Source of the DNA: Candidatus Omnitrophota bacterium
GTDB lineage: Bacteria; Omnitrophota; Gorgyraeia; Zapsychrales; Fredricksoniimonadaceae
DNA: 60,048 bases
Direction of reading: 5' to 3'
Assembly: GCA_043742785.1 (NCBI GenBank)
Contig: JAYTXU010000019.1
Span: forward strand, 1-60,048
Shown here: piece by piece, positions 1-60,048 of the stretch
Layout of the letters: each line of letters starts with the position of its first letter
Position numbering within the stretch: position 1 is the first letter of the stretch
Made by a program: the position numbers and the translations under genes
The notes under the pieces: model-generated
The model's database searches: none
Told to the model about the DNA's origin: nothing
What the model saw: the letters and a program-made list of their open reading frames with translations, nothing else

Positions 1-117
1 TTCTTTGCTTTGTTCGCAACTTACAAAGTAACAGTTTTCTCCAAAGATCTATGGAGCCTTCTTATCTATTTTGTCGCACTTGTAATTACAATTTTCGAAG
101 TTTTTATAAAGACGTTT

Positions 118-1353
118 TTATTTATAATGCCCTCCCTGTCCCAACTTAAACAAAGGTAAAAATATAGCCACAACAATCACTCCAATCATCAAAGCCATAA
201 ACAACAACATAAACGGCTCAAAAATGGTACCAAAACGCTTCATAAACGATTCCACATTCTTTTTATAATAAATAGCCACATGATTAAGCATTTTTGCCAA
301 TTCCCCTGTTTCCTCTCCCACCTTAATCATCTGTACCGCCATCGCAGGGAAAAAATCTTCCTTCGACATTGTTTCTGCCAACCCCTTACCTTCTCGAACA
401 TCTTCCCTCACTCTATTAATCAACAAACAAAAACTATCATTTTCAACCAATCGACTAACAATATCCAAAGATAACAAAATAGGAACCCCAGAACCTATTA
501 AAATAGCCATTTGAGAAGTAAAACGCTCAATAATAATTAATATAAGAACGTCCCCAATAATAGGAAGCCTAAAGAGCAATTGTTCCCATTGTAATCTTCC
601 CACAGGAGTGTTTATATATTTCGTAACCATAAAAATAGTAGCGGCCAATCCTCCCCCAAGAAAAACAAAATAATTCTTAATGAATTTAAATGTTGCTAAC
701 AATCCCTTAGTCATCATAGGAAGCTCTGCATGCATAGAAGTAAATACCTCTTCAAACTTAGGGGCTACACCAAAAGCAAAAAAGATAACAGCCCCCACCG
801 CCGCCACACAAAGAATAATAGGATAAATAACCGCCGAAATAATGATTGCTTTAAAAGCCGCCTGCTCTTCCACATGCTCCGCTAATTTAGTTAAAACATT
901 CGACAGCGTACCCGAAGCTTCTCCCACCTCAATTAACGATACCCAAAACTGTCCAAATACCTTTGGATATTTACTAATAGCTTGACTAAAAGATTTCCCA
1001 GCCTCCACATCAGCTCTTGTTTGTTTGACTATTTCATACAAATCCTTACTTTGTATTTGAGACAAAGTAACCTCCAAACTCCTCATAAGAGCCACGCCTG
1101 CCTCAAGCATGGTTGACAATTGTCTGGAAAAAACTAAAAGATCTTCCAACTTAACATTTTTATGATGAAATTTTTCAGATAATTTATTCTTAACCTTAAC
1201 GCTCTGTGCCATCTCCAGCGCTTCAGAAAACTTAATAATAAAAAAGCCCTGGCCTTGAAGCTTGTCTATTAATACTTGCTCATTAGTAGCTTCAACCAAG
1301 TCGGTCTTCATATTACCTAAAACATCTCTAACTGTGCAATTGTACATTGGCAT
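118..1353 (-). CDS. pilC: Type IV pilus / T2SS inner-membrane platform protein (PilC/GspF family)
   Basis: Motifs 'FSRQLSTMLEAGV', 'GEASGTL..VL', 'GEETGEL..ML' and 'FEPFML', i.e. two T2SSF domains. ORF track starts at 1374; ATG 1353 (MPMYN) is the more likely start. Confidence 0.92.
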   Translation of the reverse strand: MPMYNCTVRDVLGNMKTDLVEATNEQVLIDKLQGQGFFIIKFSEALEMAQSVKVKNKLSEKFHHKNVKLEDLLVFSRQLSTMLEAGVALMRSLEVTLSQIQSKDLYEIVKQTRADVEAGKSFSQAISKYPKVFGQFWVSLIEVGEASGTLSNVLTKLAEHVEEQAAFKAIIISAVIYPIILCVAAVGAVIFFAFGVAPKFEEVFTSMHAELPMMTKGLLATFKFIKNYFVFLGGGLAATIFMVTKYINTPVGRLQWEQLLFRLPIIGDVLILIIIERFTSQMAILIGSGVPILLSLDIVSRLVENDSFCLLINRVREDVREGKGLAETMSKEDFFPAMAVQMIKVGEETGELAKMLNHVAIYYKKNVESFMKRFGTIFEPFMLLFMALMIGVIVVAIFLPLFKLGQGGHYK

Positions 1354-1370
1354 AAGTTCAGCCCTACCTA

Positions 1371-3098
1371 TCAATTAATAACAATAGTACCCAAAATTTC
1401 ATCAACACTTGTTAAACCCTCTTCAACTTTTTTCATACCCGCTTCAAACAAAGTGTCCATACCATTCTTACGGGCAACATCTTTAATGTCTTCATAGCCA
1501 GCATTCTTTGATAATAAGGCACGCATTTGATCATTAATCACCATAACCTCGGCGACAACCATTCTTCCTCTATAGCCCGTGTGAGAACATTCATCACACC
1601 CTTTGGAACGATAAATTAAATCACCTTTAACTTTATAATCCCCAACAATCAAACCACTAGACTCATAAGGTTCTTTGCATTTCATACAAAGCTTCCTCAC
1701 CAAACGCTGTCCAATAACTATGCTGAGTGATGGTGGCAACAAATAATAGGGAACTCCAATATCTGTCAATCGAGTAATAGCAGATGCAGCATCATTCGTA
1801 TGAAGGGTGCTTAAAACCATATGTCCCGTCAAAGCAGCACGAACACAAATTTGAGCCGTATCTAGATCACGAACTTCACCCACTAAAATAATATCCGGAT
1901 CTTGCCTTAAAAAAGCTCTTAGCGCTGAAGCAAAAGTCAATCCAATATCAGGACGAACAGCTACTTGATTAACTCCATCAATTTTAAATTCTACAGGATC
2001 TTCAACAGTAATAATATTTTTGGTTGTGTCTTTTGTTTCACTAAGAGCCGCATACAGCGTAGTTGATTTTCCACTTCCTGTTGGACCTGTAACAAAAAAT
2101 AATCCATGGGAAGCTTCCAGCGCTTTACGAATAGTCGTTAACTGTTTAGTATCAAAACCTAAGGAAGCTAAATCTAACTTAACAGATCCTTTATCTAAAA
2201 TACGCATAACAACTTTTTCACCCCAAACAGTAGGTATTGTTGAAACGCGTAAATCTACAGATCTATCTTCAAGCTTGGCTGAAATATTCCCATCTTGAGG
2301 TAAACGTTTTTCAGCAATATCCAAATTAGCTAAAATCTTAACACGTGAAATAATCGCAAGCTGCAAATGCGAAGCTGGTGGAGGAATTTGATATAAAATA
2401 CCATCAATGCGGTAACGAATTTCTAACTTTTCCTTAAACGGTTCAATATGAATATCACTAGCCTTCTCATCAATAGCCTGACGAATAATTAAATCCACTA
2501 ATTTTATAACCGGAGCATCTTCTGCTTTCGCAACAAGACGATCAATACTTAATTCTGCTTCTAAATTCTGATCATATTGAGTGTACTCTTTTTTCTCTAA
2601 GACTTGACTTTGGGCATAAGACTTTTCCACCTCCCTATCAAGCATAGAATTCCCGCTCTTACTTGAATAAAACTCATTAATAGCCAAATTCAAGTCGGAC
2701 CTTGTTGCAATAATCAAACTCAACTCACAATTCGTAAGTTGTTTTAAATTATCCAACATAATGAAATCTAAAGGATCAAAAACAGCACATGTTAAAGAAT
2801 ACGCATTTTTAACTAAAGGCAAAACAATATTTCTTTTAGCAAATTCAAAAGGAATAAGTTTGTCTAACTCTTGATCATCACGAGGCTTCATAAGTTCTGC
2901 ACGATGAGATGCGTAAGGAAACATCAACTGCGTACCTAAAGCAGAGGCCAAATCACTTTCAGAAATCATTCCAAGTTTCAGAAAAACTTCCCCAATGCGC
3001 TCTTTATTCACCTTCTGCGCATCAATCGCTTGATGCAATTGAACTTCAGTAATTAAACCCTGCTTAATAAGAATTTCACCAAGTCTTTGGTGTATCAT
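1371..3098 (-). CDS. pilB: Pilus assembly ATPase (PilB/GspE family) with N-terminal MshEN domain
   Basis: ASDIHIEP, RLPQDG, Walker A GPTGSGKSTT, 'LRQDPDIILVGEVRD', His box 'STLHTND', tetracysteine motif (CMKC...CDEC); two MshEN repeats at aa 5-57. Confidence 0.95.
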   Translation of the reverse strand: MIHQRLGEILIKQGLITEVQLHQAIDAQKVNKERIGEVFLKLGMISESDLASALGTQLMFPYASHRAELMKPRDDQELDKLIPFEFAKRNIVLPLVKNAYSLTCAVFDPLDFIMLDNLKQLTNCELSLIIATRSDLNLAINEFYSSKSGNSMLDREVEKSYAQSQVLEKKEYTQYDQNLEAELSIDRLVAKAEDAPVIKLVDLIIRQAIDEKASDIHIEPFKEKLEIRYRIDGILYQIPPPASHLQLAIISRVKILANLDIAEKRLPQDGNISAKLEDRSVDLRVSTIPTVWGEKVVMRILDKGSVKLDLASLGFDTKQLTTIRKALEASHGLFFVTGPTGSGKSTTLYAALSETKDTTKNIITVEDPVEFKIDGVNQVAVRPDIGLTFASALRAFLRQDPDIILVGEVRDLDTAQICVRAALTGHMVLSTLHTNDAASAITRLTDIGVPYYLLPPSLSIVIGQRLVRKLCMKCKEPYESSGLIVGDYKVKGDLIYRSKGCDECSHTGYRGRMVVAEVMVINDQMRALLSKNAGYEDIKDVARKNGMDTLFEAGMKKVEEGLTSVDEILGTIVIN

Positions 3099-3101
3099 TA
3101 A

Positions 3102-4529
3102 TTATTTACCTATTTCCGTAGAATCAAGTTGTTGATTAACACTATCCAATCTTTTTGGCTTACTAAACTCACGATTAAATCGCACAATATTCGCACTATC
3201 AAAATCTTGTTTCAATTTATCATTGATAATGTTAGTGGTAATAAAAATAACCAACTCTCTTTCCGTAGATTCTTTCGCTTTATGACGAAAAGCTGCTCCT
3301 ATAATAGGAATATCACCTAAAAAAGGAACATTGGTAATACCTATACTGTTTTGAGTACGCAAAAGCCCGCCTATCATGAACGTCTCCCCATTCTTAACTT
3401 TCAAAATAGATTTAGTAGATCGCTCTTCCGGATCCTTAAATGCCTGACCATTAGAAGGGTTAATGATTGACCCTGGAGAAGCTACAATAACTTTAGGATT
3501 AACCGATAATATAATTTCTCCTGTAATAATATTAGCCTGTGGAGTTACTTCTAGCGTTACCCCTGTCTTTGTTCTTTCTGCTCCTGTAGAGGATGTCGAT
3601 CCGCTCGTTCCAACGCTCGTTTGAGATGCAGAAAGACCAATGGCTTCATCCGTCGATATTTCAATAGTGGCTGTTTGATTATTGAGCGTCAATATTCTTG
3701 GTCTTGCTAAAATTCGTGAATCAGATTGAGATTTTAAGAAATCTAAAGCAGCTGCCACACTTGTTGCGTAACTTAATGTACCTGGTGCAGTGTCAGAGGA
3801 ACTATTTCTATAAAGCAACCCGCTTTTACTCCCCGTAACAGATAGATTAGGAAAGTTACCATAAGACATTCCCAACTTATCTGTAACGCTTTTGTTGACA
3901 TCTATCATTTCTACCTGGATTAGGATTTGCGCAACGTCAACATCCAACTTAGTAATTGTTTCTGCAATTAAAGGAAATTGTTCTGGGATATCTGTAATAA
4001 TGAGACTATTAGTTCTGCTATCTTCCTCCATCTTCCCATCCGTAGATAAAACCTGCTTAATAGCTGCAAGCACTCCTGACTTTGAGGAATCAGAACTTAT
4101 TTTTGAAGTAGTAACGGATGCATTTTTCAAAACAAAAACTTTTGTAACCCTGTTCTGTTCTTTAGACTTAGGCTTTACAACAAATACGTCGCTATTAGAA
4201 TCCATTTCATAAGTTAGATCGTTAACATCCAGGATCTTTTCTAAAGCCTCATCAATAGAAACATTATCAAGAAACACTGTCACTTTTTTTGATGACACAT
4301 CTGCTGCTGATATGAAATTCTTTCCTGATTGTTTTGAAAAAATCTTTAATACATCAATTAATGACGCATCTTTAAAATCCATTGATATTTTTTTAGAATA
4401 ATCGGCATAGATAAAACGACTTTCAATATCCTCCAGCGGAGCTGACCAAGCCTGCTTACCGGACAGACATATCAAGAAGGCTAAGATTAGCCTAGCGCCC
4501 AATAACAAGACTCTTCGATTTAAAATCAT
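3102..4529 (-). CDS. pilQ: Secretin (PilQ/GspD family) with STN and secretin-N domains
   Basis: 'ISMDFKDASLIDVLKIFS' (STN), 'DSRTNSLII', 'ARPRILTLNNQTATI', 'VPFLGDIPIIGAAFR', 'ELVIFIT'. Start set at ATG 4529, which has a GGAG SD. Confidence 0.9.
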   Translation of the reverse strand: MILNRRVLLLGARLILAFLICLSGKQAWSAPLEDIESRFIYADYSKKISMDFKDASLIDVLKIFSKQSGKNFISAADVSSKKVTVFLDNVSIDEALEKILDVNDLTYEMDSNSDVFVVKPKSKEQNRVTKVFVLKNASVTTSKISSDSSKSGVLAAIKQVLSTDGKMEEDSRTNSLIITDIPEQFPLIAETITKLDVDVAQILIQVEMIDVNKSVTDKLGMSYGNFPNLSVTGSKSGLLYRNSSSDTAPGTLSYATSVAAALDFLKSQSDSRILARPRILTLNNQTATIEISTDEAIGLSASQTSVGTSGSTSSTGAERTKTGVTLEVTPQANIITGEIILSVNPKVIVASPGSIINPSNGQAFKDPEERSTKSILKVKNGETFMIGGLLRTQNSIGITNVPFLGDIPIIGAAFRHKAKESTERELVIFITTNIINDKLKQDFDSANIVRFNREFSKPKRLDSVNQQLDSTEIGK

Positions 4530-4560
4530 AATTTTCTCCAAAAATATTAAACTGTTCTAG

Positions 4561-5019
4561 TTAATCGACAGTTAAGAGTATTCTAACTGTTTCATACAAA
4601 AGTTGTACACCCTTTTGAGTTATTGATTCTACTCTGGCTTTTTCAATAAAATCCCCTTTACTTACAATCTGACCATTAATAATCGCCTGAGGTTTCTGCC
4701 CACCCCAAACCAATCCATTTAATTTTAATTTTGATTTTATAGTAGAAACGTCCACAACAGAAGGCTTTACAACAATTTTTACTGGTTTTAAATGATTAGG
4801 CTTCGCTTGACCAGAAACTATTACTTTCCCAGATCCACTCTGAGACAATTTAAAAAAAGGAGATAAAAATGGGTTCTTTAGCTTAACGTCATTTACGACA
4901 ACTTGATTATTGTTTTCATTGGTGTCTTTTAAAGAAGTATTTGACAATGTCTCTTGAGCCCAAGCCCGAGAAAACAAGACACCTAGCAACACGAAAATTA
5001 CAATCAATCGATGTGTCAT
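4561..5019 (-). CDS. PilP/GspB/MshK-like exported pilus accessory protein
   Basis: Signal peptide; C-terminal 'LKLNGLVWGGQKPQAIING..V..GD.I..ARV..I'; lies between pilO-like and the secretin. Confidence 0.55.
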   Translation of the reverse strand: MTHRLIVIFVLLGVLFSRAWAQETLSNTSLKDTNENNNQVVVNDVKLKNPFLSPFFKLSQSGSGKVIVSGQAKPNHLKPVKIVVKPSVVDVSTIKSKLKLNGLVWGGQKPQAIINGQIVSKGDFIEKARVESITQKGVQLLYETVRILLTVD

Positions 5020-5546
5020 ATTTTAATTTGATACGCAATAATATTAACTTCACTCTCAATAGAACCATCACCAGAATTAACAGTCTTTCCTAACCAAGAT
5101 TCAATTTTAAAATAATACGGCGAATTCTCTATTGCACGAAAAAAAGAGACCAAATCATGAAAATTTCTAGCTATAAAAGATACGCGAATCCCAATGATTG
5201 AATATTTATCATAAACCTGCACATCTTTAGACGATGTTCTTAAAACATTAATGTGATTAGTACTAGCATACTCTGCAACCTGATTTGCTATTTTCTCAGC
5301 ATCAAAAGATTCAGGTAAGGAAAATATAAAATCTTTAATCTCTTTATTTGATTTCTCATACTCAGCAATACGAGCAACCTTCTTAAGTTTCTCCTCATTT
5401 TGTTTTCTATACTTAACAGCCTTAGAAGAGAAATCACCAAACAAAACAATCGCGCTTACAACAAACAATAAAAACACGACTAAAACCAAAAAAAGACTCT
5501 TTTTTTCTATAAACTTCTTAACAATATTATTAACATTTTGATCCAT
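5016..5546 (-). CDS. PilO/GspM-like alignment protein
   Basis: Single N-terminal TM, coiled coil, then ferredoxin-like 'FHDLVSFFRAIENSPYYFKIE'; operon position. Confidence 0.65.
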   Translation of the reverse strand: MDQNVNNIVKKFIEKKSLFLVLVVFLLFVVSAIVLFGDFSSKAVKYRKQNEEKLKKVARIAEYEKSNKEIKDFIFSLPESFDAEKIANQVAEYASTNHINVLRTSSKDVQVYDKYSIIGIRVSFIARNFHDLVSFFRAIENSPYYFKIESWLGKTVNSGDGSIESEVNIIAYQIKI

Positions 5547-5550
5547 ATCT

Positions 5551-7095
5551 TTAGGTGCCTGAAATTATAAAATAAACAGCCTCTTGACCATTTGTTTTTT
5601 GTTTTTGAGTAGAGTTTAAGTTAAATTTACTTTTCGAAAAATTTTTATTACTCTTTAATTGAGATAATAAGTCGTTCACCAATTGATATTGTGCTCCCTC
5701 AACCTGAGAATATGCATAGCCCTTGATATCTACTACTGTTTCATTAGACTTCAAAGCTATCCCCGCACTTTCCAACCAAACTCCATCTGGCAAAGATTGA
5801 TTCAAAATAATCAACAAAGAAGCCATCTTACTTTTGTCTTTTACTATTTTCTTAAAAACATTCAATTCTTTTGTATTCTTACTGATATTGGCATTAATTT
5901 CCTCAATAGATTTATTAATCAATTCTCCTTGTTGAACATCTAAAACACTCCCTTGCTTTTTTATATTCTGTAATTTTAATTGGCCATAAACACCACCTCC
6001 AACTAGAATTAAGATACAAACAACAAGCGCTTGAACAGCATAAAAGAAATCACTTGTTTTCCAAGTCAGCAACTGGAAAGCAAAACCAGACCAATCTCTA
6101 GATAAAGATTCTTTTGATTGAGAATCTGATGTTGAATCTAAAAAATTAAACGAAGCAAACTCTCGCGGTAATTTTGTTATACATGAACCACAAGCACACA
6201 TGATGTCCATCCCTACCATTTTCTGTAGACCTAGCACTACCGTTGGGTCTGCTGTTCGAACCTTAACAGACAACTCTTCTGTTAAAATTTTCTCCAGATC
6301 TTGATCAGGAATAGGAGCTAAGACTAAAAGTTCTTTAACTTTATCCTGAGAGAATTGTCGAGAATAATACTCCAATGATTTTCTTATTTCTCTTAGAATA
6401 TTTGCACGCAAAACATCAGCCACGGCTTTAGGATCATGAACATCTGGAACCGTCATGGAGAATTCCCTAACAAAAAAAGAAACACCCTTCTCATAAAAAA
6501 TAATCTGTCCGTAATCCCCCTGAATATAAACAACAACTGTTTTTTGATCTAACCGCAACTGATTTCTTGCTATCAATTGTTTAGCTAAGCTAACTAATGA
6601 AGGCTCATAAACAACAGGCTTGCAATCAATTTGTTTTAAAATACGATCATATCTTTCTATGGTCTGTTTACGCACAGCATAAAAGACAATACGTAATTTC
6701 TTTTGCTTATCTTCTACGAAAGGAATCGCCTGATAAATAAAATCTAAAAGCTTCAAATCAAAAGGAACATATTTCTTAGCTTGATAATAAACAACATTGT
6801 TAAGTTCACTGGAAGGCATCATTGGAACAACAAAAGAACGCAGAAAAACATCCTTAATAGGAATAGAAACAGCAACAGAACCTGCATCAATCTTGTTTTC
6901 TCTTAATAATCTTTGAAAAGTAGAAACAATGTGGATTTCATCTGACATTTCCACATGAAAAGAGGAGGTCTGAGAAGAATCAAAAGAAGTGTCGATTGAA
7001 GAAGAAACTGCTTTTTGAAGATCTTTAGAAGATGTTTCTGCTAAAACAATATGATTATCGGTAAGATAAAGCCCTATTCTTCGGAAATTCGCCAT
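5551..7095 (-). CDS. PilM-PilN fusion protein
   Basis: N-terminal actin-like PilM region ('VAVSIPIKDVFLRSF..P', 'KKYVPF', 'REIRKSLEYY'), TM near aa 350-370, then PilN-like 'LLIILNQSLPDGVWLE'. Confidence 0.7.
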   Translation of the reverse strand: MANFRRIGLYLTDNHIVLAETSSKDLQKAVSSSIDTSFDSSQTSSFHVEMSDEIHIVSTFQRLLRENKIDAGSVAVSIPIKDVFLRSFVVPMMPSSELNNVVYYQAKKYVPFDLKLLDFIYQAIPFVEDKQKKLRIVFYAVRKQTIERYDRILKQIDCKPVVYEPSLVSLAKQLIARNQLRLDQKTVVVYIQGDYGQIIFYEKGVSFFVREFSMTVPDVHDPKAVADVLRANILREIRKSLEYYSRQFSQDKVKELLVLAPIPDQDLEKILTEELSVKVRTADPTVVLGLQKMVGMDIMCACGSCITKLPREFASFNFLDSTSDSQSKESLSRDWSGFAFQLLTWKTSDFFYAVQALVVCILILVGGGVYGQLKLQNIKKQGSVLDVQQGELINKSIEEINANISKNTKELNVFKKIVKDKSKMASLLIILNQSLPDGVWLESAGIALKSNETVVDIKGYAYSQVEGAQYQLVNDLLSQLKSNKNFSKSKFNLNSTQKQKTNGQEAVYFIISGT

Positions 7096-7143
7096 AAGTC
7101 TCGATAGTAAAATGAAAGATGATTAAAGGAACAATCAGTTTTT

Positions 7144-7172
7144 ATTAGACTATAGAGGATATGCATTGTCAA
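7144..7172 (-). promoter_or_regulatory. Sigma70-type promoter for the pilMN-O-P-Q-B-C block
   Basis: Minus strand TTGACA (7172-7167), 17-nt spacer, TCTAAT (7149-7144). Confidence 0.6.
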
Positions 7173-7187
7173 TATAATATAAAGAAA

Positions 7188-7586
7188 TTAATTAGCAATA
7201 ACTCCTATGTTTGGTGAATTCGCACCAAGCACACAATGATCTGGCAACTGAGTAGCACTAAAAATATACCCTGTTTCACATAAGAATACTGAAGCTGAGT
7301 AAGAATGACCATTAATAACAAGTGGAGTAGGTACATTATATTTATAAGCGTGATTAGGAGTATAATTAAGTGTACCGATAGAAACAGCATTATTATAAGC
7401 AACCCAAAAAGCTCCTTTAGCTAATTCTTCTAAGACAATTTGATCCACTTGAGCATGGCTGGTTTTACTTTGACTCATGCTTTGAGAAAAGATAGTCATA
7501 CTCACAATGCTGATCACCATTATAATCATCATAACGATGATTATAATGACTCCTGATTGATTTGCTATTTTTCCCTTTTGAAACAT
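7188..7586 (-). CDS. Minor pilin / pseudopilin (PilX/GspK-like)
   Basis: Class III signal 'NQSG|VIIIIVMMIIMVISIVSM' with no Glu+5, as expected for PilX/K-type subunits. Confidence 0.6.
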   Translation of the reverse strand: MFQKGKIANQSGVIIIIVMMIIMVISIVSMTIFSQSMSQSKTSHAQVDQIVLEELAKGAFWVAYNNAVSIGTLNYTPNHAYKYNVPTPLVINGHSYSASVFLCETGYIFSATQLPDHCVLGANSPNIGVIAN

Positions 7587-7596
7587 CTAAGAACTC

Positions 7597-7824
7597 CTAA
7601 TCATGATAACTTAAACACCTTGGACAACTGCAGGGATCTCTCCTAGCATAATCCAGATAAACATAACCGCAATAATGACACTGCCTAAAATATTCAGAAA
7701 CAGCTTCTGCCACCCCTTGCTGATGATCCCTATTCGAATTATATCTCATCCACATAGTTAAAACAAGGCCAAGGGACAAAATAAGAACGACCGCAAAAAT
7801 GGCGCTAAAATCCCAAATAAACAT
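7597..7824 (-). CDS. Small membrane-anchored zinc-ribbon protein, function unknown
   Basis: N-terminal TM followed by CHYC...CSCPRC. Confidence 0.55.
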   Translation of the reverse strand: MFIWDFSAIFAVVLILSLGLVLTMWMRYNSNRDHQQGVAEAVSEYFRQCHYCGYVYLDYARRDPCSCPRCLSYHD

Positions 7825-7825
7825 A

Positions 7826-8086
7826 CTATGATCTCGGTTTCTCTATTTGACGCATTTTAAGCCAAGGAACAAAAAAAGCTGAAGAAGAATCCTCATCCAT
7901 CAAGGTATCTGAAAACTTAGATGGCGCCTTTGAAGAATCCCCATAAGAAGACTCTTTTACAAAAGAAACCAAATCTCCCAAATAAGTAAACGAATTTTGT
8001 TCAGATCCCTTAGGCACAGAAAAACCAACCCAAACAAAACTAATAACACCAATATGTACTAATAACGCAATTAGAAAAAACCTCAT
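7826..8086 (-). CDS. Small membrane protein resembling a TonB/TolA N-terminal anchor
   Basis: 'FLIALLVHIGVISFVW' TM with a His, directly after exbB-exbD; no TonB C-terminal domain. Confidence 0.4.
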   Translation of the reverse strand: MRFFLIALLVHIGVISFVWVGFSVPKGSEQNSFTYLGDLVSFVKESSYGDSSKAPSKFSDTLMDEDSSSAFFVPWLKMRQIEKPRS

Positions 8087-8098
8087 AAAAATCTCTTA

Positions 8099-8503
8099 TT
8101 AATTTGACCCCGATACAATGTGTACATGACTACTGCCCAACGCCCTGCATAAATCCCAAACGTCCATAACCCTACCCATGGATGAATGCTGATCAACACG
8201 AACAAAAATATTCTGATTCTTAAAGTTAATTTTAATTAAACTCTTTTTAAGCTCATTGAGAGTAACCACCTTACCGTTAAAATAAAGCACATTCTCAGCC
8301 GTAATTGCAATTGTTTGATCCTCCTGCAAACCTTCACTAAGCAAAGCTTTTGGTATACGAATTTCAAGGCCTGCTGGTTTAGAGAAGGTTGAACAAAAGA
8401 TGAGAATTAATAAAACTAATAAGAACAAATTCATAGCTGCAAAAGCTAGGATAGGATGCAAAGGAAAAAGATCTTCAGTTACCTCATTTAACTGCATATA
8501 CAC
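8099..8503 (-). CDS. exbD: ExbD/TolR family protein, degenerate (Asn at the conserved Asp position)
   Basis: TM, then 'GLEIRIPKA', 'IAITAENVLYFNGK', 'IFVRVD...MGRVMDVWDLCR'. Confidence 0.75.
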   Translation of the reverse strand: MYMQLNEVTEDLFPLHPILAFAAMNLFLLVLLILIFCSTFSKPAGLEIRIPKALLSEGLQEDQTIAITAENVLYFNGKVVTLNELKKSLIKINFKNQNIFVRVDQHSSMGRVMDVWDLCRALGSSHVHIVSGSN

Positions 8504-8509
8504 TAATCC

Positions 8510-9166
8510 TTAAGATGGTTCATTTAATTCTGCCAATTGCACCAATACATGAAGAATTTGAGCCATAGAAATTTGTAAATCAGCAATCATATTGTTAATT
8601 CTGGAATTACAATAAGAATAAATAGAGAAAGTGAGGATACAAACCATAAGCCCCGCTATTGTTGAGAATAGGGCATGCCAAATACCTGCCGACAAGTCTC
8701 CAACACTTAATGGATTAAGAACATTAGAACGAGACTGAACAGAATGAAAAACAACTGTTAACCCAATCACCGTCCCTAACAATCCCATCAAAATAGACGC
8801 ATTAATAGCAAAGGATAAAATACTCATGCGTTCACGAAGACGATAAGCTTCATAAATGAAAACCTCCTCCATAGCTGTTTTAATAACTTCTGATGAATTT
8901 CCAAATTTCAAAATGGCTGCTTTAAAAATACGACTAAAAGGGCTTTGATAAGATTCGCATAGATTTACCGTATGTTTTATTTTTTCTTGTTGAAGAGAAC
9001 GCATCAAATTAATCTTTTGTGCTTTAAACAATCTTTCCATAGAAGACAAATGGACAACCCTTTCCATTCCGACTGCCAAAGCTACAATAGATAAAAGAAT
9101 AATGGGCCACATCATAGGTCCACCCTTTAAAATCAACTGCCATAAATTAAAAATAACGACCATCAT
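8510..9166 (-). CDS. exbB: MotA/TolQ/ExbB family protein
   Basis: 'GGPMMWPII', 'GLLGTVIGL', 'GIWHALFSTIAGL'. Confidence 0.85.
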   Translation of the reverse strand: MMVVIFNLWQLILKGGPMMWPIILLSIVALAVGMERVVHLSSMERLFKAQKINLMRSLQQEKIKHTVNLCESYQSPFSRIFKAAILKFGNSSEVIKTAMEEVFIYEAYRLRERMSILSFAINASILMGLLGTVIGLTVVFHSVQSRSNVLNPLSVGDLSAGIWHALFSTIAGLMVCILTFSIYSYCNSRINNMIADLQISMAQILHVLVQLAELNEPS

Positions 9167-11622
9167 CTTTTGATCCCTCCATTAGAATTAATCCAATCTA
9201 AACGTTCCTGAGCAAATTTAGATTCTTCCATATTGAGCTGAATTATTTTTTGATAAGTCACACGAGCACCCGACAGATCTTTACGATCTTCAAAAATCCT
9301 AGCTACACGAAGATAAGCTTTTATAGCCCAAGATTTTTGATTTGAATATTGATCAGGAATTTTTAAATACCCCTCAATAGCATCATCCAAACGCCCCATG
9401 ACCTCATAAGTATCGGCGATATCAAACAACAATTCCGCATTAGTAATTTGCCCTTTAGCCTGCTCTACATTTAATGCTTTCTGATAGGCGTCAAGCTCTT
9501 TATCAAAACCCTGATTATTGCGATAAAGTTGAGCAATCTTCAAATAAGCTTCGCGAGCTAATTGCGGCGATGAAGTAGCAATAGTTTCATACGCTTCTGC
9601 AGCTTTAGGCGCATCGAATTCTTTAGCAAAAATTCCAGCAATAGCCAATTTAACTTTAGAATACAAGAACTGATCCTTATGAGAAATTTGCTTATATTGA
9701 GCTAAGGCTTGATCATACATGCCCTGAATTTCATACGATTGTCCTAACTCATAATGAATTTGATCAATTCCACCATGCTCTCCAAAACGATCTAAGATCT
9801 GCTGATAAAAATCTACTGCCTGAGTATAATCCGAACTTCTTAAATAGTACTGAGCTAACCACAATAGCCCCTCAAACTCTACTTCCGTTTTAGGATATTT
9901 ATAAACAATTAATTTAAATCTCTTCACCGCTTCTTTAATCTGTCCTAATTCAAATTGACATTTTGCAATACCAATATCTGAATTCTTAGCAACTGCTTGA
10001 TCATCAGGATAAAGACGGAGAACCTTCTGAAATATTTTTAAAGCTTCATCAGACTGTTTTAAGTTTAAATAAGATAAAGCTAAAATATAATTAGCTTCAG
10101 GCAAGAAATTATTAGAATGCAAAGAGTTATTTAAAAAACTCTTAATTCTTACGGAAGCCTTTTTCCAATCATTGGTTTTAAATGAAGCTAATCCTAAATA
10201 ATAATCCACATCCTCTAAATAACGACTTTGAGGAAAGTTCTTCTTAAGACTTTCAAAAAGGACAACTGCAGATTGAATCTTTCCCGTTTTCAATAAAGCA
10301 ACCGCCTGTCGATGTTCAACATAATCCGTCATACTACTGTCTGGATAATTCTTAATAACATTATCATAAATAATTCCCGCATCATCCATTTGACCTGCAT
10401 CTGCCAGAGCATCTGCCATCTGCACCATTGCATTAACTTTTATTTCTGCCTTACTCGAACGATCAATAATGCCTTGAAATTGTGTTTGCGCATCACTAAG
10501 TCTATTTAATTTCGCATAAGTCCAAGCTAGACCTAAATTAGCTTTTAAAGCTAAATCTTCATTTCCCCCTCGATCAATAACAAAACGATAATCTCCTAAA
10601 GCATCATTAAAACTCTTCAACATAAGATTAACATTGGCTCGTCCCAAATGAGCTTCAAGGTAATGCTGACTTAAAGGAAACTCTTTAATTAAATCATTAT
10701 AAACATTTACCGCTACCTGCAAGTCTCCCTTTTCAAGAGAAACATTAGCTTTAACTAAAAGTAAATCATCTTCAGGTAGATTTTTAAATTTACTAAATTC
10801 CCGCGCCTCTTTTAATACCTTTTCAACTTCATCAAAATTCTTTAATTTTAAAGAACACCAAATTTTCCCAATATAAGCAGTTAAAATCATTTTAGGATCT
10901 GAAGACTTAAAAACCTTATCATAATAAAGTTTAGAATTTTCATAATCTTCCATGTAATAATAAGTGTCAGCGATATTTAAATAAACTTCCAATTGACTCG
11001 CTGATTGCGGATAAGCAACCAAATACCCCATAAAACCCTTCAATGCTTTACGGTAGTCACCCAAATCGTAATAACATTGTGCACTCTTAACTGAAGCATC
11101 TTCACTAAGCTGATATTTAGGAAACCTTGTCACCAACCGCTGAAAAATATCTTTAGCTTGAGAATATTTCTTCTGATCAAAAAAGGACCATCCTAAAGAA
11201 TAATAAGCTTGGGGGAGATAGGCGGAATCTGGATAATTTTGAATCAATTCTTGATAATGTTTTTGCGCCTGATCATAATCAGACATTTTTAAAGAGACTT
11301 CACCCAGCCAATACAATAACAACTCTTTATTATTGTAACTATCCCTTAAATTATTAAAAATGTCCAAAGCATCCTGCAAACGATTCTTAAAAAAATAACA
11401 TTGTGCTAAAAGAAACCTTGCTTGAGGAATCTTTGGATTAGTTGCAGACTCGGATAGAAACTCTTCTAAATAACGAATAGCTACATCATAAAACCCATCA
11501 TCAAATGCCCGCAAGGCTGTTGAATAGAGCTCTTGCTGATGACTTTGAGCATAAGAAAGATGCAAATCAAATGAAACGTTAAAAATAAATAAACAAAGTA
11601 AAACTAATACTAATCTTTTCAT
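9163..11622 (-). CDS. Large exported TPR-repeat protein (CpoB/BamD-like repeats)
   Basis: Signal peptide followed by continuous TPR-like repeats with recurrent 'YP.S' turns. Confidence 0.85.
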   Translation of the reverse strand: MKRLVLVLLCLFIFNVSFDLHLSYAQSHQQELYSTALRAFDDGFYDVAIRYLEEFLSESATNPKIPQARFLLAQCYFFKNRLQDALDIFNNLRDSYNNKELLLYWLGEVSLKMSDYDQAQKHYQELIQNYPDSAYLPQAYYSLGWSFFDQKKYSQAKDIFQRLVTRFPKYQLSEDASVKSAQCYYDLGDYRKALKGFMGYLVAYPQSASQLEVYLNIADTYYYMEDYENSKLYYDKVFKSSDPKMILTAYIGKIWCSLKLKNFDEVEKVLKEAREFSKFKNLPEDDLLLVKANVSLEKGDLQVAVNVYNDLIKEFPLSQHYLEAHLGRANVNLMLKSFNDALGDYRFVIDRGGNEDLALKANLGLAWTYAKLNRLSDAQTQFQGIIDRSSKAEIKVNAMVQMADALADAGQMDDAGIIYDNVIKNYPDSSMTDYVEHRQAVALLKTGKIQSAVVLFESLKKNFPQSRYLEDVDYYLGLASFKTNDWKKASVRIKSFLNNSLHSNNFLPEANYILALSYLNLKQSDEALKIFQKVLRLYPDDQAVAKNSDIGIAKCQFELGQIKEAVKRFKLIVYKYPKTEVEFEGLLWLAQYYLRSSDYTQAVDFYQQILDRFGEHGGIDQIHYELGQSYEIQGMYDQALAQYKQISHKDQFLYSKVKLAIAGIFAKEFDAPKAAEAYETIATSSPQLAREAYLKIAQLYRNNQGFDKELDAYQKALNVEQAKGQITNAELLFDIADTYEVMGRLDDAIEGYLKIPDQYSNQKSWAIKAYLRVARIFEDRKDLSGARVTYQKIIQLNMEESKFAQERLDWINSNGGIKR

Positions 11623-11625
11623 AAA

Positions 11626-14424
11626 TTATTTCCGTAATTTTAAGAATTCTTTTAAGTATTGACCTGTGTGCGAGGAGGAATGTTTAACAATCTGCTCAAC
11701 AGAACCACTAAATACAACTTCCCCACCTTTATCTCCACCATCAGGACCTAAATCAATAATATAATCTGCTGATTTAATAACATCTAAATTGTGCTCAATA
11801 ACAAGCACCGTATTTCCTCGGTCCACTATTCTTTGCAAGACAGTTAATAATTTATCTACATCAGCAAAATGTAACCCTGTGGTTGGTTCATCAAGAATAT
11901 AAAAAGTCTTTCCTGTTGCTGGCTTGCATAATTCACTGGCCAACTTAACACGTTGAGCTTCTCCTCCTGAAAGAGTTGTTGCCGACTGACCTAAGCGAAT
12001 ATAGCCTAATCCTACATCATATAATGTTTCAAGAATAGTCTTAACTCTGGGAATATTATCAAACATACTCATCGCTTCTTCAACCGACAAATTAAGAACA
12101 TCCGCAATATTCTTCCCCTTAAATTCTACTTCTAATGTTTGATCCGTGAATCTCTTTCCATGACAAATTTCGCATTCCACATAAACATCCGGTAGAAAAT
12201 GCATTTCAATCTTTTTTATCCCATCCCCCCCGCAAGCTTCACAACGACCTCCTTTAACATTAAAACTAAAACGACCTGGCTTATAACCCCTCATCTTTGA
12301 TTCTGGTAATTGGCTATATAAATCTCTAATATCAGAAAACATTCCTGTATAGGTGGCTGGATTGGAACGAGGAGTCCGGCCAATAGGAGACTGATCAACA
12401 ACAATAACTTTGTCAATATTCTGCAATCCTTCTATTTTCTTATAAACTCCTGGTTTCTCTTTAGAGCCATGTAATTTTTGACTTAACGCTTTATGCAAAA
12501 CATCTTCCACCAAGGTTGATTTGCCTGAACCAGAAACTCCTGTAATACAAACAAATGTCCCCAAAGGAATAGAAACATCAATATTCTTAAGATTATGTTC
12601 TTTTGCTCCTAGAATCTTAAGAAATTTAGTATTAATTATATCCCGACGCTCTTTTGGAGTGGCAATCTTAAAGGAACCGTTAAGATACCTTCCCGTCATG
12701 GAATCATTACACTTAACAAGCCCTTTTACATCTCCTGCATACATAATGTTTCCGCCATGTTCACCAGCGCCAGGCCCCAAATCAATTACATAATCTGCTC
12801 GACGAATTGTATCTTCATCATGCTCAACAACAATCAAGGTATTCCCTAAATCCCTCAAAGCATGCAAGGTTGACAGAAGCCTATCATTATCCTTCTGGTG
12901 AAGACCAATACTCGGTTCATCAAGAACATAAATAACCCCCACAAGGCCAGAACCCACTTGAGTCGCCAGCCTAATACGTTCTGCTTCCCCTCCAGATAAA
13001 GTAGCACTACGTCGATCCATTGTTAAATATTCCAAACCGACATTAATACAAAAATCCAAACGACGATTAATTTCTTTAAGAATTTCAGTGCTGATCGTTA
13101 ATTTATCCTTAGATAACTTAAGACCATTAAAAAATACCTTTGCTTCCTTAATAGATAATTGTGTTACATCCGTAATGTTACTATCAGCTATTTTCACCGC
13201 CAATGATTCCTTCTTTAATCGTCTCCCCTCACATAGAGGACAGGCAGAAACAGACATATAGGAAGAAATTTCTTCCTTGAGCCAATCACTATCTGTTTCT
13301 TTAAATAAACGTTCCAGATATTTAACGACGCCTTCAAAAGTGCGATTCCAGATTTCATCATCGGAACCATAAAAAATAATATGCTTAAATTTCTTATCCA
13401 ATTCACTAAAAGGCAAACGTGTATCTACATCATGAATATTAGCCATTTCACGCAAAACAGCTCGATAATACATCATGTACCCGCCCTTACCTTTTTTCCA
13501 AGGCACAATCGCTGAGACCCAAGGCTTACTAGAATCGGGAACTAACACTTGGGTATCAATCTCCATCTTTGTGCCCAAACCATTACATTCCACACAAGCG
13601 CCATAAGGAGAATTAAACGAAAAAATACGAGGTTCTATTTCACTTAAAGATGTTCCGCAATCCGTACAAGCATAGCGTTCGCTGAAGGTTTGATCCGCTT
13701 TAGTTCCGTTAAAATCAACAACGACAATTCCTTCCCCAACCTTCAAAGATGTTTCCACAGAATCCGAAAGACGTTTTCTAATATCTGATCGCACCGTTAA
13801 ACGATCCACTACAACTTCAATATGATGAATCTTATACTTATCTAACTTGATTTTCTCTTGAGTATCATAAATTTTTCCATCCACTCGTAATCGTGCAAAT
13901 CCTGATTTCACAACCTCTGCTTGAATATTACGATATTCTCCCTTACGTCCACGAACCAAGGGTGCCAAGATATTAATCTTTGTTCCCTCAGGAAGATTAA
14001 GAATCTGATTAACAATTTGCTGTACAGTTTGCTGTTCAATTTTCTTACCGCAGGAATAACAATACGGCTGGCCAATACGCGCAAATAAAAGACGCAAATA
14101 ATCATAAATTTCTGTTTGAGTCGCGACCGTCGAACGAGGATTACGGCTAGTTGTTTTTTGTTCAATAGAAATAGTGGGAGATAACCCCTCGATATGGTCT
14201 ACTTGCGGTTTTTGCATTTGATCTAAGAACTGACGAGCATAGGCAGAAAGACTTTCCACATAACGTCTTTGTCCTTCTGCATAAATAGTGTCAAAGGCGA
14301 GCGATGATTTTCCTGAACCACTTAAACCAGTGATAACAACAAACTGATTACGAGGAATGGTTAAATCAAAATTCTTTAAATTATGCTCCCTGGCGCCGCG
14401 AATAATAATACTGTCTGATTTCAT
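11626..14424 (-). CDS. uvrA: Excinuclease ABC subunit A
   Basis: 'GAREHNLKN', [23 protein letters not shown], a second ABC domain ([17 protein letters not shown]) and zinc fingers. Confidence 0.99.
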
Positions 14425-14469
14425 AAGAGGGTATTCTATATAAAGAAGAACTCCGATACCATAAAAAAG

Positions 14470-14500
14470 TGAAGGGGTTGGATTTTATCCAACCCCTTCA
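14470..14500 (-). terminator. Intrinsic terminator after the basic-protein gene
   Basis: 14-bp stem TGAAGGGGTTGGAT/ATCCAACCCCTTCA with 3-nt loop, followed by a T-tract on the minus strand. Confidence 0.85.
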
Positions 14501-14547
14501 AGTTCCTCGACTCTTGGCCTAGGAATAATCCCACACTAACAGGACTA

Positions 14548-14856
14548 TTATTTACGTTTTGCTGTTTTCTTTACTGCTTTCTTTGCTGCCTTCTTTACTG
14601 TTTTCTTTGCAGCAACCTTCTTTTTGCGAGTACCTCCGCGAACCATCTTCGCACAAGATACATCTCCCTGCTTATCAATGAAATAAAGATAACCTACTTC
14701 TCTCTTAACGCCAACTTTAGCGACCTTCTTAGAAGATCCACCTTTGCTGCCGCCACGAGCCATCTTAGCTGCAGAGATATCTCCCTGCTTGTCTAAGAAG
14801 TACAGGTAACCCTTTTCCTTCTTAATACCGACTTTAGTAACTTTCTTGATAGCCAT
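14548..14856 (-). CDS. Small highly basic protein with two 33-aa repeats and a Lys/Ala tail (putative nucleoid protein)
   Basis: 28 Lys + 5 Arg versus 6 acidic residues; repeats 25/33 identical; strong AAGGAGG SD; own terminator. Confidence 0.8.
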   Translation of the reverse strand: MAIKKVTKVGIKKEKGYLYFLDKQGDISAAKMARGGSKGGSSKKVAKVGVKREVGYLYFIDKQGDVSCAKMVRGGTRKKKVAAKKTVKKAAKKAVKKTAKRK

Positions 14857-14900
14857 ATGTTATTCCTCCTTTCTTATCTTATTTAATAATGACACTAACT

Positions 14901-15728
14901 TTACGTGCCAATTCTCACTTGACCTAAATACTGCTTTAGGGTCACAATCGCTGATAAAACAGCCAGAAGACTTGTCTTAGGATTATCCGAACAAACCACA
15001 TTCTCTGTTTTAGTGACCATACGACCAAATTCACCAATCACTTCAATTTCATGTGAATTCACTTTAAATTCAGGAGAAGTCGTAATACGAATACGCATTT
15101 TATCTTTAGCAGCGGATGCCAAAGCAATCGTTGCCGCCACATTAATATTTTGAGGAAAACATTTCACAGCTTTTTTCACATTGCCATCAAAGATCACTGT
15201 TTCTTTAGAAATTTGCGAAAGATTAATACGCTTCTGCTGAACATAGGCATTATCCGCAAAACCATAAACAGGTTTACGCGTTGTTAATGTAATGCTATGG
15301 ATCTTGCCAAGACGAGCTGCTTTAATAGCATCAATACCAGCAATAGCTCCCGAAGGGATCAAAAGTCGACAATCTTGCTTTTGAGCTAATTTTAGAATAG
15401 ATTCTCCATCAAGCAATTTCCCTACACTCATCACTAAAACATCTTTTTTTGCTAAGAGGGCTTGGCGAATCAGTTGATAAGTATCTGGAGCATTTACCGC
15501 TTCAACGACTAAATCACAAGATTTAAGCATTTGAACATAAGATTCTTGAACTAAATTTTTATTGGGAAGATACTTAGCCAGATGAGCTGACTTAGAAGGG
15601 TTGATGTCGAAGAGGGCTGAAACCACCGCCACATCTTCACATTCAATCTTTATACTGCGGGCTATGCGCGAGCCGATGGCCCCACAGCCTAAGATTCCTA
15701 CTTTAACTTTTGTTTTGCTTCGGGTCAT
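14901..15728 (-). CDS. nadX: L-aspartate dehydrogenase (NAD biosynthesis)
   Basis: GCGAIG Rossmann motif, 'PSGAIAGID', 'FPQNINVAA', 'NPKTS.LA.LS'; likely start ATG 15728. Confidence 0.9.
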   Translation of the reverse strand: MTRSKTKVKVGILGCGAIGSRIARSIKIECEDVAVVSALFDINPSKSAHLAKYLPNKNLVQESYVQMLKSCDLVVEAVNAPDTYQLIRQALLAKKDVLVMSVGKLLDGESILKLAQKQDCRLLIPSGAIAGIDAIKAARLGKIHSITLTTRKPVYGFADNAYVQQKRINLSQISKETVIFDGNVKKAVKCFPQNINVAATIALASAAKDKMRIRITTSPEFKVNSHEIEVIGEFGRMVTKTENVVCSDNPKTSLLAVLSAIVTLKQYLGQVRIGT

Positions 15729-16572
15729 GAATGTGTATAAAGATATTATCAATCAGTCTTGTTTGGCCGAAGAACACTGCTAAAGCGATTACCACTTTTC
15801 CTTGAAGAGTTTTTAACTCCTCAAGAGTCTCTACATTCACACATTCTACGTATTGAATTTTTCCTGATGATTGCTTGCTAATTAAAGAACGAATAGCCTT
15901 CTTTAACTTATCTGAGCTTCTTTCTCCCCTTGCGATCATGTCTTTAGCCAGCACCAGGGCTTGATATAGAACTTTAGCTTCCTTACGCTCCAAAGAAGAA
16001 AGATACTTATTGCGTGAACTCATTGCTAAACCATCTGCCTCACGTTTAGTAGCCACTACTTGGATCTTTACAGGAAAATTTAAATCCCTAACCATTGTTT
16101 TTAGAACCACCACCTGCTGCGCATCTTTTTGTCCTAGATACATCACATGCGGCTCTACAATGTTAAGAAGCTTAGCTACAATCGTCGCCACTCCTTTAAA
16201 ATGCTCTGGACGAAAACGCCCGCAAAGTGTTTTGGAAATTTCTTTTACGTCGATGTATGTCAAATAACGATTTGAATAAATTTCATTATCAGACGGAATA
16301 AAAAGAATGTCAACATTTTCTTTTTCAATCATCGTCGAGTCCCTTTGAATGTTGCGAGGATACTTCTTAAAATCTTCTTTGGGACCAAATTGAGAGGGAT
16401 TTACATAGATACTCACCACACATAAATCATTATCTTTTTTAGCCACACGAATTAATGAGAGATGTCCTTCATGTAGGCATCCCATCGTCGGAATAAAGCC
16501 AATCTTTTGGCCTTTTAAACGGGCTATATCAAGAATAGAACGTAGTTGATTTATCGATTTAACAATGCGCAT
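15703..16572 (-). CDS. panC: Pantoate-beta-alanine ligase
   Basis: 'PTMGCLHEGH', 'RPEHFKGV', 'GQKDAQQ', 'DGLAMSSRN', 'TRLIDN'. Confidence 0.98.
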   Translation of the reverse strand: MRIVKSINQLRSILDIARLKGQKIGFIPTMGCLHEGHLSLIRVAKKDNDLCVVSIYVNPSQFGPKEDFKKYPRNIQRDSTMIEKENVDILFIPSDNEIYSNRYLTYIDVKEISKTLCGRFRPEHFKGVATIVAKLLNIVEPHVMYLGQKDAQQVVVLKTMVRDLNFPVKIQVVATKREADGLAMSSRNKYLSSLERKEAKVLYQALVLAKDMIARGERSSDKLKKAIRSLISKQSSGKIQYVECVNVETLEELKTLQGKVVIALAVFFGQTRLIDNIFIHIHDPKQNKS

Positions 16573-16582
16573 AATAGTATTG

Positions 16583-16641
16583 TGTCATGCCCGCAAAAGC
16601 GGGCATCCAATTTCTAGATTCCCGTTTTCACGGGAATGACA
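16583..16641. repeat. TGTCA-tagged palindromic dimer (dRS3/REP-like)
   Basis: TGTCATGCCCGCAAAAGCGGGCATCCA-N5-TAGATTCCCGTTTTCACGGGAATGACA; the right unit fits ATTCCC-N8-GGGAAT and supplies the folK stop codon. Confidence 0.85.
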
Positions 16642-17041
16642 AAGTTGGTTCAATTTCTTTTAATGGCTCTATAACAAATGCACGTTCCAACATCCTAGGA
16701 TGTGGAATTATTAATTTTCGGCTTACTAATTTAATATCATCAACCAATAAAATATCAATATCAATTTTACGCGGGCCATTAACAATGACACGTAGACGTC
16801 CTAATTTCTTTTCAATTGTATTTATTATAAATAAAAGTTCTTCAGGAAGAAGATCAGTTTTAATTTTAATAACAGCGTTGAGATATTTGGACTGTTCTGG
16901 CCCACCAACTGGATTAGTTTCTATAATTGTAGAGACTTTGAGAATATTGATACCCTGCTCTTTAAGCTCATACAAAGCTTGATGGATAAAACCCATCCGA
17001 TCGCCAAGGTTGGAACCTAGAGCAAGATAAGCAATAGACAT
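16628..17041 (-). CDS. folK: 2-amino-4-hydroxy-6-hydroxymethyldihydropteridine pyrophosphokinase
   Basis: 'YLALGSNLGD', 'YLNAV', 'GPRKIDIDIL', 'IPHPRM.ERAFV'. Confidence 0.97.
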   Translation of the reverse strand: MSIAYLALGSNLGDRMGFIHQALYELKEQGINILKVSTIIETNPVGGPEQSKYLNAVIKIKTDLLPEELLFIINTIEKKLGRLRVIVNGPRKIDIDILLVDDIKLVSRKLIIPHPRMLERAFVIEPLKEIEPTLSFP

Positions 17042-18219
17042 TAGAGAATTTTCTTTAAACGCTCAACCGCTTGATGAATACGTTCAACAGGTAAGGTTAA
17101 AGACATACGTACATATCCTTCCCCTGATTTACCAAAACCAACACCTGGAGTGACGACAATATCCGCTTGATCTAAGAATGCTTTGGCACATTCCATAGAG
17201 TCCTTGAATTTTGAAGGAATTTTAGCCCAAACATAGAAGGCTGCCTTAGGTGGTTCCATTTTCCAACCAATCGCTCGCAATCCATTGGTGAGGGCATCAC
17301 GACGTGTTTGATACTCAAAACGCATATCTTCGATATCACGAGAATCCATGCTCAAAGCTGCAATACCTGCAAGCTGAATCGCATTAAAAACTCCTGAGTC
17401 ACAATTCGATTTAACCTTGGCTAATGCCGCAACCAAGGTTGGGTTCCCGCAGGCCCAACCCAAGCGCCAGCCGGTCATATAATAAGTTTTAGAGAAAGAA
17501 TGGAATTCGATCGCAATATCCTTAGCACCTTCAATTTCTAAAATACTTGGAGGTTTGATACCATCATAATAAACTTCTGAATAGGCTAAATCAGATACAA
17601 TAATGATTCCCTTAGCCTTGCAAACTCTAACTAGATCCTCATAAAACTTCTTATCTGCTGTTGCTGCGGTTGGATTGTTGGGATAACAAACAAAAATAGC
17701 TTTCACATTCTTTAGCTCTTCAATATCTTCGATGCGAGGAAGCCAGCCATTTCCTGCTTTAAGAGACAGATACTGGATCTTACCGCCTGCAAAGGTGACG
17801 GCCGCTTGATATGCTGGGTAAGCCGGCTCACACAAAACAACTTTATCTCCAGGATTAATAATACCTAGAGGCAAATGGGCAATCCCTTCTTTAGAACCAA
17901 TCAATGGATAAATTTCTGTAGGAGGATCTAACTCAACTCCAAAGCGATTCTTGAACCATTTAGCAATTTCCACTCTTAACTGAGGAACACCAGCATCAAA
18001 AGGATAATGATGATTATTCACATCTTCTGAAGCTTTCTTAAGAGCATCAATGATGGGTTGATGAGTTCTTTGATCTGGATCTCCCACTCCTAAATTAATG
18101 ACATCACGACCTTCAGCTAAAGCAGCGCGCTTGGCTCTATCAATCTCAGCAAACAAATAAGGTGGTAACGATTTTAAACGATCAGAAAACTCAATTTTAA
18201 ATTCTGTTTCAGTAGACAT
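17041..18219 (-). CDS. dapL: LL-diaminopimelate aminotransferase (class I/II PLP enzyme)
   Basis: 'LPPYLFAEID', 'LGVGDPD', 'YPNNPT', 'SFSKTYYMTGWRLG'; sits in the dapF-dapA-dapB/lysA operon. Confidence 0.85.
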   Translation of the reverse strand: MSTETEFKIEFSDRLKSLPPYLFAEIDRAKRAALAEGRDVINLGVGDPDQRTHQPIIDALKKASEDVNNHHYPFDAGVPQLRVEIAKWFKNRFGVELDPPTEIYPLIGSKEGIAHLPLGIINPGDKVVLCEPAYPAYQAAVTFAGGKIQYLSLKAGNGWLPRIEDIEELKNVKAIFVCYPNNPTAATADKKFYEDLVRVCKAKGIIIVSDLAYSEVYYDGIKPPSILEIEGAKDIAIEFHSFSKTYYMTGWRLGWACGNPTLVAALAKVKSNCDSGVFNAIQLAGIAALSMDSRDIEDMRFEYQTRRDALTNGLRAIGWKMEPPKAAFYVWAKIPSKFKDSMECAKAFLDQADIVVTPGVGFGKSGEGYVRMSLTLPVERIHQAVERLKKIL

Positions 18220-18274
18220 TCTTAATAACTCCTATTTTTTTATTATTTTTGATATTAGACTTTATTGAGGGAGC

Positions 18275-18520
18275 TTAAATAGAAATTCTCAAATTATCGT
18301 ACAAAAACTCTGGGGCTAAGTCTGCCCCATTATCCCAAATAATGGTTTGCATAAGCGAATCGACTTTAACAGTTTTAAATAATGCTTTATCTTGCAATGG
18401 ACCAAACACTTCTCCATCGAGCTCAGCTGATAAATCAACCTCACCCTCTATACCATCGTTAAACCTTACCCAGATGACATAATCATGAACATATTTAACT
18501 TGAACAACATGAAGAATCAT
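18275..18520 (-). CDS. DUF2442 family protein (putative antitoxin)
   Basis: 'VRFNDG.EGEVDL', 'TIIWDNGADLAPEFLY'. Confidence 0.85.
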   Translation of the reverse strand: MILHVVQVKYVHDYVIWVRFNDGIEGEVDLSAELDGEVFGPLQDKALFKTVKVDSLMQTIIWDNGADLAPEFLYDNLRISI

Positions 18521-18524
18521 ATTT

Positions 18525-18782
18525 TTATTCCAATGGTTTAATGGGGAACAATTGTTTCTTAGATTTTACCAGTTCCCATTCTTTCCTTAATTCATCTAGA
18601 TGTGCTTTACGCCATTCCTGAACTAACGCTAACGCCCGAGGCGTCATTTTACCAGACACCTGCCCTGTTTCAATTTCAACAACAACTTCATCATCGCCAT
18701 ACCGAGCATGAAAATGAGCTGGCTCATGTTCCCGCCAGAACATATAAATCGCTATTCCAAAAAATTGACTAATGATCGGCAC
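18525..18782 (-). CDS. DUF4160 family protein (partner of DUF2442, putative TA module)
   Basis: 'MPIISQFFGIAIYM...EHEPAHFHARYG', 'V.EW...H..EL...W'; GTG start with AAGGAG SD. Confidence 0.85.
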   Translation of the reverse strand: MPIISQFFGIAIYMFWREHEPAHFHARYGDDEVVVEIETGQVSGKMTPRALALVQEWRKAHLDELRKEWELVKSKKQLFPIKPLE

Positions 18783-18804
18783 AACGATCTCCTTTGCTAC
18801 TCAT

Positions 18805-18833
18805 AGTATAACACTCAAAGAATAAAACTTCAA
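18805..18833 (-). promoter_or_regulatory. Internal promoter of the DUF4160/DUF2442 cassette
   Basis: TTGAAG (18833-18828), N17, TATACT (18810-18805) with an upstream TG (extended -10). Confidence 0.6.
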
Positions 18834-18847
18834 AAATTAGTCAAATA

Positions 18848-19567
18848 CTAATTCAAACCAAGAACATCTTGCATGTTGAAAAGACCTTTTTTCTTCTTAC
18901 CTAAGAATTTGGCTGCCACCAAGGCGCCTTCCGCAAAAATATCACGGGTCTTAGCGTGGTGGTGAATAGAAATCAAATCGACTGGGCTTTCAAAATAAAT
19001 TGTATGATCTCCAATCACTTCTCCCTCACGCAAAGAATCGATGTGAGTCACCTTAGTTTTAGAGAATTGCTCAGCAATCTCTGCCATCGTCTTAGCAGTC
19101 CCTGAAGGAGCATCCTTCTTATGCACATGATGGGTTTCTGTTAAACCGATAGAATAATTTCTCCCTGTAATCTGTGCAGCACGACGAATTAAACCAAAGA
19201 CTAAATTAACGCCTACTGACATATTCGAAGCATAAACAATCGCAATTTTAGATGATGCTTTCTTAATTTGTGATACTTGAGAAGAGGTTAAACCTGTTGT
19301 ACCAATAACCATATTCACCTTATGCTTCACACAAGCTTTCAAATTAGCCATGGTTGCATCCGGTGTTGTAAATTCAATAAGAACATTGGAGCCCTTAATT
19401 GCTTCATTACTAAAATTAACAGCTATATTATGTAGTTTAGCGGGAGAATCAGGACGAGCCTGGCCTTCCAATAACGCAGAAAGCTTGAAACTCTTTTCTC
19501 TTAATGATAACGCTGTAATACGTTGCCCCATGCGCCCACAACAACCTGAAACAGCAAGTTTGATCAT
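18848..19567 (-). CDS. dapB: 4-hydroxy-tetrahydrodipicolinate reductase
   Basis: 'G..GRMG', 'VIGTTG', 'ETHHVHKKDAPSGTA', 'R.IFA.GA'. Confidence 0.97.
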   Translation of the reverse strand: MIKLAVSGCCGRMGQRITALSLREKSFKLSALLEGQARPDSPAKLHNIAVNFSNEAIKGSNVLIEFTTPDATMANLKACVKHKVNMVIGTTGLTSSQVSQIKKASSKIAIVYASNMSVGVNLVFGLIRRAAQITGRNYSIGLTETHHVHKKDAPSGTAKTMAEIAEQFSKTKVTHIDSLREGEVIGDHTIYFESPVDLISIHHHAKTRDIFAEGALVAAKFLGKKKKGLFNMQDVLGLN

Positions 19568-19578
19568 TTTTAATATCC

Positions 19579-20505
19579 TTATTTAATTTTTAACCCGTAA
19601 GCTGTTAATGCTGCTCTTAATTTAGTAAGATTATCCTCTTCCATCTCACACATCGGAAGCCGCATGGCTAAGGAACACAAACCCATCAACGATGCTGCTG
19701 TCTTAACAGGAATAGGATTAGTTTCAATAAATAAAGCATCAATCAACGGAAGAAGTTTCTTATTGATCGCAGCTGCGGTTTGCTTGTCTCCCTTATTAAA
19801 AGCATTCACTAAACCTGAAACGTCCTTTGGCACAATGTTAGAAGTAACAGAAATGATGCCTACTCCACCCATGGTCATAATAGGTAAGGTCAAGGCATCG
19901 TCTCCTGAAATCAATAAAAAATCTTTTGGACACAGTTCACGAATTTTTTTCATCTGCTCTAAATTACCTGAAGCTTCTTTAACACCAATAATATTCTTAA
20001 TACCAGCCAATTTGGCCATCAAATCTGGTTCAATATTCTTTCCCGTGCGTCCGGCGATATTATAAAGAATAATAGGAATATCAGCAGACTCTGAAATAGC
20101 CTTGTAGTGAAGATAAATACCTTTATTGGTCGGCTTATTATAGTAAGGAGTCACAACCAGCACCGCATCTGCTCCCACCTTAGCTGCATACTTAGCCATG
20201 TGGACTGCTTCTGACGTAGAATTAGAACCGGCACCTGCAATCACAGGCACTCTTTTGGCCACTGTCTCAACGCAAATTTTAATAACATGCTCATGTTCCT
20301 TCTCAGAAAGAGTCGGTGATTCACCGGTTGTTCCACAAGGGACAACCCCATGAATACCTTGAGCAATTTGCCACTCGATCAATTTCTTATAAGCAGCCTC
20401 ATCAATAACACTATCTGTTCCGCCAGAGGCGGATCCGCCACGATTTGTGGCGGAAAAAGGTGTGACCAATGCTGTGAAAGCGCCATAAAATTTCGTTCTA
20501 TCCAT
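19579..20505 (-). CDS. dapA: 4-hydroxy-tetrahydrodipicolinate synthase, carrying a 12-aa palindrome-derived insertion
   Basis: 'GTTGESPTL', 'PYYNKP', 'YNIAGRTG', 'GVKEA', 'SGDD', 'NPIPVK'. Confidence 0.98.
   Translation of the reverse strand: MDRTKFYGAFTALVTPFSATNRGGSASGGTDSVIDEAAYKKLIEWQIAQGIHGVVPCGTTGESPTLSEKEHEHVIKICVETVAKRVPVIAGAGSNSTSEAVHMAKYAAKVGADAVLVVTPYYNKPTNKGIYLHYKAISESADIPIILYNIAGRTGKNIEPDLMAKLAGIKNIIGVKEASGNLEQMKKIRELCPKDFLLISGDDALTLPIMTMGGVGIISVTSNIVPKDVSGLVNAFNKGDKQTAAAINKKLLPLIDALFIETNPIPVKTAASLMGLCSLAMRLPMCEMEEDNLTKLRAALTAYGLKIK
20419..20454. repeat. In-frame 36-nt double hairpin inside dapA
   Basis: TCCGCC-AGA-GGCGGA plus TCCGCCAC-GATTT-GTGGCGGA; encodes SATNRGGSASGG. Confidence 0.85.
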
Positions 20506-21349
20506 GGTAATAATAATCTCCTTTAGCGATCACTTTCGCCGTACCTTTTAGCCATACATTGTCTATTTTTATTCCTTCATGTAAATCAAAAGTTACTTCC
20601 AAAACTTCCTTGCTCGCTGGTAAGACCTTCATCTGAGCGCCTTGCTGCTCCTTAACCGTTGGATGGGTATGTAAATAGGCAATCAAGGCTGCAGCTACCG
20701 ATCCTGTACCACAAGCTAAGGTCTCTGCTTCTACTCCTCGCTCATAGGTACGCACAGCCACCATGCTGTTGCCAGACTTGCCACCTTCAGGAGATGCAAT
20801 CTCAGCAAAGTTAACGTTTGTTCCTCGAGGAGAAAATCTTGGATGATTACGGATCAATCGACCTAAACTATTAACATCCACTTCTTGCAAACCTTCCACA
20901 AAAACAATGGTATGCGGAACGCCGGTATCAATGAAATCAATACGCATCTTTTGGCCAGCAATGGTAATATTCAACGCTGGCATGTAATCTTTGGGATCGG
21001 ATAAGCGTACACGCACTTCTTCTCCGTTAACCTCTGCCAATACTTCCCCTGCTAATGTTTCCATTCCAAAAAGCTTCTTTGTAGGCTTTGCATTAGCCAC
21101 AATATAGGCCGCCAAACAACGGGCACCATTACCACACATCTCTGCCTCAGAACCATCGGCATTGATAATGCGCATACGATAATCAGATGTTGTGGACTTC
21201 TCAGAAATCAAAACACCGTCTGCCCCAATGCCGGAATGCCTGTCACACACAGCTTGGGTAAACTTGATATAATCTAAATTGGGCTGCGGATCAATGATGA
21301 TGAAATCATTGCCTGCGCCGACCATTTTGACAAAAGGAATCTTTTGCAT
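20498..21349 (-). CDS. dapF: Diaminopimelate epimerase
   Basis: 'GNDF', 'GIGADG', 'EAEMCGNGARC', 'TGVPH', 'TNVNF', 'YERGVEAETLACGTG'. Confidence 0.97.
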   Translation of the reverse strand: MQKIPFVKMVGAGNDFIIIDPQPNLDYIKFTQAVCDRHSGIGADGVLISEKSTTSDYRMRIINADGSEAEMCGNGARCLAAYIVANAKPTKKLFGMETLAGEVLAEVNGEEVRVRLSDPKDYMPALNITIAGQKMRIDFIDTGVPHTIVFVEGLQEVDVNSLGRLIRNHPRFSPRGTNVNFAEIASPEGGKSGNSMVAVRTYERGVEAETLACGTGSVAAALIAYLHTHPTVKEQQGAQMKVLPASKEVLEVTFDLHEGIKIDNVWLKGTAKVIAKGDYYYHG

Positions 21350-21359
21350 AATATTCTCC

Positions 21360-21387
21360 GTACGAGCCGAGCATGCTCGGCCCCTAC
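21360..21387 (-). repeat. GTAG-tagged REP-like palindrome between lysA and dapF
   Basis: Minus strand GTAGGGGCCGAGCATGCTCGGCTCGTAC. Confidence 0.75.
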
Positions 21388-21388
21388 A

Positions 21389-22645
21389 TTATTTTATAAA
21401 TTTTGGAACCTTTTCCCCACGCATTAAATCTTTAAAAGACTCTCTTTCTTTCACAACTTCAAACTTGTTTCCACGAACCATCACTTCCGGCACACGGCCT
21501 CGAACATTATAATTGCTAGCCATCACATATCCATAGGCGCCAGCACTCATAATTGCTAATAGATCTTCTTGGCCCACCTTAGGTAGAAGACGATCATGCG
21601 CAAAAAAATCTCCGCTTTCGCAAATAGGACCTACCACATCAACCTTGATTTTAACTGCCTTGGTTGCCTTGACTGGCACAATTTCGTGATAGGCATCGTA
21701 TAACATCGGACGGATCAAATCATTCATCCCGCCATCCACAATGACAAATTTCTTAACACCGTTATCTTTCACATAAAGAACCTTGGTCACAAAAATTCCT
21801 GCATTGCCGACGATAAAACGGCCTGGTTCCATAATGATCTTTAAACCTGTCTTCTCTAAGATAGGCAATACTTTATCCGCATAGCTTTGTGCAGTTTGAG
21901 GATTCTCATCCTTATAAATAATGCCTAAGCCGCCTCCAATATCAAGATATTCAATCTTCACACCTTCGGTACGCAATTCATCAATAAACGCTACCACCTT
22001 CTTTAATGCTCCAACAAATGGCGCACCTTCAGTAATTTGAGAACCAATATGAATATGCACCCCATTCACATTTACATTAGGATATTTCTTTTGAGACTTA
22101 AAAATCTGCTTGGTTGTTCTTAGATCAATCCCAAACTTCTTCTTCAGGGAACCCGTATGAATATAATTATGCGTTGGTGCGGGTACATCCGGATTAATAC
22201 GTAACGCTGCCTGAACCTGTCTTTTCATCTTCTTAGCAATACGATTGATCTCAACTAATTCCGGTTCGCTTTCCACATTAAAAAGTAGAATCCCTGTCTT
22301 GATAGCAAAAGAAATTTCTTCATCAGTCTTACCAACAGACGCAAAGACAATTTTCTTTGGGTTCGCTCCAGCAATCAAAGCTTTCTTTAACTCACCAACT
22401 GAAACAACATCGATTCCTGCGCCTAAATCGATAAGACTTTTAACAATAGCTAAATTACCATTGGCCTTCATGGCAAAACAAATCATCGGATTAACCTTAG
22501 CAAAAGCTTTCTGTAGCTTTAAGAAATGATCGGTCAACGTCTTATAGCTATAAAGATAAAATGGTGTGCCGACATCCTTCGCAACCGCTGATATCTTTAC
22601 ATTCTCACAATAAAGCTCTTTATTTTGAAAATGAAAATCATGCAT
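21389..22645 (-). CDS. lysA: Diaminopimelate decarboxylase
   Basis: 'FAMKAN', 'H..IGSQ', 'LDIGGG', 'EPGRFIV', 'VVGPICESGD', 'GAYG..MASNYN'. Confidence 0.98.
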   Translation of the reverse strand: MHDFHFQNKELYCENVKISAVAKDVGTPFYLYSYKTLTDHFLKLQKAFAKVNPMICFAMKANGNLAIVKSLIDLGAGIDVVSVGELKKALIAGANPKKIVFASVGKTDEEISFAIKTGILLFNVESEPELVEINRIAKKMKRQVQAALRINPDVPAPTHNYIHTGSLKKKFGIDLRTTKQIFKSQKKYPNVNVNGVHIHIGSQITEGAPFVGALKKVVAFIDELRTEGVKIEYLDIGGGLGIIYKDENPQTAQSYADKVLPILEKTGLKIIMEPGRFIVGNAGIFVTKVLYVKDNGVKKFVIVDGGMNDLIRPMLYDAYHEIVPVKATKAVKIKVDVVGPICESGDFFAHDRLLPKVGQEDLLAIMSAGAYGYVMASNYNVRGRVPEVMVRGNKFEVVKERESFKDLMRGEKVPKFIK

Positions 22646-24014
22646 CTAATTTCTTGCTCCAAATTTTTAATTGTTCCTTCACTAAATCCGGATTCGTTGA
22701 CCCGTAAGAAGTTTTAATTTTAACAGACGTTTGCGGATTGAAAAGTTTTTTTACATCATCATTAAACAACGAATGAAACCCTTTCAATTGCGTTTGCGTT
22801 AAAGAAACAATACTAATCCCTTGATCCAAACACTCTTTAACCATTTTCCCTAATACATCATGAGCATCCCGATAAGAAACACCCTTCTTCACTAAATAAT
22901 CCATAGCATCGACACAGAAGAAACTCTCATCCTTAATATGTCGAGCAATCTCTTCTTTTTTAACCTTCAAACCTAAAAATAGTTTGGTTAAAAGATCCAA
23001 CATCAATTGAGTTGTTTCAACCGTATCAAATAACGGTGGCTTATCTAATTGCAAATCGCGATTATAGGTCAACGGCAGGCCTTTGAGTAAAACCAAAACC
23101 TCAGTCAGGTGACCATAAATCTTTCCAGTGCTGCCTCGCATCAATTCTAAGACATCAGGATTCTTCTTGTGCGGCATAATCGATGAGCCGGTACAAAAGC
23201 TGGAATCAATATCTACAAAATTAAATTCCTTAGTCGCCCATAAAATCAAATCTTCAGATATGCGAGACAAATGCATCGCAATCATTGAACAATCAGAAAT
23301 TAACTCAACCACAAAATCCCTGTCGCTTACCGCATCCATACTGTTGGCTGCCACCTGTGCAAACCCTAAAAGCTTGGCGGTATAGTGACGATCCGTTTTC
23401 AATGAAGTCCCTGCTAAAGCACAAGAACCTAAGGGCATCACGTTGCTACGATTAAAACAATCTTCTAAACGGCCTTTATCCCGCTCTAACATTTCCACAT
23501 AGGCCAACATATGATGAGCCAACAAAACGACCTGCGCCTGCTGCAAATGAGTATAACCAGGAATGATCACATCGCTATTCTGCTTGGCAAAAAACAAGAT
23601 AGATTTTTGTAAGTTTTCAACAGCAACAGCTAGGTGCAAAATATAATCTAATGCATATAACTTAACATCTAATACAACTTGATCATTACGAGAACGAGCC
23701 GTATGCAATTTATCAGCAGGCTTGCCAATCGCCGCTTTTAATTTATTTTGAATATCCGTATGAATATCTTCAGCTTTAGAATCATGCTTGAAACTACCGG
23801 ATTCGATCTGCGCTAAAACTTTCTTCAATCCTGCCACGATCTTGGCGGAGTCACTCTTGAGGATAATCCCCTGCTTGCCTAACATCTGGGCATGGGCAAT
23901 CGAGCCTATGACATCATATTTAGCCAAACGATAATCATAGCTAATGCTGAAGGTAAACTGATCAGCCAACGGATGAGACTTCTTATCGAATCGTGTTCCC
24001 CAGAGTTTTGACAT
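22638..24014 (-). CDS. argH: Argininosuccinate lyase
   Basis: 'EDIH', 'LHTARSRNDQV', 'PGYTHLQQAQ', 'TGSSIMPHKKNPD', 'YNRDLQ'. Confidence 0.98.
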   Translation of the reverse strand: MSKLWGTRFDKKSHPLADQFTFSISYDYRLAKYDVIGSIAHAQMLGKQGIILKSDSAKIVAGLKKVLAQIESGSFKHDSKAEDIHTDIQNKLKAAIGKPADKLHTARSRNDQVVLDVKLYALDYILHLAVAVENLQKSILFFAKQNSDVIIPGYTHLQQAQVVLLAHHMLAYVEMLERDKGRLEDCFNRSNVMPLGSCALAGTSLKTDRHYTAKLLGFAQVAANSMDAVSDRDFVVELISDCSMIAMHLSRISEDLILWATKEFNFVDIDSSFCTGSSIMPHKKNPDVLELMRGSTGKIYGHLTEVLVLLKGLPLTYNRDLQLDKPPLFDTVETTQLMLDLLTKLFLGLKVKKEEIARHIKDESFFCVDAMDYLVKKGVSYRDAHDVLGKMVKECLDQGISIVSLTQTQLKGFHSLFNDDVKKLFNPQTSVKIKTSYGSTNPDLVKEQLKIWSKKLDA

Positions 24015-24017
24015 AAT

Positions 24018-24380
24018 TTATCCTTTATTCAAATAAAAATAAGATAAAGAGTTAATCACAATCACAGCAACAAGAATAAACATAGAAAACATCACTTGAA
24101 CAGATAAGAAATTCTGATCTTTAAATCTATGAATAAATTTCTTAGCAGAAAACCATCCCCCTACAAGAGGTATAAATATATATTCTATCGACCAAATAAA
24201 ATACGAAATAAAAGATTTTACTAATAAGTAACATGAATACTCATTAGTCATTTCAAAACTGGAATAATATCGATCTGAATGATCCGTTAACATCCACATT
24301 AAATAAACAAATAACCAAATAAAATAAGAAACAATTACATACTTCTTAAGAATATTCCCAATATCGGATTTCGAACCCAT
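24018..24380 (-). CDS. AT-rich orphan membrane protein (about 3 TM)
   Basis: Three hydrophobic stretches; no recognised motif. Confidence 0.5.
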   Translation of the reverse strand: MGSKSDIGNILKKYVIVSYFIWLFVYLMWMLTDHSDRYYSSFEMTNEYSCYLLVKSFISYFIWSIEYIFIPLVGGWFSAKKFIHRFKDQNFLSVQVMFSMFILVAVIVINSLSYFYLNKG

Positions 24381-24479
24381 TGATTTCCATAAAATTCATA
24401 CAAAAAACATGGGCATTATAAAAATAACAAGAAATGTTACAGTAGTCTTAATTGGATGCATTAACTACGCCTTAAAAGT

Positions 24480-24507
24480 TTAATACCGCATTCCCAAAAT
24501 ACGAATA
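24480..24507 (-). repeat. Diverged duplicate of the argG 3' end
   Basis: 26/28 identical to 25071-25098; reads IRILGMRY* versus IRIWGMPY* in argG. Confidence 0.9.
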
Positions 24508-24509
24508 GC

Positions 24510-24758
24510 CTACGCTGCCTGCAATACGGAAAACCTAGCTTTAAGCGGTATTCTTTGCGCTTTGGAATTCGTAAAATGCTCTGTAAAATCCACAATAGTA
24601 AAACCAAGCACTTCTTTTGTCTTTAGGTCTCGGCGGACAATCACTCCATCATCCATCAGTTCCCCAATAGTTTCTCGAGGTTTGCCTTCCGTAATATAAA
24701 GAACGTCTGCTTCCTTATCATACGAAACGGTTAACTGATCAATTTTTTGTTTAGCCAT
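24510..24758 (-). CDS. DUF2283 family protein (putative antitoxin)
   Basis: 'SYDKEADVLYI', 'DGVIVRRD...EVLGFTI'. Confidence 0.85.
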   Translation of the reverse strand: MAKQKIDQLTVSYDKEADVLYITEGKPRETIGELMDDGVIVRRDLKTKEVLGFTIVDFTEHFTNSKAQRIPLKARFSVLQAA

Positions 24759-25045
24759 ATTATCTTACCTCCTCTGACCGAGTCACTAATAAAAGCTGTC
24801 TTAATACGGTTATCTCTTAAAGAAACAACAACGACCTTATATAAGTTATTTCTAAGATCTTTATGATAAATCCATCGATCATGCTTAGATTTGTCCTCTA
24901 CAATCGCAAACGGATCTAAAAGAGTGTCTTTGATGAAATCAACCGGATCTTTAATACAGTGCTCACGCCGGATATGCTCATACCCTGTTGGAGATAACAC
25001 AAACGAACGGCCATCTTTATCTTTGAATTGTATAGATTTAGTCAT
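24731..25045 (-). CDS. Small putative RelE/BECR-fold nuclease toxin paired with DUF2283
   Basis: 'YEHIRREH', 'DTLLDPFAI', 'VVVV...RIKTAF'; overlaps the DUF2283 start. Confidence 0.5.
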   Translation of the reverse strand: MTKSIQFKDKDGRSFVLSPTGYEHIRREHCIKDPVDFIKDTLLDPFAIVEDKSKHDRWIYHKDLRNNLYKVVVVSLRDNRIKTAFISDSVRGGKIIWLNKKLIS

Positions 25046-25070
25046 AACTACAAATCTTATTCACTCTCAG

Positions 25071-26234
25071 TTAATACGGCATTCCCCAAATACGAATAAA
25101 TCCTTCAGATAATCTTGGATCAAAAATATCTTTAGCGCCATAGGTGGCTAACTCTTCCTTGTAACGAGAAAAAGGAGATTTGCGGCCAACGACACTACAA
25201 CTTCCCTTAAATAATTTCATACGGACAACACCGCTAACACGTTTCTGTGTTTCATTAACAAATGCGTCAAGTTGTTGCTTTAAAGGCGTTTCCCATAACC
25301 CGTAATAAGTTAATTCCGCATATCGAGGTGAAATCAATTCCTTATAATGCAATGTCTCACGATCTAAAACCATTGCTTCTAATTCTTTGTGCGAAGTTAT
25401 CAAAATCGTCCCGGCTGGGTTTTCATATATTTCACGAGATTTAATACCCACCAATCGATTCTCCACCATATCCACACGGCCAACACCATTGCGTCCGCCT
25501 AATTCATTAAGTTTCTGAATCAATTCAACAGGTTTATACGTCTTACCATTAACCTTAACTGGGATACCTTTGGAATATTCAATCTCCACATACTCAGGCT
25601 TATTGGGACATTCTAAAGGATTCTTGGTCATCAAATAAATTTCTTCTGGTGGCTCAACCCAAGGGTCTTCCAAGATACCGCATTCAATGGAACGACCATA
25701 AAGATTAATATCCGTCGAATATGGACTCTTCTTTGTAACGTCGATTGGGATCTTATGCTTTTTGGCATAATCAATTTCCTGATCCCTAGTTTTAAATTCC
25801 CAAGTACGAAGTGGCGCTTGTAGTTCTAAATGTGGAGCTAAAATCTTAGCTGTTACTTCAAAACGGACCTGATCATTCCCCTTCCCCGTACAACCATGAG
25901 AAATTACATCCGCTTTTTCTTTTTTCGCCACGGCAACCTGATGCTTGGCAATTAAAGGACGTGATAAAGCCGTCGCTAAGAAATACTTGCCTTCATAAAC
26001 GGCATTAGCTTTAATAGCTGGAAAAACATAATCTTTTACAAACTCTTCCTTCAGATCCAAAATATAGACCTTCGATGCTCCCGTTGCTAATGCACGCTTT
26101 TCAATAATTTTAAAATCACTACCTTGGCCAACATCCGCCATAAAAGCAATCACTTCATACCCCTTATCCTTGTACCAACGGATTAAACAGCTCGTATCTA
26201 ATCCTCCCGAATATGCTAAAACGACCTTTTTCAT
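25071..26234 (-). CDS. argG: Argininosuccinate synthase
   Basis: 'VVLAYSGGLDTS', 'ALSRPLI', 'HGCTGKGNDQVRF', 'ENRLVGIKSREIYE'; true start ATG 26234 with GGAGG SD. Confidence 0.98.
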   Translation of the reverse strand: MKKVVLAYSGGLDTSCLIRWYKDKGYEVIAFMADVGQGSDFKIIEKRALATGASKVYILDLKEEFVKDYVFPAIKANAVYEGKYFLATALSRPLIAKHQVAVAKKEKADVISHGCTGKGNDQVRFEVTAKILAPHLELQAPLRTWEFKTRDQEIDYAKKHKIPIDVTKKSPYSTDINLYGRSIECGILEDPWVEPPEEIYLMTKNPLECPNKPEYVEIEYSKGIPVKVNGKTYKPVELIQKLNELGGRNGVGRVDMVENRLVGIKSREIYENPAGTILITSHKELEAMVLDRETLHYKELISPRYAELTYYGLWETPLKQQLDAFVNETQKRVSGVVRMKLFKGSCSVVGRKSPFSRYKEELATYGAKDIFDPRLSEGFIRIWGMPY

Positions 26235-26246
26235 TGATTCCTCCAT

Positions 26247-26299
26247 GTACGGGCAGGCCCCTGTGCCTGCCCTAGGCGGCCACAGGGGGCCGCCCCTAC
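26247..26299 (-). repeat. GTAG-tagged REP doublet between argF and argG
   Basis: GTAGGGGCGGCCCCCTGTGGCCGCC-TA-GGGCAGGCACAGGGGCCTGCCCGTAC; the TAG within GTAG is the argF stop. Confidence 0.85.
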
Positions 26300-27216
26300 G
26301 ATAATAAATATAACAACACGGCTTTTTGCGCATGCAGACGATTCTCTGCCTGATCAAATATAATCGAATGCTTCCCGTCAATAACATCTTCGGTGACTTC
26401 CAATCCTCGATGCGCTGGCAGGCAATGCATGAATTTATAGTTCTTATCAGCTAATTTTGTTAAGCTCGAATTAATCTGATAACCTTCAAATTCTTTAATA
26501 CGCTTCTTACTCTCTTCTTCCTGCCCCATACTCACCCAGACGTCAGCATAGATCACATGCGCGCCTTTAACTGCACTCTTTGGATCACGGCCTACCTCAA
26601 TTGTGACCTTATTAGCTTTGGCAACCGCTTGAGCTTCTTTAAAAATAGCAGGATTAGGATCATATCCTTTGGGTCCAGCAAAACGCACATTCATACCTAC
26701 CTTCACACAAGCCACCATCAGCGAATGAAAAACATTATTACCATCACCAACATACGCAACCGTCAATCCCTTAAATTTACCAAAATGTTCACGAATCGTT
26801 TGAATATCAGCCAGAGCCTGACAAGGATGATACAAATCACAAAGAGCATTAATCACCGGCACGTCCGCATGCTTGGCTAACTCGACCAAATCCTTATTAT
26901 CAAAAACACGGGCAACGATGCAATGCACGTAACGTGACAATGTCTTAGCCACATCATGGGTACTTTCACGCTCGCCTAAACTAATTTCACGAGGGCCAAG
27001 ATAAAGACTGTGCCCTCCCAATTGATGCACACCAACGGAGAAAGAAACACGAGTCCGATTAGAAGGTTTTTGAAATAATAATGCCACCGACTTACCTTTT
27101 AAATCAGCTCGAATCTTTCCTTTTTGTTTTTTAAGTTTATCCGCTGAATCCATCAAAGCTAAAATTTCAGCGTTAGAATAATCTAATAATCGAATTAAAT
27201 CTCGTTTCATATTCAT
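26296..27216 (-). CDS. argF: Ornithine carbamoyltransferase
   Basis: 'KPSNRTRVSF', 'HPCQALAD', 'YVGDGNNV', 'DVWVSMG', 'HCLPAHRG', 'QAENR'; start at ATG 27216 or 27210. Confidence 0.97.
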   Translation of the reverse strand: MNMKRDLIRLLDYSNAEILALMDSADKLKKQKGKIRADLKGKSVALLFQKPSNRTRVSFSVGVHQLGGHSLYLGPREISLGERESTHDVAKTLSRYVHCIVARVFDNKDLVELAKHADVPVINALCDLYHPCQALADIQTIREHFGKFKGLTVAYVGDGNNVFHSLMVACVKVGMNVRFAGPKGYDPNPAIFKEAQAVAKANKVTIEVGRDPKSAVKGAHVIYADVWVSMGQEEESKKRIKEFEGYQINSSLTKLADKNYKFMHCLPAHRGLEVTEDVIDGKHSIIFDQAENRLHAQKAVLLYLLS

Positions 27217-27218
27217 TT

Positions 27219-27312
27219 TGTCATGCCCGTGAAAACGGGCATCCATAACAGAATTAATTCTGCTTTAGATTCCCGCCCTGCCTACCGGCAGGCAGGTTTC
27301 GCGGGAATGACA
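27219..27312. repeat. TGTCA palindromic dimer with a nested CCTGCC...GGCAGG element
   Basis: Left unit 27219-27245; right unit 27266-27312 interrupted at 27277-27296 by CCTGCCTACCGGCAGGCAGG. Confidence 0.85.
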
Positions 27313-28502
27313 TTCTCCTTGTTATAAATTTTTTTAAACGCTTTATCTAAAATAAAAATAGCCTTATTAATTTGTCGACGGTTCACATTTAAAGCCGGCA
27401 TAATACGAAGCACATTGCCCTGCGTGCAATTGATAATCAAACCATGTTCAAAACATTCCTTAAAAATATCAGTTCCTTCCACCGTCAACTCAACCCCAAT
27501 CATAAGCCCAAGACCACGCACTTCTTTAATGATAGGATATTTATTTTTTAACTCGTTAAGTTTTTCAATTAAATAAGGCCCCAAAGACTTCACATTAGAT
27601 AAAATCTTATCACTATAAATCGCTTTAATAACACCAATCGCTGCCTTACAAACCAAAGGACTTCCGGCAAAAGTTGAACCATGCATCCCGGGTTTTAATA
27701 CATCCGCCATTTCTTTCTTAACAATCATAGCCCCAATAGGCAATCCACCACCTAAAGCTTTAGCTAAACACATAATATCAGGCGTTATCCCATAATGTTT
27801 ATAACAAAACATCTCGCCGGTTCGCGCCATACCCGTCTGGACTTCATCGATGATGAGAAGAATCTTCTTCTGATCACAAATCTTGCGAACTGCCTGCACG
27901 TATTCTTTAGAAGCTATATTAATTCCACCTTCGCCCTGAATCAGTTCAATCATGATGGCAACAGTCTTGTCACTCAGAACAGATTCGATTGCTTTAATAT
28001 CATTAAAAGGTACTGTTTTAAATCCAGGTAAAAGAGGCGCAAAACCTTGTTTGTGCTTAAGCTGTCCTGTGGCTGACAAAGCCCCCATGGTCCTTCCATG
28101 AAAGGAATTATCCGTCGTTATAATCTCAAAACGCGAGCCGTTCCCGTAAGCACGAGCAAACTTAATTGCTGCTTCATTGGCTTCAGTTCCGCTGTTGCAA
28201 AAAAATATTTTTCCAGGAAAAGAAATGCGGATCAATTCCTTAGCTAACTTGGCTTGAATAGGATTATACAAATTATTAGGCACATGAATAAGTTTGCTAA
28301 TTTGCTCACGTACAGCTCCCATTACCTTTGGATGACAATGACCAAGATTACTCACTCCCCAGCCAGGGAAAAAGTCTAAATATTTTTTACCGTGAATATC
28401 CGTCAAGAGGGAGCCCTTGCCCTTAACAAAAATCGCAGGCATACGCGTATAAGTCGCTAAAATATTTTCATTATATGAATTTAAGATATCTTCTTGTGTC
28501 AT
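27282..28502 (-). CDS. argD: Acetylornithine aminotransferase
   Basis: 'FFCNSGTEANEAA', 'FHGRT', 'DEVQTG', 'AKALGGG.P', 'HGSTFAG'; the C-terminal VIPAKPACR* is repeat-derived. Confidence 0.96.
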   Translation of the reverse strand: MTQEDILNSYNENILATYTRMPAIFVKGKGSLLTDIHGKKYLDFFPGWGVSNLGHCHPKVMGAVREQISKLIHVPNNLYNPIQAKLAKELIRISFPGKIFFCNSGTEANEAAIKFARAYGNGSRFEIITTDNSFHGRTMGALSATGQLKHKQGFAPLLPGFKTVPFNDIKAIESVLSDKTVAIMIELIQGEGGINIASKEYVQAVRKICDQKKILLIIDEVQTGMARTGEMFCYKHYGITPDIMCLAKALGGGLPIGAMIVKKEMADVLKPGMHGSTFAGSPLVCKAAIGVIKAIYSDKILSNVKSLGPYLIEKLNELKNKYPIIKEVRGLGLMIGVELTVEGTDIFKECFEHGLIINCTQGNVLRIMPALNVNRRQINKAIFILDKAFKKIYNKENVIPAKPACR

Positions 28503-28516
28503 AGTGTTTTCCAAAT

Positions 28517-28585
28517 TGTCATGCCCGAATGCCTTAATCGGGCATCCAGAACATGGACCCCCGATAAAAACATTCGGGGGTGACA
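28517..28585. repeat. TGTCA palindromic dimer between argB and argD
   Basis: TGTCATGCCCGAATGCCTTAATCGGGCATCCA-N5-TGGACCCCCGATAAAAACATTCGGGGGTGACA. Confidence 0.85.
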
Positions 28586-28592
28586 GTATTTG

Positions 28593-29447
28593 TTACTTAA
28601 TGATCTGTGTCCCAACCCCTTGATCTGTAAAGAATTCTAATAACAGTGCGTGAGGCATACGAGCATCAACAATGTGGGTCTTATGAACCCCTCCGCCCTT
28701 CAAGGCCTCGACGCAGGAACCGACCTTGGGAATCATTCCTCCTACAATCACACCACTTTTAATTAAATTATCAACTTCCTTAAGAGTTAATGTTGAAAGT
28801 AAGGTGCTCATATCCTTAAGATCTCGCATCACACCAGGTACATCGGTTAATAGAACAAGTTTCTCTGCCTTCATGGAATTAGCAATGGCACTAGCCACCT
28901 CATCCGCATTCACATTATGCGGCTGTTTCTCAACAGTCATTCCCATTGGAGAAACAACAGTAATATGCCCCTTAGCTAAATGCGCTTCTAAGTGTTCTTT
29001 GTTCACAGACGTAATCGTCCCAACAAATCCTAAATCTTTATCTGCCTTCTTTTTCTTCACAAAGATAATATTTTCCTGTCCCTTAAGACCTGTGACATCC
29101 CCTTTAAGCGCTTTAATTTCAGCTACAATTTTCTGATTCAATTTTTCTAATTCTTCACCAACAATTGTTAGAGTTTCTTTATCCGTCACACGAATACCAT
29201 CGACAAACTCGCTCTTTAAACCCTTTTCCTTCATACGGGCAGAAATGTGTGGTCCTCCACCGTGAACAATGATAATACGAATCCCAACATAACTTAAAAA
29301 GACAATGTCCCTTAAAACATTATGTCGAATTTTAGGATCATCCAGAATACTGCCGCCATATTTAACAACAAAAATCTTACGGCGGAATTCATTAATATAA
29401 GGAATCGCTTCAATTAAAATAGATGCTTTCTTGACAAATTCTTCCAT
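28593..29447 (-). CDS. argB: Acetylglutamate kinase
   Basis: 'VVKYGGS', 'VHGGGPHI', 'G.RVTD', 'NVNAD', 'GGMIPK'. Confidence 0.97.
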   Translation of the reverse strand: MEEFVKKASILIEAIPYINEFRRKIFVVKYGGSILDDPKIRHNVLRDIVFLSYVGIRIIIVHGGGPHISARMKEKGLKSEFVDGIRVTDKETLTIVGEELEKLNQKIVAEIKALKGDVTGLKGQENIIFVKKKKADKDLGFVGTITSVNKEHLEAHLAKGHITVVSPMGMTVEKQPHNVNADEVASAIANSMKAEKLVLLTDVPGVMRDLKDMSTLLSTLTLKEVDNLIKSGVIVGGMIPKVGSCVEALKGGGVHKTHIVDARMPHALLLEFFTDQGVGTQIIK

Positions 29448-29454
29448 AAATCCT

Positions 29455-30597
29455 TTAATTATATTCCGCGTTAATTTTTACGTAATCATAGGATAAATCA
29501 CTCGAATAAACAGTTGCCTGAGCCTTACCTAACCGAAGTTCTACTGTAATAGCAATATCTTTTTTGTCAAAAGGACTAAATAAAATTTTCATGGTATTCT
29601 CATCCACACCTTTTAAACCTAACGAACCAACCGCAGCACCCACACGTCCCCAATTAGGATTACTTCCAAAGGCAGCTGTCTTAACTAGTGCTGAGTTAGC
29701 AATAGCCTTGGCAATTTTCTTAGCTTGAATATCATTAGCTGCGCCTTTAACATTAATCGTAATAAATTTAGTTGCCCCCTCACCATCCAGAACAATCTTC
29801 TTAGCTAAATCAATACAAACAAATTCTAAAGCCTTATAAAACTTCTCAAAATCTGCTCCTTCACTGACAATCTTCTTATTGCCTGCTAAACCATTGGCTT
29901 GGATGGTTACCATATCATTAGTACTCATACAGCCATCTACGGTAATGCTATTGAATGAATGATCATTCGCCTTCTGCAATGCTTTCTTTAATAATGAAAA
30001 AGATATGGCGGCATCGGTAGTGACAAACCCAAGCATAGTCGCCATATTCGGTTCAATCATTCCAGAACCCTTAGCACAAGCGCCAATCGTAACGGTCTTT
30101 CCGCCTAAATTAATTTGCACCGCTTTTTCTTTCATCTTCAAATCCGTCGTCATAATGGCTTCTGCAAAACGACAGCCACCGCTATTAGACAAACCCTTTA
30201 CTAAATTTTCTGCTGCATTTGCAATTTTATTGTAAGGAAGCTGTTTTCCTATAATTCCTGTCGATGTTACTAGAACATCGGTCATCTTAATCTTTAACAA
30301 TTTAGCAATGAGAGCAGTAGAATCTTGAGCAACCTTCAAGCCCACAGCTCCGGTATAACAATTGGCATTTCCAGAATTAACCAAAACTGCTCGCCCCACA
30401 CCTTTTTTAATATGCTTCATAGTGACTAAAAGCGGTGCTGCTTTAATAGAATTTTTAGTAAACACCCCTGCTGTGACCGCGGATACTTCTGAAACAATAA
30501 GCCCTAAATCAGTTTTTCCTGAACGTTTAATCCCCGCTGCCACACCATTGGCTAAGAATCCTTTAGGAGAGGTCACTGATCCTTTGATAATTTTCAT
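29455..30597 (-). CDS. argJ: Bifunctional ornithine acetyltransferase / N-acetylglutamate synthase
   Basis: 'GVFT.N...AAP', 'NSGNAN', 'STGIIG', 'KGSGMIEPNMATML', 'STNDMV', 'DGEGATK', 'INAEY'. Confidence 0.97.
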   Translation of the reverse strand: MKIIKGSVTSPKGFLANGVAAGIKRSGKTDLGLIVSEVSAVTAGVFTKNSIKAAPLLVTMKHIKKGVGRAVLVNSGNANCYTGAVGLKVAQDSTALIAKLLKIKMTDVLVTSTGIIGKQLPYNKIANAAENLVKGLSNSGGCRFAEAIMTTDLKMKEKAVQINLGGKTVTIGACAKGSGMIEPNMATMLGFVTTDAAISFSLLKKALQKANDHSFNSITVDGCMSTNDMVTIQANGLAGNKKIVSEGADFEKFYKALEFVCIDLAKKIVLDGEGATKFITINVKGAANDIQAKKIAKAIANSALVKTAAFGSNPNWGRVGAAVGSLGLKGVDENTMKILFSPFDKKDIAITVELRLGKAQATVYSSDLSYDYVKINAEYN

Positions 30598-31625
30598 ATC
30601 AACCCTTCTGTCTCATTGAATCCGCACATAATATTCATATTCTGGACAGCTTGACCTGCCGCCCCTTTAACCAAATTATCAATAGCGCTTGTAATCACAA
30701 CCGTCTTCTTATCTTGACTGACAGCTAACCCAAGATCACAAAAGTTCGTATGAGTAACATTCTTAACTTCCGGCTGTGAACTAATCGGATGCACACGAAC
30801 AAAACTTTCTGTTTTATAAAACTTACTATAAAGCATATGCAATTGATTAAGGGTAATCGATGCATTCAACTGCACATAAATGGTATCCAAAATTCCTCGA
30901 TCAATCGGTAAAAGATGAGCCACAAAATGGACTGAAAGTTTTTTACCCGCTAATTGAGAAATCGTCTGATCAATCTCAGGAGCATGCTGATGACTTAAAA
31001 CTTTATAGGCCTTAAAATTTTCACTAACCTCAGAAGCAAGTAAACCTACCGAAAGCTTGCGCCCTGCCCCTGAAACTCCAGATTTAGCATCTACAATAAT
31101 TGACGTAATCAATTTTGAATGTGTCGCAACCAAAGGAGCTAAACCAAGGACAGCCGCAGTCGGATAACAGCCAGGATTAGCTATCAAAGAAGCTTTTTTA
31201 ATTTTTTGTCGATAAAGTTCCGGCAAGCCATAAACAGCTTTAGCAATATTCTTAGAATCGGTATGTTTATGCAAATACCAAGCTTCATAAGTCTTAGTAT
31301 TCTTAAGCCGATAATCTGCGCTTAAATCTATAACCTTAAGACCAGCTTTAAGCAAAACTCCTACCACCTTCATCGATTCCGTGTGAGGAAGCGCTAGAAA
31401 AACAATATCACAGTTTTTAACAACATCTTTAATCGCAAACTTTTGACAAATCAGGCTAGTACGATTAAGAAATTCTGGCCAAATGGCAGCAACCGGCCCC
31501 GTGGTATTTTGGGCTGCTACATAATTAACCCTAACCTTTGAATGATTAAGAAGAAGAGAAAAAACCTCTTTTCCCGTATACCCGCTTAATCCTATCACTG
31601 CACATCGCATCATATCTGTATTCAT
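30594..31625 (-). CDS. argC: N-acetyl-gamma-glutamyl-phosphate reductase
   Basis: 'FLALPH', 'DLSADYRL', 'YGLPE', 'ANPGCYPT', 'SGVSGAGR', 'DNLVKGAAGQAVQNMN'. Confidence 0.98.
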   Translation of the reverse strand: MNTDMMRCAVIGLSGYTGKEVFSLLLNHSKVRVNYVAAQNTTGPVAAIWPEFLNRTSLICQKFAIKDVVKNCDIVFLALPHTESMKVVGVLLKAGLKVIDLSADYRLKNTKTYEAWYLHKHTDSKNIAKAVYGLPELYRQKIKKASLIANPGCYPTAAVLGLAPLVATHSKLITSIIVDAKSGVSGAGRKLSVGLLASEVSENFKAYKVLSHQHAPEIDQTISQLAGKKLSVHFVAHLLPIDRGILDTIYVQLNASITLNQLHMLYSKFYKTESFVRVHPISSQPEVKNVTHTNFCDLGLAVSQDKKTVVITSAIDNLVKGAAGQAVQNMNIMCGFNETEGLI

Positions 31626-31660
31626 ATTATCTCCGTCGGAAAATAAATACTATAAATAAA

Positions 31661-31703
31661 AAAGCCTATCTCGTCAACGCATTTATGAAGGGAGATAGGC
31701 TTT
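31661..31703 (-). terminator. Intrinsic terminator after rpsI
   Basis: 12-bp stem AAAGCCTATCTC/GAGATAGGCTTT with a T-tract on the minus strand. Confidence 0.75.
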
Positions 31704-31727
31704 CTTAAAATTTTGTTTTTTATTAGG

Positions 31728-32123
31728 TTACCGCTTAACCCATTGGAACTTACGACGCGCCCCCTTCTGTCCTGGCTTCTTTCTTTCTTTCATTCTATCG
31801 TCTCTAGTCAAGCAGCCAGCTTTTTTAAGCACACCACGAGTTAAAGGGTCGCAAGAAATGAGTGCACGTGAAAGACCTAATCGAAATGCTCCTGCCTGAC
31901 CGGTTGAACCGCCACCAGTCACACGAACAGCAACATCGAATTTCTTTTCTAAATTTGTTAATTTCAAAGGAGTCATAATAGTTAGTCGATCAGTTTCGCG
32001 AGGAAAATAATCATTAAATCCGCGCTTATTGACAAAAATATTTCCCTCTCCCGGAGTTAGAACAACTCGGGCTACGGAGCTTTTACGACGACCTGTACCT
32101 GAATATTTAACGACTTCGACCAT
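31728..32123 (-). CDS. rpsI: 30S ribosomal protein S9
   Basis: '[12 protein letters not shown]', '[10 protein letters not shown]', '[12 protein letters not shown]...QWVKR'. Confidence 0.99.
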
Positions 32124-32144
32124 TTCTCTAATTTCTCCTTAAAT

Positions 32145-32173
32145 GTACAGGAGGATTTAAAATCCTCCCCTAC
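32145..32173 (-). repeat. GTAG-tagged REP-like palindrome between rplM and rpsI
   Basis: Minus strand GTAGGGGAGGATTTTAAATCCTCCTGTAC. Confidence 0.75.
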
Positions 32174-32175
32174 TA

Positions 32176-32604
32176 TTAAACTTCTAAAACTATTGGCTTC
32201 TGAGCTGCATGAGGATGTTTATCATCTGCATAAACCCTTAATTTACCTTTTTGCTTATATCCTAAAGCACCGTTTGGAATCATACGGGTAACAGCAAGTT
32301 CAATCACAGTGGTTGGGCTTTTAGCTAACATATCTCCCAAAACAACTGTCCTATAACCGCTAGGATAACCAGTATAACGATCTTGAATTTTATCAGTCAA
32401 TTTCTTACCAGTCACACGCACTTTAGAAGCATTGATAATCACCACCGTATCACCACAATCAAAGAAAGGTGTATACGTGCGTTTATGTTTGCCGCGCAAA
32501 ATAGTAGCTGCTTTGGTTGCGATACGCCCTAAAACCTTATCCGTAGCATCGATAAGATAACATTTTGTTTCAAGTTCATCAACTTTAGGTAGAAATGTTT
32601 TCAT
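32176..32604 (-). CDS. rplM: 50S ribosomal protein L13
   Basis: 'IDA..KVLGRIA', 'LRGKHK..YTP..DCGD.V.IINA', 'HPHAAQKP'. Confidence 0.99.
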   Translation of the reverse strand: MKTFLPKVDELETKCYLIDATDKVLGRIATKAATILRGKHKRTYTPFFDCGDTVVIINASKVRVTGKKLTDKIQDRYTGYPSGYRTVVLGDMLAKSPTTVIELAVTRMIPNGALGYKQKGKLRVYADDKHPHAAQKPIVLEV

Positions 32605-32671
32605 GACTGACTGCCTTTAAAATATTTTAATAAGCTTATGCCTTCAACTCTGGCAAATTTAAGAATGTTAA

Positions 32672-32699
32672 AATATAGCATTTTTCGAAATAATGTCAA
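32672..32699 (-). promoter_or_regulatory. rplM-rpsI promoter
   Basis: TTGACA, N16, TATATT with an upstream TG. Confidence 0.65.
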
Positions 32700-32723
32700 T
32701 ATTTTATTTCCACAATCATTGAT

Positions 32724-34004
32724 CTATACAAACTCACCTTTTAAACACAATCCATCAATGCTTTGAAGCTTGACCGGGATAATTTGATTCATAAAATCTC
32801 CTGAAGCTTTAACCTTAACCCGTACATAATTATCCGTTAAGCCAATTTGAAAATCTTCTTTAACGTCTTCTATGAGAATCGTCTGCGTCGTCCCTAAAAG
32901 AGATTCATAAAACATGCGGCGTTTACGGGCTGATAATTCATGCAGAATCTGACTGCGTTGAGTTATAACTGAAGATTTCACCGCATCACCACGCATACGG
33001 CTTTTGGCCATATGCCGCTCAGAATAACTAAACACATGCACATAATCGATAGGCTCTTCCCTAATAAGATCCATTGTTTCATCAAAATGTTTGTCTGTCT
33101 CTCCTGGAAAACCTACAATCACATCCGTTCCGATACAAATTTGCGAGACCTTCCTATCAGCATCACGAATAAAATTAATAAATCCAGACCTGCTGTATTT
33201 ACGTTTCATTTCAACGAGAACATCATCCGAACCGCTTTGCAAAGGGATATGCAGATAGCGACACAATTTCCCATGCCCCATATAATCAAACAACTCTCTT
33301 GGTATAGTAGTTGGTTCAATTGAAGAAATACGAATACGCTTTAATTCTTCCACCTCTTGCATCTTGGTAATCACATCCAATAAAGACTTTCCTTCATTAG
33401 CATAGGTGCCAATATTGATGCCTGTTAAGACAATCTCTTTGTGTCCAGCTGCAGCTAAAGCTCTTACTTCCAGGAGAACATCTTCAAACACACGGCTTCG
33501 CGCCCGACCACGAGCGTAAGGAATTTCACAAAAAGAACAAAAGAAATCGCAGCCATCTTGAATTTTAATATTGGCTCTTTTATGTTTATCGTAATCAATA
33601 GAAGCTATGGGCTGTGTAAAGGGCTCACGTTCAATAGTAGGCGTCACCACTGTTGGGGCAATTGGATTAGGATATTCATTAAAAACAGCCACTAGATCCA
33701 TTTTGCGACTGTTCCCCACAATCCAACGCACATTAGGTAATACCGAAAGTAATTCTTTCTGCACCTGTGCCTGACATCCGATCAAAGCAATACGTGCCAG
33801 AGGATTTTGACGATTCACCTTGTTAACCAAACGACGAGTATCAGCATCTCCACCTTCGGTCACTGTACAAGTATTAATGACCACAATATCGGAAAGCTTA
33901 TCAAAATCAACGACCGTATAGCCATTGGCTTCAAAAGAGTTTTGAATCGATGCCGTCTCGCTTTGATTCAAACGGCAACCTAAAGTATAAAATGATATTT
34001 TCAT
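32724..34004 (-). CDS. mtaB: tRNA t6A methylthiotransferase (radical SAM)
   Basis: 'TLGCRLNQSE', 'INTCTVT', CxxxCxxC 'QDGCDFFCSFC', 'LQSGSD', 'IVGFPGET', 'TDNY'. Confidence 0.9.
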   Translation of the reverse strand: MKISFYTLGCRLNQSETASIQNSFEANGYTVVDFDKLSDIVVINTCTVTEGGDADTRRLVNKVNRQNPLARIALIGCQAQVQKELLSVLPNVRWIVGNSRKMDLVAVFNEYPNPIAPTVVTPTIEREPFTQPIASIDYDKHKRANIKIQDGCDFFCSFCEIPYARGRARSRVFEDVLLEVRALAAAGHKEIVLTGINIGTYANEGKSLLDVITKMQEVEELKRIRISSIEPTTIPRELFDYMGHGKLCRYLHIPLQSGSDDVLVEMKRKYSRSGFINFIRDADRKVSQICIGTDVIVGFPGETDKHFDETMDLIREEPIDYVHVFSYSERHMAKSRMRGDAVKSSVITQRSQILHELSARKRRMFYESLLGTTQTILIEDVKEDFQIGLTDNYVRVKVKASGDFMNQIIPVKLQSIDGLCLKGEFV

Positions 34005-34010
34005 AATTAT

Positions 34011-34095
34011 TGCAGCGGATCCTGTCCTTCGGGTTTCCCCATCGTACTCGTTACCTGCGCGCGATGGGGAGCCCCTCCCTCAACTACCCGCTGCA
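34011..34095. repeat. 85-nt GC-rich structured intergenic element (MITE-like repeat or ncRNA candidate)
   Basis: Terminal IR TGCAGCGG/CCGCTGCA; inner stem TCCCCATCG/CGATGGGGA; cUUCGg motif. Confidence 0.55.
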
Positions 34096-34099
34096 GACA

Positions 34100-35068
34100 T
34101 TATCCTTTTAATTCCGATAAATGTTTGATGCGTTTAAGCATATTGGGATGCGTACTTAAGAATTCCATCAGCTTCTCACTGGTAGAAAGATTCAACTGTT
34201 TATTGCGCAACCGGAATAATTCATTGCTATCAATGGTTCCGCTTTTATCGGTGTCCAATTCAGATAACTCACGGATTTCATTCATGGCTTGCGAAGGGTC
34301 GTTAATAAAAAAGGCCTTCATCCCTTGGACATTCTTCATATCCTCGGTATTAGCCATTCGCGCTGAACCATAAACCAATTTATATAGTGCTGATGCTAGT
34401 GCAGAGGGCTTATTGCCTAGCTCCACCGATCCTTTATCCGCATAATACTCACGGATACGTGAGCCATAGAGAACCAAAAGATTGGTGATAAAATAAAACA
34501 AAAATGCCGCTAACCCTAACATCATACCACTTGGAGCATTACGATCATCACGGCGTCCAGAGCCACTCCACATCAAATGCCAAGCTAGACGATACATAAT
34601 CATGGGGACTACCGATAACAACGTAATTGTAATCACATCCCGATTCTTAATATGTGTTAACTCGTGACCTAACACTGCCCTAAGCTCTTCCTCATTTAAG
34701 AGTTTCAAAATCCCTTCACATACGCAAACACGTCCGTCATTGATACCTCGCCCAAAGGCAAAGGCATTGGGTACTCCGCTTTTTGAAATACAAACACGCG
34801 GCATGGGAATATTAGCCCGCTTCGCTAAATCTTCTATCATGACATAAAGCTTAGGATTATCTTCCCTTTTGATATAACACAGCTGCATGGTCCATTCCAA
34901 GATCTTAGGCCCAATCATAAACTGAAACCACATCATGCCTAAAGAAATAATGAAGTAAAAATGAAAATCATTAACTCCGGCCGCTGTTCCAATCATCACA
35001 ACCACGGCATAGATGATGGCAAACATAGCCGCCACTAAAAGCATCATTCGTGTTTGTAAAGAAAACAT
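34100..35068 (-). CDS. htpX: Zinc metalloprotease HtpX (M48) with an EF-hand-like loop
   Basis: 'PNAFAFG', 'GHELTHIKNRD', 'SRIREYYAD', 'LSTHP...KRI'; four TM segments. Confidence 0.92.
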   Translation of the reverse strand: MFSLQTRMMLLVAAMFAIIYAVVVMIGTAAGVNDFHFYFIISLGMMWFQFMIGPKILEWTMQLCYIKREDNPKLYVMIEDLAKRANIPMPRVCISKSGVPNAFAFGRGINDGRVCVCEGILKLLNEEELRAVLGHELTHIKNRDVITITLLSVVPMIMYRLAWHLMWSGSGRRDDRNAPSGMMLGLAAFLFYFITNLLVLYGSRIREYYADKGSVELGNKPSALASALYKLVYGSARMANTEDMKNVQGMKAFFINDPSQAMNEIRELSELDTDKSGTIDSNELFRLRNKQLNLSTSEKLMEFLSTHPNMLKRIKHLSELKG

Positions 35069-35123
35069 ATTGACCCTCCTTGAGAAAGACTAATTTCCTG
35101 TAGCACTATGTAGGCACTATCTC

Positions 35124-35477
35124 TTATTTTACAAAAACCAATAACATCCACCCAACCAAAAATGACAACCCACCCAGTGGCGTAATTGCTCCCAACCACT
35201 TGATTCCAGTGATCGATAAGACATAAAGGCTGCCGCTAAATATTATAATTCCAAGCACCATGAAAATGCCCGCCAGATTGACCTTGGGGTCTTGGCTGAT
35301 GGTTGAGACCCAAGCTACCACAAACAAACCCAGAGCATGAATAAAATGATACAAGACACCCGTTTTATAAACATCCAAATAATAATCAGAAATCTTGCCA
35401 CGCAAAGCATGAGAACCAAAGGCTCCCAGAACAACTCCGAAAAACATCAACACTGAAGCAATCTTAATCCAAACCAT
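35124..35477 (-). CDS. DUF423 (YwdK/TMEM256-like) membrane protein
   Basis: 'GAFGSHAL', 'YHFIHAL', 'G..IFSGSLY.L', 'LGAITPLGG'. Confidence 0.9.
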   Translation of the reverse strand: MVWIKIASVLMFFGVVLGAFGSHALRGKISDYYLDVYKTGVLYHFIHALGLFVVAWVSTISQDPKVNLAGIFMVLGIIIFSGSLYVLSITGIKWLGAITPLGGLSFLVGWMLLVFVK

Positions 35478-36720
35478 AACTATTCTCCTTAATCCATTGC
35501 AGTGCTTGGCTCAAACCATCACAAGTTGCCTTAGTTCTTAAATCCATATGCTTATCCCCTGAACTACCATGCTTTAAATAAGCCTCTATCAGACGCGCAT
35601 TATCAACAGCTTTTGGATGCTCAATTCTTTGTTCTACATCGATTCCAGCAACGATACCTATGGTCATTTCATGGCGTTGATACTGCCCGTCTTTAAGCCT
35701 GGCTGAAAGCAAGATTTTGACCGGCCTAAGCAATGGAAAAGCCATTGTACCTTCAATACCGTTTCTAACAATGACAATTCCTTTAAACCCAGAGCGTTCA
35801 GCAATAGTCCGCATCTTCTCCCCGTAGGGAGGATGAAAAGCAGAAGCAATAAGAATATCAGCTTGAGCGGGATTGACAAATCGCTCTAAGGTAGATAAAA
35901 ACGGTCTCTTGATGGTCTGATGCCGTAAAGCGACCCAACGGTCTAAAGCCTCCGACATATCCGACTGATGAAAAAACAAACCCATACGCGTCGCTGGATT
36001 AGCTAAATCATGATTACCAACCGCCGCTTTCTCATCCAACGCTTGGGAAATATCCCAGAGATTCATTTCAAACTTTGGCCCGCTATTTTTACCAACCATA
36101 TGTATCACACGATACCCTAACGATTGAATATATTGACCAACTAAAGGCGTGATCATATAGGAATGATCGACTCCATCAAAAGGCTCCGCTAACTGTACAA
36201 TGGGCTTTCCTGCTGGTGGTAGAGTTTTAAAACCTGGCTTCAAGCTTTCTTGAATTGCCATCAGAATGCCTTCATACTCATCATCAGTCTCATAACGCAC
36301 ACGAAGAAAGCTAGCCACCAAACCCCTAGCTCCATCGCCTAGTTGGTCAGAAAATAAGAATTTACCTAAGTCATAAGCAGTTTTTTTATCCAAGGTTTGA
36401 CCGTTTAATAACTGCACGCAAATCCAGCGGACAAAATCAGGAGCATCAGCGGCAATACTATTCACTAGTTTTTGTGGATCTTCAAATACGCCAGGAGCAA
36501 AAGCCTCAGCTAAAATTTCTTCCTGAGGCTCAAGACCCTTAGCCAATAGCCCTGCTAGAAAAGCTCCGCCAGCCGCAGGTGAAACCCTACCTGATTTAAA
36601 ATCTTCAAGAATTTCACGGGCTAAATCTTCACTTAAAGCTTTGCTTCCTTTTTTTCCAACACCAACGGTCTTAATTCCCCGTCTTATAGCAGCTTCTTGT
36701 GGGTCAAGAATAATAGGCAT
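35464..36720 (-). CDS. Anthranilate phosphoribosyltransferase-like (GT3/YbiB-like) protein
   Basis: N-terminal 'IKTVGVGKKGSKALS', 'GAFLAGL', 'EPFDG', 'GPKF', 'AFHPPY', 'G.EGT'; no trp context. Confidence 0.55.
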   Translation of the reverse strand: MPIILDPQEAAIRRGIKTVGVGKKGSKALSEDLAREILEDFKSGRVSPAAGGAFLAGLLAKGLEPQEEILAEAFAPGVFEDPQKLVNSIAADAPDFVRWICVQLLNGQTLDKKTAYDLGKFLFSDQLGDGARGLVASFLRVRYETDDEYEGILMAIQESLKPGFKTLPPAGKPIVQLAEPFDGVDHSYMITPLVGQYIQSLGYRVIHMVGKNSGPKFEMNLWDISQALDEKAAVGNHDLANPATRMGLFFHQSDMSEALDRWVALRHQTIKRPFLSTLERFVNPAQADILIASAFHPPYGEKMRTIAERSGFKGIVIVRNGIEGTMAFPLLRPVKILLSARLKDGQYQRHEMTIGIVAGIDVEQRIEHPKAVDNARLIEAYLKHGSSGDKHMDLRTKATCDGLSQALQWIKENSYGLD

Positions 36721-36727
36721 GGGCGCT

Positions 36728-36767
36728 ATTATACTTAATTTGCATAAAAAGTAAATTTAGATATAAT
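36728..36767. promoter_or_regulatory. Overlapping divergent promoters, probably leaderless
   Basis: Plus: TTGCAT-N16-TATAAT, 9 nt before the dusB ATG. Minus: TTTACT-N16-TATAAT, 7 nt before ATG 36720. Neither gene has an SD. Confidence 0.55.
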
Positions 36768-36776
36768 GGGGCACTT

Positions 36777-37760
36777 ATGAAGATAGGCAATATTGAACTC
36801 AATCAGCCTTTGTCTCTTGCCCCCATGGAAGACGTTACCGAACTTCCCTTCCGCTTGATTTGCAAGCGTTTAGGCGCGGATTTGGTGTACACAGAATTTA
36901 CGGCTTCTGAAGCGCTCATTCGTGAAGTCCCCAAAGCTTTACACAAAATTGAAATTTGTGATGAAGAAAGACCCGTCGCTATTCAAATCTTTGGTGGACG
37001 GCCAGAAGCCATGGAAGGTGCTGCTCAAATTATCGAGCGATTCAAACCAGATTTTATTGATATCAATTGCGGCTGTTGGGTTAAAAATCATGTGGCTCGC
37101 AATGAAGGCGCCGGTCTTTTGCGCGATCTTCCCTTATTTGAAAAAATTGTTAAATCCACCGTCAAAGCAACTAAACTTCCTGTCACTGTGAAAACCCGTC
37201 TAGGCTGGGACAGTCAAAGTATCGTTATCCTGGATGTTGCAAAAATGGTAGAACAAGCAGGAGCTCAGGCGCTGACCTTGCATTGCCGCACCCGAGATCA
37301 AGCCCATAATGGTTTTGCGGACTGGGCATGGCTTGAAAAAATTAAGAAAGTGATCTCTATTCCTGTCTTTGGTAATGGGGACGTTACCACCCCTGAAGAT
37401 GTAAAAGCCATGCTAGAAACCGGCTGTGATGGGGTAATGATCGGCCGCGGTGCTATTGCCAATCCCTGGATTTTTAAACAAACCAAATATTATTTAAAAA
37501 CAGGAGAACATCTGCCTGAGCCCGGCATCGAAGAAAGAATTCAAATCTGTTTAGAGCACTTAAAATTAAATGTACAATTCAAGGACGAGAAATACGGCGT
37601 ACAGACCTTTCGTAAACATTACACAGGATATTTAAAAGGCCTCCCTAATGTTGGGGCCGTCCGCAGCGATTTAATGCAATACACAGAATTAAACCAAGTG
37701 ATTCAACGTTTAGCTCAATATATGGAAAGCACTCAATATGACTCCCTTAAAAAAATTTGA
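36777..37760 (+). CDS. dusB: tRNA-dihydrouridine synthase B
   Basis: 'LAPMEDVT..PFR', 'IDINCGC', 'PVTVKTRLGWD', 'GNGDV', 'GVMIGRGA..NPW.F', 'RKH'. Confidence 0.93.
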   Translation: MKIGNIELNQPLSLAPMEDVTELPFRLICKRLGADLVYTEFTASEALIREVPKALHKIEICDEERPVAIQIFGGRPEAMEGAAQIIERFKPDFIDINCGCWVKNHVARNEGAGLLRDLPLFEKIVKSTVKATKLPVTVKTRLGWDSQSIVILDVAKMVEQAGAQALTLHCRTRDQAHNGFADWAWLEKIKKVISIPVFGNGDVTTPEDVKAMLETGCDGVMIGRGAIANPWIFKQTKYYLKTGEHLPEPGIEERIQICLEHLKLNVQFKDEKYGVQTFRKHYTGYLKGLPNVGAVRSDLMQYTELNQVIQRLAQYMESTQYDSLKKI

Positions 37761-39138
37761 TATTATTACGATCGGCTCTGGCGGCGGCTCCAAGATCTCC
37801 TCACCTGCAGCATCCTTAGGGTTTAAGGTTGCTGTCATTGAAAAGGATCGATTAGGCGGGACCTGTTTAAACCGTGGATGCATTCCTTCAAAAATGCTTA
37901 TTCATCCTGCTGATGTAGCTTTGCATATTAAGGAAGCCCACCGCTTTGATATTCATAACAATCCTCAATTTACCGTCAACTTTGCCAAACTTATCAATCG
38001 CATCTCAGCAACTGTCGATAGTGATTCAGATAAAATTGCTGCCAGCTACAGCAAACATCCTAATATCACCTCTATCAAAGGTGAAGCTAAGTTTGTTAAT
38101 AATAAAACCATCGAAGCTAATGGCGAGCAATTAACCGCCGATAAAATTTTTATTGCTGTAGGCGCGAAGCCTCAAATACCAAATATTCCGGGCTTAGCTG
38201 GAACACCCTTTATGACCTCCACCGAAGCTTTACGCAATACATCCTTGCCTGAATCAATGATAATCCTAGGTGGCGGATATATCGCCTGCGAATTAGGACA
38301 TGCCTATGGTGCTTTAGGAACCCAAACACATTTTCTTGTGCGCTCTTCCCTTTTGCGTCATGAAGATTCAGAAGTCGCTGCTGAATTTCAAAAAGTCTTT
38401 AGTCAATATCATGATATGAAGTTTAGAGCAATACCAACTAAGGTGGAATACTCTAACAATCAATTTACCGTACACTTTACACAAAACGGACAAACCCAAT
38501 CCATCCGTGCTCAAAGCTTATTGATTGCCACCGGCATCACATCTAATACCGACACCTTAGATATCATCAACACTGATATAGAACTTAAATCCGGCGGATT
38601 AATTAAGGTTAATGAATTCTTAGAAACTTCTGTTGATGGAATCTACGCCATGGGTGACTGTGTTGGCAATTACTTCTTCCGCCATAGTGTGAATTTTGAA
38701 GGCGAATATCTCTTCGATCAGCTCTTTGGTGAGAAAATTCGAAAACCCATTGCCTATCCTCCCGTTCCTCATGCAGTCTTTACAAATCCTCAGGTCGCTG
38801 GAGTGGGTAAAACTGAAGATGAGTTAAAACAAGAAGGTGTCGATTACTTTGTTGGATTTAATCCTTATAAAAGCTCTGCTATGGGTATGGCACTTTTATC
38901 AGAGTCTGGATTTTGTAAGCTGCTCTTTGATCGTAAATCCCGCAAACTCTTAGGTGGTCATATTGTGGGAGAAGAGGCCTCTAATATGATTCATATGGTT
39001 ATTGCCTACATGAATATGAATGCCACCTTAGATGATCTGTTGCGCACGATTTATATTCACCCTGCATTGCCAGAAATTGTACGCAATGCTGCTAGAAAAG
39101 CAAAAACAGCTTTAGATAAAAATACAACCAGAGTATAA
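37738..39138 (+). CDS. Pyridine nucleotide-disulfide reductase (DLDH/mycothione reductase-like)
   Basis: 'GGTCLNRGCIPSK' redox disulfide, 'GGGYIACE', 'GDCVG', 'P.AVFT.PQ.A', 'HPALPE'. Confidence 0.85.
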   Translation: MTPLKKFDIITIGSGGGSKISSPAASLGFKVAVIEKDRLGGTCLNRGCIPSKMLIHPADVALHIKEAHRFDIHNNPQFTVNFAKLINRISATVDSDSDKIAASYSKHPNITSIKGEAKFVNNKTIEANGEQLTADKIFIAVGAKPQIPNIPGLAGTPFMTSTEALRNTSLPESMIILGGGYIACELGHAYGALGTQTHFLVRSSLLRHEDSEVAAEFQKVFSQYHDMKFRAIPTKVEYSNNQFTVHFTQNGQTQSIRAQSLLIATGITSNTDTLDIINTDIELKSGGLIKVNEFLETSVDGIYAMGDCVGNYFFRHSVNFEGEYLFDQLFGEKIRKPIAYPPVPHAVFTNPQVAGVGKTEDELKQEGVDYFVGFNPYKSSAMGMALLSESGFCKLLFDRKSRKLLGGHIVGEEASNMIHMVIAYMNMNATLDDLLRTIYIHPALPEIVRNAARKAKTALDKNTTRV

Positions 39139-39146
39139 TATCTGCC

Positions 39147-39875
39147 ATGCGTCATTCGGACACAGCCATATCTATTAGAAATCTAACAAAATTCTATAAA
39201 AACTTTCAAGCTTTAGACAAAGTCTCTTTTGAAGTCAAACGCGGGGATTTCTTTGCCTTCCTAGGCCCCAATGGCGCTGGCAAAACAACCACCATCAATT
39301 GCCTAACCGGACTTTCCAATTATCAAAGCGGTGATGTTAAAGTTTTTGGCTACGATGTCACAGCTGAGTATCTCAATTCCCGTCGTCTCATTGGTCTATG
39401 CGCTCAGGAATTTAATTTTGATCCTTTTTTAACCATCTATCAACTTTTAGTCTATCAAGCGGAATATTTTGGTATCCCCCCTGTTGAATCTAAAAAGCGT
39501 GCTAATCAATTGTTAGAACGTTTTGGACTAACAGATAAACGCAACTGTAAACACCGAGCGCTCTCAGGTGGGATGAAAAAACGCCTGCTTCTATGCCGCG
39601 CTTTGATTCACGATCCTGAAATTCTTATTCTTGATGAACCAACTGCCGGCTGTGACTTAGAATTAAAATTTTTAATCTGGGATTATCTAGCTCAACTGAA
39701 TCGTGAAGGTAAAACTATTTTCTTAACCACCCATTACATGGAAGAAGCAGAAAAGCTTTGTAAAACAATTGGCATCATCAATCACGGCCGTATTGTGCGT
39801 ATTGGTGATAAGAAACAAATCCTCCAGGATAAAAGCCTTGAAGAAATCTTTCTTGAGATAACAGGAGCTGAATAA
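39147..39875 (+). CDS. ABC-2 type ATP-binding protein (YadG-like)
   Basis: GPNGAGKTT, LSGGMKKR, 'LDEPTAG', 'TTHYMEEAE'. Confidence 0.9.
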   Translation: MRHSDTAISIRNLTKFYKNFQALDKVSFEVKRGDFFAFLGPNGAGKTTTINCLTGLSNYQSGDVKVFGYDVTAEYLNSRRLIGLCAQEFNFDPFLTIYQLLVYQAEYFGIPPVESKKRANQLLERFGLTDKRNCKHRALSGGMKKRLLLCRALIHDPEILILDEPTAGCDLELKFLIWDYLAQLNREGKTIFLTTHYMEEAEKLCKTIGIINHGRIVRIGDKKQILQDKSLEEIFLEITGAE

Positions 39876-39876
39876 T

Positions 39877-40656
39877 ATGCTTCATTTAATCACCAACCCT
39901 ATCGGTGTCTGGGCATTATCCAAAAGAGAAATTCATCGTTTTGTATCGGTGGCTAATCAAACTATTTTTCCACCGCTAGTTTCCTCTGCTCTTTTTATGT
40001 ATATCTTTGGCGTAGCTATTGGCTCTAAAATTAATTTCTCTTCAACCGGCCTTTCCTATTTACAATTTATTGTTCCTGGGCTCATGACCATGCATTTAAT
40101 ATCCAGCTCTTATGAAAACACATCTTCATCGCTCTTCATCGGACGCTGGCATAATCACATTCAAGAAATTCTACTTTCACCATTATCTTATATGGAAATG
40201 GTTTTAGGACTTTTAGCAGGCGGAGTTGCTCGCGGAATGATCGTTTGCTTAGGCGTTTGGATCACGTCTCTTCTCTTTGCCCCAAGTCTTATTGCTCATC
40301 CATTGGCTCTACTTTATTTTATGGCAACTATCTCGGTGATTTTTTCCTGCGCTGGAATGATGGGGGCTTTATGGGCGGAAGATTTTGGAATGCTGTCTAT
40401 GTGGAATATCTATATCATTGTCCCTATGGCTTTGCTGGGTGGAGTCTTTCATCCCTTATCCATGTTGCCAACTCCCTTACAAATCATTTCCCACTTTAAT
40501 CCTATGTATTATTTGATTTGCGGTATTCGATGGAGCATGACGGGCAGCAGCGACACTTCTCTTCCCATCTGTGTCGGCGTAGCCTTCTTTCTGGCCAGCT
40601 TATTCTTTATTGCCACAGTCTACTTATTTAAAATTGGTTATAAACTACGCAGTTAA
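39877..40656 (+). CDS. ABC-2 type permease (YadH-like)
   Basis: 'QTIFPPLVS', 'YLQFIVPGL', 'LGGVFH', 'FNPMYY'; about 6 TM. Confidence 0.88.
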   Translation: MLHLITNPIGVWALSKREIHRFVSVANQTIFPPLVSSALFMYIFGVAIGSKINFSSTGLSYLQFIVPGLMTMHLISSSYENTSSSLFIGRWHNHIQEILLSPLSYMEMVLGLLAGGVARGMIVCLGVWITSLLFAPSLIAHPLALLYFMATISVIFSCAGMMGALWAEDFGMLSMWNIYIIVPMALLGGVFHPLSMLPTPLQIISHFNPMYYLICGIRWSMTGSSDTSLPICVGVAFFLASLFFIATVYLFKIGYKLRS

Positions 40657-40705
40657 TAAATAGTGACAGGCACTAATTATTTAATTAGTGCCTGTCACTA
40701 TTTAT
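40656..40705. terminator. Perfect 24-bp inverted repeat between convergent genes (bidirectional terminator / REP-like)
   Basis: ATAAATAGTGACAGGCACTAATTA-TT-TAATTAGTGCCTGTCACTATTTAT; contains the bolA stop codon. Confidence 0.75.
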
Positions 40706-40958
40706 CTCTAGCTTGAATCGCCAAGGCATGGACTCTTTCTTTAAGCGGTTCTTCAAGAGCAGCATAAATCATGCGATGACGCTCTAAGAGGGCTTTACCT
40801 ACAAAAGCTTTAGAAACAATCGAAACACTAAAATGAGTTCCACCATTCTTAGCATCAGGATTATGACCGGCATGCTTAGCAGAGTCATCAATCACCTCTA
40901 AAAACTCGGGCTGGAATGTTGCTTGTAGGATTTTTTCAATCTTTGCTTTCATCATCAT
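40698..40958 (-). CDS. bolA: BolA family protein
   Basis: 'DDSAKHAGH', 'GTHF...IVS..F.GK..LERHR.IY', 'VHALAI'. Confidence 0.93.
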   Translation of the reverse strand: MMMKAKIEKILQATFQPEFLEVIDDSAKHAGHNPDAKNGGTHFSVSIVSKAFVGKALLERHRMIYAALEEPLKERVHALAIQARDK

Positions 40959-40981
40959 TTAATATTATACTATAGCCCGCT

Positions 40982-42271
40982 ATGAACAAACTTACTTTAT
41001 CTAATAATTTCTCACAAACCATCTGTGTAGCCTGTATTCAAAAAGAACAGAAAAATGTCCACCTGTGGCTTAAAACTTATGAGGAAAACTATACCCCCAT
41101 TTACAGCTCGGTAGATATTCGTGATGCAGGCTTTAAAATTGCCGTCGTTGATACAAACCTTTTCCCTGCCGGCTTTAATAATTTATGCGAACACGGGTTT
41201 AAAGATGCTATCAATCTCTTTAAAAATGCCATCAACAAAAGAGTTCCTGGTGCCAAAAAAATTCTTATTACCGCTGAAGAACACACACGTAATACCTGGT
41301 ATCTAGAAAATATCCGTATCCTGCAAGAAATTATTCAAAAAGCAGGATTCGAAGCAACCATCGCTACTTTTTTTACTAAAGAACCTTCCTTTTGTGAACA
41401 AGCGGCCAGCGCTCTTGAATTAGAAACCGCTGCAGGTAAAACCGTTAAAATTCATTGTTTCAAAAAAATCACAGAGAAAATCCAAAATAACGAAGCCCGT
41501 TTTGATTTAATGCTCATGAATAACGATTTAATGGGAGGCATTCCTCAGGCCTTAATCGACGCTGGGATCCCTATGTTCCCCTCCATTCATGCCGGATGGC
41601 ACTCTCGTTTGAAATCAGAGCATTTTCGTCATACCAATGAACTCATGAAAGAATTTGCCCAGATGGTTGGCGTTGATCCCTGGCTATTTTCCTGTCTTTA
41701 TCGAAGCGTTGATGAAATAGACATAAATAAAGAAGACGATCGACAAAGACTTTACACCCATGCCAAAGATCTATTTAACGAAATTCAAGCCAAATATACT
41801 CAATACAGTATCGAAGACAAACCTTTTATTTTTATCAAAGCTAACAGCGGCACCTATGGCTTAGGCGTTATCCCCCTTGAGAACCCTGAACAAATCTTGG
41901 AATTAAACAGCCGTAAACGCAAAGATCTCTCAAGGGACAAAGCTGCCCAAGAAGTCACCAGCTTCTTACTTCAAGAAGGAGTTCCAACCATTCACCGTAT
42001 TGAAGAAAATCCTTCAGAAGTTTGTATTTATCAAATTGATAATAATTTTGTGGGTGGATTTTATCGATTCCATACTGGAAAAAGTTCTAGGGAAAACCTC
42101 AACTCCCCTGGCGGCATGACCTTCCAAAAGATGTGTCCTCATTTGGACAAATACGGCAAGGACTGCGGCGTTGAACACAATTTAAACGTTTTTGATATTT
42201 ACCGCATTCTAGCGCGCGTTGCTGGCGTTGCTGCAACCCGCGAAATCAAAGACCTGGAGAAAAAGAAATGA
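40982..42271 (+). CDS. gshA: Glutamate-cysteine ligase, divergent ATP-grasp type (PF08886-like)
   Basis: 'PIYSSVDIRDAGFK..VDTNLFPAGFNNL', 'E.HTRN..YLEN', 'GWHSRLKS.HF', 'KANSGTYG.G', 'LQEGV', 'GGFYR.H', 'ENLNSPG'; adjacent to gshB. Confidence 0.85.
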   Translation: MNKLTLSNNFSQTICVACIQKEQKNVHLWLKTYEENYTPIYSSVDIRDAGFKIAVVDTNLFPAGFNNLCEHGFKDAINLFKNAINKRVPGAKKILITAEEHTRNTWYLENIRILQEIIQKAGFEATIATFFTKEPSFCEQAASALELETAAGKTVKIHCFKKITEKIQNNEARFDLMLMNNDLMGGIPQALIDAGIPMFPSIHAGWHSRLKSEHFRHTNELMKEFAQMVGVDPWLFSCLYRSVDEIDINKEDDRQRLYTHAKDLFNEIQAKYTQYSIEDKPFIFIKANSGTYGLGVIPLENPEQILELNSRKRKDLSRDKAAQEVTSFLLQEGVPTIHRIEENPSEVCIYQIDNNFVGGFYRFHTGKSSRENLNSPGGMTFQKMCPHLDKYGKDCGVEHNLNVFDIYRILARVAGVAATREIKDLEKKK

Positions 42272-43203
42272 AATTCTTGTTTTTAATGGACCATCTTGAA
42301 ACAATTAAGATGGAAAAAGACACCACCTTCATTTTTATGCTGGAATCTTTTAAACGAGGACACGAAATCTATTACGTCCCTAAAGACGGCCTTAGCTTAA
42401 TTGATGGAAAAATCTTTTTTAATGCCACCAAGGTTTCCCCTCAATCTATTATTCATGAACCATTTCTAATTGGACAACGAACACAGCTTTCACAAAAAGA
42501 CGTCCATGCTATTTTTGTCCGTCCTGACCCTCCTTTTGATGCACAATATTTAATGAATACCTGGATTCTAGATCATCTGCCTAAAAAGATTGCTGTGATT
42601 AATAGTCCGTCTGGAATTCGCACCGTTAATGAAAAAGTTTGGGCTGCCCAATTTACAGATATCACTCCTGCCACCATCATTTCCAGTAATCAGCAAGATT
42701 TGTCAGATTTTATTGCTAAACATAAAAATGTGATCGCCAAACCAACGAATGCCTTTGGGGGGCAGTCCGTCTTTCATATTGAAAATGGACACACCAATAC
42801 CAATGTCATCCTAGAAACATTAAGCCAAGGATACGATCAGGCGATCATTCTACAGAAATATATTCCAGATGCTAAAAATGGTGATAAAAGGATACTGCTG
42901 CTTAATGGAGAAATTTTAGGAGCCGTGCTTCGCGTGCATGGAAAGGGCGAACATCGTAATAATTTTTATGCCGGCGGAAAAGCCATGGCTGTAACTGTTA
43001 ATAAACGCGACAAAGAGATTGTCAACATTCTTAAACCCCACTTACAGAAACTCGGGCTTTATTTTGTTGGTATTGATATTTTGGGCGACTACTTGATAGA
43101 GGTGAATGTGACCTCCCCTACCTGTCTGCAGGAAATGAATAAGCTTTACAAGAAATCATTAGAAGAAAAAGTCATTGATTTTGTAGAAAAATTGGTAAAA
43201 TAA
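42268..43203 (+). CDS. gshB: Glutathione synthetase
   Basis: 'DTT', 'R.DPPFD..Y', 'NEK', 'GDKRILL.NG', 'RNNF..GG', 'FVGIDILG..L.EVNVTSPT'. Confidence 0.96.
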   Translation: MKFLFLMDHLETIKMEKDTTFIFMLESFKRGHEIYYVPKDGLSLIDGKIFFNATKVSPQSIIHEPFLIGQRTQLSQKDVHAIFVRPDPPFDAQYLMNTWILDHLPKKIAVINSPSGIRTVNEKVWAAQFTDITPATIISSNQQDLSDFIAKHKNVIAKPTNAFGGQSVFHIENGHTNTNVILETLSQGYDQAIILQKYIPDAKNGDKRILLLNGEILGAVLRVHGKGEHRNNFYAGGKAMAVTVNKRDKEIVNILKPHLQKLGLYFVGIDILGDYLIEVNVTSPTCLQEMNKLYKKSLEEKVIDFVEKLVK

Positions 43204-43210
43204 CTCCTCT

Positions 43211-43450
43211 ATGAACACTCCTACACTTTATCACTTTGCCGGATGTCCTTATTGTCAACGCGTGCGAGATTATCTTGCCAAAGAAAATATCAGCATTCCT
43301 TTGAAAGATACTCACCAAAATCCAGCTTACAAAGAAGAGCTTTTCAAGATTGGCGGAAAAACTCAAGTTCCCTGCCTTGTGATCGACGGCAAACCTCTTT
43401 ATGAATCCTTAAACATTATTGAATGGTTTAAGAAGAACTACAAGAAATGA
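43211..43450 (+). CDS. Dithiol glutaredoxin / GST-N-like protein
   Basis: CPYC active site, 'GGKTQVPCL.IDG..LYES'. Confidence 0.85.
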   Translation: MNTPTLYHFAGCPYCQRVRDYLAKENISIPLKDTHQNPAYKEELFKIGGKTQVPCLVIDGKPLYESLNIIEWFKKNYKK

Positions 43451-43704
43451 CATTAAACGAAATTAAAAAACTCATCGAAGAAAAGGTTCCCAACTCAACA
43501 GCCTATGTGTTGGATCCTATGAATGATGAGCAGCATCTGCAGGCTTTTGTAGTCTCTTCTTCGTTTGAAGGCTTGCCTGTTTTCAAACAACAACAACTAG
43601 TAATGTCTGCACTTAAAGATATTTTTTCTGTCGTGCACGCATTAGGTTTAAAAACATTTACACCCACGAAATGGGATGAAAACAAATCACAATACGGATA
43701 TTAA
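43447..43704 (+). CDS. BolA/IbaG family protein
   Basis: 'HLQAFVVSSSFEGL', 'VHALGLKTFTP'; directly upstream of the monothiol Grx. Confidence 0.85.
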   Translation: MTLNEIKKLIEEKVPNSTAYVLDPMNDEQHLQAFVVSSSFEGLPVFKQQQLVMSALKDIFSVVHALGLKTFTPTKWDENKSQYGY

Positions 43705-43717
43705 TAGGAGGAAATAC

Positions 43718-44029
43718 ATGTTATCAGAAAACTTAAAACAACAAATTGAAGGTGATATCAAGAATAACAAAGTTGTTATTTATATGAAGGGTACTGCCGA
43801 TGCTCCTATGTGTGGTTTTTCTGCTAAATCCGTACAAATTTTACAATCCTATCAAGTACCCATCAAAGACCACAATGTACTAGCCTCTGAAGAACTTCGC
43901 CAAGGTATTAAAGAATTCACCAATTGGCCAACTGTTCCACAAATTTTTATCAACGGTGAGTTTGTTGGAGGATGCGACATCATTACAGAAATGCATGAAA
44001 ACGGTGAATTAGCCCAAATGCTCAAGTAG
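43718..44029 (+). CDS. grxD: Monothiol glutaredoxin (Grx4 family)
   Basis: 'MKGT...PMCGFS', 'WPTVPQIFINGEFVGGCDI'; start ATG 43718 with AGGAGG SD. Confidence 0.95.
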   Translation: MLSENLKQQIEGDIKNNKVVIYMKGTADAPMCGFSAKSVQILQSYQVPIKDHNVLASEELRQGIKEFTNWPTVPQIFINGEFVGGCDIITEMHENGELAQMLK

Positions 44030-45028
44030 GCTATAGGGATAAATTCCTGAAGCATGCCCATCATTCCAATTAATTCCAACGGCATAATTACCTAACAACG
44101 TAATTTCTTTAGGGGCAATATCAAGACGGATTTTAGCAGGATTAAGAATCTTCTTTCCTGTTATTTCATTAATACATACCGCACATTGGCACGATAAACG
44201 CACCTGACGGTTTTCCAATACTATCTCTCTACCATTATTAAATTTCAAACAAATACTCTGCGCATCAAAAGTAACTTGAGGAAGAATCCTTTGATCCTTA
44301 TTTTGTTCTTCAAGCTCTTTTAGCAAAGCCTGCGCCGTTTGTTGCATATAAATAGCCAAATCAAGATTAGAGACTAATGGAATCTCAGACAAAGTCTTAA
44401 CGCCAAAACGTTTCTCTAGAGTTTGATTATCTCCAAAAACATAATGTTTCTTATCGCAAGAATCACAAATAAAAAAAGCCATATTTTCTACAATACCTAA
44501 AATAGGAACCTTCACCTTCTCAAACATCAAAATCCCTCTTGATACATCAACTAAAGATAGAGTCTGACGAGTTGTTACAATCACAGCCCCTGTCAAACGT
44601 ACCGACTGAGTAATTGTTAATTGCACATCCCCTGTACCTGGAGGCATATCAATAATTAAATAATCAAGATCTGCCCATTCTGTCTTAAACAAGAGTTGCT
44701 GAATATAATTAGCAAGAATGGGTCCTCGCATCACCGCTGGCGCATCACCCAACAAGAATCCAAAAGACATAAGCTTTAAACCTTCAGCTTCTACAGGAAT
44801 GGCCATCTTAAATTCATTAATATGGATATCAACAGAAGATAAATTAAAAAGTGTAGGAATCGAGGGGCCGTGGATATCCGCATCCAGAAGACCAACCTTA
44901 AAGCCCTTTTGCAGTAATGCTCGGGCTAAACCTGCAGCAATAGTGGATTTGCCGACACCTCCCTTACAGGAAGAAACAGCAATAATGTTTTTAACTTTAG
45001 ATAAACCAAAAGGATTTGGAGAACTCAT
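44009..45028 (-). CDS. mrp: Mrp/ApbC/NBP35 Fe-S carrier ATPase fused to a C-terminal DUF971-like domain (HCF101-like)
   Basis: 'IIAVSSCKGGVGKST', 'DADIHGPS', 'DMPPGTGD', CxxC 'CDSC'; C-terminal 'CQCAVC..E.TG', 'GNYAV.I.W.DGH..GIY'. Confidence 0.88.
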   Translation of the reverse strand: MSSPNPFGLSKVKNIIAVSSCKGGVGKSTIAAGLARALLQKGFKVGLLDADIHGPSIPTLFNLSSVDIHINEFKMAIPVEAEGLKLMSFGFLLGDAPAVMRGPILANYIQQLLFKTEWADLDYLIIDMPPGTGDVQLTITQSVRLTGAVIVTTRQTLSLVDVSRGILMFEKVKVPILGIVENMAFFICDSCDKKHYVFGDNQTLEKRFGVKTLSEIPLVSNLDLAIYMQQTAQALLKELEEQNKDQRILPQVTFDAQSICLKFNNGREIVLENRQVRLSCQCAVCINEITGKKILNPAKIRLDIAPKEITLLGNYAVGINWNDGHASGIYPYSLLEHLG

Positions 45029-45035
45029 AGGACGC

Positions 45036-45063
45036 ATCCTACCAGAGGACTAATCATTGTCAA
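45036..45063 (-). promoter_or_regulatory. mrp promoter (probably leaderless)
   Basis: TTGACA-N16-TAGGAT, 7 nt before ATG 45028; no SD. Confidence 0.55.
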
Positions 45064-45088
45064 CGAATAGCATAATCTTAAAAAACTT

Positions 45089-45239
45089 TCTAAATATTAT
45101 TTTATTACTTAAGTAAATTTGGATCTTGTTTAGAATACTAGTGAAACAGTAGTTTTTTTCTAAAGCCAATGGCCTGAATTTTGCACAACGAGCTAAATCA
45201 ATAACAAATCTCTTTAAGTTTTTGTTTATCTGTGACCAT
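45089..45239 (-). pseudogene. Possible frameshifted 5' relic of an AbiEii-type nucleotidyltransferase toxin
   Basis: MVTDKQKLKE +1 FVIDLARCAKFRPLALEKNYCFTSILNKIQIYLSNKIIFR; resembles the AbiEii N-terminal 'EKDY.lt.iL...L.FKGGT' pattern and stops before GGT. Confidence 0.4.
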
Positions 45240-46185
45240 GTCTAAATTTCCTGAAAACAAAAAATATAACCCCTAAAACATTGCCTGTACAATTAGCCAA
45301 AGCCATAACAACTCGTCCCGGATAAGAACTAATATGTCTAGTAAATCCTACCCATTGAAAGCGTACATAAAAAACCAATGCCAACCAAAGAACAAACATG
45401 ACACATGATATATCACTAAAAATATTTTGTTGACCTATAACTCCAAATAACAAAAATATTAATCCTGCTAACAAGACATACGTTCCATAATTCAAAAAAG
45501 GGGGAGATCCCCATTTCAAACGTACAAATGTATTGTAAATTCCCCAACGAAAATATGAACGAAGAGTAGATGTAAAAGCTGAACGATGAAAATGAACCAA
45601 GGTAGCCTTTGAGGTGTAATAAATTTTAAAATTCTTTCTTAGACAACCTAGACAAAGATCAAGATCTTCAGAAAAACTTAACCTTTCATCAAAAAGATTT
45701 TCACGAATATAACTACCTCGAACTGCCATATTACAAGTGTGACTTTCTTGGACATATCCATCCCGAGAAGCAATGAAATTTGATCCCTCATTAACCATCT
45801 CCCAGTATGTCCCAGATGGAGGATCAATACTTCTTCCACTCGTAATCATTATCAGCTGCTCTAAATCAAATGGCTTTATAATTTCCTCAATCCAGCATTC
45901 GTCAGCCATACAATCAGAATCTAAAAATACGATATATTTTCCACAGCTTTGTTTAATTCCTCTATTTCTTGAATAAGCTGGACCACAATTACTTTCGTTA
46001 TAAATAAATATAAGCTTAGGGTTAATAAATCTCACTAATACTTGACGCGTATTATCCGTTGATCCATCATCCACTACTATTACTTCATAATCTCTTTCTA
46101 GAATCTGATTGAGCAGTGAATGTAAACATTGTTCAATAAATCCCTCTCTATTGTAAACAGCGATGATGACAGAAACAAGCTTCAC
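45226..46185 (-). CDS. Glycosyltransferase family 2 with C-terminal TM helices
   Basis: 'VSVII..YN', 'VVDDGSTD', 'GPA..RN.G', 'FLDSD', 'ED.DL'; GTG start. Confidence 0.9.
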   Translation of the reverse strand: MKLVSVIIAVYNREGFIEQCLHSLLNQILERDYEVIVVDDGSTDNTRQVLVRFINPKLIFIYNESNCGPAYSRNRGIKQSCGKYIVFLDSDCMADECWIEEIIKPFDLEQLIMITSGRSIDPPSGTYWEMVNEGSNFIASRDGYVQESHTCNMAVRGSYIRENLFDERLSFSEDLDLCLGCLRKNFKIYYTSKATLVHFHRSAFTSTLRSYFRWGIYNTFVRLKWGSPPFLNYGTYVLLAGLIFLLFGVIGQQNIFSDISCVMFVLWLALVFYVRFQWVGFTRHISSYPGRVVMALANCTGNVLGVIFFVFRKFRHGHR

Positions 46186-46437
46186 CCCTACCGCCCTCTT
46201 TAGATACTATCATTATTTAAATTTCTTAATTCATTACTTTATTTTGCTTTCAACACCAGTTTCACAAAAATTATAGCACGATTTTCTAAAAGATATTGGC
46301 AAAGCCATCTCTTTTTCTCTTTTTCAGGATAATTTTGTTTTATTTAATATAATAGATTCTTTAATATATTTCTTCTACAATAACGTTTCTTAATTTGAAT
46401 AATTATTATTACTGAATCTTTCTTCTACTCTTAAAAA

Positions 46438-47961
46438 ATGAAATCAATTTTTGAACCCCCTCTACTTAGCTTTTTCTTTTTTTGCATCTTACTATTTGCC
46501 GGATTCTCTGTTTTTAAAGATTACGGCGTCCATTGGGATGAATATAATAATCAATACATTGGTCATGCCTGGAGAATATACACAGCAGATGTTCTGCACA
46601 ATGGATCTATTGCTAACACTCCTGCCCCCCCCACTGAGCTTATGGACTTGCTTCACGGCCCCATTATTGAAATACCCTTAAATTATTTAAAGAATATTTT
46701 TCAATTAATCAACCTAAGAGATGTTCTTCTTTTTAGACATTATTGCTGTTTCTTGTTATTTTCTTTAGGAGTTTACTTTTTTTACTTATTATGTAATCTT
46801 TATTTTAAGAATTGGAAAATTGCGCTCTTAGGATGTTTGTTTCTCGTTTTAAGTCCAAGAATTTTCGCCCACTCATTTTATGATACTGTTGATATCCCCT
46901 TCCTTTCATTTTATGTCTTAAGTATTTATACCCTTCTCAGATGGTTGGATAAGAAAACCCTTCTCAATGCTGGTTTTCATGCCTTAGCTTGCACCATTTT
47001 AATCGACATTAGACTTATCGGAGTAATCCTCCCCTTGATATCAGTATTTTTCTATCTTTGGAATATTATTAAAACTCAAGATACTAGAAAAAAAGAAACT
47101 TTAAGTTTACAGTTATTTCTTTACACCTCTTTTTTAATCATCCTAATTATTCTTGGATGGCCGTTATTATGGCAAAACCCAATATTAAACTTCACAAATG
47201 TACTACAAACAACCTTGCACGCCAGCTTTCCTTATTCAGTCTTATATTTAGGAAATGTTTACATCGGTGACCATCTGCCTTGGCATTATGGCCCCGTATA
47301 TTTACTACTTACAACTCCTCTATTTTACAGTCTTTGTTTCTTCATTGGTTTCTTAAATTCTCTAAAACAATTAAAAAGAGATACGGTTATCCTTCTAATC
47401 TGTTTCTTTCTTCCTTTATTATTAACTCATGGCAAGCTCTATGATAGCTGGAGACATTTATTCTTTATTTATCCTATATTTTTAATATTCTCTCTTAAAG
47501 GAATATCAACCCTCTGGCATTTAAAGACCTCCTTTCGTCCAATAATAATCCTAACAACCGTTCTAACTTTAAGCCAAATTGGTATCACCATGAAAAAAAT
47601 CCATCCTTTTGAAAATGTCTATTTCAATCGATTAGCTGGAAAGAATATGCAGGAAATAAAAAATAAATTTGAATTAGATTATTGGGGGCTTTCCTATAAA
47701 CAAGCCTTAGAATTGATTCTCAAAAATGATCCCGATAAGATCATCCCCATAGCTGTAGATAACCCCCTTTCTCCTTTGATTCGAAATAATCTAAATATCC
47801 TTTCTAATGAAGATAAAAACAGATTTAAAGAGGTTTCTTTAAAAGACGCTAAATATCTTCTGACAAATTATAGGCAACACCCAGAAGAATATCCTTATCC
47901 TGAATATGGCTCAATCAAGCTTGGGAATGCAAAAATTCTAGGAATTTATCAATTAAAATAA
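46438..47961 (+). CDS. Polytopic GT-C glycosyltransferase (ArnT/PMT-like)
   Basis: 'DYGVHWDE' acidic loop, 'SPRIFAHSF...DIPF', 'PWHY', 'YDSWRH..F', 'DYWGLSY'; 10 or more TM. Confidence 0.75.
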   Translation: MKSIFEPPLLSFFFFCILLFAGFSVFKDYGVHWDEYNNQYIGHAWRIYTADVLHNGSIANTPAPPTELMDLLHGPIIEIPLNYLKNIFQLINLRDVLLFRHYCCFLLFSLGVYFFYLLCNLYFKNWKIALLGCLFLVLSPRIFAHSFYDTVDIPFLSFYVLSIYTLLRWLDKKTLLNAGFHALACTILIDIRLIGVILPLISVFFYLWNIIKTQDTRKKETLSLQLFLYTSFLIILIILGWPLLWQNPILNFTNVLQTTLHASFPYSVLYLGNVYIGDHLPWHYGPVYLLLTTPLFYSLCFFIGFLNSLKQLKRDTVILLICFFLPLLLTHGKLYDSWRHLFFIYPIFLIFSLKGISTLWHLKTSFRPIIILTTVLTLSQIGITMKKIHPFENVYFNRLAGKNMQEIKNKFELDYWGLSYKQALELILKNDPDKIIPIAVDNPLSPLIRNNLNILSNEDKNRFKEVSLKDAKYLLTNYRQHPEEYPYPEYGSIKLGNAKILGIYQLK

Positions 47962-47986
47962 CAACAGAATCTCACTTAAGAAATGT

Positions 47987-48015
47987 TTGACTTATCCCAT
48001 AATTTCCCTTACTCT
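47987..48015 (+). promoter_or_regulatory. metH promoter (short or no leader)
   Basis: TTGACT-N17-TACTCT, 8 nt before the ATG; no SD. Confidence 0.5.
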
Positions 48016-48023
48016 TTGACGAT

Positions 48024-51000
48024 ATGAAATATTCTTCCACCCACGATATCTTACATAAACTGATGACCCAACGTATCCTCATTTTAGACGGAGCGATGGG
48101 TACTATGATCCAAAAATATAAGCTCACCGAAAGCCAATACCGCGGTGAACGTTTTAAGAATTATCCTCTCGATATTAAAGGCAACAACGACCTTTTATCT
48201 TTAACCCAGCCGCAAATTATCGAGGATATCCACAGCGAATATTTGAAAGCTGGCGCTGATATTATTGAAACAAACACCTTCAATAGTAATCGTGTCAGCA
48301 TGGCTGATTATAAAATGGAAGATTTAGTCTACGAACTGAATCTTGCTTCCGCCCAAATTGCTAAAAAAGCAGCAGAAAAATCCTCAAAAGAAAATCCCAA
48401 CAAACCGCGTTTTGTGGCCGGTGCTATTGGCCCAACAACCCGCACAACATCTCTCTCTCCAGATGTCAATAATCCAGCGTTCCGTGCTGTTAACTTTGAT
48501 CAATTAGTAGAAGCCTACACTGAACAATTACGCGGACTGATCGATGGCGGCGTCGATCTACTTCTCATCGAAACCATCTTCGATACCTTAAACGCTAAAG
48601 CTGCTATCTATGCGATTGAAACCTATTCAGAAAAAATTGGATTAAAATTACCTTTGATCATTTCAGGAACCATCACCGATGCCAGCGGACGAACTCTCTC
48701 TGGCCAAACCACAGAAGCTTTTTGGATTTCCGTCAAACATGCCAAACCTATAGCGATTGGTCTTAATTGTGCCCTAGGCCCAAAAGACATGCGTCAATAC
48801 ATTGCTGAACTCTCCAGAATCGCCAATACCTCGATCAGCTGTTATTCCAACGCCGGACTTCCCAACGCCTTTGGGGAATATGATTTAGAGGCTAAGGAAA
48901 TGGCCGCTATCATCAAAGAATTTGCCCAAAGCGGTTTATTAAATATCCTTGGTGGCTGCTGCGGAACCACCCCAGCGCATATTCAAGCAATGGCAGATGC
49001 TATTAAAGATTTTTCTCCTCGATCAATCCCTAAACTTACACCCCAAAGCTCCTTCTCAGGATTAGAGCCGTTGATCATTCGAGATAACAGCAATTTTGTG
49101 AATGTTGGCGAACGCACCAATGTCACTGGTTCAAAACAATTCGCCCGCTTGATTATTGCAGGACAATTTGATGAAGCCTTAGTGGTCGCCCGTCAGCAAG
49201 TCGAAAACGGCGCCCAGATGATTGACATCAACATGGATGAAGCCATGCTTAATTCTTCCCAAGCTATGACCACCTTCTTAAATCTCATTGCTTCAGAACC
49301 TGATATTTCTAAAGTCCCTATTATGATCGATTCCTCCAAATGGTCAGTTATTGAAGCAGGTCTTAAATGCGTTCAAGGCAAGTCCGTCGTTAACTCCATC
49401 AGCCTTAAAGAAGGTGAAGCTTCTTTTAAAGAACAAGCTCGCAAGGTTCTTTATTATGGAGCTGCGGCCATTATCATGGCCTTTGACGAAAAAGGTCAAG
49501 CTGATACAGTGGAAAAACGTGTCAGTATCTGTAAAAGAGCTTATAAAATTTTAACCGAAGAAATCGGCTTTGCCCCTGAAGATATTATCTTTGACCCTAA
49601 CATCTTTGCCATCGCAACCGGCATCGAAGAACACAATAATTACGCTAAAGATTTCTTTGAAGCAACCCGTTTGATCAAACAAGCCTGTCCAGGATGTTTA
49701 ATTTCCGGAGGTGTTTCGAACGTCTCCTTCTCTTTTCGTGGACAAGATACTGTAAGAGAAGCCATGCACTCCTCTTTTCTATATCATGCCATCAAGGAAG
49801 GAATGACCATGGGCATCGTGAACGCCGGGATGATCACCGTCTATGACCAAATCCCTAGAAATTTTCTAGAAATCGTTGAAGATGTCATTCTCAACCGCCG
49901 TCCTGATGCAACCGAACGTTTAGTCGGCTTTGCAGAAACGGTCAAATCTAAAGGTGAAAAGGTCGAAGAAGAACTCGCTTGGCGGAAACTTCCAGTAGGA
50001 GAACGTCTCTCCTATGCCCTTGTTAAAGGAATTGTCGAATTTATTGATGCTGATACCGAAGAAGCCAGAGCAAACACCAACCGGCCGCTGGATGTCATTG
50101 AAGGCCCCTTAATGAATGGGATGAATGTAGTGGGAGATCTTTTTGGTGCTGGAAAAATGTTTTTGCCTCAGGTGGTTAAAAGTGCCCGGGTAATGAAAAA
50201 GGCTGTCGCTTATCTGACTCCTTTTATTGAAAAAGAGAAAGATCAAAAAAATACCAAGGTGGCTGGAACCGTTGTCATGGCTACCGTCAAGGGTGATGTT
50301 CATGATATTGGAAAGAATATTGTAGGAGTTGTTCTTGCCTGTAATGGATTTAAAATTATTGATCTTGGAGTCATGGTCTCCTGTCAAAAAATACTCGATG
50401 AAGCTAAACTAAATATCGCAGATATGATTGGCCTTTCTGGTTTAATTACTCCCTCCTTAGAGGAAATGGCCTATGTCGCTTCTGAAATGGAACGTCAAAA
50501 TATTTCGATTCCCCTTCTTATAGGAGGAGCAACCACTTCACCGGCGCATACAGCTGTTAAGATTGAACCTGCTTACACAAAAGCTCCTGTCATCCACAGC
50601 AAGGATGCTTCCAAAGCGGTGGGTGTTTGCCGCTCATTAATGGATCCCCAACTTAAAGAAAACTTAATTAGTAAAACCAAAGCCGATTACATTATGCTTC
50701 GTCAGGAACATTTAAGCCTGCAAACTGCTAGATCTTTTGTTCCCATTGAAAAGGCTAGACAAAAAGCTCTAATCACCGATTGGAAAGAAATAACTATCAC
50801 TAAGCCATCCTTCTTAGGTGTTAAAACATTTAAAGACTTTGATTTAAATACCATCCGTTCCTACATCGACTGGTCACCGTTTTTTAATACTTGGGAATTA
50901 AAAGGCAAATATCCTCAAATTCTCAAAGATTCCACCTATGGCGCCGAGGCTAGCCGTGTGTATAACGATGCGAATACTCTTCTCGATGAAATCATTGCTA

Positions 51001-51710
51001 AGAGGCTTCTTAAAGCAAATGCCGTTGTGTGCTTCTATCCTGCTAATTCAGTGAGAGATGATATTGAATTGTATACCGATGATAGCCGCAAAAAAGTTCT
51101 AGACGTTTTCTATAATCTAAGACAACAAATCATTGTACGTGAAGAACAAGCTCTTCTTTCTCATGCGGATTACATCGCGCCTAAATCCTCAGGGGTTAAA
51201 GATTATATCGGAGGCTTTGCTGTAACAACCGGTATAGGATTAGATGAATTAGTCAGAATCTTTGAAGATGATCTTGATGATTACAAAAGCATTATGGCTA
51301 AAGCGGTGGCTGATCGTTTAGCTGAAGCTTTTACAGAATTGATGCATGAGAAGGTTCGTAAAGAACTTTGGGGTTATGCTTCTGATGAAAATCTCAACAA
51401 TGAACAAATTATTCTAGGAAATTATCGCGGTATTCGCCCAGCACCTGGTTATCCTGCCTGTCCGGATCATACAGAAAAAGCTACTCTTTTTAAACTATTA
51501 GACGCCACCAAAAACACGGGCATTACTTTGACTGAAAGTTTTGCCATGCTTCCAACAGCAGCCGTCTGCGGCATGTATTTTTCCCACCCTCAATCTAAAT
51601 ACTTTTCTTTAGGAAAAATTAACAAAGACCAAATAGCCCTCTACGCCAAACGTAAGAATATGTCAGTGCAGGAAGTTGAAAAATGGCTGGGGCCGAATTT
51701 GGGATATTAA
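48024..51710 (+). CDS. metH: Cobalamin-dependent methionine synthase
   Basis: '[10 protein letters not shown]', 'GGCCGTTP', '[10 protein letters not shown]', B12 motif '[11 protein letters not shown]', '[12 protein letters not shown]'. Confidence 0.99.
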
Positions 51711-52363
51711 ACCTTTTTCGCTAAACGATGCAACTCCTCATTAGCCAAGGCAGATACTTTTTTTCTGACCGTACGTGAAAAATATTCTCTTTCAGTTTTG
51801 GTTAAAACTTCGCCTTTCAGTTTCTTTTTAAAAAGTTCTTTCTGCTTGGGAGAAAACACTTGGGACAAAGAAAATTCTAAAGACAATTCTTCATGCTTGG
51901 CATTTAAATTCTTTACCTCTTTTGATTCCCCTGTTAAATAGTTCTCAAAAGCCTTTTTGACACGTTCCATACTTAACCGATAACCCCCGACCTTAACTTC
52001 TAGGACAGAAAAAGCACACAATGACTTAAGCCTTACCTTTTCTTTAAAAGATAATTTAGCCACGTAGGTCTTGGCCCAATCAAAATAAAGATCATTGGCC
52101 TTATATAGTGCCAGGGACAACAGAAACAAGCCTTTCAACGTCTCCTTGGCCTCTTTTGAGCCCAATAAGGCCTGTAACTTGGAAAAGTCAAAACTACCCT
52201 CCTTAGTCGCATTAACCAACATGACGGGAAAACCTTCAAGGAAACGCACATTCTTGGACTTAACCACCTCAGCTAAGGTTTGATTAACATCCAAAACCCC
52301 TTCAGCTTCCAAGAGTGGGTACCCAAGGCGACCAAGTTTCTCTAATAATTTTTTATTGTCCAT
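51707..52363 (-). CDS. Hypothetical partner of the nucleotidyltransferase (possible antitoxin/HTH)
   Basis: AAGGAG SD before ATG 52363; basic C-terminal '[26 protein letters not shown]'; overlaps the upstream NTase stop. Confidence 0.6.
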
Positions 52364-52964
52364 GAAATTTCTCCTTGTCTGCCGAAAGGCAGGCTTCTTT
52401 AAATACTCGCTCATAATTTTCCCAATTCTTAATCAATCTATCTTCCGCAATATCATATTTAGCTGTTTCCATATAACGTTCTTTAAGCCTCTCCATTTTA
52501 ATTTCATTACGCCTCGCCCTAAATAACATCAAACAATCTTCAACATCAACTGTCGTACCCCGAAACAACTTACTAACAATCAAATCATACTCATTAAGAA
52601 TACCTATATAAATATAAGAAAGCTCTTTAACGACAACATGATTCTCTTTTTCTATGGAAGATTCCAGTAATTCTGTCGTATGGACTCTCTTTCCCTTAAA
52701 AAGATCAAAAATAAACACTTCACCTTCTTTTCTCCACCCTGAGCCAGTTTCTTGTGTGTACCCTAGCTGTTTTAATGTCTTTATCAAATAATCGTATTCT
52801 TGATCTATAGGAATAAGCAAATCGACATCCTTGGTCGATTCCTTAATTCCCCAAAGGGTCATTGCTGTTCCTCCACAAGCTATTAAATGAACCTTCTTAT
52901 TAAGAAATCTATTCCAAAGTCCAAGTGTTTGCAATAAATCCGTTTTTGTTAGACGATATTCCAT
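52353..52964 (-). CDS. Pol-beta-like nucleotidyltransferase (DUF6036/AbiEii-like)
   Basis: 'LIACGGTAM.L.G.KESTKDVD' (GG..T.D.D signature), 'DLIVSKL.RG...D.ED'. Confidence 0.75.
   Translation of the reverse strand: MEYRLTKTDLLQTLGLWNRFLNKKVHLIACGGTAMTLWGIKESTKDVDLLIPIDQEYDYLIKTLKQLGYTQETGSGWRKEGEVFIFDLFKGKRVHTTELLESSIEKENHVVVKELSYIYIGILNEYDLIVSKLFRGTTVDVEDCLMLFRARRNEIKMERLKERYMETAKYDIAEDRLIKNWENYERVFKEACLSADKEKFHGQ
52377..52394. repeat. CCTGCC/GGCAGG-family mini-hairpin, in frame in the NTase 3' end
   Basis: GTCTGCC-GAAA-GGCAGGC; encodes ACLSAD. Confidence 0.55.
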
Positions 52965-52990
52965 ATAATTGTCCTTTTATATACACTTTA

Positions 52991-53050
52991 TTGTACTTAT
53001 TTGTACAACTACTTGTGCTTAAGCATACAATATTATGCTATTCTTGTCAA
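52991..53050 (-). promoter_or_regulatory. Promoter and candidate operator of the NTase operon
   Basis: TTGACA (53050-53045), N17, TATGCT (53027-53022); palindromes TTGTAC-N6-GTACAA (52991-53008) and TGCTTAAGCA (53016-53025). Confidence 0.6.
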
Positions 53051-53177
53051 ACTTTTATTATTACCTAAAAAAGCGGCATATAATACATATTGTTAGGTAT
53101 CATCATTATTGCACAGATTAAAAACAATCTAAAAAATGGCTGGGATGGCCTTCCTCTTACTTTTTCACAAAATGGAT

Positions 53178-53224
53178 TTTATCAATTTCCGTCTTGTGGC
53201 CGGCTTAATCGCCGGCGAAAACCT
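53178..53224. repeat. 47-bp direct repeat, copy 1
   Basis: 39/47 identical to 54699-54745; the two copies bracket the AAA gene. Confidence 0.75.
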
Positions 53225-54546
53225 CATTTTTGTAAAGAAAGTCCAATAAATCTCTCAAGATGGTCAGCTAAAAATATTGGAATATTAAGAAGGTTACCGT
53301 CTTTTTTCAAATTCTTTAACGAGAATCTCACCCGTACCCGCGGGCTGTATTGCTTGTCATATAAAGCAAGGCTTTTGCCGCGTACATTGTTATCTGATTT
53401 GACTTCCACAGGTAAAATATCATTGGCGCGCTGGATAGTGAAATCAACCTCAGCCGTCGAACCAGAAGACCAGTATCTTGGGCTAACTTCATACTGGGCT
53501 ACAAGACTTTGTAAAATATAATTCTCAGTAAGCGCCCCTTTAAACTCTGAGAATAACCGATTGCCTTCACCAAACGATGCCGGATCAAGAAATGCCAATC
53601 GCCGCAAAATGCCAACATCAACCACATAAAGCTTAAACGCGGACAAATCATCATACGCTGATACAGGAAGACCCGGCTTGGAATTTCGATAAACTTTATA
53701 TACAAGGCCGGCATTAGATAGCCATGTCACGGCATCCTCGTACTCCCTTGCTCTGACCCCCGGTTTAACTGCCTTATAAATAAACTTCTTGTTTTCTCTC
53801 GAAAGCTGGGAAGGAATGGACGACCAAATATACCCTAACTTGGCAATATCCTTTTTTTCCGCGTGTTTTGAAAAGTCGAGCTCGTAAGCATCCAATATAT
53901 CCCGCAACACCTTTTGGACAAGTGGGATATCCTGTTTTTCAGCCCAGGCTTGCACCGATTCTGGCATCCCGCCAGTAATAAAATACATCTTCAGCTTTTC
54001 ATGCAACTGGTTAAAGAAAATATCCGGTATTGGCTCCAATAAACTAATATTATTTATGTATGTCACAAGCCTCTCTTCTCCCATTGCCAATAAGAATTCT
54101 GTAAAAGTCATCGGATACATTGTCAAGAAATCTACCTTCCCAACGGGAAACGTAGATGGTTTAGAAACCCTGACTCCCAAGAGCGATCCCGCGCAAGCAA
54201 CATGATATTCTGGGGCATTCTCAAAAAAGTATTTTAAAGTATTAAGCGCGGCGGGACATTCCTGAATTTCATCAAAAATAATGAGAGTTTTTCCAGGAAG
54301 GATAGGCGCGCCATTGACTAGGGAAAGCTGTTGAAGAATTCTTTGCGGATCCTTGGTCTTTTCAAAATATTGCTTTAATTCAGGCTGTTCGTCAAAATTA
54401 AAATAAGCTGTATTTTGATACTGTTTTGAACCAAATTCTTTTAAGACCCAAGTCTTGCCAACCTGCCGCACGCCCCTTAAAATAAGCGGCTTCCTTTTAA
54501 CGGACCTTCCCCATAACTCTAATTGGCTCAATATTAATCGCTTCAT
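53224..54546 (-). CDS. AAA_14 ATPase with DUF4143 (PD-(D/E)XK-like C-terminus)
   Basis: GVRQVGKT, 'IIFDEIQ', 'AGSLL', 'GGMPE', 'KLY..D.G', 'EVDF...PVEVKS'. Confidence 0.9.
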   Translation of the reverse strand: MKRLILSQLELWGRSVKRKPLILRGVRQVGKTWVLKEFGSKQYQNTAYFNFDEQPELKQYFEKTKDPQRILQQLSLVNGAPILPGKTLIIFDEIQECPAALNTLKYFFENAPEYHVACAGSLLGVRVSKPSTFPVGKVDFLTMYPMTFTEFLLAMGEERLVTYINNISLLEPIPDIFFNQLHEKLKMYFITGGMPESVQAWAEKQDIPLVQKVLRDILDAYELDFSKHAEKKDIAKLGYIWSSIPSQLSRENKKFIYKAVKPGVRAREYEDAVTWLSNAGLVYKVYRNSKPGLPVSAYDDLSAFKLYVVDVGILRRLAFLDPASFGEGNRLFSEFKGALTENYILQSLVAQYEVSPRYWSSGSTAEVDFTIQRANDILPVEVKSDNNVRGKSLALYDKQYSPRVRVRFSLKNLKKDGNLLNIPIFLADHLERFIGLSLQK

Positions 54547-54596
54547 AATAAATTCCTCCAAAACTTTAGCAAATAGAAATCACCTTATTAGTCATG

Positions 54597-54620
54597 TTTA
54601 TGTGATTAAAATCACATAAA
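54597..54620. promoter_or_regulatory. Palindromic operator upstream of the AAA gene
   Basis: TTTATGTGAT-TAAA-ATCACATAAA, containing TGTGA-N6-TCACA; lies just downstream of TTGCGT-N16-TATACT. Confidence 0.55.
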
Positions 54621-54698
54621 AACAACTAAAGTATACACGAAATACCAAAAAACGCAATTTCAAGAATTTTTATTGGGATTGCTTCTTTGCGGAAAGGA

Positions 54699-54745
54699 TT
54701 TATCAATTTCCATTTTGTAACCGGCTAAATCGCGGGCGGAAGCCT
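54699..54745. repeat. 47-bp direct repeat, copy 2
   Basis: 39/47 identical to 53178-53224. Confidence 0.75.
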
Positions 54746-54867
54746 GGCATCCGTCGATCAATACAACGAACCTACAAGGTTCGTAAATTTTCTAAATCCG
54801 CGCTATAAAGAATGGCAAAATAGAATAATTGGGTGTATTAACAAAATCTAAATTTATTGGTGGGAAA

Positions 54868-55038
54868 CTATTTAAACCTTTTTAACTGACTCGCAGGAAT
54901 TTTTACCACCTTACCATTCTTCCAAATAATTAATGGCTCACCGCGCATTTTTCGATCAGCAATGACACCTCGTACTGCTTTCTTGATTGCTTTCTCTGCT
55001 TTTTGTGAAATAATTTCACCTTCTGCTTTCTTAATCAT
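54868..55038 (-). CDS. 56-aa protein coupled to the Zeta-like ATPase (missing from the ORF track)
   Basis: MIKKAEGEIISQKAEKAIKKAVRGVIADRKMRGEPLIIWKNGKVVKIPASQLKRFK*; ATGA overlap with the upstream stop; GGAGG SD. Confidence 0.75.
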   Translation of the reverse strand: MIKKAEGEIISQKAEKAIKKAVRGVIADRKMRGEPLIIWKNGKVVKIPASQLKRFK

Positions 55039-55610
55039 GTCTTGCCTCCAGATTTAATCCAGTGCTGGTAAAGTTTTTTATCAAAGACTTGTAATGCTTT
55101 TTCATTAAATTTTACAACCAAAACAGGATCCATCCCAGAATTATCAAAAACATCCCACGAATTAGCTAAAGGCATATATAAGGTAAAAAAATTACTTAAA
55201 CTCCTCGTTAATCTTCTTTTTACATCCACATCAGGCACATGATGTCCACCCTGTTTGACTCTTTGTTTAATTCTTTCTTTAGCAAGATGTATGTTAGGTA
55301 TCCATAAAAAGAAAATATGAACAGAATAGCCTTTTAATTTAGCTTCATTGATCAAATGAACATATGTCTTACCTGCCAAAGTCGTCTCAAAAGAAAAATC
55401 GACCTTACGACTAATGAACCTATCGATCTCTTTTAGTAATAATTTACCGGCTTTAATACTAGCCTCAGCAGGAGTAAATGGAGCAATCCCCATAGCAATC
55501 AAATCCGCATTCACAAAATTGGAACATTTCGCATAATGCGGCAGGAACTCCTTAGCAAATGTTGTTTTACCCGCACCATTGGGACCAGCAATAATATACA
55601 GTTTAGGCAT
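55035..55610 (-). CDS. Zeta-toxin-like P-loop kinase/ATPase
   Basis: 'IAGPNGAGKTT', 'FVNADLIA', 'FETTL', 'RV..GGH.VP', 'DNS'. Confidence 0.88.
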   Translation of the reverse strand: MPKLYIIAGPNGAGKTTFAKEFLPHYAKCSNFVNADLIAMGIAPFTPAEASIKAGKLLLKEIDRFISRKVDFSFETTLAGKTYVHLINEAKLKGYSVHIFFLWIPNIHLAKERIKQRVKQGGHHVPDVDVKRRLTRSLSNFFTLYMPLANSWDVFDNSGMDPVLVVKFNEKALQVFDKKLYQHWIKSGGKT

Positions 55611-55850
55611 GGAGTTAGTTTAACACCACCTATAAAGCAAAACAAGAAAACCCTCCATAAAATTATACCAAAGAACCTTTGAGCATCTTCAAGTTATCAT
55701 TTATAATCGACCTATTGTGTATTAGATTTAACCATCCAAACACCACCGAAGCCATTGAGTTGAGTTTTTGGGATTAATTCAGAAGCTAGAAAAACGATAT
55801 GTTAACCTGCAAATTGTCATACAAAATGAAGTTGACGAATTCAGAAATAT

Positions 55851-57008
55851 ATGAATAATAATCCTATGATTAGAAGGACAACTTCATTTCCAACGGATCA
55901 GAGCTATTTCTTGTTTGGGCCTCGAGGCACAGGAAAAACAACATGGGTTCTTGCTCAATACCCAGAAGCCATATATATCGACTTGTTAGATGCCGATATT
56001 CGGGATCGTCTTTTAGCGCATCCCAAGCAATTATCAGATATTATCCCGACAGGCACCAAAGAATGGATCATTATAGATGAGATCCAATTTGTCCCGGCTC
56101 TGCTTCACGAAGTCCATCGGCTAATATCCACCAAAAAATATAAATTTGTTCTAACTGGATCAAGCGCCCGTTCGCTTCGAAGAAAAGGCGTTAATTTATT
56201 AGGAGGTCGTGCGGCGACGCGTTTTTTCCATCCGCTTACAGCCATGGAATTGGGCAAGCAGTTTGACTTACAGCGTTCGCTACAGTATGGACATTTACCT
56301 TCGGCATCTTTAGGAAAATCTCCTAAGGTATACCTTAAAGGGTATATTCTGAATTACTTAAAGAATGAAGTTAAGCAAGAAGGTTTGACTCGTAATCTAG
56401 GGGCATTTTCACGATTCTTGGAGGTTGCTAGTTTTTCGCAAGGAGGGATACTTAATTATACAGAAATCGCCCGGGAAGCAAGTATTAATCGTATGGTTGT
56501 AATGAATTATTTTGATATTTTAGAAGACCTTTTAGTAGGGATGCGTTTACCAGTATTTACCAAGAAGGCTAAACGTCGTCTTGTCATGCACCACAAATTT
56601 TATTATTTTGATGTTGGTATTTATCGTACTATTCGTCCTATGGGGCCTTTAGATATGCCGGAGAGTATTTCCGGAACAGCTATGGAAACCCTGATTCTTC
56701 AAGAATTGCGTGCGATTAATGACGCTTTGGATTTGGGGTATGAAATCTTTTACTGGCGCACCCCCAATAAAGTTGAAGTTGATTTTGTGTTATATGGAGA
56801 AAAAGGGATCCTTGCCATTGAAAGCAAATCTTCCCAAAGACTCACTTCGGATATGTTTCGGGGGTTAAAAAATTTTAAAAGCGATTATCCTGTGGCTAAA
56901 TCTTATTTGGTTTATGGCGGCACTCATCGAGAATATCGTGATGATATTCAAGTCATCGGTGTTCAAGAATTTCTGCAAACTTTACCAAAGATACTAAAGA
57001 ACTTTTGA
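55851..57008 (+). CDS. AAA_14 ATPase with DUF4143, second paralogue
   Basis: GPRGTGKT, 'IIIDEIQ', 'LTGSSAR.L', 'L.GRA', 'KFYYFD.G', 'EVDF...AIESKS'. Confidence 0.9.
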   Translation: MNNNPMIRRTTSFPTDQSYFLFGPRGTGKTTWVLAQYPEAIYIDLLDADIRDRLLAHPKQLSDIIPTGTKEWIIIDEIQFVPALLHEVHRLISTKKYKFVLTGSSARSLRRKGVNLLGGRAATRFFHPLTAMELGKQFDLQRSLQYGHLPSASLGKSPKVYLKGYILNYLKNEVKQEGLTRNLGAFSRFLEVASFSQGGILNYTEIAREASINRMVVMNYFDILEDLLVGMRLPVFTKKAKRRLVMHHKFYYFDVGIYRTIRPMGPLDMPESISGTAMETLILQELRAINDALDLGYEIFYWRTPNKVEVDFVLYGEKGILAIESKSSQRLTSDMFRGLKNFKSDYPVAKSYLVYGGTHREYRDDIQVIGVQEFLQTLPKILKNF

Positions 57009-57080
57009 GCGCTTTAAAATTATCGTTTCTAATCAATGCCTTGCCGATTAGAATTAAACATCTAAGACAAAAATATAAAA

Positions 57081-57120
57081 GAAGCTGAGAAATGGCTGGT
57101 ACCAAATTTAGGATATTAAA
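57081..57120 (+). repeat. Diverged duplicate of the metH 3' end
   Basis: GAAGCTGAGAAATGGCTGGTACCAAATTTAGGATATTAAA reads EAEKWLVPNLGY*, versus [12 protein letters not shown] in metH. Confidence 0.9.
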
Positions 57121-59184
57121 ATGACATCTTCTCTTAAAAAAAATTGGTTCATCTATTTATTCATTCCCATTCCCTTTATTTTTTATTGGTATACTTGTCT
57201 TCCTTCCATTGGATTAGGCGATTCTGTATTATTCATTCACGCAATTAAACAACTTATAATCAAAACATGGGTAAATAATCATAACGTAACAGCTATTTGG
57301 GGCTGGTTCTTCCAGTTTCTGCCAATTGGTGACATTGCTTATCGAGGAAATCTCTCCTGCGTTTTCTCCAGCAGCATAGCTATATGCATTTTTTATACTT
57401 CAATTTATTTGCTTCACCGTTGTTGGATGACCGCAATAGTTTCTTCATTATTTCTTATGATCTCCCACTCAGTGTGGTGGCATGGGACAGATTTAGCTGA
57501 TTATTCCATGAATACCGTCTTTGTAACAATAGCCCTTTACCTCTATGTAAAACTATTCAAAACAGGTCTTGCTAAATATCTATACATCCTTTTCTTCGTA
57601 TGCGGGTTAGCTGTTTTTCAACATTACTTGTTAGGAAGTTTATTAATAGGAGCGATAGCCACACTTGTCACAAGATTATTAAAACGTAAAGAAAAAGCAT
57701 GGCCTTTGTTATGGAAAGCCACTGTTTGCTTCTTTATAGGACTGATCCCTTGGCTACTAACGTTTTCACATGATGTAAGCATAAACCACAGCGTCACCCA
57801 AACAATTTCAGGCATGTTGGGAGGCCCATTTAAAACGCTTTTCTTTAAACGACCATTATGGAGTGGAATAGTCGAATATTTTACACTGCTTTTTCTCCAA
57901 TTTCCTTCGCCTTACCTTTTAATAATTGCTTTGGGTTCATACTTCTTTTCAAGAACATGGAAATTGCATGAATGTTCTGTGGGTATTATTCTCACAATTA
58001 CACCTGTTGTTGTTTTTGGATTAGGCATCGATACATGGGCTTTATTTGCCCAAATGATTTCAACCTATATTATTCTTGCTTTCTGGGCTTCGTTTGTTAT
58101 TTATTGGATTATCAATCATCCATATTTTAACAAATCTCTTTTATTACGAACGCTCCTAACAATAACAACTATCTTTTCTTTAGTTTGGACAATCTATTTT
58201 TATGCGCATTTGAGCCACTGGGGAGAGGATCCAAGAAATATTTGGTCCCCTCGATTTAATAATTCTTATACATTTAATTACTACCACCTCAACGAATTTC
58301 TTGCCAACCCTAACAAAAAAAACTACCACGACATATCCGATGCCTGTCATTTAATGCTAGCTAAACTACCCCCGTACGCAGAGTATTGGGATAACGACTC
58401 CAGATTGTTTTTCCAAATGAAAGAATATTACCAACAGTACTACCATAAAAGACTCGATTTAAATATCCAACTCGTCAATTCTTTTGGTTTTCCCAATTGG
58501 GGTTCTGATAAGAACACTTTTGGTCAAAGATTGAAAAACGCATACCTTAGCGGTAAAAATCTCTTTTTATCATCTTTAGGGCATCCCTTCGCTTCTTTAT
58601 TAGCAAATCTTCCCGATAAAAGTAAATATCAATTTAAAAGATTCTATCTCAACGATAAATTATGGGTTTATAAACTCATAACTATTCGAGACGCCAATCT
58701 TACAAATGAAAATTACCTCTGGACTAGGTGGGATTTCTTACCGACAGATAAATCTGTTTTAATTAACCTATCTTTAGATAATGTTTTGGATTTTCATGAA
58801 GGAAATGTCTTTTTACAACAAGACATGAGTCTTTTTGGGCCATTATGGAAAAATGAAGATCAAGTTTTCTTTAGTCCAGAGAAACAAGGATCAAGTATCG
58901 GATTCTTATTAAGATTCAATCAATCATTCAAAGGAAACTTAACTATAAATCTCACAACTGCTTTTGATGCTGCTATCGTTGAGGTCTTGTTGAACAATAA
59001 ACCTTTAACAAAAGAGCCTCTTGATCTTTATACCATTAGTGTGAGTAATCAGAAGTTTGAATTCTCAAATATTATATTTGAAAATGAGAATAATATTCTA
59101 TCGATACGCGTTATTGGAAAAAATGATAAATCGAGTGATATGAAACTAGGGGTTGATACGATAGAAATTAGTCCTGCCTTTTAA
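57121..59184 (+). CDS. DUF2723 (TMEM260-like) GT-C membrane protein with a C-terminal beta-sandwich (CBM-like) domain
   Basis: N-terminal 'Y.YT.LP.I..GDS', 'LP.GDIAYR.NL', many TMs; C-terminal 'QDMS.FG..W', 'DLY', 'IG.N.KS....GVD.IEI'. Confidence 0.65.
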   Translation: MTSSLKKNWFIYLFIPIPFIFYWYTCLPSIGLGDSVLFIHAIKQLIIKTWVNNHNVTAIWGWFFQFLPIGDIAYRGNLSCVFSSSIAICIFYTSIYLLHRCWMTAIVSSLFLMISHSVWWHGTDLADYSMNTVFVTIALYLYVKLFKTGLAKYLYILFFVCGLAVFQHYLLGSLLIGAIATLVTRLLKRKEKAWPLLWKATVCFFIGLIPWLLTFSHDVSINHSVTQTISGMLGGPFKTLFFKRPLWSGIVEYFTLLFLQFPSPYLLIIALGSYFFSRTWKLHECSVGIILTITPVVVFGLGIDTWALFAQMISTYIILAFWASFVIYWIINHPYFNKSLLLRTLLTITTIFSLVWTIYFYAHLSHWGEDPRNIWSPRFNNSYTFNYYHLNEFLANPNKKNYHDISDACHLMLAKLPPYAEYWDNDSRLFFQMKEYYQQYYHKRLDLNIQLVNSFGFPNWGSDKNTFGQRLKNAYLSGKNLFLSSLGHPFASLLANLPDKSKYQFKRFYLNDKLWVYKLITIRDANLTNENYLWTRWDFLPTDKSVLINLSLDNVLDFHEGNVFLQQDMSLFGPLWKNEDQVFFSPEKQGSSIGFLLRFNQSFKGNLTINLTTAFDAAIVEVLLNNKPLTKEPLDLYTISVSNQKFEFSNIIFENENNILSIRVIGKNDKSSDMKLGVDTIEISPAF

Positions 59185-59190
59185 AGATAT

Positions 59191-60048
59191 TTAATGTAAA
59201 CCTTGCTTATCAGAAACTCTGATCGAATTTAATATTACAGGCAACGCGTTATCACTTAATTTATCTGGCGTAATCCATCCTACTGAATATAAAGCAATAG
59301 AATTCCTTGTTAGAGAGTTTGTGCAAAATTGTTCCATGATTTCTGTTTTAGAATCTGTTTTAATAACTTTTAAATCGATTAATTTTAAAAAAGTAAAGTT
59401 GCGTTTGACCTGAATGGATGACCATTGTTGTCCATCTGGCGTTGAGTAATTTAATGTAACACACCTTCTCTCAGGTAAGAAAACAGAGGTAGCTGCCTTT
59501 ACATGACAGCTACTATTCCAATACCAACCCGCAAATTGATCCCCTAACCCTTTAACGGAATAGGAATGACCACAATAAAACTCCTCAGGAAGAGTTGGAT
59601 TAGATAGAGCTTCTTCATTAAATGAAGCAACAATATTATTTATTTCATCTTTATTAGTAACATTCCCTTCTCCTATAAATGATCGCTGAGCAAGCCTAAA
59701 AAAAGTTTGATCACAAATATAAAAAAGACCGCTGGATATCAAAATAAATACAGTTAGGAGAACCTTTCTCCAAGTTATGTAAGTACTTAACCAAAACAGA
59801 ACTAGTAAAATCAGAGCGATAATAATGGCACAGAAAGCAATTGAGAAATCAGATGAGTACCTTGAACTAATACTATACAAATTTATATAAAATATAAATA
59901 AACACCCAGAAACTAACAATCCCCAGACGATTGTATAAAAAAATATCTTTAAAAAGAGGGGATTCTTCTCATTCGGAGACAATCGCCACTTAAAGAAATT
60001 AAAGAATATTAAAAATAAAGAAGCAATAGTAAGAAGTACAAAATGTGA
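59191..60048 (-). CDS. Hypothetical membrane protein, 5'-truncated by the window edge
   Basis: Frame stays open from 59982 to 60048 (SHFVLLTIASLFLIFFNFFKWR...); several TMs followed by a Cys-containing soluble domain. Confidence 0.55.
   Translation of the reverse strand, partial: SHFVLLTIASLFLIFFNFFKWRLSPNEKNPLFLKIFFYTIVWGLLVSGCLFIFYINLYSISSRYSSDFSIAFCAIIIALILLVLFWLSTYITWRKVLLTVFILISSGLFYICDQTFFRLAQRSFIGEGNVTNKDEINNIVASFNEEALSNPTLPEEFYCGHSYSVKGLGDQFAGWYWNSSCHVKAATSVFLPERRCVTLNYSTPDGQQWSSIQVKRNFTFLKLIDLKVIKTDSKTEIMEQFCTNSLTRNSIALYSVGWITPDKLSDNALPVILNSIRVSDKQGLH

Follow-up and report, generated by a model that had tools for sequence, protein, structure and literature searches.

Four recombinase-less cassettes probably stacked by serial insertion behind the metH gene of a Candidatus Omnitrophota bacterium

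How can toxin–antitoxin (TA) and defence genes come to lie exactly at the stop codon of an intact gene, with no integrase beside them and with a second copy of that gene's end standing before the next gene? A preliminary description of contig JAYTXU010000019.1 (C19) of a Candidatus Omnitrophota MAG (GCA_043742785.1; genome 1.9 Mb, 82% complete) reported such an arrangement of foreign genes, and our analysis of positions 1-60,048 of this contig (the window) upholds it. The metH gene (48024..51710, + strand) encodes an intact cobalamin-dependent methionine synthase of 1228 aa with five of five Pfam domains (E 1e-18 to 5e-123), and its tail is conserved in an alignment of 12 relatives. The resident gene 3' of it (57121..59184, +) encodes a 687-aa membrane glycosyltransferase that is TMEM260-like (the former DUF2723)/PMT_2 by Pfam. 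A chimeric assembly, which would have undone the reading, does not account for what lies between: window positions 49035-56803 and 56774-59217 recur at 100% identity in Logan contigs of runs SRR23617268 and SRR22198267, and both junctions of the metH repeat are present in these independent assemblies of two sequencing runs. The sole link between the two contig stretches is a 30-nt overlap within the second of two ATPase genes, across which the reading frame and the DUF4143 domain are unbroken.

The working end of metH, which we call J0 (51672..51711, +), is the left copy of a 40-nt direct repeat. It recurs, as first described, at 57081-57120, with 34/40 identical positions, no gaps and a period of 5409 bp. 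The local-alignment score of 25 compares with a maximum of 11.5 in 500 shuffles, the similarity ends at the 40 nt, and no third copy occurs in the 1.9-Mb genome at up to 22% mismatch; the recurrence is thus far beyond chance and unique in the genome. The displaced end, together with a 13-nt left flank that returns below, is termed J3 (57068..57120, +). The second copy of the metH end reads EAEKWLVPNLGY followed by a stop codon. Both junctions can be read directly and are as they had been described: the stop of a convergent 218-aa gene shares TTAA at 51707-51710 with that of metH, and J3 passes into the next gene as TAA-A-ATG. J3 also provides the AGGA Shine-Dalgarno sequence of that gene. Three of the six differences between the copies are synonymous, also as reported (GAA/GAG, CCG/CCA, TTG/TTA), and the remainder give V>A (1 nt) and G>V (2 nt). 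Third codon positions hold four of the six, an excess short of significance (binomial P about 0.10), and this pattern cannot decide the earlier proposal that the incoming DNA brought a diverged metH end. The displaced copy encodes Val where all 12 aligned relatives have Gly (one Ser), and therefore at least part of the divergence is decay in the absence of selection. Sequences of congeners favour neither J0 nor J3 as the native copy.

The cargo is the one first listed, namely an NTase pair, a zeta-like pair and two AAA-DUF4143 genes (Pfam, PADLOC). The idea of one 5.4-kb island, however, did not survive. There are four cassettes with separate direct repeats, and their units sum to 5409 bp: repeat periods of 1453, 3956, 1521 and 1326 bp nest exactly into the outer period of 5409 bp. 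The four pairs are distinct, each is reached by 0 of 300-500 shuffles, and their identities are all 72-85%; either the pairs are old or their copies were unlike from the start. The cassettes lie in both orientations and have their own promoter-like sequences.

The NTase pair occupies a unit of 1453 bp bracketed by the metH-end repeat. It comprises an all-helical partner of 218 aa (51707..52363, -), the convergent gene whose stop overlaps that of metH, and a DUF6036 nucleotidyltransferase of 203 aa (52353..52964, -; Pfam PF19502, 38.8 bits against a cut-off of 23.6). The latter has no sequence-level match to any solved structure, and its protein model (pLDDT 91) is predicted to have a minimal NTase fold like those of MenT1, LnuA and TM1012 (Foldseek E 3e-4 to 2e-3). 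On the right, the cassette ends with the region upstream of the operon (52965..53111, -), which contains a promoter-like TTGACA-17-TATGCT at 53050-53022 and is comparable in length with the 61-311 nt found in relatives. The two genes are kept together in 70 of 80 related loci. MenAT1 and AbiEii/AbiEi, which serve as models for the cargo only, are likewise conserved, overlapping two-gene operons, and MenT1, the NTase toxin of MenAT1, is among the best structural matches to the DUF6036 model (TM 0.5-0.6). Unlike theirs, the partner here is without known family or fold (no Pfam family and no PDB fold match), and we would call the pair TA-like.

The zeta-like pair forms a cassette of about 1.1 kb inside the displaced metH end. 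Its left boundary is J1 (53112..53144, +), a partial copy of that end which includes the non-metH left flank and serves as the left repeat of the 3956-bp inner block. J1, at 53112-53143, matches 57068-57099, within J3, at 24/32 positions, a level reached in 0/500 shuffles; with J0 it shares 13/13 positions over AAAAATGGCTGGG, a score reached in 1/500. The 13 nt to the left of the metH-like part are common to J1 and J3 but not to J0 (24/32 versus 18/33), and because J1 copies this J3-type flank, no more than the left half of the metH tail is present in it. The kinase (191 aa, 55035..55610, -) is a P-loop protein with the Walker A motif GPNGAGKT, and its match to Pfam Zeta_toxin PF06414 is partial (45 bits, cut-off 22.3; it covers positions 79-177 of the 199 in the profile). 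Of 401 genomes from the phylum, 100 have this kinase. An ORF of 56 aa (54868..55038, -), overlapping the kinase gene by 4 nt at its 3' side, is the presumed partner. It accompanies the kinase in 28 of 29 relatives and has no family match in Pfam, NCBIfam or PADLOC. The pair thus shares with epsilon/zeta TA systems a Zeta_toxin kinase domain with Walker A, whereas the antitoxin of those systems is encoded upstream and belongs to the epsilon family, and the ORF here is downstream and without family.

The remaining cassettes each carry one AAA_14-DUF4143 ATPase gene. ATPase no. 1 (440 aa, 53224..54546, -; Pfam; PADLOC PDLC04786, E 1e-179) has more than 8000 homologues, with identities of up to 87%. 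It is bracketed by a 54-nt repeat, D1a (53170..53224, +) and D1b (54692..54745, +), in a unit of 1521 bp. This repeat scores 27.5, where 500 shuffles reached at most 14.5, and is 83% identical over a 47-nt ungapped core; an exact-pattern search of 185,579 species genomes gave no match to it. ATPase no. 2 (385 aa, 55851..57008, +; Pfam; PADLOC E 8e-49) is related only distantly to the first. Its brackets, of about 80 nt in a unit of 1326 bp, are c1 (55661..55739, +), which contains a promoter-like TTGAGC-17-TATAAT, and c2 (56987..57065, +), which includes the last codons and stop of the ATPase gene. They are identical at 57/79 positions (58/85 across a wider stretch), and the core scores 18.5 against a shuffle maximum of 13. 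Both ATPases match the profile HMMs of PDC-S01, a candidate single-gene defence, the second being PDC-S01-like.

An element placed at the 3' end of a gene by a tyrosine or serine recombinase classically leaves direct repeats and a regenerated gene end, and a single element could have entered metH in this way, with the metH end as attB and the 40-nt repeats as attL and attR. The recombinase would then have been lost or would act in trans, which is possible in a MAG that is 82% complete and has 12 matches to the Phage_integrase family (PF00589) elsewhere, of which two are short and broken by stops. However, there is no such match on the 60-kb contig and no integrase, transposase, tRNA or attC-like site in the cassette stretch; scans of all ORFs of the insert with Pfam, NCBIfam and PADLOC gave no mobility gene, and the contig has no tRNA or Rfam element. 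The bracketed units are too small for a recombinase gene. Nor does the genome hold the third copy of the 40-mer expected of an attP or attB, and three further unrelated repeat pairs subdivide the stretch. Elsewhere the same families are bracketed, in units of 0.8-1.9 kb, by repeats without a common core. We consider a single recombinase-borne element very improbable. Integrase islands and prophages at the 3' ends of protein genes bring a replacement end with them, and cis-mobilizable elements (CIMEs) at the fda end of Streptococcus thermophilus have no recombinase genes. The direct repeats, the working end of the target gene and the displaced end downstream are like those of the metH locus, but here there is no integrase in cis, no integrase-bearing relative and no common att core; the units are of 0.8-1.9 kb and the internal repeats of unrelated sequence. 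Integron arrays are similar in being one-sided stacks of small one- or two-gene cassettes at a fixed address, commonly with TA cargo. They differ in their IntI, attI and attC-like imperfect inverted repeats, in place of which the cassettes here have direct repeats of local sequence as boundaries, their own promoters and both orientations.

Relatives of the cassettes in other genomes show the same bracketing. Locus-specific repeats flank 15/52 NTase, 6/64 ATPase and 9/29 zeta-like loci. For the first two families the threshold was a score of at least 16, which shifted pseudo-cassette controls at the same loci reached in 3/186 and 0/114 cases respectively; for the zeta-like family, where controls were shuffles only, it was a score of at least 17, above the maxima of 40 shuffles per locus. 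Bracketing in relatives is about 18-fold enriched over the shifted controls. The repeats are 15-148 nt long, and have a different sequence at every locus and no common core. The two copies at a locus are often nearly the same (141/143, 69/70, 103/104, 53/53), and the stop of a neighbouring long ORF lies within several of the repeats. Unit sizes are 1.34-1.75 kb for the NTase pair, 1.53-1.91 kb for the ATPase and 0.8-1.37 kb for the zeta-like pair, and those at metH agree with them. Relatives of the NTase cassette occur 339 times in species genomes, across many phyla, but in none of 2.9 million viral contigs or 72,556 plasmids. The Omnitrophota genome itself has further gene-end duplications around small cassettes, at argG and on contigs C53 and C74.

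The genes 3' of metH differ in all four congeners and are not orthologous. Three of the four have a single metH end and no cassette there; in two of these (G004 and G005) the next gene, at distances of 50 and 5 nt respectively, encodes a large membrane protein. A true empty allele did not turn up among the congeners. In the fourth (G001) an AbiEii/AbiEi TA pair abuts the metH stop with the same TTAA overlap, so that the variable cargo expected at the metH flanks of related MAGs is indeed seen. This turnover, and a GC content of the 5.4-kb stretch equal to that of the genome, would suit a recombination hotspot in which strain DNA is swapped by way of conserved flanking genes, the repeats being leftovers of local duplication or chance. 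Yet replacement guided by flanks yields no duplicated gene end, and the repeats lie far beyond chance, exactly at cassette boundaries, and are enriched over shifted controls in relatives as well. A hotspot of this kind is the least credible of the explanations weighed here.

We think it probable that four recombinase-less cassettes entered serially between metH and the TMEM260-like gene and now form a pile, each bracketed by a repeat of its target site. The order of entry is a parsimony reconstruction. The NTase pair would have come first, into the last 40 nt of metH, giving the working J0 and the displaced J3, with J3 left before the TMEM260-like gene and still supplying its ribosome-binding site; both copies of the metH end would then derive from the resident gene. 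The zeta-like pair would have followed into the displaced copy, duplicating 32 nt (J1 and the left part of J3), and the two PDC-S01 ATPase genes into the non-coding flanks of the zeta-like pair, duplicating 54 nt and about 80 nt. Insertion would most likely proceed through host repair, replication or recombination functions that duplicate 15-150 nt of target. We propose that gene ends are the usual address because only those insertions survive selection that harm neither the gene they cut nor the signals for starting the one that follows. The repeats may further permit excision as a circle, followed by homology-guided re-entry in related cells. Some features count against target duplication, among them the c1/c2 repeat, which takes in the last codons of ATPase no. 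2 and is an awkward fit, the shortness of the J1/J3 pair (24/32) and the identities of 72-85% between the paired copies.

The earlier proposal can also be made general. Formally, the same layout, with hybrid left and right copies, would result if a circle or fragment of the cassette carried a copy of the target, here the metH tail of another strain, and entered by RecA-type, Campbell-like recombination. Part of the working metH end would then come from the donor, and the repeats would have been unlike from the day of entry, which makes the 6/40 differences between J0 and J3 easy to explain. The AbiE pair at the metH stop of the congener, a different cassette with the same TTAA overlap, also favours such a homologous tag, as does the end of manC in two species (L064 and L086). 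There the same NTase cassette has flanks that are 73-78% identical between the species, while within each genome the two copies of the repeat agree at 96-98% and have bases in common that are specific to the species; these sequences fit continuing recombination between the copies, or re-entry guided by a copy borne on the cassette, better than a single ancient target duplication. But the inner insertions lie in sequence unique to the island, such as D1, or in the decayed J3, for which a matching tag is unlikely. Of 80 relatives of the NTase cassette not one sits at the end of metH, and the tail is single in all of 62 other metH genes (best downstream match to the gene's own tail 23/39). The many near-identical repeats elsewhere would need conspecific donors, and how the tag was first acquired is left unexplained. 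Entry by a homologous tag is therefore, in our judgement, rather unlikely.

The phenomenon closest to serial insertion with target duplication is that of restriction-modification (RM) gene units inserted with long target duplications (Nobusato et al. 2000, Gene 259:99; Furuta, Abe & Kobayashi 2010, PMC2853133). As at metH, the units are small and carry selfish or defence genes. The repeats there exceed 30 bp, mobility genes are absent and some repeats overlap gene 3' ends (PMC2853133); they consist of host sequence that is unique in the genome, and their length varies between events, from 30 to more than 400 bp. At metH the repeats are 40, 54, about 80 and 32 nt, the insert is below 20 kb and without mobility genes, and the repeat is not dispersed. 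The cargo, however, consists of TA-like pairs and PDC-S01 ATPases and is not an RM unit, and we therefore class the locus as a variant of this kind of insertion, not a member. It differs also in the nesting of four events at a single address, including one within the copy that had already been displaced, and in its older repeats, at 72-85% identity. RM insertions were defined by comparison with genomes that have the empty site, whereas the metH locus is known from the filled site and congeners.

TA-like pairs and single-gene defence candidates are commonly held to be hard to lose once acquired. Stacked and bracketed behind metH, such cassettes form a readable record of their entry into genomes. 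Beyond this locus, we tentatively suggest that there could be a recombinase-free economy of cassettes in Omnitrophota and many other phyla, in which unrelated TA-like and defence families enter by a generic, host-driven insertion that duplicates 15-150 nt, pile up behind gene ends and within one another's flanks into small defence islets, and later excise and spread, guided by homology, by means of their repeats. If this were true, it would amount to a general, enzyme-independent route for TA and defence modules, and a phenomenon hitherto described for restriction-modification units alone would apply to them as well.

The contig of 60,048 bp belongs to an 85-contig, 1.9-Mb genome of 37% GC, and the best named relatives of its proteins come from Candidatus Omnitrophota. 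Its metH gene (48024-51710) encodes all five domains of cobalamin-dependent methionine synthase, and its last 40 bases (51672-51711) recur without a gap at 57081-57120, with 34/40 positions identical. The pair scored 25 in local alignment, where none of 500 shuffles exceeded 11.5, the similarity ends at 40 nt, and no further copy of this 40-mer was found elsewhere in the genome. As the preliminary description had reported, the displaced copy still translates as EAEKWLVPNLGY followed by a stop, a gene for a TMEM260-like protein (687 aa, formerly DUF2723) begins one base past its TAA, and the TTAA at the working metH stop is common to metH and the convergent gene. That description had also pointed out that three of the six differences between the copies are synonymous. 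The count is correct, but we give the pattern little weight, because the four of six differences that fall at third codon positions correspond to P ~0.1. The change of Gly to Val falls at a site where the 12 aligned relatives all have Gly, save one with Ser, so at least some of the divergence has arisen by decay after the copy ceased to code. No duplicated tail was found downstream of 62 other metH genes (best match to the gene's own tail 23/39), and metH is therefore not a general hotspot. Genes resembling GT-C-type membrane glycosyltransferases lie on both sides of metH (PMT/PMT_2 upstream, 46438-47961; the TMEM260-like gene downstream, 57121-59184), and in congeners too large membrane proteins adjoin metH.

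Logan contigs from two different runs match the window with 100% identity at 49035-56803 (part of a contig of 55.4 kb), 51459-55269 and 56774-59217, so both junctions of the 5.4-kb island between metH and the TMEM260-like gene were assembled independently. The left and right Logan contigs overlap by only 30 nt, within the second of two ATPase genes, and the ORF, its DUF4143 domain and the alignment to homologues are all continuous across this overlap. With identity in two runs and an unbroken ORF, the island is not the assembly chimera that the preliminary description had named as a possible undoing of its reading. Exact-protein look-ups recovered the same structure alone, from two runs. The 30-mer itself (56774-56803), though unique in the genome, is the breakpoint of both runs' Logan assemblies, and may mark a branch of the assembly graph contributed by another strain or by a related gene in the community.

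The island carries three kinds of cargo. The pair next to metH consists of a DUF6036 nucleotidyltransferase (52353-52964, minus strand; model pLDDT 91), whose best fold matches are small nucleotidyltransferases (among them LnuA, TM1012 and the MenT1 toxin), and an overlapping all-helical partner of 218 aa (51707-52363, minus) that has no Pfam family and no fold match in the PDB; the two are retained together in 70/80 related loci. A Zeta-toxin-like kinase (55035-55610, minus; Pfam Zeta_toxin) is followed by an ORF of 56 aa (54868-55038, minus), an order kept in 28/29 relatives and the reverse of that in epsilon/zeta systems. Finally, there are two AAA_14-DUF4143 ATPase genes: no. 1 (53224-54546, minus) belongs to the PADLOC candidate defence family PDC-S01, and no. 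2 (55851-57008, plus) is PDC-S01-like and only distantly related to no. 1. The C-terminal domain of the DUF4143 ATPases weakly resembles a nuclease-related domain (NERD, E 0.008), at a score short of the Pfam cut-off. Neither an integrase, a tRNA nor an Rfam element was found on the contig; a site-specific recombinase encoded in cis at the island is excluded. The island has no foreign composition signal (37.6% GC against 37.8% for the window), and no carriers of the nucleotidyltransferase cassette were found among IMG/VR viral contigs or PLSDB plasmids. Many relatives of ATPase no. 1 (P0122-P0160) that are 78-87% identical to it come from contigs as short as 1.4-2 kb, roughly what the gene and its flanks would occupy, a pattern that would be expected if metagenome assemblies break at cassette boundaries with the gene in several contexts.

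The preliminary description took these genes to be a single 5.4-kb island. Here it does not hold, for the interval is subdivided by three more pairs of direct repeats, placed exactly at the boundaries of the gene modules. The first is a partial copy of the displaced metH end and its left flank: 53112-53143 matches 57068-57099 at 24/32 positions (0/500 shuffles), including 13 nt that precede the metH-like part and have no counterpart at the working metH end, which this copy matches at only 18/33 positions, essentially the core AAAAATGGCTGGG alone. The second pair, of 54 nt, surrounds ATPase no. 1 (53170-53224 and 54692-54745; ungapped core 83% identical; score 27.5, shuffles at most 14.5), and an exact-pattern search of 185,579 species genomes gave no match that would make it a dispersed element. 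The third surrounds ATPase no. 2 (55661-55739 and 56987-57065; 57/79 identical; core score 18.5, shuffles at most 13). The spacings are additive: the outer period of 5409 bp is the sum of 1453 bp, from the working metH end to the partial copy, and 3956 bp, from there to the displaced end, and subtracting the periods around the two ATPases (1521 and 1326 bp) from the latter leaves about 1109 bp as the share of the zeta-like pair. The repeats are nested, and the island is very probably a composite of separately inserted cassettes, each bracketed by its own repeat. A third metH-like copy, suspected at ~54650-54690 from a MAFFT alignment, had no significance against either metH end; at that junction only part of the repeat around ATPase no. 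1 recurs. The repeat around ATPase no. 2 includes a good promoter-like TTGAGC-17-TATAAT upstream of that gene (55679-55707) and a weaker TTGAGC-17-TCTAAT upstream of the TMEM260-like gene (57005-57033), and the target duplicated there was possibly the downstream gene's promoter region.

The simplest history that we infer from this arrangement has four insertions. The nucleotidyltransferase pair would have entered the metH end, giving the outer repeat; the zeta-like pair would then have entered the displaced copy, duplicating its left 32 nt; and the two ATPase genes would have come last, into the non-coding flanks of the zeta-like cassette. Duplication of the left part of the displaced copy by the zeta-like pair accounts for the make-up of the partial copy, which has the non-metH flank but no more than the left half of the metH tail. 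The opposite order, with the zeta-like pair first and the nucleotidyltransferase pair last, was dropped, as it needs the metH tail to be aberrant or a secondary deletion to have occurred at the partial copy; we prefer to have the inner block enter the displaced copy, which explains why the partial copy and the displaced end have similar flanks.

We scanned both flanks (up to 450-500 nt) of relatives of the three cassette families for direct repeats. The controls were pseudo-cassettes shifted within these loci for the nucleotidyltransferase and ATPase families, and shuffles only for the zeta-like pair. For the nucleotidyltransferase pair, whose relatives were collected with an alignment as query, 15 of 52 loci from many phyla have a repeat scoring at least 16, compared with 3/186 shifted controls (repeats of 19-143 nt, units of 1.34-1.75 kb). 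At the same threshold the family of ATPase no. 1 has repeats at 6 of 64 loci and at 0/114 shifted controls (26-104 nt; 1.53-1.91 kb), and nine of 29 Omnitrophota loci of the zeta-like pair have one scoring at least 17, exceeding the shuffle maxima (24-148 nt; 0.8-1.37 kb). All three families show the footprint again in distant phyla, and in the two that had shifted controls its frequency lies far above theirs. The repeats differ in sequence at each locus and are often near-perfect (141/143, 69/70, 103/104, 53/53), and several take in the stop codon of a neighbouring long ORF. The bracketed units are too small for any recombinase, the distance from unit ends to genes is variable, and unit sizes match those of the four units deduced in the island. 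What is newly resolved is that the "island" is four nested footprints, with evidence across phyla.

Further duplications occur in the same genome. On the same contig, a second gene-end duplication repeats the last 27-28 nt of argG (ending in IRIWGMPY and the stop) 591 nt downstream, with 26/28 identical (24480-25098), and encloses genes for a 104-aa PBECR2-like nuclease and an 82-aa DUF2283 protein, without a recombinase. Within a glycosyltransferase cluster on contig C53, a third AAA_14-DUF4143 gene (3154-4308, minus) sits between 32-nt repeats (3069-3101 and 4378-4410; 25/32 identical, reached by 0/300 shuffles), one of which contains the stop of an upstream gene of 282 aa. On contig C74, the end of a gene of 148 aa (2286-2319) is repeated at 3030-3063 (33/34) beyond a single ORF6N/Rha-like gene, shortly before the contig terminates. 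A 36-nt repeat on contig C2 (57801-57836 and 59531-59566) was not counted, because it forms a palindromic hairpin and may be a repeated hairpin element rather than a gene-end duplication; its copies enclose an HTH-containing gene of 325 aa and a RelE/ParE-like pair, and alongside lie a BrnT/BrnA-like pair and, at 60809-62008, a fourth AAA_14-DUF4143 gene.

metH was located in four congeners, and what follows it differs among them. In two, a large membrane protein is encoded on the metH strand, 50 nt (G004) or 5 nt (G005) past the stop, a layout that resembles the reconstructed empty arrangement, with no detectable orthology between these membrane proteins and the TMEM260-like gene. In another (G003) the membrane protein is convergent to metH. 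The fourth (G001; locus L002, 466-2012) has an AbiEii/AbiEi pair convergent to metH, the stops overlapping in the same TTAA as in the window, with no detectable duplicate metH end or flanking repeat; a HipA-like gene lies further beyond. The cargo at this gene end is thus variable, as the preliminary reading required. Searching with the TMEM260-like gene revealed no close relative (E<=1e-20 among 60 relatives, or in JGI metagenome contigs) and no conspecific empty allele. Of the preliminary reading, then, the duplicated metH end, the sound assembly and the variable cargo stand, and the single island does not.

Insertion with long target duplication has been described for restriction-modification units (PMC2853133). 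In the features compared, the present units are like these in their repeats of >30 bp, small inserts, unique repeat sequence and lack of mobility genes, but the cargo is of another class, TA-like and PDC-S01 rather than restriction-modification. Integrase-dependent islands at gene 3' ends are similar in outline only, their defining features being absent here, and an integron array is likewise a one-sided stack of tiny cassettes, but with the integrase and attC sites that are lacking here. The repeats around related cassettes have no common core and vary tenfold in length, which makes an integrase or other recombinase acting in trans improbable; the same two features, with the unfixed cassette ends, argue against a transposase acting at defined ends.

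As to how the repeats arose, we tentatively favour duplication of the resident target by host functions, a reading to which we give slightly less than an even chance. The inner insertions sit in sequence found only in the island or in a copy that has decayed, and incoming DNA is unlikely to have carried a tag that matches either; no relative of the nucleotidyltransferase cassette was found at another metH end; and so many of the repeats elsewhere are near-perfect. All three points weigh against the proposal of the preliminary description, that cassettes enter by homologous recombination through a copy of the target carried with them, which we regard as a possible but less likely source. In its favour are two Omnitrophota species in which the nucleotidyltransferase cassette lies at the end of manC (mannose-1-phosphate guanylyltransferase), with repeats at 5855-5922 and 8175-8242 in one (L064, which has an additional TIM-barrel-like gene of 260 aa between the cassette and the displaced manC copy) and at 5844-5896 and 7311-7363 in the other (L086). 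Within each genome the copies are 96-98% alike and have species-specific bases in common, even though the two species agree in flanks and cassette at only 73-78% of positions; the copies are more alike within a genome than orthologous copies are between them. This suggests continuing recombination between copies or repeated re-entry, and entry by homology, or inter-copy recombination, probably operates alongside the favoured target duplication. An insertion that cuts a gene would survive only where the duplication restores that gene, which may explain the position at gene ends, and the gene that follows would retain, in the displaced copy, the signals for its start (here AGGA and the TAA-A-ATG junction).

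Little is understood of how chromosomal TA and small defence modules pass from one genome to another: in phylogenies they are highly mobile, yet they usually have no neighbouring recombinase. In a search of part of the journal literature, reviews of TA systems aside, we found no report extending insertion with long target duplication to TA- or PDC-type cassettes or describing nested events. At the end of metH, four modules from three unrelated families are nested, every one with an insertion footprint of its own, and the vague idea that TA modules are mobile becomes a set of testable predictions: an empty site ought to have a single copy of the repeat, circles that carry one copy ought to occur, and integration ought to prove either dependent on recA or independent of it. 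For annotators, short duplicated gene ends would serve as marks of cassette boundaries, and small defence islets can grow without a dedicated mobile element.
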